Origin: Antedon mediterranea
Lineage: Eukaryota; Animalia; Echinodermata
NCBI RefSeq assembly: GCF_964355755.1
Contig: NC_092672.1
Location: 29,952,437 to 30,016,436 of the forward strand
Length of the DNA: 64,000 bases
Reading direction: 5' to 3'
The notes under the pieces are model-generated. The model saw only the letters and a list, made by a program, of their open reading frames with translations, was not told the origin of the DNA and made no database searches. Positions 1 to 64,000 of the stretch are shown in pieces; position 1 is the stretch's first letter, and each line of letters begins with the position of its first letter. A program made the position numbers and the translations under genes.

Positions 1-962
1 TTTCCTGTTGATCATCTGTTTCATGTGTCAGAGGTAGCGGTTAATTACAACTTGTATGGTGAAGTTATTCGTTGCAATGTCATGCGTTCTGAAGAGTGGA
101 CATTCTTTGCTCTTACATTCAACGGATTCGAAAGAAAAATACGACTTTGGCGAAACGGGGAGATTGCTTGTATGGCTGATACGGAATTCTCGGAAATCAA
201 TTTTGGAAGCATTGTGTTTGGTTGCGACGAGAGTGTAATGAAGATGGCCAAGCTACAGGTTTACCGTGAGAGCCTTGATGAATATGAGATCAAGGAAGCG
301 AGAGACCTGTACAAGGTTATTAGGAGTAAGAATTATTGTCTTTAGTAAATAGACATATACATCAGTTAATGATTATGATTATCAGTTGAAATAATTGTAA
401 TCATCATCATATTCACTATCAGTGTCATCATCATCATCATCATCATCATCATAAATGTATTCATTTTATTTATTGTTTTGTTATCGTTATTATCAACAAA
501 TACATTCATTGTATTCTTGTTGTTTCTGGTGTTTGAGTCATAACTCCTTTTATGCATATTTTTGTATCCTTCTAAAATTAGTACTATAGTTTATAGTAAG
601 GTATTTTCTAATAACAATGCTGTTTTACTGTCGCCTTTGTCTTTTTATTCGGACTTAGAAGTAATATACATTTTTATTATTTTGCAGGTGATGAATGCTC
701 GAAACCAAACCTTTTCCACGTCCACGTTGCCACAACTGGAAATGCGCCACCATCGGTTATAATCCATTCTTCTACACACTTGGAGGTCTTCTGCGTATTG
801 AGATGTCGCAGAAACATAAATTGTTTTGGAATTATTTATACTCATGAAACACAAAGCTGTGAAGAATTTAACGGAAATAATTTGTCAAATATTGAGACAG
901 ATTTAATTAGAAAAAATTTTAAAAAGTACTACGTAGCAGTCCGGCAAAACTGTTGTAATTGA
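1..962 (+). CDS. Tandem lectin gene copy A, 3' part only (LamG/ConA-like exon <1-325; PAN/apple-like last exon 688-962)
   Basis: Open frame from base 1 (FPVDHLFHVSEVAVNYNLYGE...KVIR), GT donor at 326 and AG acceptor at 686-687. Last exon SDECSKPNLF...EVFCVLRCRRNINCFGIIY...SCEEF ends at TGA 960-962, with AATAAA just downstream. Near-identical to 5371-6344. Confidence 0.8.
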
Positions 963-1134
963 ATAATACTGGAAATAAAAAAGTCAATACAATAAAGTAG
1001 AAAGTGAAAAACAAAATAATACTAATAAAACAAATAATAAATCAAGGATTTAACATTTTTTAAATGTTGTAAAAAGGAACAAAGACAATGTTTTTATTTT
1101 CATCTTTTCTATAACAAGAATATTCATGTTAGAG

Positions 1135-1220
1135 AGTAAAAAATGTTTACATAATTAGGTAAAAATGTTTACATAATTAGGTAAAAATGTTTACATAATT
1201 AGGTAAAAATGTTTACATAT
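1135..1220. repeat. Tandem repeat, about 22-bp unit
   Basis: (GTAAAAATGTTTACATAATTAG) about 4 copies. Confidence 0.85.
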
Positions 1221-2107
1221 TATTATACAGTTAAATTGTTTACATATTATTAGTAGGTAGGCTTAGGTTTGCATTTAGGTAAAAACAAAAAATAACATAT
1301 TAGTTTATTTATTAAGTAGAAAAGGTTTACATTTCTAACTATGTTTTAAGAAATTACATGATATTTTCGCCTAGACTGTTCGATTCACAATATCGCGATA
1401 AAACTTGCTCTATTGTGTTTCAACTTTGACAAACTTTATTCTGTTTTGAATTCTTTTGTAGAATATAATATTAACTAAATGTAATGAAAATATTATCATT
1501 ATTGATAGGCTATAGATAATTAGACTACCGTATACGACAATCCATGAGATCAATTGTTTTTTTAATGCGTTGCTGAGGTCAAAGTTCAATAATCAAGAAT
1601 GGTTACTCAATTATTTAGTGAAGCATCCATTCATTGAATTTAGTTACTACTGCTGTAAGTAAGGAAGATTCTAAATCTCATCGCCAGAGCGCCTCTTTAG
1701 TTTACGCAGGCGCATTTAATTCCTATAAGTAAACTATCTTAAACGTTGAGGGCACTTTTGGAACGTGGTTCCTCCAAGGTCACTGGTTTTTTTTTTTCAA
1801 TTATGCATTTAAATAGTTAATTAATATTCATTCATTACTACCGGTAATCTATAGTTTGGCCTAAAATTATAAAAAATTCACATTTTATGATAAAGTTTTG
1901 TTCAATACAAATTTAAATTATCTCTTATTGTTAACACAAATCATGCATTCACACGTTTGTATTGTGCTACATTTTTTGAATATGTATGCAAGCGTAGTAG
2001 GATTACAATGTCAGTTTATTAACAGAAAGAATGTAACCAACATACATACTTCGGAAGTAGATGTTCAAGTAACAAGTCAATCCGTTTTAACAAGAGAAAA
2101 ACTCACG

Positions 2108-5100
2108 ATGTATTTGATTATTTGTTTTTGTTTCCTTTTCAACTTTTTGAATTCTAATGCGGGTGAGTTGATTCTAGTTTTTTTCAAATAGGTAGTACTA
2201 AAATAACAATTTTGAAATTCTATGATAGGCCAACTTAATATGCATTCGTACATCCCCAAGAAATTGATATTTTCAGTCAACCAAAAACTCGATTCCAATT
2301 TGTTTTTGCAAAAAAATATATTAAATACTAATAAATATGTATTAAAAAGTACTAATTTGTATAAAATAAAATAAAAACTATCTCGAATTAATTTATTGTC
2401 TCTAGACATAGTACCCTACGAGTATACGTCATAATATAGACTATAAAGTCCCAAATACAATTAGTTAGTTTTTAGAAGAAAAAAAAGATGCCTTTATTTA
2501 TCAATAAAAAAAAATAAAATAATCATATTTCAGCACTCGTGTCTTTTAAAAAGACAGCAACATCCTCATCTGTATTGAAATCTTCTACATGGAGTGACAG
2601 TGATCCTGTGCATGCGACTGACGGGATTGATAAATACACTCCTAATTCGTGTTTCCATTCCGGTGAGCTAAACTGAAAAAAGCAAGGCCATATACATGGC
2701 TGCAGTCGCATGTTCAAGTTAGCGTTTACCGACCGACCTACCGACCAACTGACCGGCATAGTGAGCTGTAAAAATTACGTAAAGATACCTACATAGACTC
2801 CCCTTTAATACTCGTGACCAAATCAGCCGTCGAAATTGGATTTGTTTGGTTGGTAATTTTCATTTGTATGTTATGATAGTATGTATGCCATGTAGGATGG
2901 TTCATTACCATTTTATTCCTCCTTCGTTTTATACGCTAAAATAAACTTGTATGCCATTTTGACATTTTTTTATAGGAAAAACACAGATTGGTGAATGGTT
3001 AGAGATTGATCTTGAAGAGAATTATAACATATCAACAGTTGTTATCATTAATAGAATAAGTACGGTAACCTTATTACTTCTCATTTAAATTTGTATTTAT
3101 CCACTCATTTATAATTATTTTTACAAATCAATTTATTTGTTTATATCTATTTTTTCTTTTGTATGTTTTTCATTTTATTTTTTATTTTTTCTATTGTAAG
3201 GTAAAGGTAAAGTCCAAAACTAAGCTAATGCTAACGGCCGTGGTGCCCATCTCTATTTCTTTAGCGTTTGGGCCAGACTTCACTAAGTGTGTATGTTTGT
3301 AGGGGGTACGCCACTCTTCCCGCACAAACGAGTTTGTTTTACCTTTCCAATACTTTTTACATAGGCCTACCGGTACCCATTTCTATCATCTAGGTGGGGA
3401 GGAACAATGTGGATAAAGAATCTTGCTCAAGGACTCAACACTGCAGTGACCGAGCCGGGACTTGAACCAGCAACCTCTTGATTGGAAGTCCAATGCTCTA
3501 ATGCTCTTTATTTTGTATTATTTTCTTTTTTTTTATTGTTTATTTTATATCTTTCTGATTTTTATGTTGTACAATTTTTTATTGTTTCGTTGTTATAAAT
3601 TGTAATTTTATTTTCATTGTATTCTTTTTCTTTCTATTGTATTAGTTTCCTTCATTTTTTATTTATATTGTATCCTTTTTTGCCGAGAATGGTAAAATAT
3701 AAATGCAATGATACACAATAATCGATTCGTTTTCTTTTAATTTTTTTTTTCAATTTGTTTAATGAAACATTAAATTTTTATTATCTAATTATTTAATTAT
3801 GTTAGCTCTGTTAACTTTTCTGGCTGTTTTACTTTATCGTTTTGAATAAGCTTTTCGCTTTTTTTTGTACCTATTATTGTTATTGATATTACTTTGATTA
3901 ATATTCATTATTTAAAAATTATTTATACTGTACACTTGATAATAGCATCAGATGCTATCCAACGTGAACGATTTGTTGGTGCTGAGGTAATGGCAACAGA
4001 TGAATTGAATGCACAAACAACGTGTGGTCAGCCTATATCGCGTCAAGACGTGTTACGCGCCCCATTGATTGATATCACCTGTAACCCACCAATCAGAGGA
4101 CGCTATGTGAAACTATGGTTTCCGAATAAAATGGAGTACATAACGATTTGTGAAATTAAAGTATATAGTGATGAATTTAAAATGGGTAAGTTTTATCTTA
4201 TGTTTGTAGTGGACACACTTGGGGAAAGAGAGCAAGACAAAGAAAGAGAATAAAATGAAGTGATGACACCAAGATGAAGCAAGTGTGCTTGTCTGGGTAT
4301 CCAAACTAAATAACGTTCTGATGATAAGCGAAGGTGACCATATCCTAAAGTTTTCAACTTATTTGGTCACCTTCCACACTCATCATACTTTTTTAAAATC
4401 TAAACGTTTAAGTAAAATGTATATTGATGTGTGTGGAAAAGAATTAATAAACAAACAACAAACAAACAAGTCTGCATCAGAAAATAGTATTATGGATAGC
4501 CGGCCATTGATGTTAAAGATGGCACATGATGATGTTGATGATAACAATGATAATAAATAAAGATGTATTGTTCCCTGAAAAACAATTTTTACATTTTTGC
4601 TTTTGAATATGCCATTTAATGTCATTTAATAGTTGTAGACTTTGAACAAAATTCTAAAAGATCTAGCTGCAAGCCAATGGATTTTTGGTTGAATTTAACC
4701 ATTTATTACGTTATTTTATAACTGAAAACATTTTTCCCATTTTTAGTCACGTGCTAACGCAACTCTACAGTTCACCAAGTCGGTCGGTCGGTCAGTAAAC
4801 ACTAACTCACATTTGAGAGCACGCGACTGAAGCCATTGTATATGTTTTTTCTACGGATGTGATTAACTTTATTAAAACTACAAAATAACCTATTCAAAGT
4901 CTGATTTAATTAATTTTCATTTTTCATGTTTTTGGGGACTGGGACAATACAAATAAATATAATTATATTACCGTATATAAATATGAAATATTTATTGATG
5001 CAAAGAAGATTTAAATGTAATTTTGAGTGAAAGCTCGTGTTTTCAATTTACAGAGCCTCAGTGTGTGACTCCAATCCAAGTCAGTCCGTTGAACAAGACT

Positions 5101-6344
5101 TACCATTTACAAGATATATCTGGCAACATCAATTACTTAAATGGCTCATCGAATCTGGAATTTACTACTGGTATTTATGGCGAGCAAGATGAAGCAGTAT
5201 TTATAAACCGGGATATTGGTTCTGAAATAACATTAGTCTATGGACACAAAGGCCCAACTTTTACCATAGCGTTCTATGTTTACATTGTCGATGGTTCCAA
5301 AAAAGTCATAATTTATTCCGATACATTTGAAATAGTATTTGCGTTTCAAGGTAATATACTTGTCCGCGCGTCAGAAGTAGCAGTTAATTACAACGTGTAT
5401 GGCGAGGTTATTCGTTGCCATGCCTTGCGTTCTGAAGAGTGGACATTCTTTGCTCTTACTTTCAACGGATTCGAAAAAAAAATACGGCTTTGGCGAAACG
5501 GGGAGATTGCTTGTATGGCTGACACGGAATTCTCGGAAATCAATTTTGGAAGCATTGTGTTTGGTAGTGACGAGAGTGTAATGAAGATGGCCAAGCTACA
5601 GGTTTATTATGAGAGCCTTGATGAATATGAGATAAAAGAAGCGAGAGACCTGCACAATGTTATTAGAAGTAAGAATTATTGTCTTGTAAATAGACATATA
5701 TATCAGGTAATGATTATGATTATCAGTTGAAATCATTGTAATAATCATTATAATCACTAGGCCTATCAGATTGTGATTATGATGATAATTACAATGATTT
5801 CAACTGATAATCATATATTATTATTTAGTGTTACTTCACTGAGTGTCATCATCATCATAAACGTATTCATTTTATTTATTGTTTTGTTATCGTTATTATC
5901 AACATATATATTCATTGTATTCTTGTTGTTTCTGGTGTTTGAGTCATAACTCCTTTTATGCATATTTTTTTATCCTTTCTAAAATTAGTACTATAGTTTA
6001 TAGTAAGGTATTTTCTAATAACGCCGTTTTTACTGTCGCCTTTGTCTTTTAATTTATTATGACTTATAAGTAATATACATTTTTATTATTTTGCAGGTGA
6101 TGAATGCTCGAAACCAAACCTTTTCCACGTCCACGTTTCCACAACTGGAAATGCGCCACCATCGGTTATAAGCCGTTCTTCTACACACTCGGAGGTCTTC
6201 TGCGTATTGAGATGTCGCAGAAACATAAATTGTTTTGGAATTATTTATAATCACGAAACACAAAGCTGTGAAGAATTTAACGGAAATAATTTGTCAAATA
6301 TTGAGACAGATTTAATTCGCAAGTACTACGTAGCAGTTCGGTAA
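2108..6344 (+). CDS. Secreted multidomain lectin, copy B: signal peptide + F-type (fucolectin/discoidin-fold) lectin domain + LamG/ConA-like domain + PAN/apple-like domain
   Basis: Six phase-consistent exons: 2108-2162 (MYLIICFCFLFNFLNSNA), 2534-2662 (LVSFKKTATSSS...HATDG...CFHS), 2976-3059 (WLEIDLEENYNISTVVIINR), 3946-4185 (acceptor could be 3952; CGQP...TCNPPIRGRYVKL...TICEIKVY), 5054-5668 (FTIAFYV...EWTFFALTFNG...IRLWRNGE...LQVYYESLDEYEIK), 6097-6344 (C-x3-C-x5-C...C, TAA). Domains called by motif recognition, not by search. Confidence 0.8.
3197..3502 (-). mobile_element. tRNA-derived SINE with conserved central domain (second degraded copy about 42780-42915)
   Basis: Minus strand: tRNA-like head (GGTTCAAGTCCC), GTCCTTGAGCAAG...AAATGGGTACC core, (ACCTTT)n tail. 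Confidence 0.7.
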
Positions 6345-7216
6345 ACTGATTGCAAGTTTACAATTGTGATTTAGGCATACTATTACCGAAAATAGAGTAA
6401 AGAAGGCTACATGGCTTTCTCCCTCCCTAAAATGTATTATGCGAAAAAGTACACAGTAATTTCATTTACTATTTTAAAATATTTCGAACGCGGCAGCATT
6501 GATACAAATCAAATTTGACTTGGAAAATTAAACATCACAGATCGCTTTATATTACCGATACCGATTTGATATTTGGGATGATTTAACATTTGGGAGAAAA
6601 TTTGTCAAAATTATTAAATTAAATTATTAAAATTATTAAAATATGTTCTTAGTCAGCCAATTATCTTTTGATAACGTCATCACGTCTACAAATTTGATTG
6701 ACCTTGGTAACGTAATGTCACGTGTATTATTATTATGAATGGTTTATTATTCTACGTGTCATTCAAAGTATATTGAGCCCCCTTTCGCTCTTGTAGCTGA
6801 ATTGTATTATCATCAGAAAAATAAAATTAAAAAAAAACATAACCTGACTTGGCATAAAGAAATATGATAAAATGAATTGTATTATGCTGGACTCTAACTA
6901 AATAAAATTTAAAAAAACTAATAAAAATACAAGAAGACATAATAAAATAAAATGATAATAACAAATAAATAAATGAAATAAAAATAAAAATATATTAATA
7001 AAGCAATAAAAATACATAAACACATCAGGCACAGAGAAAGAAATAAAAATAATGAATCAAAATAAATGAAACATGAGACAGAGACAGCAATATTTCATGA
7101 CAGTTTCAGAGAAAGGAAGTTGTTCATGTTAATTCTGACTAAATGAAATGTTCAGTAAATGTATTCAGTACACACATTTAAAGTCATTAAACAATTAGTG
7201 TTAGCAGATAAATGTG

Positions 7217-7686
7217 ATATCAAAGAACTTATAACACAAGAATCTACTGTTCGTCCGAAGCGCGTGACAATTTCGAAAGGCATTGTGGGATAGAATAGAG
7301 CTAATGGGTGGCGCCATGGAGAAGCGCGCCCGCATCAAATTAGAAAGTCAAAATCATAAAGGGGATCTGCTAATACCATTAGGGTGGGGGGGGGGGGGGT
7401 AGAGTAATTGACTGAGCCCTCTATTGGAGTAGTACGCCCTCAACAAATTAGAAAGTCAAAATCATAGAGGGGATCTGCTATATTATAATACTATAGGGGA
7501 GATAGAGTAATTGACTGAGCCCTCTATAGGAATTAATAGTTTTGACTTCCTAGTTTGGAGGGGGCGCTGCTCCATGCTGTGAAATGGCGTCGCCCAGTTT
7601 GACCTTTTAACCCTGTACTTCCGATACTGTGTTTTGAATGCAAATTGAAGAACAGGAGATTATAAGTTATAAGTTCTTTGGTGATA
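7217..7686. repeat. Degraded foldback element with an internal ~100-bp direct repeat
   Basis: ATATCAAAGAACTTATAAC / GTTATAAGTTCTTTGGTGATAT ends; CAAATTAGAAAGTCAAAATCATA...GAGCCCTCTAT at 7336 and 7444. Confidence 0.6.
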
Positions 7687-9374
7687 TTTAATGTTGTATA
7701 TTGTTTGTTATTGCATTAAATTAGATATATATTGTACAACGGTAGAGCTTTAACGTTAACATTTCTATTCTATCATTCACAATTTATCAAACATTATCTA
7801 GTAAATTGATGTAAGAGTTTGCATATGACAGTTGTTGTAGTAGTAGTTGTTGATAGACAATTAAAGTAATTAACTAAATACGAATAACCGAATAACAACA
7901 ATATAAATCAAGCATTTTTTTTTTCATTTGTTCACTTTTGAAACATTTCCATTTTGTTTTGCTTTGTGTGGTTTTGAGGTGTTCTGGAAACGCGATTTAC
8001 ATACAACATGTTTACTGCGCACCCTTGTGGCCGTTTAATCGTAGAGTTAGAAAACGTTAATACAACAAATGATTTACTCGATATTTTTCTGTAGAGGCCT
8101 ATCTTCTCATATTTCATTCCGATTACGCGGCCAGTCTACGCGTGGCGGCAACCGAAAATTGCTCTTCGCGTACTCAAACATTATCCGTTTTGTTTTTTCA
8201 TGTGACTATGATGACGCAGTATACCCACATGCACATTTAGGAATCTGTAATTGGTTGTTCAGAAAATTTAACCAAATATTTTAAACTTCTTTTCGCTAAT
8301 ACAGAGAAAAGCAAAAATTAATTTAGCTTATTAACCTAAGATTTTATCAAAACCGGCGACGGCATAGAGATATCACTATTCGGTTATTAGCGTTTTAGCG
8401 AAATATAATGCAACGCCGGATTCACTCTATTTGGCATGCGCAAATATCTGCCGGGCTTATTTTAATCTTACAGCAGACTACTTGCCGCGTCGTAATAGAA
8501 CGTCAAACTGAACGAATATAAAATTTATTCCTCATTTAATTGTTGGTCTTTTTATTTTGTATCGTAATTAATCCTTTCAAGGTGTTTCTGGAAATTAACA
8601 GTTGACGTGTGTACAGAATTATAATAGTTATGCCTTGTTATGGTTTGTTGTCACGTTTCCATAGTAACTTATTTATGTGAACAGCTAATTGAATTCAAAA
8701 TAGTAACTGCTTTGTTTTCTTTCGCTCGTTTTACGTCCCTTGAGTTGCTATAAGCTAATAACTAATAAGCTTATTGATTAAAATACTTTACATAATTATT
8801 AACTGTTTAACGTTTTTATTATCTCAAGGATAAAACTGCTCGTAGTGCTCCTCTGTGATATATAGGCTAACGTCTTTTTTATCCCGAAATAACTCGTTAC
8901 AAATATTTGTCTGTGTAGGCCTACCTATTGTTGTTTTAAGAACCACTAAACATGTTCCTCCTAGCTCAAAATGCTCTTGTTTTTTTCAGGATAAGACTAA
9001 AAAAAGATGTTACAATTAATAGTATATAGGCGTACCGTGCATATTTTATCCCATTTTAATGATTGAAAGTACTGTACATGTATTATAGCCGTGTTTGTAA
9101 AAAAAATAATTAACTGATTCGCAACGTTATAGGCCTAAATATTCTACTAGTGGAAATTATAATAAATGTTCAACTACCGCGGCAAAATTCGAGAACCGAA
9201 ATTATTTTTGACATTATAAGCAAATACAAATTTACTTTATAATAAACTGGTGTACTTTAATATTATAGTGAATAGTTGTTTAGTAGAATAATAGGAAGAA
9301 CATTTTCATGAATAGGAGAGTCCGAAATCGCTAAAGGTTGAAGAAATAGAAACATAATAATTGCAAAATTATGG

Positions 9375-9710
9375 TGGGAAAATTGCGAAAGTAGGCTGGA
9401 GAAATAGAACAATTGCGAAGTAGGCTGGAGAAATAGAACAATTGCGAAGTAGGCTGGAAAATAGAAACATTTGGAAAGTCTAGGTAGGAAAATAAAGCTG
9501 GAGAAATAGGAAAATTGTGAAAGTAGGCTGGAGAAATAGTAGAATTCCTATAGACTGGAAAAATAGGAAAAGATGTTGTAGAAACAGGACAAATTGCGAA
9601 TAAACTGGAGAAAGAGGACAATTTGCGAAAGGAAAATTGCAAAAGTGGGTCTGAGAAATGGAATACGAAAGTATCATGTTGGAGAAATAGGGAAATGGAA
9701 ACAGTAGGAA
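9375..9710. repeat. Degenerate minisatellite, about 29-31-bp unit
   Basis: AATTGCGAAGTAGGCTGGAGAAATAGAAC repeated about 10 times with decay. Confidence 0.85.
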
Positions 9711-11429
9711 TATATTCTTACTTTTTTATGGATAATATTTTCTGAAGTGAATAATAAATGAAACATTAACTTAGCTAATAAGAAAACCCTTTTTTCAATT
9801 ATAATAGACAAGAAAGACAGTTAACAGAATGCAAAAGTTTGCCAAATGTGACGTCATTGCCGTTCTTATGTAACGATATGCTGTATATCAACCCGGATGC
9901 TGATATTGATTAGCGTATTTTTTTACTATTACAATTTGTTCACACTAACAATGTAGGGGGTAGAAAATTAGTATTGTCTGCGCTTACACGCAATCAATCA
10001 TAACCTGACCAATCAATATAATCCCGTCTGATATGATGGATGATGAATAAGCACCATTGTCAATGTATTAACCATGTTATTCTTCTTATATGTTATTATA
10101 TTTTCCGTGTGGTACAACATGTTGCCTTTCCAAACAAGACAATTTAACGCGCAGTCTAGGTCAAAAGAGGAGATAATAAACGCGCGGGATAAGCATTTTT
10201 TAAGAGATGACTTTCGCCTAAAATAAAAACAAATGGTAGATAATTTACTAATTTATTTACAATTGTTCAAAGAGAATAAATTCACGCTAGCTTTAATGTC
10301 AAAGCATTTAATGAAATTCAATCAATTGAAATTTTACACCTGCCGGTTAAAGTGTTTCTTTGATCGTTCCGATACTTCATGATAATTAACTTCATTATAC
10401 TGGGAAGGATTTCACTCTAATTTAACCTCGATACATATATATTGATAATGCGCAAGACAGTAGAAATTGATTTTTTTACCTTTTTACCGACAGTCGCTTA
10501 GGATGTGGAGTTTTTTTAGTAAAATTGTCAAAACCTGCATTTTTATAGTATGCCTGAAATATTTTAACTTGAAAGTTCTTACAAAAAGTAAAGAGATTAG
10601 GACTCGAATTTGACTTTAAAATTACTATATTATTATAATTGGAACAAATAGTTTTTGTTTATATTTCCGGTTCCCGTGCTGTCCTGTTTTCCTCACAAGC
10701 TTTGCTTTTTTTTTATTTTGCCTCTGTTAGTTCTATCAAATTATTGTATAGTTTATTTTATGAACTATGAAATAAATGTAACTTTTGAATCGAATATTCG
10801 TTTTTAATATTTGAATGTAATGTGTTTGTACAGCTAAGTCATAAACGTTAATAAATAAACAATTTCGTTTGCTATTATTATATGATATTGGGTTATCCAC
10901 TTCATAGCGTGTAATAATAATTATTCTTCTATTGTATCATGTGACCTTCAAGCTATATTTGTACTGCAAAACCAACGATAGACCTACTTCAACTTATACG
11001 ATATAGTATTGTATTATTATTACTTGATACAGGGATGATGTATACAGTACAGTAAGCCCCAGGCAAAACTTAGTCATGCATGACAAATGGACGCGCTGCG
11101 CCGAGCCAAATAGTCTGGACATTAAACTGTATAATGTTTGGACATTTGATAGAGGCCAAATCGGGGAAGAGTTATTTAACCAAATAAATCTACTCATATC
11201 AGATCGATCTGAGGCAATTTTTTTTTAAATGATGTGATGTGATCAAAGTATAAACAAACTCTTTTGTTTCACATTGTGTCCACACTGACGTTTTATTCAC
11301 CGGGTGATCATGTGTCCACACTAATGACCATTATGTTTGCATAAGTAGTCATTATTTCTCCAACAAATTTCTATGGCAATTTTGTGATGTAATAAATAAA
11401 AGTACGTATTGAAATCATACATTTTGAAC

Positions 11430-11541
11430 AAACAAGGCCATATACATAGCTGCAGTCGCGTGCGCAAATTTGAGTTAGTGTTTACCGACCGACCGACTGA
11501 CATAGTGTGCTGTAGAGTCGCGTTTGCATGCGACTAAAAAC
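11430..11541. mobile_element. Short DINE/Helentron-like interspersed repeat (copies at 2678-2772 and 4741-4845)
   Basis: AACAAGGCCATATACA...(CCGA)n...AGTCGCGTTTGCATGCGACTAAAAA terminal stem-loop. Confidence 0.55.
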
Positions 11542-11858
11542 GACACACGTAAGCTACTGATTAGAGTGTATAAACGTGGATACCAGTGTATCATGTATCA
11601 GGAAAGTTGAAAAACGATCGACGATAAATAGACAAATATGCATTTTTCATACATAAAACAAAAGAAATATAAAAACTTTTCATTCTAGAACTATAGAATA
11701 ACCATCTATGCTTCCTTGATGAAAATATTATTTTTATCAAAGACAGCATAAATGATTATCCTATATAACGAAAGCCTTTCTAATTTCTTTTGTTTTATGT
11801 AATAAAAATGCATATATTTATCGTCGATCGTTATCGTCCAAGTGTAAATGGGCTTTAA

Positions 11859-12072
11859 AGCCTGTTTTCCTGTCGACGTTATTCGACGCTATCGTCGTTG
11901 ATCGTTAACAGTTCAACGACGATCGTTTGAAAACGATCAAGTTGAAATAATACCGATAGCGAGTACCTTTTTCTGTAAATCGTTAACATTTCAATGTTTA
12001 CGTAGAAGGTCGCCGATTATTTATCGTCGATCGTTATCGTCCTACCTACTAACGTCGACAGGAAAACAGGCT
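11859..12072. mobile_element. MITE with 22-bp perfect TIRs, adjacent to a related palindromic element at 11612-11855
   Basis: AGCCTGTTTTCCTGTCGACGTT ... AACGTCGACAGGAAAACAGGCT flanked by TAA/TTA; shares ATTTATCGTCGATCGTTATCGTCC with its neighbour. Confidence 0.75.
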
Positions 12073-14359
12073 TTAGGTCTATGATACCTCAATGGTCAAT
12101 GATACATGTGTAAAACTACGTTAAAGCAGAGACACATTTACATACAGCAGTTGGTTTTCAAGTTCATCAAACTATAAGTTCTCACCACCACCAATAAAAT
12201 GTTAGTCAATTTATTGATATTTAATTATGTTTACCCTCGCTGATATTATTTCTTCATGTAAGGTATCGAGGCGTTTTCTTCACTAAAAAATCCAATATCC
12301 TTTAATATTAATTCTAGACTAGGCATATTATTTGTAATAACTCAATCGACCAATACATATTTATTTTGTTTTGTTTTGTTTTTGGTCGATTTTATCAATC
12401 AAGCGTATAACAACAAGATAACAGTTTCTAATTAAATATTATATTGTGTTTTGATTGTATAAATTGTTCATTGTACACTCTTTATCAATTTTCCTGGAGA
12501 GTCTAAAGTTGAAAGATATTCAATATACTTAGTATTAACCTAAACTATAGTGTCATGCTAGTATTAGCCTAAAATTGATAAAGAGTTTAGGCTGTATCAA
12601 ACTAAACGTTGCCGCAAATCATTTGTTTTGTAATTCTATTGTATTTAATTGTAAGTTTGTTAGATCTATTTAATTTATTGGTTTTCTTTTCTTTCATTAT
12701 ATATTTGTATATTATATATATATCAACCATATAAATGTCAACCAACCAAATTTCATTTGTAGGACCTATTTGTAAAAATGACAATAATGACTATCGTATC
12801 GTATTAAATATAAATAATTGTTTAAAAAATTTTTTTTTTAAACCAAATATGGTAACCCAAAACAGCATTATACTGGCAATCAAGGCGCCCTCATTATATA
12901 AAATAATCTATACAAAAATATAACTTTACAACTATATTATACAAAAATACACAATACGTATACCGTAGTGATTTTTCTTTCGGCGTCCAATACTTTTTTT
13001 AGAAGAGACTTCTAATTATTTATTGACAATGCATTTCTCAGTTTGGAGGTAGCATATTCAGAGGTTGGTTCTCTGTGGTGAAATAAAACTGTTACTGAAA
13101 GTTTCTGTTTTAGAAAAAGGGACGAACATTTCCCCTCACTGGCACTTGAGTACGTCGATTTGGAATTCTATCTATAATATAACTAGAGATTTGGTCATAT
13201 CTCTCATTTAGTTTATTATAGGCCTATAAATATGTTAACGATTTCTACAGACATCTTCAATGTTCATTTATTCCATGTATACTCAACGTCACGTGCCCGA
13301 TTAAAGGGTAATTTCAAAACATTCCAAAAATAAAAGGTAAAACGGTGTCAACTTGGAGAATATTTTGTCAATCGCTCTTCAACATGGCGTTGTATCCGCA
13401 TCTTCTGTGTCATCATCGACCAAAGACACATTCCCCTGGAATAGAAGGTCAACCTTTCAAGGGTCGGGGTATCAAAAGTCAAGCTGTCAAGGATCAGGAT
13501 ATCAAGGGTCAAGCTATCAAGGGTCAAGATTACCAAAGTTATCTATCTAGTCTCAAGTATTATAACTTACATATTATTTATAGGTCTTCAAGGGGGTTAA
13601 ACCATCTATCCCATTTTAGGACACAATGCAAGGACGTAAGCGCAACGTAAGTAATTCGACCAATCAAAAACGATGGATTATTCGAACTGTCGCTTGCAAT
13701 TGGTCAGCTTCCTTGCGTTTCGCTTACGTCCTTGTGTTACATTCCAAGTGAGAACTTCAGTTGATTTCAGACAAATCCATAGTGGAAAATTGAAATATAA
13801 TTATATATATTATTTGACAATTTGGACATTGGCTAGTATACAATAAGCGTTTTCACGCTTGTATTTGGCATAGAAACGTAAACAACTTGTTCGAATAAGA
13901 GAGGACCTTTTTTGCTATGGCATGTTTATTGTGTGGGTGTCAGAAGTTTGACTTTTACCCACTTACGGGAATAATTGCACGTTTCAATAATAAAATCCGG
14001 GTCGAAATCCGCCCTAAGCAACAAAACATTAATAAACATAAAATATCTTTTATAAAGAAACAAAAAAAGCAAGGAAATTTATCACCCGGTCATGCACATA
14101 AAGTGTTAATCTTCTAAAAGCTATTCACCCGTTAACGATCATGCGCACAATGTCTAAATCGGCAGATCAGCAGTTCCGCTAATAGACTGACTGGGATCGA
14201 AGAAGAAAGCAGTCATTCCAATTTGCTCGACGGCATTTGTAGACTCAATCGTTACGCTGTCCGTATAACTGTCTTTTATTTTTATTGTGATTTTTTTTTG
14301 AAATTATACTTGGAAAACAAGTGTTATAACTGTCAACGGTGGGGGAGGGTATAACGACT

Positions 14360-15128
14360 ATGTTGCGAGTCGCTATTATTTTCTTAACTGCCTATCTAGG
14401 TAAGTAGTTCTTTAACTAAGTTCCATATGCATTTTTATCGATTTTTAACACAGTGAATAAAAGATATGTACTTCACATTGTAATGATAATTATTATTAAT
14501 ATTTATTGCCCAACATGTTTTTATCAACAACAAAAAATAAATCTGCAATTATCTCTTAAGGCTATTCAGATCACCGCACTTACAAATTTTGTTTATAATA
14601 CTTGTTTTGCATTGTAATACAATGCATCTTCTTCTTAACTGTCCCTCTAAAAAAAATAATGTTCACAATTTTTGCTGTTGAATATGCCATTTTATATTCT
14701 CACATAATTGTTATTCACTTTGATAACAAAAAATTGAATAGAAAAAAAAACTTGACAGAAAATGTAATTTAAAGCAAAAAATAGTTTGAGATTTTGGTTG
14801 AAACTTGGCCTACCTGTTTATTGTGTCTTTTCTGAAGTGAAAATAGTATTTTTGTTTTGCCTTTTTTTTTCTAAGGAAGTGAGTAACTTTATTAAACTAA
14901 AAAATGGCCTATTCAAAGTCTTCATTTTTCATGATTTTGGAGCACAATGCAATTTTAATTTTAGTGATATTAACTAATGAATAATTACATAGGTGTATAT
15001 TACCCAGAAATGCATTTATTCAGTGTTTTGTTCTCCTAATTACAAAGGGCTTGCTGTACGAGTGTATGATATTACACCAAGACGTGGTAGCTTGGAAGGT
15101 GGCACGGAAATAACCATCAACGGGATTG
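14360..15128 (+). CDS. PKHD1L1: PKHD1L1-like exons 1-2: signal peptide and start of IPT1
   Basis: MLRVAIIFLTAYL|VFCSPNYKGLAVRVYDITPRRGSLEGGTEITINGI; GTAAG donors at 14400 and 15129. An alternative in-frame acceptor at 15047 is possible. Confidence 0.8.
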
Positions 15129-18100
15129 GTAAGTAGGCCTACGGTTTGATTTATAATTTACGAGAATACTGCGATGAATTATTTGTAAAGCTTGGTTCCC
15201 ACTAGGACGCGTCTCGCCCTTTCGTTTTTCGTCTATAGTGGGAACGGTTACTTAGCCAGGATTTGTTTGAAGGCCCGAGAAAACTCCATGAGTTATGTTA
15301 CACCCAATTTCACGATCAAACATCGCAGGTTTGATTTCATAATTGTGGGGTCAAACACAATTATTGAAAAGACATTTCTTAAGCGTGGTTCCCACTAGTG
15401 ACGCAACGTAACGCAACCTCGCAACGTAAGAAAATGCCATTTCAATAATTGTATTTGCCCCCGCCTTCGTGAAATCAAACCTGCGATATTTGCAGCATCA
15501 TTGCGTCGTCGGTTCCCACTTGTGATTACGAAATACAGCACTTTGCGTCAATACGTCGCTGCGTTGCGTCCTAGTGGGAACCACGCTTTACGTTGCGTAG
15601 GTTGCGTTACGTTGCGTCGCTAGTGGGAACCAAGCTTAACCTGGATGCGCGGGGATACACGTACATTAGGCAGCACCTAACTAGAATTCCATAATTTCGT
15701 AAGTGCCGTAAGAACAATCTTGCATGTCACAAGTAGGAACCAACAACGTAAAACACGCGGAACCGCAGAAGTATATTCAACACCGTTTTCTGCTTTGTAG
15801 GCCTATACGTGGCAACAGTGATGATTCAACTTGTAGGAGGGGGATGCGAAATTGATAGAAGAGTATTTTCTTAGTTGCATCATTACGTCGCGGCGGGATT
15901 TTGTTTTCTATTGGAAACCAAGCTTTGGCTTTAATAAAAAATCTTAAATCCGTCCCTACCCACGTGGCATGAGAGGGTATAAATGACTAATTGACTTTCA
16001 CTTATTTTTGACAGGTTTCAGCGAGGACCCTTTCAATTTCGGGGAAGGAAATGAACACAAAGGCAATTTGGTTTACTTAAATTCGTCAACTAGTATCGTG
16101 CAGTGTGACGTCATAGCGTACAAAACTACAACCAAAAAAATTATATGTGAAACCAGGTAACAGGTTTATGTCAGGTTACATTTATGATAACAATTTTTCC
16201 TGCCATGCGACTACTAGGCCTACAGCAGTTCTCCCTGAGAAACATTATGATCATGTACATTCTATCTGCCTAGTTTTGAATAATGGATGAACGTTTCTCG
16301 GTCAGTAAGTGTAGATGAAATATGTACGTTGAAACGGTAAACTGTGGGTTCTAGACTGTAATAGTAAAAAAAAAGATAAATATGTTGGCACATACGGCGT
16401 TTCATATGTATAATACTTTAGCTCACAAACTCTAAAATAAAGAATAAAATGATTGCAAAAACGCTTTGCACAGCTCAGCAACTTAAGTTATTTCAAAAAA
16501 ATTATCAAAACAAATAAGAAAACTGTTTACAGTATTTATTGCTGATAGATGTATGGTTATTTATTATATTTGTAATCTTTAAAAAATGTATCTATGTAAT
16601 AATGTCTATCTTATTTATAATGCATGCTTAAAGCACAACATTTTGAAACCGAAACATCACAGTTTTTTGTGCCGTTTTTCCGTTTTCCACCGACAAAAAA
16701 AAACAAAAAAACAATAAACAAGAGAACCGTTGCTGTTAGATGTATGGTTACTTGTTTAAGCTTGATTGTCACTTTAAAAATGTATCTATAGGCTTAATAT
16801 ATTTATTTGTACATGCTTATAAATACTAAGCACAACATTTAGAAATCGGAAAATCACAGTCACATGGTTCGTTTTGCGCATAAACGGAAGAAACGCCATT
16901 TAAATTCGTTGGTGATTTCTTTTCCATTATTGAACTAACGTGTATTTTCCATGAAACAACATGAAATAAGTTTCTTGGGCTGCATAAAGCTTGGTTCCCA
17001 CTAGAACGCAACGCAGTGATGTATTGACGCAAAGTGATGTATTGCGTAATCACAAGTGGGAACCGATGACGCAACAGTGCTGCAAAAATCGTTTTGGTTT
17101 GATTTCATGCAGGCGGGGGCAAACACAATTATTGGAAGGGCATTTCTTACGTTGCGTATGTTGCGTCGCTAGTGGCAACCAGGCTTAACGATTATTCGTT
17201 CGTTCACTCATTTCATTCATTCGTTCATTTATTCGTTCGTTCGTTCATTCGTTCATTCGTTCGTTCGTTCATTCATTCGTTCGTTCGTTAATTCATTTGT
17301 TCATTCATTTGTTCGTTCATTTGTTCATTAATTCGTTAATTTACTAACGATGATGAAGTGAAGTGATTGTGAAATTAAATTGCAGACTATTATGGTTTAA
17401 ATTAAACCATCACAATTGAATGAAAAGAGAAGAATACATGGTAAATCACATGGAAGTGCACAAATTACAACAACTTACTTTTATGTTCACGGGGTAAAGC
17501 GGTTTGGATCCCGTGTTAAAACATAGAAAATGCAATTAATTATTAACACCCACCATCAATCAGTATTGAACCTGGTCCTGTTGTGATCACAGGGTGTGTA
17601 CTGTATAAAGCGTTAAGTATGATAGGTAACGCTTTATGTGTTTATACAGTACACACACTGTGGTCATAACATGTCCTTTTGAATACTATTTACAAACCAC
17701 CTTCAACTAACGTAAGTAGGTATGCTTGTCCCATTTGAGTGTTTTTTATGTAAAGTTTATGGTAGGTACCGCCAAAACAAAGAAACGAAGTGACCACAAA
17801 GTCACACACGTAGGAAATTTAAGAAAGTATTTTAAATATTAGTAATTTCGATAAAAAAATACTTTGATATATGTTCTACCCTTATAAAGGAAGAAACACT
17901 GTATTATTATAGAGCTTTCCATTTGCGACGACCGACAGACCGACCGACGCTGCAACTTTAACTTCGATAGGCCTACGTTTCAGAATGTAACCATAGACAA
18001 GTGATTCATGAAATACCGTACATTCCCATCTGATTACAACCGGGTGTATCGGATTTATTTTGCGTATGAACGCAGGCCAAGCTCAACTTCAATTTAACTA

Positions 18101-21100
18101 CGCCAGAGAAGAGACCATGTGAACACACCGTAGTGGCAACCAAATAGCTGGTGTTTGTTTGTTTCTTTATTTCCATTCACAACAAAATAAAACCATTAAC
18201 ATACATAAATATTCATTACAAAAATGAAAGAATGGAAAGGGGGAATCTCTGAAGCACAGCTTATAAGTAGAAACCCCCTGTTACAAAACAGTTTATAAAT
18301 AGTAATATGAAAAAAAGGCACAACGGCATAGGCAAACAGAATGTAACTTTTAAGAAAAAGAAAAAAAAAAGCAAACAAGTTTCTTGTTTTTTTTTTATCT
18401 TAAAAAAAAAGATTTCTCAGAGAGTAAGATGTAATTGTAAAAAGAAAAAAAAACCTGTTCTAATCAGAGTATTGCAAAAGTAATTTATTTTTTTATTTTA
18501 TTTTAAAAGTTATAGGATTCTTAAGTAACTTAAGAGTCTCAGGTATATCGCCAAAGTTCAACCCCTTTACTAACTAAACTTAATGATTTTTGAGTGGTTC
18601 TTTTAAATTGTGGGTAGAAATGGTGTTTTTGTCGCGTGTATTTATCGTGGACAGCTGTGCTTTACGTGTGTTAAAATCTTCCCTTGTGAAAATAGCACGT
18701 ACCGTAAGATCGATTCTAAAGCTTGGTTCTCACTTGCGACGCAAAGTAACGCAATCTACGCAACGTAAGAAAATGCCCTTCCAATCATTGTGTTTGCCCC
18801 ACCTGCATGAAAACAAATTTGCAATTTTTACAGCACTACAATGGTGCGTCGTCGGTTCCCACTTGCGATTACGCAATGCATCACTTTGCGTCGATACGTC
18901 GCTGCGTTACGTTGCGTTCTAGTGGGAACCACGCTTAATAGCCAATTTACACCGACGAGCGGTAACGGTACTTAGCGGAAAACCGCATAGTTAAGTATTC
19001 AACGTAGAATCTGTATCCTATCGAGCGGAAACCGCCAGTCCGCTCTCCGCGTTGTATGTAAAAATGGTCTAGATTTTATATTATACCGTTACCGCTCGTC
19101 TGTGTAAATTGGCTTTAAGAATTAATTTTGAAAGTGACTTACAAAATAAGAAGAGGATTCACACCTTTTCCATTACTGTTTTTATATTTTCATTTCTTTT
19201 AAGGGCTGCCATCCCTGGATATTACACGATATACGTCCTCGTTGATGGAGTCGAAGGACATCAATGTAACTATGGCTCTTGCACATTTCAGGTACGTCTA
19301 ATCTATTCTGATTGTCGAGAAATATTACTGGTTACTCCAAAACTCTTGATTCAAAGTGAATTGGAAATGATTGTGTAGGCCTATCTATAGAAAATAAAAA
19401 AAACTGTTTTGTAATATCCCACAGTTTAGGTTCTAGACAAAAATGGCGACTAATTATTGGTAAAAAGATAATCATGTTTGCACACATGGCGTTTCATAGG
19501 CTACGCATTATACTTGAACTGGAACAGACAAACATTACGCACTAAACATTAAAAGGACAATGAAAGACTAAAAGTCTAGGTTCCATAATTAAATCAAATG
19601 TATAAAGGCCAATTTCAAACGAGCAGTAGCAGTAGGTGGAAAACTTGTCCTACTTAAAATCGGTATCATCCTGAGCGGGTTTCTGCTCCGCGTTCTGTGT
19701 GTAAATGGTCATAAGAATAACGTAGATTCTATATTTATTTTTTTCCGTTTACCTCTTCGGTTACCGCTCGTCTGTGCAAATTGGCCTTAAGAACACGTTT
19801 CATCATCACGTGATAGAAACTGTACAAGAGTAAACTCTATAAAGAAGACATTTTCGGGACCCAACTAAATAGCCTACCTCCCCCCCCCCCTCCCCCACCA
19901 CTGATTTTAAACTTCCGGGAATCGATGGAGCAAGACTGTTTTAAACATAGGCCTAATAATTATTATTTTTTTTTGCAAAAGTGAGAGCTTCTAGAATTTC
20001 GTTTCTGACACAAAACAATAGTAGGGGCCTATAATCTATATTATAAGTGAGAGAGTTTGTCTGTCTGTCTGTTTGTTTGTTTGTTCGTTATACAAATTTT
20101 TGTTACTGCACATAATCTTACATATGGGGTATCAAAATGACCGCTATTGTACCGGGAATGTTCTAAGCTATATTTCAACATCATCCGCCACCTAGGATCC
20201 AAGTTAGGGACCAAAATGTGGTCAAAACCCCCACTTTCGATGTTTGTTCGTTATACAAATTTCTGTTTCTGCACGTAACCATACGTATGGGGTATCAAAA
20301 TGATGGCAATTGTACCCGGAAGGTTTTAAACTACATTTAAAAAAATTCCCCCGACTCCTGGGGTTTTTGTGGGAGGGGTGGGTGGTGTGGTGGTTTGTGA
20401 TGTCACATTTTTGCTACGGCTCGGGGTTGTAGGCTATCGAATTGTACAATATATACTACAAAAGTTTTGAATTATCCTCAGCAAGGCGTTTGGGGAAATA
20501 TAGATATATATATACATATTTTAATCATTAACCAATATGACACCTATTCAATTACACATTTAGCAAAGTACTTTAACCATATCCAGCTATGTATCGGTCT
20601 CGTGGATTGTCTCATTACAGACATCCATACCTGTGTGAACATACACATGATGTTTACTGTTACTGTGTTCAACTACATCACCAATCCTCCAAGAAAAAAA
20701 CGTCAATTGTGGGAGTAGAGAGTGGGGTTGGGAGATAGGGTTTGGGTTCAGGGGATTTTGCTTACACCAGAATTGTGGTTGGAAAATGTTAAAGTATTTA
20801 ATCATCCATGGGAAGCAGATGGGACTTTGGGGTGGGGATGTAGGCCTATCACCATGACCGAAACTGTATTTGGAATGTTTTAAACTACATTTGAAAACTG
20901 CCACTGAGGGATTATGGGTTGGGAGTGATAATAACATAATTTGTACTGGGGTGTAGTATAGTAGGGGGAGGAGGAGCGAAAATACTAGCGTAATGAAGTA
21001 GCCTATTGAATTGTACTAGGAAAAGTTACTAAATTTGAACTGTCCGGGGGAGGAGTTAAGGTTTGTTGATGGTGGCTGGGGTGGTGAAAGAAGAAAGAAG

Positions 21101-24100
21101 GCTGGGGGAACATACACACGTTGTTTACTGTTACCATGCCTCCAAGGAAAAAACGTCAATTGTGGGAGAGTGGGGTTGGGAGATAGGGTTCAGGGGATAG
21201 TGGGGATTTAGCTTACACCAGGATTGTAGTAGGAAGCGGATGGGAGTTTGGGGTGGGGATGTATGACTATCACAATGACCGAAACTGTATTTCGAATGTT
21301 TTAAACTACATTTGACAACTGCCACTGAGGGATTATGGGTTTTAATTATCAGCCAATGTGACACCTATTCATTTACACAATTTACAACGTACTTCAACCA
21401 TTATTAGACCCATCATAGCTATGGGGGGCCGCAGTATCTAAGTTAGATATTTTAATTATCAGCCAATATGCCACCTATTCATTTACACAATTTACAACGT
21501 ACTTCAACCATTATTAGACCCATCATAGCTATGGTATACTCCTCTCAATTTGAAGCTTAGGTTGAATTGAATTTGTCCATCACTGGGAATAATTTGTTTT
21601 TAAGAAAGAGTATGGGGTGGTATTGAAAAGAGGGTGGAGGTTGGTGAGTATAGGCATATACTGGCGTCGGGTGTTATGTACTGAGAAGGCTGTAAACTAA
21701 TTTTGAAACCCGCCCTGGGGCGGGTATAACTGCTAGTAATTAATAATACGTCTTGTGACAATGCAACTATTTTTGTTCACTTTCAAAGAAATTAAAAAAT
21801 GAGGTTACGAAATATTTTTAGTTGACTACCCGAATGATTCGTGAACCGAAAAAAATAAAAGTATTTTCGGGTTTCTGACGTTTAGCGGTATTTGTAGTTT
21901 TTTATTTTCCAGTGTAAGCATACGTTAACCATTCGTGAACTATTAGGCCGATCCACAATACAAAAATATATATATTTTCGAGTTTCTGACGTTTGGTGGT
22001 AGATTTTTATTTTCCAGTTGGATATACAGTACATTTACCCTGTTGAATAATCTCATAATATAATACTTAACCGCTGCAATGTTGACAGTTGCTAAGCTAC
22101 CATGACGTCATTTGACAACTCTTGATTAGTCGTGTTTGTGCAGACGCGGTGGAGCTAAAGCCTGGAAGAATTTCTTTCAAAAACCACACAATTGATTAAC
22201 AACCTTGACCGAAGCCATTGTCTTGAATTTTGACAGTTAAGTGCATGCATTCAATTGATATTCAATTTATATATATTTATTCATAGAATTGTGTATCTAT
22301 AATACCATGGCAACGAATTTAATAAATAATAGTACATATAGGCCGGTATATATGATTGCATAAGCAATATTATGGAGTGATTGTGTTTTTTTCTGATTAT
22401 TAAAACACTTTGGATCATGTGATAATAATCTCTTTGGTCGCCGGTCGATGTCGTCGACTTCTGAAATGTGAAATGACAAGCGACAGTTCGAATAATCCAT
22501 CGCTTGTGATTGGTCAAATCACTTACGTTGCGTTAAGTCCTCGTGTTGCGTATCTAGTGGGAACCAAGAATTAGCAATAGATTATTCAAACTTTTGCCCC
22601 TGTCATTGGTGGTCAACTAGATTGCGTAGCGTCTCTATGTCCTTGTGCTGCGTCCTAGTGGGAACCAGGCTTTAAACGTGCTTATTCTTGGTCTCCACTA
22701 AGACGTAACGTTAAGATGCAGCAAAACACGGATATGACTATTGTCATGCATCCAGGTTCTATAAATAAAGAAAGATATCAATCTGTAAGCGCAACTCAAT
22801 AAAATTGACCAATCACGCGATAGCTCAATATCAGATGATCAACATTTCGTGATTCAAGGTCACGCAATAAGCGCAACACAATTAACTATTTAAAAGCAAC
22901 AGTCTGGCAGAGATGATGCGTCACCGGTGATTGGTTAAGCTTGGTTCTCACTATCGATGATCGACGCAACGTAACGCAATCTAAGAAAATGCCCTTCCAC
23001 TCATTTGTTCCCCCCCCCCCCCGGCGCCTGCGTGAAATCAAACCTACGATGTTTGCAGCACTGTTGCCTCGTCGGTTCCCACTTGTGATCGCAATACAGC
23101 ACTTTGCGTCGATAGGTCGCTGCGTTGCGTTCTAGTGGGAACCACGCTTTAATTGCTTGTATTACTGTACGTTTTTCCGTTACGTTTTAATCCGATCTTT
23201 TGTTGTTCAACGACAAAATGTCTGGACGTTGGGAACCACATAGTATAAAGTTCGTCTGCATATCAAACAAAACCAAATTCACTCCTTATAGACCTATAGA
23301 AGAATTTGATACATTATTTGCACCTAAGAGTTATCTTCTATTTTTTAATTTCTAAAGCCTTTATTTAACGTATATTATGAAGGTGGTATAATAAAATGAC
23401 CTTGTTTTGACAACCTCCCTGGAAATTATGAATTAGTAGTTCGACACACTTCCATTCGGTTTGTTTTTGACGAGGTATGAAATCGATAATCTGCCTTATC
23501 TTTTGTTTGACTCATCGTTTGGTTGGTCAACTGGAATGAGAATTCCATTAAATATTGTTACAATGATTATTTTAGGAAATTTCCTGTTGTGGATTAACAG
23601 TTGTCATAGGAAACAGAAAACAACCACAAAACAAATCATGTGTTGGTTTCAATACCATAGTTACACAAAAATATTTATAATTTATTGCTTTTAAAAATAA
23701 TATTTTGAATTGTTCTATATGCCATAGTTACAAATACAAGTAAGCATTAATTATTGTGATATATTATAATTTGTTATGGTAACGCAACGACAATTTGGCC
23801 TATACTGTATTTAAACAAATTATATAAAATATAATATTGGTAGGCCTAGCATAGAAAAGCATCAGATATGGTTTAAAAATCAATGACAGAAAGGGGAAAT
23901 TCCGAACGAACGATAATTGCTTATATAAAAATGGAATACAATACCCCAATAGTCACTGATAATGCAATATTATTGGTTGAATTATTGTTGTTATTTTGAT
24001 GTTACACACCGATAACCCGTCCGTAGACTTGTTTCCCCGTGGGGTCCTTCTAGTGGTGGTGAATGTTCAGTAAACCAGATGACCCCCTGGCCCTACTAGC

Positions 24101-27100
24101 GACGACGCAACCTATGCGACGTGGGAAAATGAACTTCCAATAATTGTGTTTGCCCCCGCCTGTGTGAAATCAAACCTGAGATTTTTGAAGCACTGTTGCG
24201 TTTGTCGGTTCCCACTTATGATTACGCAATACATCACTTTGCGTCAATACACCGCTGCTTTTGCGTTCTAGAGTGGGAACCACGCTTTTCCGAAAGACGG
24301 CGCGTTATACTGTACATTCCAACCCGCAAGTTGGCATGGAAGAGAACGGCGATTTGATTCAAATCGCGTACCAAAGGTAATTCCCCACCACAGTGACCAC
24401 CACACCATTTTAGCCAACTGCGCTATAGGCTACCGCTCGCGGATATTTCTTATCGTACATAATAGTTGGGGACCGTCACAAATAAACATGAATATTCATT
24501 ACTCATATCCATTGTGACGACGTAAGAATTGATCTTACTACAATTCACTAATGCAAACGATTTTTTTGTCGATGTATGGGGTTCGAATCCCATGAGCAAC
24601 TTCTTTTTACTTTATGGGGAGAATAAGGTAATCTAAATGGTTAGCTTAAGTTATATATTTATTTATTTATCAATGTACACTCCTTGATCTTTCTTGCTCT
24701 AATTAATGATGCCATGCAAGACTCGCCATGTAAAACTTGGAAATATGTAGATGATTTGTGCATAGGTCAGATAGTAAAAAAGGATGTAATTTCCTCAATT
24801 CAGAATGATGTTGCTTTACTGAATGTATGGTCTAATGAAAACAAACTAAAACTTAACCTAACTAAATGTAAAATGTATTTTAACTTTCAAAGAAATCAAT
24901 ATGAACATGAACTCCTTTTCATTGGTAATGCTACAATTGAAATCGTTAATGAAACTAAGTTACTAGGTTTATGGATACAAGCTAACCTCAAATGGGACCG
25001 TAATGTTAAAGAAATTGTATCCAAAGCCAGCAGACGTCTGCCTATATTATGTAGATTAAGAAAGTTCAATCTTCCGAAATTTGATCTTGTAGATGTATTT
25101 AAGAGTTACATAAGACCAAGTGTTGAATATGCTGTCCCAGTATGGCATTCTAGTCTCACTAAGAAACAAAGTGATAGGATAGAATCTGTCCAAAAAAGGG
25201 CTTGCAGAATAATATTGTGTAATGACTACATATGTTATGACCAAGCGCTCAATGATCTTTCTTTAGACACTTTATCTGATAGAAGGCGTAATCTATGCTA
25301 TAAGTTTGCTCTGAATTGTTCAAAAAGTATTCATTTTGGAAAATGGTTTCCAGTGAAGAATGTAAGTAACATGAAACTAAGACGTGTAAAGTATCAACAA
25401 CCCAAATGCAGAGTTGAAAGATATAGAAAAAGTGCAATACCATACCTTATCTCGCTTCTAAATGAATAATCGGTATATATCACCCAGTACAGCTTTGCGA
25501 TTCTTATTGATGCTTTTAGGTGTTTTTTTTTTTTTTTCTATTTTAATATTTTAAGCTAAACTTTTTGAATGTTCCTGTATTGTATTTCTTGTGTAAATTG
25601 CCTCCTTTTTTATATATTATTATCATTGGTTTTATACTTTTATACAAATTTTAATATTGAACAAATGTAAATATCTTTGTAATTCAGCTAAGGCTGCGAT
25701 AATGATATTGAAATAAATGAAATGAAATGAATATTTAGGAAGTAGTTCGGCTATCTTTCACAGAGTCCCCAACTAACTTATGTACGAACAAAAATCGCAT
25801 GCTGCTCTCTGAATACATTTATTTAGCCCACTTCATATGAGATAGACAGATGTCCAATTTTTGAATTTGTTGGTGTGGAGCTCTTGTCTTGGTTTATCTC
25901 AAAAGATTTTTAATTTATTAATTAATATTTATTTCAGTATTTAATTTATAAAAGATAAGAGGACGAGATCTATAATTAGTGGGAAATGTATAGAAGACGT
26001 ACACACAATATAGAATTACTCCTCATTGAGAAAATCTCATTAGGGGACGACATGTATCCGTGAAATGAACAATAATAATATTAATATTGTTTTTTATTCA
26101 GGTGGTCCTTTGTAGAGGCTCTACTTATTACTCTCTCTGTTTTTTTTTAGTATCGTGATGACAAAACACCAAAAATATCGAAAGTCTACCCAAGAGCAGG
26201 CACTCCAGGTACATACGTCAATCAGTTCGAGTTTAGTGTCATAGGCCATGTTTCCGCAGACAAAAATGAACCGATATTTTATTATCCGATAAACAAAATC
26301 ATCGTTATGGCTGCGGAAACAAGGCCGCCATAGTAGTCGGATCATAGACAAACGTCTGTCTATGATTGGTCGGATATTAGAGAGCGTCGTCGACGCAAGT
26401 GAGTGTACTGATTGCAATTTTGGCGTTTCATAAACGACGTGTCAAGTCAAGCGTGACGACGTTTTGTTTATATTTTTCCGGGATATCTGGCGGCGTGTTT
26501 AAAAGAACGAGCACATTATTTAAGTCTATAATTAAAAGATACTAGATAATTGATACCAGATACCATGTAGGTAACGAAATATGTACATGTTGTTTTCAGG
26601 TGATACTAGGCCTAGCTAGGAAGGAGGCTCTAACCCTTTAGAGTTAGAGAGCTGCGAGAGCAGCACATCTAGCCTATATATAGGCTAGGCTAGGCCTACT
26701 AGCTAGGTAGAGTAGAGAGTACTTTTTTAGTTGTTTAGTACTACTGTACTACTAGTACTAGGCCTAGGCTAACTAGGGCTAGCCTAGATAGTAGTATTAG
26801 TATTACTAGCCTAGCCCCAAAACTAGCCCTACTAGGCTATTATATATGGTAGCCGATCACTCTGGTCGCCGTCGTGGGTGTCAGTTTGCTGTGCGATGTT
26901 ATTTTATGCACTAGTCTATAAAGGCTAAAAAAACAAGCCAAATTGAATAGGCTTAGACTAAGCCTATTCAATTTGGCTTGTTTTTGTGTTTTCCTTCCCA
27001 TTTGACCTGATTACCACTCATCATATTCTTTTACTAACTTTTGATTCACTGTTGATGTTTAGATTAGGCTATTAGTACTACTAGTATTTTATCATTTGAA

Positions 27101-30100
27101 GAAGTATATTTAAGTTGCATTCATTAATGATTTATTTATTATAATTACAGATAGTCCGGTGAGGGTTGATGGATTCATTGTATCTGACGTTGTAACTGAC
27201 GTCCAAACACAATCTGAAGAGTATGAAGAATCAAACACAAATATTGAGCTCAAAAGGTTAGTAAACATTACAGTGAAGCCTTGTTTACACTATCAAAATT
27301 TATTGTGATGTGCCCATATATGGACATGATGATGTCATATCATCACCATATTTGGGCAATTCACACTTTAGTTTGATAGTGTGGACAGAGCTTAAATAAA
27401 AACAAATTCAAAATTACTTGCTAAAAGCAAATAAATCCTTCTAAGAAATGGTGATTATAGGCGATGGTCATTCAAGATAGATGATATAAAAAAAAATGGT
27501 TTTTTTTCTCCTAAAAAATAACTAATAACTAATTTCAAAAACCAATTTTAAACGCTTTAGTCTTTAACGCTGAGTATTTTTTACGTTGAGTATTTAGTTT
27601 ATGGATAATTTTAAGCGATTAACATTTACTATTTGAAATGAATTTTCTCTTGATATTACATATTTTTATATGATTTACCATTCAAATAAAAAAAGTACTT
27701 TTTATAAAATAGAAAATAGATTTTCTGTTGACTGATTGATTGATTGAAATATATATTTATACTGGGTAACCTCTTCAGTCAAAGACTGGTCTCCCAGAGG
27801 GCCCAGTTGGTGATCAGTGGCTGTGATGTACTACTACACCGGGGTAACCCCCTACTCGTCTCGAAAGATGTACTAGGTTCTTTAAAGTGCACACGAGCAA
27901 GTGGTGTACACTGGACCTACGGTTTATAGTCCTTATCCGAGAAGACTCGTTCTACCACTAGAACCATGGAGTGAGTGAGCCTCGAACCCCTGCCCATGTT
28001 ATGGCTACGTGATTACGGTTCCACTGTCTTAACCGCTCGGCCACTCACCCACAAAGGATTCCAAATCAAATATGCCAAGTGACCTATTTAAAGCTCTGTC
28101 TACACTATCAAACTTTATGTGACAAAAATGTGATGTGCTCATATATGGAAATGTGATGTCATCACTACCATATTTAAGTATTTTACTACCATATTTGGTT
28201 ACATCACACACAGCTTAAAATGTGAATAATTTATTGGTTTTTTTTCCAGAGTGTTCATGGATGCTAGTATTTGTGACCTTATTAATCAGACATCCGGAAC
28301 TGTGTAAGCATTATATTTTTTTAAATATATTTAGTGTTTTATTTTTTATAAAGAAAAAAAAAATATATTTCCACGATGCATGTAAAAGTGCAATTCATAT
28401 CACAATATTTTTATTTCTTTTTATTTATTTAAAACATATTTAGGCAAGATAACATATTTCTGAAAATAAAAAATCAGAACATTTCTATTTAATAACAATG
28501 AAATGTGATGTGTCCATATATGGACATGATGATGTCATATCACATCATATTTGGGTATATCACTATCATATTTGGGCAAGTCAAACTAGAGCCTAATATT
28601 TAAAAATATAATTTTGTTGCAGATATGGAATTGACAAAGCATCAAATGGCTGGGGCAGCTTCTACTGTAAACCAAACAGTACTGTAGTCGGCAAGTATAA
28701 ATTTTTTTATCCAATAATTAACATAATAAAAACAAATAAGTTCTTGTTAAAATTATTACTTAAATGTACACAGAATTTCACTTAAAATGGTTAAATATAG
28801 AATTTGGTATAATTCTGCTATAAAAAGCAACTTTTTTCAGTAGTTTGGTAGTTTAAACCCAATGTAATACCATATCTGGTGACTCCCTAGAAATTGAAAA
28901 AATGAATAAAAACACCAGAAACGTAAAATTCAATTTATATTACCTATATTTAGTTATCTGATAATATTTTTTACCAAACTGTTTATTTTTCATAATTTTA
29001 GAGAAATGCCTCCCTATTCACAACCTGCCACAACAAGAATAGGATTTTACTGTGTATGTGAACTGAAAAGAAAATGCTTATTTTCAACACAATATCTAAA
29101 TAAAATCCAAAAAATTATGAAACATAGTGAGAAATATCGATAATTGTTGGAATGCCATTATTGATAGAAATGTCTTACCTGCACCTGGCCTTTTGATTCA
29201 AGATTATTATTTATTTATGTCTATTGATTTTCTTTGTGCTGCCCATAATATTTTGTATTTTTAGTATGTACATACAATGCTCTCAGCTTTTGCTGCGTTT
29301 TGTATTATATTTTTATACCAAAATAAATAAATAATTTATTTATTATGTTTTTGTTATATACTGTAACTTGCAGATTCCAAAAAGGTCTCCTTTTTAGTGA
29401 CTTCAGAATATGGGCATTCTTACACATACACGGACGCCCTCACCGTTAGTTACACCAGAGATATTTATTTGTTCCAATTATACACTGGTAAGTTTACAAA
29501 CTACAGTAGTATGTTCTTAATGTCATTTTATTTGATTTATGGTAAATGCACCTTTTCCATTGTTGTGTCGTCTCTTTGGAACTAAACTCAAACTTTCACC
29601 CACTTTTAATTCATTTAAAATTAATTTAAAAAATTTAAGGATCAAGGATTTTTTTTTTAAATTAACGCAATATAAATGTTGGAACCTGCATTAATTGTCT
29701 CCCCCATTGTCTTTGCCAACATAATAAGACATTTTGGTAGAAGCATTGTCATCATCGTCTCATATAAACGTCAATCCTTTTTATTGTCATAAAATGATAA
29801 TTTTCTCATTTTCCAGATGTTACCAGCGTATCACCGAACACTGGAAGCCTAGCGGGCGGTACAATACTCACGATAGAGGGAAATTACTTTGGGGGAAATA
29901 TTGAACAAGTTGATGTTAAAGTTGGAGGCGTAGCTTGTGAAGTACTGGAAGTAACAGACACTGTAATCAAATGTAGAACCGGTCCGCAGCCTGCTAACCA
30001 GACAACATATCCTGGAAATAGAGGGATGTTTAGAGAAGTCTGGAATAAAACTAGCGTACATGCGTACGTTTTTTTTTCCAATCTTTTTTTATGCTTCAGT

Positions 30101-33100
30101 GTGGCTCACCTTAACTTTGTGACTTTATTTCAGTAACGTTTCCCAGCTTGAAGCGCAAAAAATTAATATATACTGTATTACACTATTTTTGGTGTTTTTT
30201 GCTAATTGTTTAAAGTGTTTCTTATATATTTATAAATTGACACACAGGCATAGAACAAATTCTAAACTTTCTGGTGATATACTGAAAATTAATTCAATTT
30301 GAATATGATAACAAAATCTGCCCCATTTTAAAGATATATAGAAGTAAATGATAAACCATATTATCTTATGTTACAGGGATTTCTCAAATGCAAATTTCAG
30401 TACTACAACAAGCGACTATTTCAGTGAGATCATTGACGAGTTCAGTTCTCCTGAAGTACCTTCGTTTGGCGAGACGGATTATTATTATACCCGTTACACC
30501 GGTTACTTTGTCGCCCCCTACACCGGCGAGTTTAGATTGTTAGTTGACAGTGATGATCAATCCCAGCTGCTTTTCAGCATGTCTGAAAACCCAGACAACT
30601 TGGTAAAAATATATACTTTTTAATTTTAAGCTCACATACACTATCAAACTTGTGACAAAAAAATGTGATGTTCCCATACTATATGGAAATGATGATGTCA
30701 TATCACTGCAATATTTGGGCACATCACAATTTTTTTTTTCAAACTAGTTTGATAGTGGAGACAGCTTTTATACTACTATTAAATATTTCCACCTAATTTT
30801 GAAGGCAACCAAAACTTAGACCTTAGGATATTTTGGGGATTCTTTTCTACGAGCATTGACATTAAATAATACACAAATAATGAATATTTACGAGTCCAAT
30901 GGTACAATTAATTTCATGATGTGAAATATGAAAGGTTATATTTTCATGAGGCAAAGCCAAATGAAAATAAAAAAAAATCTTCTACCGAATGAAATTATTT
31001 ATTTCATTGCATGAAAATAAAACATTCATTAAAATTGTAGTGCTCCAATTTTTGACTTGGAGTAGACTACAGATGGCGCACATGATAAGTCAGCAACGGC
31101 CTTGTGTTTGTTATTAATTCTCCAATAATGATATAATTATAGCGTCCACTATCATAAAATCAAAACTGTGCTTGTTCAGCAATTGTCTGATGTCGGTTGT
31201 TCAAACATTGTAATTTTGCCTGTTAAGAGATGTCTTTAATAATAATATTGCAGTTTTTGTATAAACCATGGGCTATTTGTTTCAAAACAGGTATGTAAAA
31301 AAAAAGTTCTAATGCGTACTATTGCACGCCATGTGACCCAAAATCGTCCAATCAAATTACAGGAATGTATTTAGGTGTAATATATAAAAACAGGTATGTA
31401 CTGGCTTCGCTGTTTCTGAAAGACTTGCCACTTTAGGTTCAATTAAAATTAATTAAGAAACTTATTTATTTATAGCAAATTTCAGGATACAATGACGCTA
31501 CTGTATATACATGTTAGATTATTATTATTTGTTTTTAATTTAGACCAAGATAGCTTATGTTACTGGGTGGTCCTCCAACTACTATAAGTATCCAGAACAA
31601 GTTTCAGAATTGCTAAATCTGGTTGGTGGAAACCGTTATTATGTGAAAGCCATTCAGAGGGAAGGAGGTGGAGGAGATCATTTACGTGTCGGCTTGCTTA
31701 TGTACGATCTTCCATTTAACCATTCGGATCTTGGTGGCGCTTCAGATGAGAAACAAGTTATTGCTATTAGCTCTGTTGTACAGCCAGAAGTACAGGTGAG
31801 TACACATTTTACAACAAACAAAATAAAGTTTAGGCAAGGAGTTTTAGTATCAGCAAAAAAAATAATATAATTTTATAAATAATCGGCTTCAGCTTTAGCA
31901 CATTTCCAACCCATGTAAAGTGCCTTTCAAACCTGCTCCAGCTCTAACACTGGAGCGGCAAATCAAATCACATCTCAAGGTTTCGTCTTCATGACACTCT
32001 TAAAGCTGCTCAGCTAGTTTGATAGTCTTGATTTGTACCAAACATATGCTAGGTCACATTAAGCCCGTCCAAAATCGAATGCGTTTTCTTATATTTTTTC
32101 ATCAGGTAATAAAGTTTGACGTGGGAAATTCCACCGCCATCAATAATTTTGTATTGACACTTGATGGTGTCGACAGTGATGCTCTATCCAGTTCATCATC
32201 TGCAGAAGATGTTCGAAATGCCATCTTGAAAATGGCTGCTGTCAAATGTACCCGGACTGAAGGTGGCAATACATATTACGCAGTAGATTATGAAGAAACT
32301 CCTGCATACCATACCGGCAACCTTGTACGAGATACAGAGCCGTATTGTGGCCATGTTTCTTTGAGGTCTCCTGGCTACGTGTTCTGTGAGGGAAGGAATG
32401 AAGATCCCGATGGTGAAGACCTAGAGCCCTTCCGTGTTGATGCATTTCAATGGGTAAGAGACATTACAAAATACCATAGAGATATTATAAACAACTGGAG
32501 GGTTAACACCTATAAAATTCAAACTTAAAAGCTTGCAGCCATTATTAGGAACTTTTGATTGTACATGATGACCAGAGATGACAATAATGTTTGTCTGCAT
32601 TGCATGTGTTATATAAATATTCTTTATTTCATTGATAAAGCTATGAAAAATGATTGATGTGCAAACAGTCTTTTTCTAGTAGTGGTTTTTGTCGTCGACA
32701 AATCTCTTGTGTCCTTATCATGTTGCTAATAACTAACAAATACAGTACAGTATATGTCAATGAAAATACAAATACAGTAGAGGCCTGTTATTCTGTATGC
32801 CCATGTTTTAACTTTGACAACAAGGAAACTAAACTTAAAGCTCTGTATACCCATATATGGACACGATGACATCATAGCATCACCATATTTGGGCATATCA
32901 CTACCATATTTGGGTACATCACATTTTTTTTGTCAAACAAGTTTGATAGTGTAGACAGAGCTTTATGCTTCTTTTATCCATAAACGGTATTGTAGTTTAA
33001 ACTTTATGTTTTGCAATTATAACCAAAATATATTGTTTATTAATCTTGGAAAACAAACCACAACAAAAGAATGACAAAAGCTTCTGTCACCGAAGGCGTG

Positions 33101-36100
33101 CCTCTCCAACAGTATAGCCAGAACACACAAATAATAATTAATTAGATAAAAACAATTTACAGTTTAAAATAATTTATTAAAGGATTTTTTTTATTTAGAT
33201 TTGTTTCGCATATAAGGGTGGAATTTCAAACAAAATACGCTTTAGAGTTAATTGGGATTATGATGGAAGCAGAAGAAGTGACAATAGGGATTATTATATT
33301 GATGGCATCAGCAGCAGTACCAGGTAGGAACAGGTCATATTATGTTGGTATTGGTGAATTCTTAATCCACGGTTGTGTTTGCCTCATGAATTATTCATTA
33401 GTCAAGAGGTCATACACAATCTTCATAGTAAAGGGAAAAGGCAACTTATATCCACCAACTGTCTTGAACCCAGAGGATTAGGCAATTTGTCTTGCCGCTT
33501 TAAGCTCTGTCTACACTATCAAACTTTCTGTGACAATGCAATGTGATGTGCTCATATATGGACATGATGATGTCATATCACTACAACAATTTGGGTACAT
33601 CAATACCATATTTGGGCACATCACACAAACTTTGATAGTGTAGACAGAGCTTTATAGGGATATAAAACTCTAATTCCATTTTGAAATGTTTTCAAAAAAA
33701 GGAACGATACTTTGCTAAAACTTGTCTAAAAAAAATCATGAAAAACAAAGGTAGTCACAAACCTGTTTACCTGAACTAAAAACAAAAATAAGCTGAACTC
33801 CATAATTTAAGACTTATTGATTTGCAATAAGTGATACATAATTGTAATCATATCAGCTAGTGAATTCATTTATTTCTTCAGAAGACTGTTCTGTACCATA
33901 ACAACCAAATCATGAAACTGAATATTAATTTTAATTACCTTTTAAATAGATTTATTTTAAACTGTATGCATACTTTTATATATCTATGTATCTATGTAAC
34001 TTTTTGTCTGTTTTTTTGTGTATCTATGTAAAGCGCCTTTGAGCATGTTATTTCATGAAAAGGGCGCTATATAAATGTGGTATATTGTTATTATTATTAT
34101 TATCAACACATTCTCAACCTTTCTTTATTTCCTTTTGGACACACATGGTGTAACTTTATTACCATTCCGTTTTTATTGTTTTTAATAGCTGGCAGCATAC
34201 ATGTTTTCAAGTAGTGGAGTATATCAATAACGATGGGTGGATTGGAAACTCAGCTACAGAGGGAACACATTTTGAAATTGAAAGGATAACATTAAACAAA
34301 GAAGATGGTGCAGATGAATTCTACATTGATATGTTTGAAATCGCAAAACAAGAAGTGAGATGTAAGTATCATAAGTTGTTGATATAAAGTTGCGGTACAC
34401 AAGGTGTATATAGTTCTGAAAAGAACTTTTGATCACCCTCAGGAATGAGAGAGAATTCAGAAAATCCTGGAAACTTGGAATATAAGTGCAATAGAGTATC
34501 ACGGTGTGACATCACAACGGTAGAGGGCGCTGCATGGTTGCTAGCCAAACAAAAAAATGCGTTCAGCGCTACTATGTTGATAAACAGTAAAGATCTGTAT
34601 TTCTATCAAATTGTACCAAATGTACCTTAGCTTGATTTTTTTAAACTTAAACTGTAGTTGAAGAAAAAATAGATTATTAGAAACAAATATTTAGTGATCT
34701 TTTGAAATTTTAGTTTGTTTTTATTAAAAATTATTAAGTTTTAAAATGACTACTTTAATAAGCCTATTCCAAACCATTGGTGACCTTGGAGTCACTCAGG
34801 CAGGCTGAACGCATTTTTGGTTGCGCTAGCACCACCTACCATGACGTCAGCACCGTGATACTCTATAGGGTGGAATTGGTGTGAAAGCTAAAAACAATAT
34901 CAAGTTCACAGGGATTGAAAACAGCATTGTTTCTCAACAATGGTGAATGGAAACTAGCTATAGAAGAGCATTGTTTCCAAGCGTTAAAGAGTAATTATAT
35001 TACTAGAGAGTTAACTCCAACTCAACCACCTCAAAACAAGTCGTAACAGAAAGGGATCATTGAATATGGCTGCATATATCATATATGCTAGTTACTACCA
35101 CTACTTGGGTTCATTCTGTTGACAACATCAAAGAGTCAGACTTCTTCTTAGCAATTTCTATGACTAAAGAAATATATAATAATATAAAAGTAATATTATT
35201 AAGATATTCAATTGTTCTGAAAGCTTGGTACTTTATTTCTGGTTTGCTTACTTCATTGAGATCCAGCCACTGATACCCACAGGATTGTCATTTGTGAAGT
35301 GCTTATTTTGTTTGTATCTATCATTGACTTCTAGACACTGATATCGGCAGCTATGTCATTTTTTCAGTAATTTTCCTTTATTAACAAAATAATAATTTAT
35401 TTTGGAATTTGTGTTTTTCAGATGATCGATCAGAAGAACCCGCAAGACCAAATGACATCCTGATCACAGACGTGACAGTGGAGAAATCTCCTAGTGAGTT
35501 CAGAGTTCAGTTCTATGCAGCCGACTGTGGAACTGACTATCCTCTGCTAGGGATAAAGGATGCCACAGTAGATCAAGGGTCTACAAGCGGCAACTCTGTG
35601 ACTTTCAGTGACTCCTCATGGCCTGCCAGTGAAACGATTACTGTTGAAAGAGTTACTGCAGCCTCTTCACCGGTTACTGGAAATATTAAGATTTCTTGGA
35701 AAGGAAAAATAACAGGTAAATACGTTTTCATCGACCATAATTATTTGAAGATATTAAGCTGTAAAAATATAATTATATACTATATTTGTAAAAAAATTGT
35801 GGCTTGCATCAGCTTTGTGATATAGTTGATAAGCCCTAAAAAAAAAGCTCAGTGACACATTTATGGAGAGGTCCCAACTGGGTGCTATTCTTTTAAAAAT
35901 ACATTCAAACATAATAAAATGGGTAGGCCAGGCATTTTTTATGGGCATGTACATTGTGTATTTTGTTAATAACAAAAGGTGAAAAATGACACAACAATGG
36001 CACAATTCTTGCATTTAGTTGGCAGAATTTGCCAGTTAGTATTATAGCTTAAAAAGGTATTCAAATGTATGTACTATTGGGATGTTTGGGTATATCCAAA

Positions 36101-37231
36101 AAAATTGCACATTTAGCGGATTTTTCAGAAATATATAGGTCTATTTATGCAAGATGTCATTTCTCCCAAAGACACCTTGACATTTAGTGTTTTTTCCTAT
36201 CAGTAAGAGCCAGGAGGCCTGCTTGACCCGGCTAGGTCCGCTTAACCCGGCCATGCCAGCTCGACCTAGCTATATCCGCTCCACCTGGCTAGGTCTGCTC
36301 AACCCGGCCATGCCTGCTCGACCTAGCTATATCCGCTCCACCTGGCTAGGTCCACTCGACCCGGCTAGGCCATATATGTTATGTTATTCTTTATTGAGAA
36401 ATTAAATCAATCAGTTTCATTGAGAAGCCAAATCTAACAATGTTTTACATTACTTTACAGGCGTTATCAATATGGAAACCACTGCAAGTCAAATGAAAAC
36501 AATTCTAGAGGATGCACTTGATACTGGAACACTAAATGTAGAAAAGTCTGGAGACTGCCTGGGATATAGCTGGACTGTTGAATGGCTTCAGCTTGGCGGT
36601 AATCATCCAGCTATGGAGGTAAAGGTTTTCATAAAACTAGGCTAAAGCCTATTCTCCACTAGGCGAATTTTTTTGCGTGAATCCAACGTTTTGTAGAGAA
36701 AAAAATGATGCAACCCTTTCCATTACAAGAGCAAATAGCTGCGATTTTCATGTTCATCGCGTGTCTGCTGATTTTTTCGATTCGCATTAGTGCTCATGAA
36801 CGCATCATAGCTCATTCCCTGAGCTCTGATTGGTTGCACAATTTGTTTCTTCACAAAAAGTAGAAAAAATTCAAACTACTAATTTCGCTGTTCAAGCAAA
36901 AAACTCAAGGAGCTAGTATTTGTCGCAGAAAATGTATGACACACAGAAACTCGAATACGCATGAGCATAGTTTGGATCAACCTAACAGGACTGCAATGTT
37001 CCAGTATGTGTGCTAATTTATGTCGACATAGGGCAACAATTTGTGGTTACTCCTACTGTACGTTGTAGACGATGTGATTCACAAATTTGAAATTAAAAAT
37101 GTGTGCACAAGCATGATCTCAACATATTGTTATTGTTACTTATGATAAATAGTTTCGGCTGGATGGACCCCCTCATTAAAAAAAATTGTTCATTAATATC
37201 ATGGTTACTCGCTCCTCACATGCAAAGTGAT

Positions 37232-37269
<38 letters not shown>

Positions 37270-40200
37270 AGTTTGTTGTTGCATTCAATGCTTTCTGTCA
37301 ATTTTATTTTGTAATCATATGTATTGCTGTTATTCTATAGTTCACTGAAACTGCGTTAAATGGCAATGAAGTAGAAGCGACAGTCACAACCGAGATTGAT
37401 GGAGCTGTGACATTGTCACCAATCCCAGGAGACTACTTGAGGACTCCTCATTGGACCCCTCAGGTATGTAGTAATTGAATGTCGAGTCGAATGGCCAAGC
37501 AGTTAAGACAGGGGAATTTCAACAGGCTTAAAGATGTATTGTCCTCCAAAAAATTGAAAAATGAAGATTAATAAAATCAGAATTTGAATAGATTATTTTG
37601 TAGTTTCAATAAAGTTAATCACTTTTGTAGAAAAAAAAATGGAAAAAATAATGTTTTCACTTATAAAATGACAAAATAAATGGTTAAATTAAAATTTGAC
37701 TATTTTTTGCTTTAAATTACAGTTTTTTAGGTAAATACATTTTTTTTTGATCCAATTTTTGGTCAAAGTGGATAACTATTATTTTACATTGCATATTCAA
37801 AATTGTTTAAGAATTATTTTTTTCATGGGGACAATACATCTTTAAGGAAATCCTTGACCATAGTTCTGGTGGTAGGAGGCGATGTCCAGTGTATACATCT
37901 GGAATTGTTTACAAGTTATCTAGTCCAGATGTATACTGTAGCACATAAAATATGTACACTACATATATATATTGGTTAGATGTTTTGCCCTACTCTGACG
38001 TAATTTGTACTTCATACTAAGTACATTTGGGAATATTGCCGAAAAAATTTGCAAGTAGTGCCAGGGTGGGCTCGAACCCATGACCTCCAGATCACTAGCC
38101 TGGCGTTCAAACCTCTAGACCACCGAGCTTGCGCGGATGGCTAGTGGTTAGATTCGAGCCCAAATTACTTAGAGTAGAGCAAAACATCTGACCAATTAAA
38201 TTACTCAACTCCCTGACGCAAAGCTACTCCACAGTAGTTTAATACAATTACAACCCTATTAGTTTATTATAATCATGAATATTCATGAGGTACACAACTG
38301 GTGCTGTATTGTACTTTCTTGAATATATTTTGTCCAGATTTGAATGTATGTGGCATAGATCAATGAACATGATATACTAGGAGCAGTTTTATATTTAAAG
38401 TCTGTCCATATTGATGATGATTTTAATTACAATTTCAGTTTTTATTACAATTACTTTTTTAGGCTGAGGTAACAGTTAATGGTTTTATCTCCAGTTAATT
38501 ACAATTACAGTTTATATTATAATTACTTTTTTAGGTTGAGGTAACAGTTAATGGTATTATCTCCAGTTGTTCCGAGGATGACTGTGAGTTTGTACACGAT
38601 GAGGAGTATACTGCTATTATCACAGGCATAGATACTCATTCAGGTAAAGTGGCACATTTAAACACTTCTCTTGGGGCCTGTTTCCTCTGAGTCGTTAGTT
38701 GCAAAGTGATCTTTTAAAAATAAAAACAGTTTTGCAGAAAACTGCCTTTTTTGAAATTTTTCACTTGAAATAGGCCCTTAACCCTCAATCACACTAAACT
38801 TAATTTGGTCAAATTTAAATTCAAATCCGAACACTGAGGTTTAAATTAACCAAGTCCCATACTTAATTTAACCGACCATTTCCTGCCCAATAAAATTAAC
38901 CATGCAGCTAAAAGTTCAATCCGAACGTGCAGAGTCAAGTGATGGTCAAATCGTCCAATGACATTGGGTAAAGTCCAGTGCGAACAAGGCTATAGTCTCA
39001 TTTTTCCGGTCTTTGTTTCTGCTAATTTGTTACTTTTGATTGGCTGTGTAGTTATTGGTATATTTGAATAAATGTTTTTTGAAATTATTTTTATAACATG
39101 CCTTTTAAAATGTTTTTTATTTAGGATCCAACTATGACAGTACTTCGATTACGATTTCCGGAAGCGGGTTCGGTACAGATCAAAGTGATGTAGAGGTCAC
39201 TATAGATGAAGCAGTCTGCGAAATTACATCACTGACGTCATCAGAAATCATGTGTGACGTTGGAAAAAATACTGCTGGCGAATATGAGGTCAAAGTTTAT
39301 ATTGCGCCGGATGGATATGCTTTAAGTGGTGATGGTATGTTCATAATAATAATAATAATGATTTTCTGAAATGGTGGCCCAATGAGCCAAATTGCATGTA
39401 TATAATTATTAATATCACATTTCATTTATTTCACAATACTCATGATTTACAATAAATTGAGGAGCGCCCCAAAAAAAGCAAAGCTTATGAATAGATGCCT
39501 AAAAAAAATGTTTTAATAAAAAAAAAAATAATGATAGTGCAAAATTAGCATAGCAATATTTATTATTAAACATTGAATAAAAAGAGAAACTAGAGACACC
39601 ATTTTTAATAGAACTTTAACCCAGTCATATTGTGCCATTAACAGAAGTCATATGCAAATCAGTCCAGTAATTAAGTTTACTATACACCAACAAAAAGAAA
39701 AAAACCCTCCTTCCTGACCTTTGATTCTAAATCCCTGGAAAACATGTTTCATAAAAATACATATATACGAAGGACAAAACTGTATAATAATATAATAACT
39801 AAATAATGAAACTATTTTTATAGTCACTTGCACTGATGAAGGGCTAGTGTTGCCTGAAAGCTCTGCTAACTGTTCTGCCTGTTTTACTTTATCGTTTTGA
39901 TTTAGCTTTTTGCTTTTTTTTTTGTATCTCCATTGAGATCCAGCCACTGATACCCACAGAATTGTCATTTTTTTTCAGTAATTTTCCTTTGGATTTATAT
40001 TTATAATCTTATATACATTATTTTTGTATTTATATTTTTCTTGCAGTTGATGTTTCATTTAATTACACAGTTGGTTTCATTTCAATTAATCCTTCAAGTG
40101 GAAGCCCTGCCGGTTAGTATGTTTGTAAAATTGTCTTTAAAACTTTAGACACTTGAGAAAACTCTGAAAGAAGACAATTTGACCAACTTTAAGCTGTTCA

Positions 40201-43200
40201 TATTGTTGACAAATTAGTTGGCAGAGTTTTATGCTTCTGCAGAATTATGGCCTCCGGTAACTGGTGTAGACAGGCGAATCAAAGTTTGAAAAATTTGTCA
40301 ATGTTTTGTAAGTGTACCAGTTGAAAATCTCAGCCTTAAGCTCTGTCTACACTATCAAACGTTATGTGATAACAAAAATGTGATGTTCCCATATATATAT
40401 CATAACTACTATATTTGGGCATATCACTACCATATTTGGGCAAATCACACTAGTGTGAGAGTGCAGACAGAGCTTTATTGGAGGTTTTCATCTCTGGTGG
40501 CTGTGCGTTAATGAAACAAAATAGTTTGCAGAAGTTAAGCTGTGCATTTTCTTGACAAAGAGGTTTTTGAGTTCAGCGAATCAAATTTATTTATTATTTT
40601 TTTTATACAGGAGGAACAAAGGTTACAATTACTGGGTATGGGTTCAGTGATATTCCAGATGAAAACACAGTTTATATTGGTGATAATGAATGTATTGTGT
40701 CTCAAAGTACATACGATGAAATCAATTGTACAATCGGCCATCAGGAGGTATGTATGATTCTTCCTCTTTTAAATGTAAAGCTCTGTCCATGCTATCAAAT
40801 TAGTTTGACAAACAAAGTGTGACATATAATTGTAATTTCACTCTTCCCTGATACAGGTAAAATATATTATTGATGACATCATCATGTCCATATATGGGTA
40901 CATCACATTTTTTTGTAAACTAAAGTTTGATAGTGTGGACAGAGCTTTAATAAGAGAATAACCTGTGACACATGTGTAGACCACACAGGCAAACAACTTT
41001 TATCTGTTCAAAAAGATTGGTTTCCACTTGGATGCAACGCAAATGAGTTGACCAATCAGAAGCGACAGTTCCGATGATCAATTGCGTTGTAATTTGTCAA
41101 TTACTTATGGTGGGGTTGAGTTGCTTCCAATAGGAGGCAAGCTTCAGTTGTCACCAAATAAAGCGATTTCATCTACTATCGGTATAAATTATTTATATAA
41201 TATCAATTTTTTATAGCAATCGCGTCGTAGACGACGTTCATCAAACGAATTAGATATAAATATTGGTACTCGTGGTCAGGAAGTAGATGAAGAGAATGAA
41301 TTTACAGAGGAAACAATTTCAGCCACAATAGCATCACTAGCCCCAACAACAAGCTCAGTAACAGGTAAGCTAAATCAAAGCACAGTAGAACCCTTATTAA
41401 ATGAACACGGTTTTTGGCCATGGGGAGGTGCACTTGCTAAGGTTTAAAAAATCAGAACACAGGAATCTGTTACTCAGTATTGTGTACAGGCTGAAATCAA
41501 GATTAATTGTTTGATGTGGTGTTTTTAAACTTGGCAGTGGCCTCAACATGCATCTGCAGCCTAAAACCTTGATTTTGTACCGTCAAATTGCCATCATGAG
41601 AAAGTTACATCTTTGCTGCAGATCCTAACAATACACATATACCTAAATCCACTGACGGGAATGTATATCATGAACCAAATAATTGTACATAAATAATAGG
41701 AAAGTGCAAAGTTCAAAGACACTACAAGTACTCCAATGAAGTTTTCTTTCCATTTTGTTTTAACACAGGTGGCGGCGTTCTTACAATCAATGGTAATGAC
41801 TTTGGAACTGATAGTGTTGAGGTAAAGATAAACGGAAATGCATGCGTTGTTACATCTCAAACCAACACCGTCATTCAGTGTACTATTCCAGCTAATGATC
41901 CTGGAGAGTATACAGTAACAGTGACTTTACCAGCAGGTGATATAGACAGGTAAATAAATTACAATATAGCACAACTATCTATTTACCCATCCTCAAAATA
42001 ATAATACAGCTGGACTTCCTGTAAAGTGTACATCCTTGGGTCTGGAAAAATTCCTGTTAATAGTAGGTATATATTTATATTCCTTTATGTACTTAAATTT
42101 AGAGGTGTCAAGACAATGTAATAATCACCAATCACTCATAAAACCAGTATTAAGTATGTATTGTTAAGCGTGTAAACATTTTTAATAAAGTTTATAGGCC
42201 TAACATTGAATGTATATTTGATTTGTGTTTTAGAGGACTTGCGTGTTATCCTAAAATATCTGTAATTTTATTTTGATATGATCAGTTCTGAATAAAGTCA
42301 GGCATTATATCAAAATGTTGTACAGTATCATAGATTATCCTCTATTACAGCATTCTTATTTTTCTTTATTTAAATTTCAGTGATTTGACTTTAACCTATG
42401 ACCTTGAAGTGACCGGTGTGTTTCCTGACCACGGCTCTCTCCAAGGTGGCACCAAAGTATTCATTACAGGATCGGGATTTGGTACAAATGGTACGATTCT
42501 AAGCGTTGAGTTTGGCGAGACGGAATGTGAAATTACTGACGTTCAAGATGATCTGATTGAGTGCACAAGTGGTCCGTCTGGTACAACCCATCAAATAAGT
42601 AATAATGGAAAACACAAAGGTATGTAGGAGAGTCACAGTAGAACGCCTTATTATAATACTTATATATGGCTTAATGCAAAAGTAATCTAAGCGTTCCACA
42701 TCTTTACCCCGGAAATTTTTGAATCAAACTCAATCATACTCCAATAATGTTGTTGCTAGTATTCGCCACAGTTGTGTCTTGACCAGGTACCCATTTATAC
42801 ACCTGGGTGGAGAGAGGCAAACGTACATTTAAAAGTATCTTACGTAAGTACTGTATACAAGCAAAGCAACGAGTGTTAGATTCAAACTCACAATCAGAAG
42901 TCCAACGTCCAACACACGCCCCATTGATGGGAAACCTTTGACAACCAACAAAGTGTTAAAAAGTCATTGTATTCCCCCTTGTTCATTTAATAAAAAAGTG
43001 CTTCCTTAGTGATGTAGCTGCATCAAAAAAAGTTCATTATTTATCTTTTCACGAAAAAAACCATGATTTGCGTAAAGTGTATGCCTAATACTATAGGGCT
43101 TAGAGCTTAGTTAAAATTTATTTTTCCATGTCAACCTTGCAACTAGAATTTGGTGTTGAAAATAAAGTGGATGGGAACTTATTCAACCTTGTGATAAATC

Positions 43201-46200
43201 AAACGTTGTTGGCCTTTGTATTTGATATAACTTTACATTGTCTTTTCTCTCAAGATTATGGCGTTGGTTATGCTTGGACCCAACCATCATTGTCTATAAC
43301 TGCTGGTGATGTGGTTGAATGGACATGGTCTACACCAAGCCTACTTGAAGGTGTAGGTTACACTGTACAGCAAACAGCTGACGAAGCTTCAGAAACCTAC
43401 GATGGGCAAGGCTTTTATGCAGGAGCTAGCTCAAAGAAAGGTAAATGTTTTAATGTATCCCAAAATCCATTGTGCAAGTCAGTTGTTTGGATTAACCTAT
43501 ATGTATGTTATTTTTTTTTTAAATAAATTTTTAATTTTTACTAAAAGTTGCTGCAAAGCAAATTCTTTGAGAAACACGCTAAGAATGGTTTAGTGAGAGC
43601 AAAGCAAGGTTTTTTTTTATGGCAGACGGTAATTTACCAAATCGTAAAAATTGTAACATCTATCTGATATTCCTGTCTCCCTTTTCTACCGTCAAAAAAT
43701 GAAAGCAGTTGAATGGAATATCTTATGCGTTCAAAGATGGAATGTTCTATCTAACCCGTCTCAGTCACTCATGAAATATTGTAAAAAAAAATATTTATTT
43801 TTATACCAATATCCTATTTTAAATTCCTTATTTCATCAGGTTCCTTCTCGTTTACATTTTCAACTAATGGGACATTCTACTACACAAGTGGTGTCGTGAA
43901 TAGTAATGAGGATGAAGAAGATCAATTCTCCCTGCATGGTGTCATCAGGGTCGAACATCCACAATCAAAAGCACAGAACATAAAGGTGTCATTAAATGAC
44001 ATAGAAGCACTTTACGACACGTCTGCAAATCCTTCTGCTCCGACCGATAGCAGCAACTGTCCCGGAGATGATGACCTAATCACTCCTTGCAGTGATACTG
44101 AACCTGATTGCGAATCTTCTGATAAATTTTGTTTCAAGTATAGAATATGCAGCACGGCATCAATCTCAGATATTGGACCAATATCTGGTTCGACTGATAC
44201 AACTATCACCATAAGTGGCTTTGGGTTTAGCCCAAGGAATTGCGATAATGACGTCCATGTGGGATCACATGTTTGCGATGTCACCTCCAGCACCAAATCC
44301 TCAATCGAATGCACTATAGAGACAGAAGACACACTACAAGTTGGATATCTTCACGAAGTATCTGTAAATGTCAAAAACCAAGGATTGGCTTTGAATGAAA
44401 TAAAGATACCAAGAAACCAAAGCTTTTTACTTACACCAAGCATATCTGCCATCAGCCCTACTTCAGGCTCTTTAGCTGGTGGCACAGAACTAACTATAAC
44501 TGGTGATGGGTTCTCTGCCGATAATGCTGATGAAATAAGGGTTACTATTGGACAGGGCAGAACATGCGTCATTCAGACATTCACCTACACAGAAATCATC
44601 TGTACTACTCCAGCACAATGGCAAGACGAAGCTTCTTTTCCAATCGTGGTTACGATAAATTTTCAGGATTCAAACGAAGACTTTATGTTTACGTATCGTA
44701 GTAGTAAAACACCAAATGTTGTCGGACTATCACCATCAAGCATTAGTGGTTCTTCTAGTACTGTCACCTTCACCGGTAGTGGGTTTGGAACAGATGTCGG
44801 GGACATTTCTGTCACAATTGGTGACATCAATTGCGATGTTGATACTGTGTCTGATACTCAAATCACATGTAATATAGGTTATGTTCCTTTTGGAACTAAA
44901 CCAGTGAGTGTCAAACTCGATGGCAGTGGTCTGGCTAACTTTACAGATGGCACCATCTGGGCAGACAAAGTCATTGACAGTGTAAGTCCTGCTCAGGGTA
45001 GTAGATATGGAGGAACTGTGATCACCATAACTGGAAGTGGTTTTTATGAAGATTCTACTTCAGTTAGGTTTGACAATAAAAATTGCGTGGTTCAATCCGT
45101 AAACGTATCAACTATTGTCTGCATCACGGAAAACCATTCAGCTGGTACGATAGACTTCACTGTGACATCAAATGATGTACAATTTCCGGTTCAAGTAGAC
45201 GGGTATACCTACGACAATGACTATACGCCAAAGATTACAGCTGTAGCACCTTCTTCAGGAGCATCTGGAGACACTATCACGATCACCGGAACACTCTTTG
45301 GTACCAATGCAGCAAATGTTGTTGTCAAGATTGGTAATGAGGAATGTGATGTTAATTCGGTTACAGCAACTGAGATCCAGTGTGATGTGCCATCTCAACC
45401 AGCTGGTGTTTATGATGTTGACCTCACTGTCTACAATCTTGGCAGTGCTGTGACATCAACTCCACATACCTTCGCATATAACCTTACTATTACTGATATT
45501 TCACCAGACGATGGTAAGTTTTTAGCTTCCGTAAAATGTTGAAAAGAAGCCCATGGGCTTATTTTAAAAGTTTTACGGTATACGTAACTTATTTATATAC
45601 TGAATCTATTTTTTTATAAACAATAAAATAAGAAAAATCATTCTATTTTGCAAAATTCAACCCATCTCTTACACAACTTTGTAAGTTTTATGTAGCGGAA
45701 TGTTATACTGATCCATAATCACAACAAATTCTATTCAGCTGCTATTGGGTTCCTGAACATTCTTTGCCCTGTTTTTATTTATGTATTTGTGTTTCAGATA
45801 GAGCATAGTTTCTATATCTAAGTCTCTCTCTTGAAACGTTTCTATATATTTTTTATTATATACATTTATACAATAATGAATGGAAATTATGTTTCAAATG
45901 ATTTATATTTCTTTGGAGGAAAACAAACTAAAATGTTCTTAATTATTTTCTTTGTAGGTAGTTTTGCTGGAAAGAAAAACCTAACAATCACAGGCTCTGG
46001 GTTTAATGGTGACAGTTCGATGGTTACAGTTTGTGGAAATCCTTGCGAAGTTCTGTCTGGGACATTTACCTCTCTTGTCTGTTTGCTGCCAGCAAATGAA
46101 AATATTGGTAAGTTAAAGTCATAATCTATTTGAAAATAGCATAGAATTTTATAATTTTAGTTTAATTGTTACGAGAAGTAGTTTTGTATCCATCTCCAAC

Positions 46201-49200
46201 ATGTCAAGCCTTTCCTAAGGCTCTGTCACTATATCACTACCATATTTGGGAATATCACTACCATATTTGGGCTTTAGTTTGTCAACCTGTGTTTTTCTGC
46301 AACCATGTATTAAATGTGACAGCCATCGGGCCTTGTACGTTTGGTTGACAAAAATGTGTATAACATACAAACATAAAAACAGCCTAGAGTAAGTAGAGAT
46401 TTCAGACACCATTTTGGCTGCCATCCAAGATGACGTATAACGCTCAAACCTTCCCAATTCCAGTCATTTTGATACCATTTGTGTACGGATATGTCCTGTA
46501 GCATAAATTTGTGTAATAGACAATCTTTCTATGATTGTTATATTATTTTTGATGCATTTTATATTCTGTTTTGTATACGGCAGCTTCTGAACTTGCTTGT
46601 GATGTTGTGGTTAGTGTCAGTGATGACACCACGGAGACACAGTCAAATGGTTTCACATATAAACAATCGTTGACTGCGACAATAACCAGTGTTAGTCCAG
46701 CCAGAGGTGGAACTGCAGGTGGAACTGAAATCACTATTTCTGGAACAGGTTTTAAGTAAGTCCTTTATTATAACTTAAACAGTAATCAGGTAAAACTCAA
46801 CTACTACTTCATTTATATGTACAAATTCACTGGTGTTGTACAAGAAATCAAATCAAATGTTCTGAAAAAAAAAGGTTTATATTCCTAATTGTATCATTGT
46901 TCCTTATTTCATTGAATACACTTTTGTCATATCACACAAATACAACGTATAAACTCCGAAGTGGTACTGTTTGTTCGTATTCTTATTTTAGTCTTACAAA
47001 TTTCTTTCAGTGATAAATTCTAGTTCCCTGAGTTTTTACCTCATTGGAATTAGTTTGCTACTGTTGCAAAAACTAATATGGTCATTTCCTGTTTTGTGTC
47101 ATAGGTCATCTGGTAATGTGGTAACAATTGCTGGTTCTGCATGTGTTATTTCTTCTGAAACTACAACAAGTATTGTTTGCACAACCGAGGGACACGATGG
47201 TTCCATAAAAACACATGTTCGTGTAGTGACAGATAATGAAGAGAATATCGCAACACAGGTATTTTTTTCTCATAGAGATATATATATAACTCTGTAGAGG
47301 GCGATCTAGGTGTCATGAGGCGATATCCTGAGCTTGACCATCCTAAATGTTATTAAAGTATTTATGAAGACCTACTCATGACCCACAGTTGTTTAATACT
47401 GTACATTTTTTTATGAAATTGAGCGCATCAATCAACACGAATAAATAATAAAAGCTCTGTCTGTCACTATCAAACTTTATGTGATAAAAGATGTGATGTG
47501 TCCATATATGTATTTTTTAACATATCACTACCATATTTGGGCACATCACACTTTTATTAGGCTTGATAGTGTAGACAGAGCTTTAGACTGATGGTACACT
47601 TTTTATAATCAATATTAGGATAACGCTGAGTACTACTACGTGGACGTCTGGTCCTCAAGATGGACCTGGGGAGGTCATGATCCACCAATTGCTGGAGATT
47701 TTGTTATTGTTCCAGCTGGTCAAACTCTCTTACTGGACGTGACAACACCTGTACTTGCAATGCTTTTGATTCAAGGTATGACATAGATATATCCAGAAAA
47801 GTCAGTCAGTCAGTTGTATTATTATTTTAGAAACTGAAAGGGGAAATTAACTTGGATTAAAGGTGTGAATATTTATTTTAAAGTTAGTACTGAATATAGT
47901 GTCAAGTTTGTAAGATGATATCGGTACTTACATTTCCAGAGAACTTGACGTTTCGCCTACTAACAGCAAGGCATAATCATAAGTGAATACGTTCTGGTGA
48001 TGTAGCGGTGACGTTACGATGACACGGTTGAAAAGAGCCATTGTGAAGTTTACCGCTTGGAGTTATCGTAAATGTGCGTAATGCGCATTTCAACCGTGTC
48101 ACCGTAACGTCACCGCTACGTCACCAGAACGTATTCACTTATGATTATGCCTTGCTGTTAGTAGGCAAAACGTCAAGTTCTCTGGAAATATAAGTACCGA
48201 TATCATCTTACAAACTTGACACTATATTGAATCATATAGAAGTAACTTTTTATCACATTACATTTATTATGTTTGTTCAGGTGGCAGTTTCATTTTTGAT
48301 GAAGCCGATATTGAGCTACATGCCGAGAACATTCTTATAATGGATGGAGGACTGCTCCAGGTCGGTACCGAACAAGAACCATTCCAGCACAAAGCTACCA
48401 TTATGATGCATGGCCACCAGAGGTCACTAGAAATCCCTCTGTATGGTGCCAAGACTCTTGCCGTAAGAAACGGAACCTTGGATCTTCACGGTAAGAAACA
48501 AATTTTAGAAAGAACCTAATTACATATGTGACAAGTGACTGATCTAGCATAGAGCATAAGACACACTCTCTTTATCTGTAAGCCATTTAAATAAATAATA
48601 CAAATTATTTTGCTCTGGTACTTTCTCATCCGTAACTCCATCGTTTCTAAAACATACAGTACAGTTTTGTTTTCTTAAAATTGGGTCTGAACTGTTGAAT
48701 TATCTTCATACTGATATATCTACAACTTTTCAGTTAAGACAAATTGTGGGATACAGTATCATATGTGTATCACATGTGTTGCTGTATAATAGGTCATAAC
48801 CCTAAATCTTGTTCATCATAATACATTGTACATGTGCTGCACATGTGATCCTGTATACATAATTTGCCTATAAATACTTTCTTTCATCAAGATTGTATTG
48901 TTTCTTACCATGTGCAAAATTGATTGACATATTAATGATAAAATCTAATGATAAAAAATAATTGTTTTTACCTCAGGAATTCCAATACCTGTCACTTGGA
49001 CCTACCTTGCAGAAACTGCTGAAGTCGGAGCAACAACACTTGATTTGGAGAAACCTGTCTCTTGGAATGTTGGCGACCAGATTGTTATTGCATCAACCGG
49101 AGAAAGACATAGCCAGAGAGAAAACGAAATGGTTGAAATAACAGGTATTTTTCAAAAAGATTTTAACCCTATTATGGGTCACCCCTATTAAAGGAACACC

Positions 49201-52200
49201 TCGTGGGATCCTGAAGGAGTACTCTTAATAGGGGCTCTTCTGTAAATACTTTAAAAATTGTTCAAAGGTGTTGTTTTGGTGACAAACCATATAATTTTGG
49301 AACTGGCACATAATAAATTTACATATTTGTAATTAATATCTGATTTTATCCTTATTAAATATAGCTATATCAAATGACGGTACACAACTGACTATAGATC
49401 CTGCTCTGAAGTACGAACACATCTCTATAGAGCAAACAATAGATGGTGTTTTACTGTCAACGAAAGCAGAGGTTGGTGTACTAACGCGCAATGTTGTTGT
49501 ACGGGGTTCAGTCCAGAGTGAATGGACTGAAACTATTGAGGCGTGCGATGCCAAATTTGATACCAGTAAGTATTAATAAATATTACATTTTTTGTAAAAT
49601 AATCATGAAATGTTGGTGAAGCATAGCATGTTTAAGAATTTTAGTTTGTTGGTTTTTAATGACATTATCTATCTGTTGTTTATAGATCAATTTGCAACTC
49701 AAACATGCTACCAGGGTCGATTTGGTGAGGAGATAGGTAGTGACCAATTTGGTTCTCAGATTATGCTCTTTGGAAAGCATAAGAACCAACAACTTGTAAC
49801 AGGCCGTATTGAGTACGTAGAGGTAACACACGCAGGTCAAGCATTCCGTCTTGGACGTTATCCAATCCACTTTCATTTAAATGGTGATGTCAGTGGATCT
49901 TATGTTCGTGGATGTGGAATCCATCATACCTTTAACCGTGCAGTCACAATTCACGCCGTTGACAACCTGTTAGTAGAGCATAATGTTGCGTTCGATATTA
50001 TGGGACACGCTTACTTTATGGAAGATGGTATTGAGATGGGAAACATTATCCAATACAATCTTGGAGTTTTTGTCAAAAGTAGCTCTAGCCTGCTCAACGT
50101 TGATATCACTCCTGCAGCATTTTGGTTGACAAATCCTAACAATACTATACGACACAACGCAGCTGCTGGTGGTTCACATTTTGGGTTTTGGTACCAACTG
50201 TTTGAACATCCTGCTGGCCCATCATACACCCCAGATATATGTCCACGTAAAATGGTTATGGGCGAATTCACTAACAACACTGCTCATTCCCAAGGCTGGT
50301 ATGGACTCTGGATTTTCCCAGTTTACACACCAATGGTTGGTGGACAGTGTGACTCAACTACTCCAGCACCGGCTAAGTTTTATGACTTTACTGCTTGGAA
50401 TGTTGAACGAGGGGCAGAGGTCATCGATGTTGGTGGTGTTCAATTTCATAATTTTCTGATCGCAGATGCCGACCAAGCCGGCATTGAGTATCAGAAGGTT
50501 GTAAGCGGTACTCCATTTGACGAGGATGGCGCACTTATCAAAGACTCGGTAGTGATAGGTTATAGCCAACTGACAGAAGGTAGAAAGAATACGTCTTGCA
50601 CCAAAGCTGGTGTGCACGCTCCAAAGAGTAAAGGTTTGACAATTGATGGAGTTAAGTTTATTAACTTCGACCAGAAATGCTGTGCAGCATTCCGTTCATG
50701 TGCGCATTGTAAACCAGATCAAGGGGGATTTGAAGCCCGTATTAAAAATCTAGAATTTTCCAATTCACCAAATAAAGTATTCTTCATGTGGGAACACGAA
50801 TTCTGGTATGAGGATCTAGATGGAACATTGACTGGATCCGCAAACAGCATAGTGACCCCGCATAGTGGCAACTTGCCGTCAGATCATTGTACAGAAGACG
50901 ATGCGTACAGCGTTGGAAAGCCAGGTGCTTCTTGCGATGACACCATTAAGCTACACAGGATGTCGTTTAATGAAGTTGCACCATCGTCTCTCCAGTACAA
51001 AGATGCTGTTTTCACTAACGCATACGGAACCAGCAGTGTTCCTTACCACTTGAAACGAATTACTCACCCCGAAGGATGGATGGTTACCCTCATTGATGGA
51101 GAAACTTATAACATGTTTTTCGAGTTTTCTGACCATGTTACTAATATCACGTACAATGCACGATTTGATGGTTTTAATGATGGTGAATTCGTCATATTGA
51201 ATCACAATCTAACACAAAGCCCAGACCACTTTGAAACTGCTGGTGTTAGCAGGAACAACTCTAAGCAAATGATTACATACAGCAACAATGCGTTTGGGGA
51301 TTGGCATTTTGACAATGAAAACAATGACCTATATTATTTAGGTAAGTGGTATAACCTCCTTTTGGACACCCCTAAAGCTTGGTTTCCACTAGAGATGCAA
51401 AGCAATGACGAGTGAGTTGACCAATGACAAGCAACAGTTTGAATATCCATATCCATCCATTGAGCTTGCGTGTAGTGTGAACCAAGCATAATTAAGTGGA
51501 CACTTCTCTGTGAAACCATAAAGTGGAAATAAATGTTTTAACAGAGCTAACCCTAGCATACAGGTGTCCTTATTAAGGAGATCCAAAAAAATGGGGTATC
51601 CCTACTAAAGAGGAACTTGGCTGGTTCCTCTAAGGTGTCATGCTTTTTATCTATATACTCCAAATTCCAACAATACAAAATATTAAATAATATTTTTAAA
51701 TAGGTTCTGTACAAAAAAAAACATTTAATTTTACAGTGTAAAACTTTCAAATGTATGTTTAGTATTGGCATTGTTTGCGTACTATACTGTGTTACCAGAC
51801 TTTTATATCTATTGCCTGCTGTAAACCTATAAGGTTGGAAACGAGGAGGTTGGTGTCAATAATTTGTAATTTACTTTTATTTGTAACAAATTAATGTTAT
51901 CCAATATATAATATGTTTTAACAGTTTCTGGTAAAGACATTAATGAAGTGGAAGGAGCCAACCTGAATGTACAACTTCGGGTGTACCGCTGTTACTATGA
52001 CAACTGCATTGAACCTGTTCCTACACCTCCACCAGAATTTGATTTAGACGATTCAGTGTTGTGGTCGGATGTATCAACTTGGGAAGATGCTGAAGAAGGC
52101 TGGGGATGGAATGTTGATGGTGGTAGTGCTGCCTTGCCTGCTGATGGTGAAGATGTAATGATCCCTGAAGGTTCTGTCATAAATCACTTTGTGTTTATAG

Positions 52201-55200
52201 AATCCCTCACTGCAACACTTGAATTAATTTAACTGTGGTCTTTATGCTATATTATACAAATAATGAATAATTTATGAGTGCAACGGTACAAATAATCTCA
52301 TTAGTTGATAATAAAACAAATTTTCATCTTTCACCGAATGAAATTATTTGTTTGCACGAAGATATAACATTACATTTAATGAGAAAGAAAGCAAGAACAT
52401 CCATTGTCCATTCGGCAGACTATAAGTCTTTTATCAGAGTCTAGTAAGTAATATAAATTAAAATTTGTTTATTGATTATAAGGATATATGTTTTTTTATC
52501 CTAGAAATCTAGAGAAATTGCATTTTAATGGGAGAGCAGGAATTGGGAGAGAGTTGAGACATCTGCAGCACTTTCTTGGAAGGCATATTAAATATTGATG
52601 ACTTTTCATTTCAGATAAATATGTTTTTGTAGACACAGAAACGCCAGTTATGAATAAATTATACATCTATGGAGCGCTAGAACTTCAAGCAGGTCAATCA
52701 CATAGAATTGAAGCAAAATATATTTTTGTCACCGGTGCACTTATCATTGGAAGAGAAACGACGCCATTTGAGGATAGCGTTGAAATCATCTTGCATGGCA
52801 ACCATTTTACTCAAGACCTTCCTCTTCCAAGTGGGCCAAATATGGGATCAAAAGTCTTAGGTTTGTTTCTACTGTTTCGTATAGAGTGCTAAGATGTGAC
52901 TCTCGGCAGCTTAAGAGATCTAATTTAGATATGTGGTATGATAAGGTGTAGTAAAGTGCTACATTTTGTTTCTAGGTGTTTTTGGACGTTTGGATTTGCA
53001 CGGTCAAGCACCAAATGTACCCTGGACAAAACTAGCATCAACAGCAGATGTTGGTAGTGACACTATTACTCTGGTTCATGATGTCGATTGGGCTGTTGAG
53101 CAAGAGATAGTTATAACAGCTACTTCATACGAGGCATGGGAAACTGAGACGTTTAAAATAACTGAGGTCATCGATGCAAAAACATTAAGACTTAACGACA
53201 CAGTGAGATTCAAACATATAGGTTGGTTTTACTTTTTAGTTCTCTCTCTCTCCTTTTATTAGATTATCGTATCAGTTCAGTAGTGCAAAGGGAGCTCATA
53301 GTATAAACTTATTTCCAGGCTATCCTGTGGTCTAGTGTTTAAGGCAGAGGCATCACAAAACTTAATCATAAAATTGGCACAGTACATTCAAGAGTTAACC
53401 TGCGGTTGACTGCAATAAAGGTCTTAAGCCAGGCCTTAATCCCAAGAATGGTCGTACAATTAAAATATGAAATCTGAGCCTAATCAGCAGCGTGGTCATA
53501 GTCTAAGCCTCCTCTAGACCGCATTCTGGTCCCCTGGGAGATGGAATTTGTTGCATGTGTCGTTTACACTTGTGAGGAGTGGAGTCTCGTAGACTGCAAA
53601 GCACAGATAATATTTCCCACATTTAAAATAGCCAAATAAGGGCTGCATGTCATATACAGTAGGGTTTCAACATCTTTTTCTGATAGCTTCGCATTCTATT
53701 TAAAGCTGAAAGTGCTTTCCACTGAGCTTACCACATCAAATATATAACATAATTGACTTTAATTTGTAGTTATTTATTTATAACGTAAAAATACAATTTG
53801 TACTTTATGTTGAATGTAGCTGAAACAACCACTATCGAAGATGGACTAACGTACACAGAAGCTGCTGAGGTTGGTCTCCTGTCGAGAAACATCAAGATTA
53901 TTGGGGCTGACTATAATGATTTATATGAAGAATCCTTTGGAGCTAGAGTACTTATTGGCAAATTTCAACAGGATGGTAATGAATACAAAGGTAAGGAGTT
54001 GTCCATATATTCCATAATTAGTTTTATTTTATCATGAATTTAAATTCTGTTTAATGTAATTAATACAAGGTATTATGTTGCACAGTTATGTTGAATATGA
54101 AAAGAAGTGACAGAATGTTTAGGAAACTGCTTTTTAATTGCGCAGTGCATAGCCTAATCTAAGGTAGAATTAACTTCCCTTTTTAAAAGGTGAAAAAAAA
54201 AGATAAATTGACCTCAGAAAAGGTTTTATTTGTTCCTCCCTTCTACCCAACACCCTCCACCTACATCATGAATTCCGACCCAAAAATTTACTTAACCGAA
54301 AAATACTTCCCATTTCAACAAAGATATTTTGTTCTGTTTGTGTATAATGTACAGTTTACATTACACGTATTCCTTATCTTTGTTTTCTTTCCTAGGCTAT
54401 GCCCGAATCTCGAATGTAGAGTTCTACCATACAGGGCAAGAAGGTTGGCCAGACAACTACGATCCGCGGTACTCTGTTGCTTTTCTTGATACTGGAGAGG
54501 TTACTGTAGCGAACCCTTCGTATGTACGTGAATGCGCCTTCCATCATGGATTCAGTCCTGCTATTGGTGTGTTTGGTGCTTTTGGTGTCCATATTGAAGA
54601 CAACGTCATTCACCACACAGTTGGAGCAGGTGAGGTTATATGCCCAGAAAAAACATTTACTCAGTCTCTGTAAAATTATCTTGATCTCTCACCATGTATG
54701 ATTTGTAGTATAAATATATATCCTATTTTTTGTGGTCATGAAACACTTGCATCGATATTGTATGTAAACCTTCATCATCACGATCGCTGAACATCTTGTA
54801 CATAGCACACTCAACACGATTTTCCCAATAAGAGCAATTATTGGCCAAAGTGTGCATAGACTTTTTCTCATCGTATCATTCTCTATAGTTTTTATCAATG
54901 TGCTATGTATGCAAATGAGGCAGTAACAACAAATATTAACTAAACCTGAATTTTTTCTTAGGTATTTCTGCTTGGGGTTCAAGGCATGTCATTGCAGGAA
55001 ATCTAGTATCTTTAACGGTGTTCCCCGGTACGTATCAAGAACGCTTCTTGAAAGAAGACAAAACATGGCCAGCTGGTATCGAAATACAAAACGCCTTTAG
55101 CACAGTCATCGCTAACAACACTGTTGCGGGATCAGAAAGACTCCTGTACCGAGTGGGTGGAGAAGACTGTTTTGAAGATGCGTTATGGGTAAACAACGAG

Positions 55201-58200
55201 GGCCACTCTGCATTAGCAGGAGTTATGATATTACCAACTGATTCTCAACATCGCTGCTCAAGAATTAACGGCTTCTTCCTCTGGAAGAATTACTACTATG
55301 GGATTTATTTAGAGACTACTTCTTCTCTTGTGGTGTCGGATGTAACTCTGGCTGATAACAAGATAGGAATATTACCATACATTTATAGACCACCTGCACT
55401 CAGTCATGAACCTTCATCAAAGACTTTTACAATGGAGAGCTCTACTATTATTGGCACAAGCCCGTCATTCAGCTGTTCAGAGTTGCAGGTAAAACAAACT
55501 ATTTTGCGCAGTATGCCTTGTTAAATGTTTGAGGCTGAATCCAGGGAAGAATTTTAATAGGATTAAAGTCGATATAATGGTTAATAGCTCATACAGCCCA
55601 CTGAAACTTATGAAAGTGTGGTTAAAACTAGTTTGAACTTGTTTATTTGTAATTTTGTGTTTATGGTAGCATTATGTTTTAACTTAACAGCATTTATGAT
55701 TTAATTTTCAGAATGCACCGGAGAATGAAGACCAGTGTAATCCTGTACACTCGCCTCCAAATCCCCCTGGTGGGGGCAAGATTGGATTTATGATGACAAA
55801 TTTTATGTCAGGGTCAAACAATGCTCCAATTAAAGCGTTCCATGGTATAAAAAACTACCCTGCCATTGCTGGTCTAACCCAACTACAAGGTATGTTGTAT
55901 TATCAGTGGTTGTGGGAGAGTGTTATGCTTTCCATGGTGTCAACAATGTTTAGTACAAATGGCTCCGGCAACCTTTGTCAGCAGTGGTTATTCAGACTTT
56001 TATAGTATGGTTAATTTATTAGTACTTTTACATGTTCAAATCACTTGGTAAATATCATATATAAAACACAGTAAACTAAACTTTAAGGTTAATTGATTTG
56101 TTTTTCTTTTATTTCAACCTAGATGTTAAATTTGCATATTTCCAAGAAGGCTGCTCCAGTTCTCGTGATTATGCCATGGTACCTAACCCTGGCAACCAAG
56201 ATGGTATTCATCCAACAACGGTGGAGGAAACAAGTTTTGCTAATGTTGATGAAACTAATAAACTCTTCATCTTTAACCCTAGTGTTGGGTGAGTTGGTAT
56301 TTGATAACTTGGTAGGCCATTCTCAAGTAACTGTTCTAATTTTCGGTAGAACAACCTAGCGCTCAAAAGACCAAAGAAAGTTATTAGAAATGTCATAAGA
56401 TCAAGTTAGTTCAAGGGTCATGGAATAAATTTTAACGATATGGTCAATGTATGAGTACAACTGAAGTACAAGCCTATTATATGTATCCTTGCCATTTGAT
56501 TGGTTGAGTACGCTGTCTATTAGTGGTGTACACATTCAAAGCACCATATTTTTTATGAGCCTTTAAGTTTGTTTCAAGATGGAAGCAGAGAAGTAATTGT
56601 TGAATAGACCAATCTAATTTTTCAGGTCATGACAACATAATAATAATAATAAAAATAATATATACGAATTTGTAAAGCGCCATTTCCAGCAACAATTAGG
56701 GATCAAAGGTGCTGTGGACTTAGATGTTACATGTTTTCAACAACATTCTTCTCCCCTAAGGGTCACATCGTGTCATCGGCAGCCAACTACGGCGCCATCA
56801 CGACAGTGTGTATGTATGAACTAGTACACCGGGGTAACCCCCTACTCATCTCGAAAGATGTACTAGGTTCTTTGAAGTGCACACGAGCCAGATGTACACT
56901 GGACCTACGGTTTATAGTTCTTATCCGAGAAGACTTGTTCTACCACCGCGAGTGAGCCTCGAACCCTTGCCGATGTTATGGCTATGGGTTACGGTTCCAC
57001 TGTCTTAATCGCTCGGCCACACTCACTCACATTCTAGTCTCCATTATTTTGTGTAATGACCCATGAAATAGAGTTTACCATCGGAGTACAAAAATAATTT
57101 TAATGTGTTTATTATAACAACTTAAACGGTTATTAATTTGAAATGAGGAAAATACCTGGATTATAAATACGTACTAAAAATATTCAGGTATAAAACCATG
57201 CATAAACAAATTTATATTTCCATTTACAGTAAAGCAAACCCAGCTGATTGTGTTGATATGTCATGTGATGCGATGCGGAAAATAATGATTACAGACAAAG
57301 ATGGATCATTTGTTGGTAATGGACCGGGAACAATCATAGCTAATTCTGGTTACGAATGGGATGGCGATCCAAGGTATGGTCTTGGAGATTACAGAATTCC
57401 AAAGATGGCGCTAACAAACACGGATGGTTCGAGAATTTCGGCCAGAGAAAAGTTTCCAAAGAAAGGTAACATAGATAAAATTGTATAAAAATTCTATCTA
57501 ATATTTATTATATTTTTTTTGTACTGTATTTTAATTTTGGGAAACCGTAGAGGTCCTTCTCCATGGTGTATATTTCTTTTTGAACTGTGATTGTGTTGAA
57601 GTTGACCCTACTGTAGTTATTAATAATATAGTTTGTTAAATACTGTACCCTCTTGCATAAAAAGGGCGTTTTCGATTTGCGACTACCTAAATCAGGGTCA
57701 ATCAATGTGTCGGTCGGACAAAGAAATAATTTTAATTTTTTTTTGTTTATTAAAATATTTCCACTGGATAACAATATCAACGTTGTCCCACAAAGGGGAG
57801 ACATTGTTGTTTTTCAAAAGGTCCAGCATAAAACATTACAGCATACATATAATACATAGTTTCTTAAAAATAGTTTTAAAAAAATGTTAACTGTGTCGAT
57901 TCAATGCGTAATTATTTTTAATAATTAAACAGTCTAAAATAATACTAAAATGTGAGAACCATATATTAAAAATACTATATAACGATTAGAAATCAAAGTT
58001 AGCAAAAATGTTCAATAAAATAGAAAACACCACATAAAAATATACATTGAACAGACTTAAAATTAAATAAAAGTATTTCCCTAGAAATTAAATTTTAAAT
58101 TTCAAAATGTATGTTATTATTTAATAATCCGATATCGAGGTTGTCAGAGAGGAAACATGTCCTTCGTAAGCATGCAAACAATGGATAAACATGACTTACT

Positions 58201-61200
58201 TTAGTTAAATCGTGGTTATCGCAAATCAAAAGCTCCTCAATTATTAAAATGTAATATTTTAATATTTTGAATGTAAATATTACATTGTACCATAGTAAAT
58301 GTTGAGCTTTTTTCCTTTGTCAATATTTATTTTTTTTATTTTTTTTTTTTTTATTTATTTTTCAAGTGTATGATAATCTGGACATGGATAGTCATTTGTT
58401 AACAACCTTTTAACAAATTTTTGTCATTCATTTTCCTGGGGCGTAAACATTTACATTTTGTAAAGTAAAATGTTTTTGTATGTGTGTATGGGATTAACTT
58501 TGGTTGGCGCTTGCTTTGTAGGTATTGTAGGAGTAGGAACGGACAAGTGTGAATGGAATGCAGATTGGAATGCGTATAAATGCCACCAGTTGGATCATGC
58601 TATGATGATCATAGAGAGCATGGACCCAGATACTGAGGTACGTCGTCTGTCACCAATCGCCATGTGTTCAGAAGACACTGTAGATCTCATCAATGGACCA
58701 CAGGATCACGGATGGTGCCACGGCTACACATGTCAGGAACGTATCAGTACGTTCATGTCCATCGTGGCAACAGGGAAGACTTACGAGATGTATATGAGCA
58801 GTACGAACCCTCAACATCTTCGCTTGCATCTTCTGAACTCTAATGATGATCAAAAGGTTGTTGTCGGTATCTGGTATGCCAATCCTCAACGTTTAGATGT
58901 ATATCATCAAGGCCGCTATGTGATGCCAAACAATGGTGGAACTGACAGGTCTGGTTCCTTTATTTGGGTGGATAAGGATCCAAACCTTCCCGATGACCAA
59001 TTTCAGCCCAAGCCAACATCAAATATTTACGGGGGAAACTATTTTGACCGTGAGCGCCAAACCCTCTGGGTTCTAGTACGTGGTGGAGATTCTGTTGACA
59101 TTATCACGACTCCTGTAGTCATGGTTGCTATTGGAGTTCCGGCAGTCTCTGTTGATGATTTCTTTGAGGAGAATCTTGTACAGAATCTGGCAAATCTTCT
59201 GGGAATTTCTAGTGACAGGATACGGGTTGTGGATGTCATCAGAGAGGGAAGTACTCGTCGTAGAAGGCGTTCAGATGAGGTAACGGTAGAAATTGAAATC
59301 GGTGACCAACCTGCGACTAACATAGACGTAGGCAATTCTACTTCCAACAGCAATCTTACAGACACATCATATGGTAAGTTAAACACCTGAGGGCACACCT
59401 CGGGAGCCAACACAATGTCTTCTTTAATAAGGGTGTCTCCCAAAACCATATAAGGTGGACACTTTCCTGTTGAATGAGAAATCAAATGAATCAAAAGTCA
59501 ATGTGTTTTCACACAAGGCCAACCCCTATACAGGGGACACCCTATTAAGAGGACACTTTGTTAGATCCCAGAAGCTCTTCTACTCTAGTACTTGTTTTAT
59601 ATTCAGCTCCTTTAAATTAAAACATGTTTACATGACTTTATTTATTTAAAACATCTATTCATTTTTTTCTAAAACAGGAAACTATACAGCGGGCAATTCG
59701 TCTCTTGGTTATGATGACCTGCTTGATATCCAGTCACAAATTGCTGATGCTGCCCAAACTGGAGAGCTATCTGAAAGTCTTGATGTGGAAGTTCAATCAT
59801 TAGCTATGTCTGATCCTGTGGAACCAGCTACCGATCCCACAGGAGGTGAAAGAGCAACTAATGAAACGGGTGGACCAGACAGCGGTGACATGCCGTGAGT
59901 AGTCCTTGCTAGTTACATAGTCTTCAACTCTGTCTACACTATCAAACTAGTGTGATGTGTCCAAATATGGTAGTAATGATGTCATCATGCTCATATATAA
60001 GCACATTCTTTTGTCACATTGCTAGTGTAGACAGAGTTTACATTTACGATGTAATAGTCTACAGTAAAGTATCTGGTTTTTTATACACAGTTATGGTGAA
60101 GTTGATAGTGAGGAAGAGGAACCAGTTGTAGAAGTTGTTTACCAGTTTCCTAGCTACTTAATGGTTTCACAACAACCGTCTGACGCCAGTAGAGCATGGC
60201 CATTTGTCGTTGAAGTATCTGTTCTTGATGCACAGGTAAAGAAAGATAGAAAATCTTAATCTAATGTGGTTATAAATAGGTTGAGGTCACAAAAGGTCAG
60301 TGGTCACAAAAGGTCATGGTTAAAGAGAAACTCTAAATGTCGTAAAATAAATTAAAAGGAGAAAGTCTTACAGTTTTTAACTGTTTCATCCTATTTTAAT
60401 ATTTATCCAGTATGTCTATGAGTAGGTTAAGGTCACAAAATGTCAATGGTTGAGATCACAAACTTTAAAAATGGTTATTTCACGACAGTCATTATGCTTT
60501 ACCGATACTGAAAAATAAGTAGGGTTATTATTAATGTTGCAAATGGTTATATTTTATAATACACAATAGAAATTGTGTACCTAGAGCTATACCTTTTAAA
60601 TTAAAGTTCAACAAACTTATATTTTCTTTTAATAGGGTGAGCTTGTACTGAATCTTGGACATTCATCAAATCCTTGGAAGATGGAAGTAAGTCTGAGATC
60701 GGGAACTGGACCAGAAGGATCTATGCTTACTGGCAACACAACCATTGGCATTGTCAATGGCGTTGCCAGCTTTACAGAAGCAATGCTAGACACAACAGGA
60801 TCAGGATACATCTTGGACTTTGCCATCGTCTATCCAAACACTTCGACTCTAGCACCTGTTAGTAGCCAGTCATTCTCGGTTGCAGAACGAGAATTTGAAG
60901 TCGTCGTTGGTTCCCAACCTAATGTCAGTGTAACAGTTGGAGAGAGGTTTACTGTAGGATTTAGCCTGGCTGATGTTTTAAGTGGATTGCAGCTTGCAGA
61001 TCTTGATTCTTATGTAAGTACTGTTATGCACACCGTACTCAATCAAATCAAAAGTAGGCTTTAGGCCTAGCCTGGGCCTGCCTATTTAGCATCTGCAGCC
61101 TACTATTAGAGGTTTCATGTACCCTCTCAATGCTATCGTGTAGCTCATGTTGCAGGTGGTACCAAACCGGGAAAGCTTTAAACACTCAAAATGTTTAAGT

Positions 61201-64000
61201 CCCCAAGCCATTGAAAAACATATTTTAACCTTGATACAAGATAGTTTATCGAAGTAATTTTATATTTGTTAATTTTGAGCTTTTAATTATTGGAACTTTA
61301 ATGAAATTGTGAAGTAATTCGAAGTATAACATTAATTTGTGTGTTAATTTTGCTTTTAGGGCTACAATTGGACCGCAAGTATTGAGTTGTATGAACCTGA
61401 TAATTACTTTGGGTCTCTGACAGGCAACAAAACTACTGTAATCGATTTAGCACTTGCAAATGGCATGTTTACAGACCTCTCCATTGACGGAACTGGCTTT
61501 CAGTACATTATGGAGATCACACTGACAACCACAACTTCCAGCTCCTACATGTTAACAAAGCAACTGACTGCGTTTGATGTTGTCCCTGCCTCGATAGTTG
61601 TCCACACGGGAGAACCAATGGAAGTTACTTTAAGTTTCTTAGCGAATTACGCCTCATATGCATCCGGCAAGGAAGAAAATGTGAAAATCAACTTTCTTAA
61701 CAAATTTTCAAATATGTACACAAATGTCACATTTACCGTTGAGAGTATATATGAAGGTTAGATTATATCAATTTCTATAATTTCTAATAATTCGCAATAT
61801 TTTTTAATAATCATAAAACCAAAGACAATTAGTAAAATTAAAGTAATTTTTTACAATAGACCTTTTAAAACACACCTGACTGTATTTTTTCCAATTTGAT
61901 TGGTTAATTAAGCATTACATGTCATTCGGAATTTAGCCCTACCTAACAACAGAAAAGTGATATTTAATGGTAATAATTAACGTGCTCCGGACTAATGCAT
62001 GTTCAACTTTTTGTTAAAAAAAGAAGTACAATGTCTTTAATTTTTAATGTAGTGATCATGTTGCATTTCCCATCCCATGTTTTTTCTCAACCTTGAAAAA
62101 CCCTTTTTAGGTCATATTCATTTACATAATTATATTTAATTCTTATAGGTTCAATTAGAATTGACTTCACCATGGTTGGGGATGTGGATAACACTGTGGC
62201 TACTATGTACAATGATCTACAAGCTGGACGTATTACCTTGTTCATTGATGGCACCATTATTGAAGCTGACAAGTACTACATGAAAGTGAATGGAGAGTCG
62301 TATGGCCCATCCGATGTAAGTAGCCTACCCCCTTTTCATTCCTATTTTGGATTAAATTTCAATATTTTTTCTGGTGCGATTGTAGTTTTTTTTTCAATAA
62401 TTGAAAAAAGAAAAGTACATCACTTGCGGACACTACAACATCTAATTGTATTAATGTAATTTTATTTGTATTTAAACATTATACAAATAAAGTCAGGCTT
62501 TTAAAAAAGGGAAATTTTCTGCCTATGCAACAAATACAAAACAGTCAGTATTTGTTTTTATAACAAACTTACTCCGCTTTTATCTTTAATTAATGTTGAA
62601 AATCAGATGGGAAGCTAGATCATTTAAAAAATCAATGCTCAGATTTTGGTAGAAGACTAGCCTTATATGTCCACAATGATACAGAACCATTCTAATACAG
62701 TCATCTCTCCCAATACCTGACACCTATGGGCTAGCCGAATATGTCTGGTTTTCTTGATAGTCTGGTATTTGGAATGAGTTTTTAATGGTAAAAACACATT
62801 TTTGGACCTTTTGAGCCTCAAGAAAAGTCTTGTTTTGGGAGAGTTTACTGTATAACCATTAAAATAGAATATTAGAATCAAAATTATTATTATTTCCACA
62901 AATTAGCGAAGAAAAATCATCATAAGCTAGGCTTATTCTCCTCCAAACCCAAACTCAAAAAAGTTTTAAATTTATTCAAATATTTTAAATGTTTTTGTTG
63001 TTTGTCTATGTGTACATATGGTGTCCGAAATGATCGAGAATGGACTGTACTGTTGTTCCAAAATTGAAACAAAAAATGTTCTTTTTTATATTTTACATGG
63101 TTGTCCATCGGAACTGACCATTTTAATTTTTAGTTACCCTACATACATTTTTGGTTGCCCCTGGACTGAGGGCAACTGATTATATCGAGACGGGACTGTT
63201 GTGTTCCACAATTGATGCAAAACATTGTTGTAATATTTTTTTATATTTTATGTGGTTGTCCATTGGGACTAGCAATTAACATTTTAGATTTAGTCCTACA
63301 TACATTTTTGGATTCCCTGATGTTGAGGGCAACTATTTTTGCAAGCCCATCTAGTGTTTTCAATTAGTTGTATGTACCAATCTCATGATGCAAACTTTTA
63401 AATGTATTGTAAGCCAATACGAGGACTGCCTTTAATAACTCTTATATAAATCTACTTGAAAAACTTTTTTTTATAAGGATGAAGAGGATTCTGGGATACC
63501 TGTGTGGGCTATAGTTCTACTGGTATTAATTTTACTGATTTTGCTCATCGTCATGGTTTTCACCATTCACAAATTCTTCAGCAACAAACAAAGTAAGTTC
63601 AATTTAAGTTTAACTGATAAAAATATGATATCTTCATACATCTATACCGAAAACGCATAAAACACTTGCCTGTATTAGGGAAGAGTGAGTTACAAATAGA
63701 TGCCTGTATTCACCAAAATATACCACCGTTAACTTAGAAAAAACACCCCCCAAATGAAAAATGGGATAGTTACAAAATATATCAAATACGTATATAGTGT
63801 TAGTACTCGTATTTTATGAGCAAGATATATACTTCTTATATACAGTAAATCAAAATATACATCTTTGAATTGATGGGACAGTCCAAGTCTAAGATGGTTT
63901 TTTTTTAAACAAATTGATTAAAAATTTGTGTTTATTTCAGACAACAAACTGGCAGCAGTTGAAACGATGCATTTGACAGAGAAGGAAGAAGCACCAAGAA
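14360..64000 (+). CDS. PKHD1L1: Fibrocystin-L (PKHD1L1)-like type I membrane protein, 52 exons in window, 3' end runs off the window
   Basis: Exons: 14360-14399,15024-15128,16015-16156,19204-19291,26151-26208,27151-27256,28250-28303,28623-28690,29374-29487,29817-30063,30377-30602,31544-31795,32106-32453,33199-33323,34189-34361,35422-35715,36461-36618,37341-37463,38535-38643,39125-39334,40047-40112,40611-40747,41217-41364,41769-41949,42381-42619,43255-43440,43840-45513,45958-46107,46584-46755,47105-47258,47619-47775,48281-48490,48977-49144,49365-49565,49686-51341,51925-52170,52615-52860,52976-53221,53820-53990,54396-54629,54962-55488,55712-55889,56123-56288,57230-57465,58522-59373,59678-59894,60091-60235,60636-61013,61360-61756,62149-62315,63478-63592,63941->64000. 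All junction phases agree. Hallmarks: repeated SPxxGSxxGGTxxTIxGxGF (IPT), HAGQAFRLGRYPIHFH, DLINGPQDHGWC.GYTCQ.R.S.F, and a TM helix. Confidence 0.93.
15189..15636. mobile_element. PIF/Harbinger-type MITE family A, nested pair (inner copy 15382-15587)
   Basis: TIR AGC(T/G)TGGTTCCCACTAG; outer TSD TAA/TAA, inner TSD TTA/TTA. Confidence 0.85.
16988..17185. mobile_element. MITE family A copy
   Basis: AGCTTGGTTCCCACTAG...CTAGTGGCAACCAGGCT with TAA TSD; same internal ACGCAAC-rich body. Confidence 0.85.
17193..17340. repeat. (TTCG/TTCA)n microsatellite
   Basis: Direct reading. Confidence 0.9.
18720..18935. mobile_element. MITE family A copy
   Basis: Same TIRs and body; TAA on both sides. Confidence 0.85.
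18940..19114. mobile_element. MITE family C (second degraded copy about 19605-19788)
   Basis: AGCCAATTTACAC.GACGAGCGGTAACGGTA ... TACCGTTACCGCTCGTCTGTGTAAATTGGCT. Confidence 0.75.
20035..21736 (+). mobile_element. Non-autonomous Helitron-like element
   Basis: Starts TCTATATTATAA after an A, followed by a (GTCT/GTTT)n tract. Ends with hairpin ACCCGCCC-TG-GGGCGGGT (21708-21725) and CTAG before a T. No TSD. Internal direct repeats at 20092/20243, 20650/21120 and 21340/21450. Confidence 0.8.
22938..23148. mobile_element. MITE family A copy (further copies or relatives near 13600, 22490-22672, 24090-24285, 41016, 51376)
   Basis: AGCTTGGTTCTCACTA...CTAGTGGGAACCACGCT with TTA TSD. Confidence 0.8.
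24684..25731 (+). mobile_element. 5'-truncated non-LTR retrotransposon (L2/Crack/CR1-group LINE): RT C-terminus plus 3' UTR
   Basis: 261-aa ORF with KYVDD catalytic motif, KLLGLWIQANLKW and EYAVPVW...IESVQKRACRII thumb region. 3' end GTAATTCAGCTAAGGCTGCG...AATAAA(TGAAA)n. Lies in intron 4, sense orientation. Confidence 0.9.
26929..26985. repeat. Perfect palindrome, 28-bp arms with 1-nt spacer
   Basis: AAAAACAAGCCAAATTGAATAGGCTTAG-A-CTAAGCCTATTCAATTTGGCTTGTTTTT. Confidence 0.9.
27728..28050 (-). mobile_element. tRNA-derived SINE
   Basis: Minus strand: A box TGGCCGAGCGG, B box GGTTCGAGG, body, (CAAT)n tail; homologous to 56820-57025. Confidence 0.8.
30377..31795 (+). CDS. PKHD1L1: PKHD1L1-like exons 11-12: PA14 domain
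   Basis: YYTRYTGYFVAPYTGEFRLLVDSDDQSQLLFS...LVGGNRYYVKAIQREGGGGDHLRVG matches the PA14 pattern (G.F..P..G.Y.F...SDD...L..G..Y......E.GG.D). Confidence 0.85.
33503..33651. mobile_element. PIF/Harbinger-type MITE family B, representative of about 11 intronic copies (27277, 28092, 28500, 30629, 32839, 33503, 40339, 40779, 46218, 47453, 59927)
   Basis: TIR AGCTCTGTCTACACTATCAAA / TTTGATAGTGTAGACAGAGCT; TTA TSD clear at 33503 and 40339; internal CATATATGGACATGATGATGTCATATCACTACCATATTTGGG. Confidence 0.85.
34492..34865. mobile_element. TIR element, probably a TA-target MITE
   Basis: TAGAGTATCACGGTG ... CACCGTGATACTCTA, plus subterminal inverted AAAAATGCGTTCAGC / GCTGAACGCATTTTT. Confidence 0.7.
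36225..36370. repeat. GC-rich tandem repeat (57-bp unit built from ~19-bp subunits)
   Basis: AACCCGGCCATGCC.GCTCGACCTAGCTATATCCGCTCCACCTGGCTAGGTC x2 plus partial copies. Confidence 0.85.
37528..37845. mobile_element. TTAA-flanked MITE (Kolobok- or piggyBac-type) inserted into a degraded SINE (37484-37900)
   Basis: TTAA-AGATGTATTGTCC ... GGACAATACATCT-TTAA. The flanks rejoin into the SINE seen at 27728-28050. Confidence 0.7.
38058..38132 (-). pseudogene. tRNA-Thr(AGT)-like sequence inside an inverted-repeat-bounded element (37971-38196)
   Basis: A box TGGTCTAGAGG, anticodon arm CCAGG-CTAGTGA-TCTGG, T arm TGGG-TTCGAGC-CCA; acceptor stem does not pair. Confidence 0.55.
38423..38568 (+). repeat. 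72-bp tandem duplication spanning the exon 19 splice acceptor
   Basis: Two copies of TTAATTACAATT.CAGTTT.TATTA.AATTACTTTTTTAG|G.TGAGGTAACAGTTAATGGT.TTATCTCCAG. Confidence 0.9.
39830..39866 (+). ncRNA. Minimal type I hammerhead ribozyme motif (Penelope-type) in intron 20
   Basis: gca-CTGATGA-a-gggc-tagtgtt-gcct-GAAA-GCTC-tgc: intact core, helix I and II, loopless palindromic AGCT helix III, predicted cleavage after C39863. Activity untested. Confidence 0.65.
43840..45513 (+). CDS. PKHD1L1: PKHD1L1-like exon 27: large IPT/TIG repeat exon
   Basis: Covers the 548-aa ORF 43896-45542, with about five SPxxG...TITGxGF...V.IG...C.V.......I.C repeats; AG at 43838-43839, GTAAG at 45514. Confidence 0.93.
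47619..49565 (+). CDS. PKHD1L1: PKHD1L1-like exons 31-34: first G8 domain and following segment
   Basis: YVDVWSSRWTWGG..PP..GDFVIVPAGQTLLLD; IELHAENILIMDGGLLQVGTEQEPFQHKATIMMHG; YGAKTLAVRNGTLDLHG; AEVGVLTRN. Confidence 0.9.
47893..48228. repeat. Long inverted repeat (141-bp arms, 54-bp spacer, 4 mismatches) carrying a hammerhead variant in each arm; probable Penelope-like element terminus
   Basis: Arms 47893-48033 and 48088-48228 are direct reverse complements. Confidence 0.9.
47943..47984 (-). ncRNA. Minimal hammerhead ribozyme variant with A3:U8 core covariation
   Basis: Minus strand actt-ATGATTA-t-gcct-tgctgttagt-aggc-GAAA-CGTC-aagt. Confidence 0.55.
49686..51341 (+). CDS. PKHD1L1: PKHD1L1-like exon 35: parallel beta-helix (PbH1/TMEM2-homology) region
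   Basis: 601-aa ORF 49610-51415: GRFGEEIGSDQFG, HAGQAFRLGRYPIHFH, HHTFNRAVTIH, SLLNVDITPAAFWLTNPNNTIRHNAAAGGSHFGFWY. Confidence 0.95.
51925..57465 (+). CDS. PKHD1L1: PKHD1L1-like exons 36-44: second G8 domain and second beta-helix region
   Basis: LPADGEDVMIP; LYIYGALEL; IILHGNHFTQDLPLPSGPNMGSKVLGVFG.LDLHG; AAEVGLLSRNIKIIG; YARISNVEFYHTGQEG; NPADCVDMSCDA; GLGDYRIPKMAL. Confidence 0.9.
56636..57025 (-). mobile_element. tRNA-derived SINE, same head and body as 27728-28050 but a different L2-type 3' tail
   Basis: Near-identical over about 200 bp; tail ...GGCGCTTTACAAAT...(TTA)n. Confidence 0.8.
58522..59373 (+). CDS. PKHD1L1: PKHD1L1-like exon 45 with juxta-C-terminal furin-type site
   Basis: IESMDPDTEVRRLSP, DLINGPQDHGWCHGYTCQERIS, LVQNLANLLGISSDRIRVV, TRRRRRS. 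Confidence 0.93.
63478..63592 (+). CDS. PKHD1L1: PKHD1L1-like exon 51: transmembrane helix
   Basis: DEEDSGIPVWAIVLLVLILLILLIVMVFTIHKFFSNKQ; in phase with exon 50 and with exon 52 (63941 onward, cytoplasmic tail NNKLAAVETMHLTEKEEAPR). Confidence 0.85.

What the first reader, a model, noticed from the sequence alone, without database searches (positions are those of the whole stretch)
47893..48228. Intronic 141-bp hairpin with a mirrored pair of hammerhead variants (A3:U8 core); only the sense-strand copy is catalytically broken
Seen: both arms contain actt-ATGATTA-t-gcct...aggc-(G/A)AAA-CGTC-aagt. Established: the hammerhead core is CUGANGA...GAAA with a tertiary 3:8 Watson-Crick pair, and Penelope-like retroelements carry minimal hammerheads with a loopless palindromic helix III (here ACGU) and often leave inverted termini. 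Here C3:G8 is replaced by A3:U8, a compensatory double change rather than random decay. The minus-strand copy (47943-47984) keeps G12. The copy that would lie in the PKHD1L1 pre-mRNA (48137-48178) has G12 changed to A at 48167. Inference: a Penelope-like family with a rare covariant core, whose sense copy was disabled by selection against pre-mRNA cleavage or simply by CpG decay.
Basis: partly seen in the sequence, partly recalled or inferred. Interest (0 to 1): 0.78.

Follow-up and report, generated by a model that had tools for sequence, protein, structure and literature searches.

The report
Retrotransposon hammerhead with flipped core pair
The hairpin is two copies of a young repeat joined head to head inside a gene's intron; the repeat is likely the end of a Penelope-like jumping gene, and it carries a hammerhead-shaped, possibly self-cutting RNA whose key core pair is A:U instead of the usual C:G, a form that standard searches would miss, while the damage to one copy is likely ordinary decay.

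Summary
Observation confirmed: 141-bp arms (47893-48033 / 48088-48228, 4 mismatches) in an intron (47776-48280) of a fibrocystin-L gene, likely of a crinoid. Each arm holds a motif matching the published Penelope minimal-hammerhead consensus except for A3:U8. Public contigs show a dispersed, young repeat with A3, U8 and G12 in the majority; A at 48167 is a minor variant. The pair is head to head, with a 30-35 nt tail on one end only, as in Penelope-like elements (PLEs); a related organism appears to lack the insertion. An unrelated metagenome contig (L121) has an A3:U8 motif with different helices between a PLE RT/GIY-YIG stop and the next ORF start. The crinoid family's own ORF was not reached, and cleavage is untested; one published mutagenesis found only G3:C8 rescuing. 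Selection against cleavage is not supported: G12A is one of six C:G-to-T:A changes, sits at a CpG, and the hairpin would sequester the motif anyway. I found no natural A3:U8 hammerhead in the papers I could read (three key ones were not held). This scan noted A3-U8 PLE hammerheads before in another genome (unreviewed). Verdict: new variant of a known kind.

The parts
47776..48280 (+). Host intron (505 nt, GT-AG) of a PKHD1L1/fibrocystin-L gene, between two G8-domain exons
   Evidence: spliced junction in a contig of run X6
47893..48067 (-). Left copy of the repeat: inverted, 5'-truncated at 48067, lacks the 3' tail
   Evidence: family contigs cover 47893-48067 and run on past both ends with other letters; left junction to host flank held by X2 contig 6
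47943..47984 (-). Minimal type I hammerhead-shaped motif, A3 47980, U8 47975, extra U 47973, G10.1-C11.1 47972/47955, G12 47954, palindromic ACGU 47951-47948, predicted cut after C17 47947
   Evidence: consensus in PMC4209133 fig. S3; X5 contig 17 identical over 47900-47986 at depth 774.6
48068..48087 (.). 20-nt junction filler between the two 5' ends, with a predicted 6-bp hairpin; the left breakpoint falls in a family palindrome
   Evidence: loose ends at 48067 and 48088; no laid contig is listed across it
48088..48263 (+). Right copy of the repeat, in the host gene's sense; 5'-truncated at 48088, keeps the 3' tail (end approximate)
   Evidence: family depth and loose ends at 48088 and 48251-48269
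48137..48178 (+). Same motif with position 12 = A at 48167 (family G, CpG site)
   Evidence: G in 926.5 of 956.6 depth (X1), 48.4 of 48.4 (X6), 11198 of 11198 (X8)
48190..48195 (+). Site where the family has a GTAAGT splice-donor-like hexamer; this copy has A at 48190 (the left copy keeps it at 47931-47926, minus)
   Evidence: (G in 4730.9 of 4760.9 depth in X1)
48229..48263 (+). 30-35 nt extension present on the right copy only; matches the PLE 'tail' in size and place
   Evidence: PMC8557442, PMC3846280, PMC11167929 passages

Best explanation
The hairpin is two 5'-truncated copies of one young dispersed repeat joined head to head in a fibrocystin-L intron; the repeat is likely the terminal repeat (pLTR) of a Penelope-like retrotransposon, and each copy carries a minimal-hammerhead-shaped motif with an A3:U8 core pair that would cut, if at all, slowly and only as a dimer or with the element's protein. 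Shown: the two copies, their orientation, the dispersed family, the majority A3/U8/G12 state, the one-sided tail. Inferred: one insertion event in which reverse transcription started at two sites about 30-35 nt apart and switched template at a palindrome, giving the inverted pair without a target duplication and replacing about 120 nt of host intron. Inferred: after insertion each copy gathered three cytosine-deamination-type changes, of which G12A at a CpG is one; at this locus neither motif would act, because any RNA that crosses both arms folds into the 141-bp duplex, which is spliced out with the intron and is a likely ADAR substrate.
For: Family: single contigs over the motif have 6 to 27 times the depth of single-copy flank, higher toward the 3' end (X2 9.4x at 47993-48067, 21x at 47911-47970; X8 6.3x at 48088-48161, 27x at 48154-48213; X1 15x; X5 12-14x; depth is a rough guide only). 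Both outer junctions are held by contigs of another individual (X2 contig 6, X1 contig 4 and loose end at 48228). Two 603-nt contigs of organism B (X5 contig 16, X8 contig 23) join 47892 to unlike letters and resume at 48259, which reads as an empty site if they are the same contig. The motif matches the published PLE consensus in every position but 3 and 8, including features the descriptor did not ask for. Head-to-head inverted pLTRs, a 30-40 bp tail on one end and palindromes at the junction are described PLE traits. L121 has RT and GIY-YIG-type ORF end at 114-1118, an A3:U8 motif at 1331-1370 with other helix I and II pairs, then an ORF start at 1412 that matches the N-termini of its full-length relatives. 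Decay.
Against: No RT/GIY-YIG ORF of this family was reached: none in 150 of 154 window frames of 68 aa or more, no tblastn hit under E 0.07 with 120 PLE proteins, nothing from two protein searches with the element's open frame. No whole genome was held. In a type III hammerhead pairwise mutagenesis only the G3:C8 swap rescued activity (PMC9901934 passage), so A3:U8 may be nearly inactive. The tail-less end at 47893/48228 is seen at this locus only. L121 is a different element from a different organism, so it shows that A3:U8 goes with PLEs, not that this family is one. No contig spans the central junction.
Confidence: 0.78

Rival explanations
1. Same PLE origin, but the A3:U8 motif is a non-catalytic relic: it keeps the fold as a protein-binding, promoter or translation signal (A3-U4-G5 and A9-U-G10.1 both spell AUG) or simply hitch-hikes in a family that does not need cleavage. 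This rival concerns function and is compatible with the origin in the best explanation.
For: Only G3:C8 rescued in the pairwise mutagenesis. Catalytic mutants of a lizard PLE hammerhead did not affect insertion in vitro and no reads ended at the cut site (PMC11167929 passage). Naiad PLEs spread without canonical hammerheads. A contig of the likely RNA run X6 reads through the predicted cut site (contig 9). The free dimer's lowest-energy fold is not the active one, and the ACGU duplex is worth only -3.1 kcal/mol.
Against: Two transversions that keep a Watson-Crick pair at exactly 3:8, with all other core positions intact, in two unrelated elements (window, L121) and probably a third (L122), are what selection on the catalytic fold predicts. 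Both AUG frames stop within six codons here.
Confidence: 0.4
2. One reading: the sense copy lost G12 (and a cryptic splice donor at 48190) because these harmed the host pre-mRNA.
For: 2 of the 3 changes specific to the sense copy remove a possible hazard; the family donor matches 8 of 9 consensus positions against 7 of 9 for the real donor; the joint chance is about 0.016 if three G-to-A changes fall at random among 28 G (computed after the fact).
Against: The hairpin would hide both sites (pairing probability of sense helix I below 1e-41); minimal hammerheads are inactive as monomers; the left copy has as many changes of the same chemical class; G12 lies in a CpG; one locus, post hoc.
Confidence: 0.12
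3. A MITE or foldback DNA transposon whose long terminal inverted repeats resemble a hammerhead by chance.
For: Near-perfect 141-bp inverted repeat; other palindromic repeats are common in the window; no Rfam hit.
Against: Family contigs run on beyond both ends of the arms, the arms are unequal, no target duplication is visible, depth rises toward one end, and the motif is rare by chance.
Confidence: 0.07
4. Assembly fold-back artefact.
For: No laid contig spans 48068-48087.
Against: Each arm has its own three changes, and both outer junctions, with opposite orientations, are in independent contigs.
Confidence: 0.02

Closest known systems
Minimal type I hammerheads (min-HHR) in pLTRs of metazoan Penelope-like elements (Cervera and De la Pena 2014, PMC4209133)
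   Same: Short helix I, longer helix II, extra nucleotide between A9 and G10.1, G10.1-C11.1, loopless palindromic helix III with GAAAC-GUC, U-rich 5' flank, mostly solo copies, pairs on opposite strands 100-700 bp apart.
   Different: Positions 3 and 8 are A and U. Of the 56 motifs in fig. S3, 53 have C3 and 3 have U3; none has A3.
U3-A8 natural core variant (Schistosoma Cercyon PLEs, PMC4209133; Perreault 2011, PMC3088659)
   Same: Compensatory change that keeps the 3:8 Watson-Crick pair.
   Different: U3-A8 needs two transitions through a U-G wobble; A3:U8 puts the purine at position 3 and needs two transversions from C3:G8 (inference).
Head-to-head inverted pLTR insertions with tail (Adineta Penelope, PMC3846280; Naiad and canonical PLE scheme, PMC8557442; Anolis PAc, PMC11167929)
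   Same: Inverted 5'-truncated copy next to a direct copy, about 30 bp tail on one end, palindrome at the junction, insertion that can lack a target duplication.
   Different: Here both copies are short pLTR fragments with no ORF between them.
Non-LTR retrozymes (PMC7761336; bioRxiv 10.64898/2026.07.22.740005)
   Same: Non-coding hammerhead-bearing repeats tied to PLEs.
   Different: Those are head-to-tail tandem units with canonical or minimal C3:G8 descriptors; this locus is head to head with the two motifs on opposite strands.

Membership tests
Minimal hammerhead ribozyme of PLEs | Core U4 G5 A6 N7 A9, G12 A13 A14, A15.1-U16.1, H17 | tested here: met
   Minus copy and family majority; the plus copy fails at G12
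Minimal hammerhead ribozyme of PLEs | C3 and G8 as in the published consensus (or U3-A8) | tested here: not met
   A3 and U8; hence filed as a variant, not a plain member
Minimal hammerhead ribozyme of PLEs | Watson-Crick pair possible between positions 3 and 8 | tested here: met
   A:U in both copies, in high-depth family contigs and in L121, L122
Minimal hammerhead ribozyme of PLEs | Helices I and II, extra nucleotide after A9, G10.1-C11.1, palindromic loopless helix III | tested here: met
   (helix II pair probabilities 0.44-0.99; helix I 0.75-0.88 in 53 nt but 0.04 in the 168-nt context)
Minimal hammerhead ribozyme of PLEs | Covariation of helices among family copies | tested here: inconclusive
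   Copies are nearly identical; between the window and the unrelated L121, helix I pair 3 and helix II pairs 2-4 differ on both sides and stay paired
Minimal hammerhead ribozyme of PLEs | Self-cleavage after position 17, as a dimer or with protein | not testable with these tools
   Only contigs were available; no assay
Penelope-like element | RT plus GIY-YIG ORF joined to the repeat | tested here: inconclusive
   Not in the window and not reached for this family; met for L121
Penelope-like element | Dispersed, 5'-truncated copies | tested here: met
   Depth 6-27 times flank, rising 3'; varied flanks behind 48251-48269; depth is a rough measure
Penelope-like element | Head-to-head inverted pLTR with 30-40 bp tail on one end | tested here: met
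   47893-48067 minus, 48088-about 48263 plus, tail 48229-about 48263
Penelope-like element | Retained spliceosomal intron near the ORF start | tested here: inconclusive
   Family donor-like hexamer at 48190 and an AG followed by an ATG frame in a 30-letter loose end behind 48264; no spliced form seen
MITE / foldback DNA transposon | Family ends defined by the inverted repeats, with target site duplication | tested here: not met
   Family runs past both arm ends; no duplication at 47892 / 48264
Non-LTR retrozyme | Head-to-tail tandem units each with a hammerhead | tested here: not met
   One copy per strand, no tandem in the window; other loci not seen

The most novel reading that the evidence does not exclude
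A3:U8 hammerheads are working natural ribozymes that arose more than once in Penelope-like elements (a recently mobile crinoid family, the unrelated PLE in L121, perhaps L122), a purine-3 class that descriptors built on C3:G8 or U3:A8 and Rfam do not see, so some PLE families called hammerhead-free are not, and the dimer or the element's protein rescues a core pair that is poor in laboratory constructs.
Probability: 0.4. Interest if true: 0.65.

Novelty: new variant of a known kind. Interest (0 to 1): 0.45.

Why it matters
The 3:8 pair is the key tertiary contact of the hammerhead active site. Natural change at it has been reported as U3-A8 in the papers I could read. A young, mobile family with A3:U8 in the majority gives a ready substrate to ask whether PLE hammerheads must cut at all, which the reviews call open: cleavage would widen the natural catalytic core and the search descriptors; no cleavage would show that the fold is kept for another job. 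The locus itself is an ordinary dead insertion, though it shows how PLE head-to-head insertions put long double-stranded RNA into host introns.

Tried and rejected
No whole genome was held, so no genome-wide count, ORF linkage or sense-versus-antisense test. Rfam: no hammerhead hit for the window region or for L121/L122. Exact family pattern in metagenomes: 0 hits. Looser pattern: 3 hits in metagenomes (L121 PLE; L122 helix II 6 of 7 paired, helix I 2 pairs then mismatches, no PLE protein match; L123 inside a phage-like ORF, 2-pair helices, chance) and 1 in prokaryote genomes (L124, 2-pair helix II, chance). Viral contigs: 0 of 120 core matches with both helices; no PLE relatives of L121. Protein searches with the element's open frame: none at E up to 10; two repetitive, unrelated hits. 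No RNA holder was listed on record; X6 is a guess supported by exon-exon joins. No contig ends were seen to mark the predicted cut site, and contigs cannot show RNA ends. No contig spans the junction 48068-48087; a hole proves nothing. The start of organism B's 120-nt alternative has no match in the window. A constrained dimer fold crashed; only unconstrained cofolding was obtained. Literature searches for a natural A3:U8 core: 0 papers; 2 papers, neither with A3U8; 67 papers, 30 listed, none with the A3 U8 terms; 1 unrelated. Lunse 2017, Przybilski and Hammann 2007 and Arkhipova 2017 were not held and could already describe this variant. Sequence look-ups among earlier findings were blank. 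An early estimate in my notes of up to 100 copies from summed depth was dropped, as summed overlapping contigs inflate it.

Full report
OBSERVATION. The sequence shows a 141-bp inverted repeat at 47893-48033 / 48088-48228 with four differences. It lies in a 505-nt intron (47776-48280) of a plus-strand PKHD1L1/fibrocystin-L gene (Pfam G8, TIG and CEMIP domains). The best protein match among records of 971-2770 aa is from the crinoid Antedon mediterranea at 70%, so the host is likely a crinoid. A contig of run X6 joins the two flanking exons. A descriptor with any Watson-Crick 3:8 pair finds one site in the window, the minus copy; 150 shuffles gave 3 sites with G-U allowed and 0 without. Of 120 fetched chance-type core matches in viral contigs, 0 had comparable helices. 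Rfam sees no hammerhead.

THE REPEAT FAMILY. No genome was held, so I laid public contigs of 8 of 11 listed runs, four on each arm. Single contigs over the motif have 6 to 27 times the depth of single-copy flank, higher toward the motif's 3' side; the tool warns that depth is no copy number, so this means 'of the order of ten or more copies, more of them 3' fragments'. Most laid contigs are 95% or more alike (X1 31 of 53, X8 38 of 49, X2 30 of 33), so the family is young. High-depth contigs identical to the window across the core (X5 contig 17, 47900-47986, depth 774.6; X1 contig 1, 48099-48166, depth 736.6) show A3 and U8 as the family state. At 48167 the family has G (926.5 of 956.6 depth in X1; all depth in X6 and X8); one X1 contig at depth 30 carries the A, so it is a real minor variant.

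ARCHITECTURE. Loose ends show the family continuing 5' beyond 48067 (up to 228 letters in X11) and 3' beyond 47893 with the same letters that follow 48228 in the right copy; family matches end and flanks diverge at 48251-48269. So the left copy is minus 47893-48067, the right copy plus 48088 to about 48263, joined 5' to 5' by 20 nt of filler, and only the right copy has the last 30-35 nt. Both outer junctions are in contigs of sample S1. Two 603-nt contigs of organism B (X5 contig 16; X8 contig 23) read, if they are the same contig, as 47836-47892, about 120 unlike letters, then 48259 onward: an empty site, with no target duplication and up to 5 nt shared between the tail and the host. Passages of PMC8557442, PMC3846280 and PMC11167929 describe this for PLEs: an inverted 5'-truncated copy, head-to-head arrangement as the most frequent, palindromes at the junction, a 30-40 bp tail on one end that matches two reverse-transcription start sites, and some insertions without duplication.

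THE MOTIF AGAINST THE LITERATURE. In PMC4209133 (main text parts 1-2 of 4, supplement parts 1-2 of 3) the consensus has an extra nucleotide after A9, G10.1-C11.1 and a palindromic helix III, all present here; pairs on opposite strands 100-700 bp apart are mentioned; the only core covariant is U3-A8; 0 of 56 listed motifs have A3; monomers did not cleave and dimers cleaved weakly. PMC3088659 (passages) also reports U3-A8 as the natural covariant. PMC9901934 (passages) found only the G3:C8 swap rescuing a type III construct, which counts against fast A3:U8 catalysis. PMC11167929 found the lizard PLE hammerhead protein-assisted and dispensable for insertion in vitro. Four searches found no natural A3:U8 report, but three key papers were not held. 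I also saw passages of PMC3884650, PMC10085705, PMC6765202 and PMC7761336 and parts 1-2 of 5 of bioRxiv 10.64898/2026.07.22.740005; none showed A3:U8 in what I saw.

INDEPENDENT PLE LINK. A pattern fixing the core, two helix I pairs and G10.1-C11.1 gave 3 hits in metagenomes and 1 in prokaryote genomes. L121 has an ORF with RT and GIY-YIG-type motifs ending at 1118, whose 120 listed relatives carry RT and PF26215 domains (76 of them 820 aa or longer); then an A3:U8 motif with 4-pair helix I and 5-pair helix II; then at 1412 an ORF start that matches the relatives' N-termini (E 1.9e-4). That is a pLTR between tandem copies. Against the window's motif, helix I pair 3 and helix II pairs 2-4, which the pattern left free, differ on both sides and still pair. 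L122 has a good helix II and a weaker helix I but no PLE protein match; L123 and L124 are chance. The crinoid family's own ORF was not reached. An earlier unreviewed note of this scan (e1-9866753) reports many A3-U8 and G3-C8 motifs with PLEs in another genome; I did not check that genome.

G12A: DECAY OR SELECTION. Against the family, each copy has three own changes: left 48001 (inferred from the right copy and X1 contig 1), 48019, 48034; right 48167, 48190, 48230. All six are C:G-to-T:A; two, including G12A, are at CpG. Three random changes hit one of 13 core positions with probability 0.21. In the folded intron the arms pair with probability near 1, and forcing the sense hammerhead costs 67 kcal/mol, so it would be silent with or without G12. 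One point favours selection: the change at 48190 also removes a donor-like hexamer that matches the consensus better than the real donor (8 against 7 of 9; consensus recalled), joint chance about 0.016, computed after the fact at one locus. I give selection 0.12.

DOUBLE-STRANDED RNA. One contig of run X11 (organism B, kind not on record, depth 4.27) over 47893-48014 has 12 listed changes, all A-to-G: 12 of 20 A and 0 of 40 other bases in the zone where changes are listed, and 0 of 3 A that follow a G. This is the pattern of ADAR hyper-editing (neighbour rule recalled), on the strand opposite to the hammerhead, at another locus of the family. It is a single low-depth contig, so a hint only.

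VERDICT. A real, PLE-type head-to-head insertion (confidence 0.78) carrying a hammerhead-shaped motif with an A3:U8 core that I did not find in print. Whether it cuts is open (about 0.4-0.5). The locus-specific selection story is weak. New variant of a known kind; interest 0.45.

Noticed in passing
run X11 contig 4, laid on window 47893-48014: 12 of 12 listed differences are A-to-G, none after a G: looks like ADAR hyper-editing of an antisense transcript of another family copy; single contig at depth 4.27.
   Followed up: partly
window 48190 and loose end behind 48264: The family has a donor-like GTAAGT 16 nt after the predicted cut site, and a loose end shared by 3 X1 contigs and X6 has an AG followed by an ATG-led open frame: possibly an intron of about 80 nt before the element's ORF start.
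   Followed up: partly
L121 114-1502: Clear PLE tandem junction: ORF end, U-rich stretch, A3:U8 minimal hammerhead at 1331-1370, ORF restart at 1412.
   Followed up: yes
L122 184-244: A3:U8 motif with 6 of 7 helix II pairs directly after a short tandem repeat, followed by a donor-like site; no PLE protein match in the contig.
   Followed up: partly
run X1 contig 2, laid on window 48137-48261: Appears by depth to carry the window's A at 48167, 48190 and 48230 but continues with 165 unlike letters after 48261: another haplotype, a paralogous locus or a chimeric contig; unexplained.
   Followed up: no
loose ends at window 48159 (X1) and 47962 (X2): Another family copy seems to have the reverse complement of the tail region joined at the helix II loop, a second rearranged insertion.
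   Followed up: no
window 48281-48490: Several contigs about 80-85% alike lie on this exon in X1, X6 and X8: fibrocystin-L paralogs.
   Followed up: no
window 47452-47589, 27276-27393, 28086-28210, 30625-30772, 33497-33658, 40338-40481, 59919-60043: A palindromic repeat family of about 130-150 bp with many copies in introns, MITE-like, unrelated to the hairpin.
   Followed up: no
window 15379-15590, 16985-17188, 18714-18936, 22935-23151, 24103-24288: A repeat of about 200 bp in five copies, both orientations, 75-86% alike.
   Followed up: no
window 24645-25469 (+): 274-aa open fragment of a LINE-type reverse transcriptase C-terminus inside a host intron (RVT_1 E 5.7e-4).
   Followed up: no
window 27-948 and 5370-6345: Local duplication at 85% identity with PAN and laminin-G-like frames, upstream of the fibrocystin-L exons.
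   Followed up: no
window 5708-5823, 11613-11832, 15317-15492, 26929-26985: Further fold-back stretches; the hammerhead descriptor found nothing in them.
   Followed up: partly
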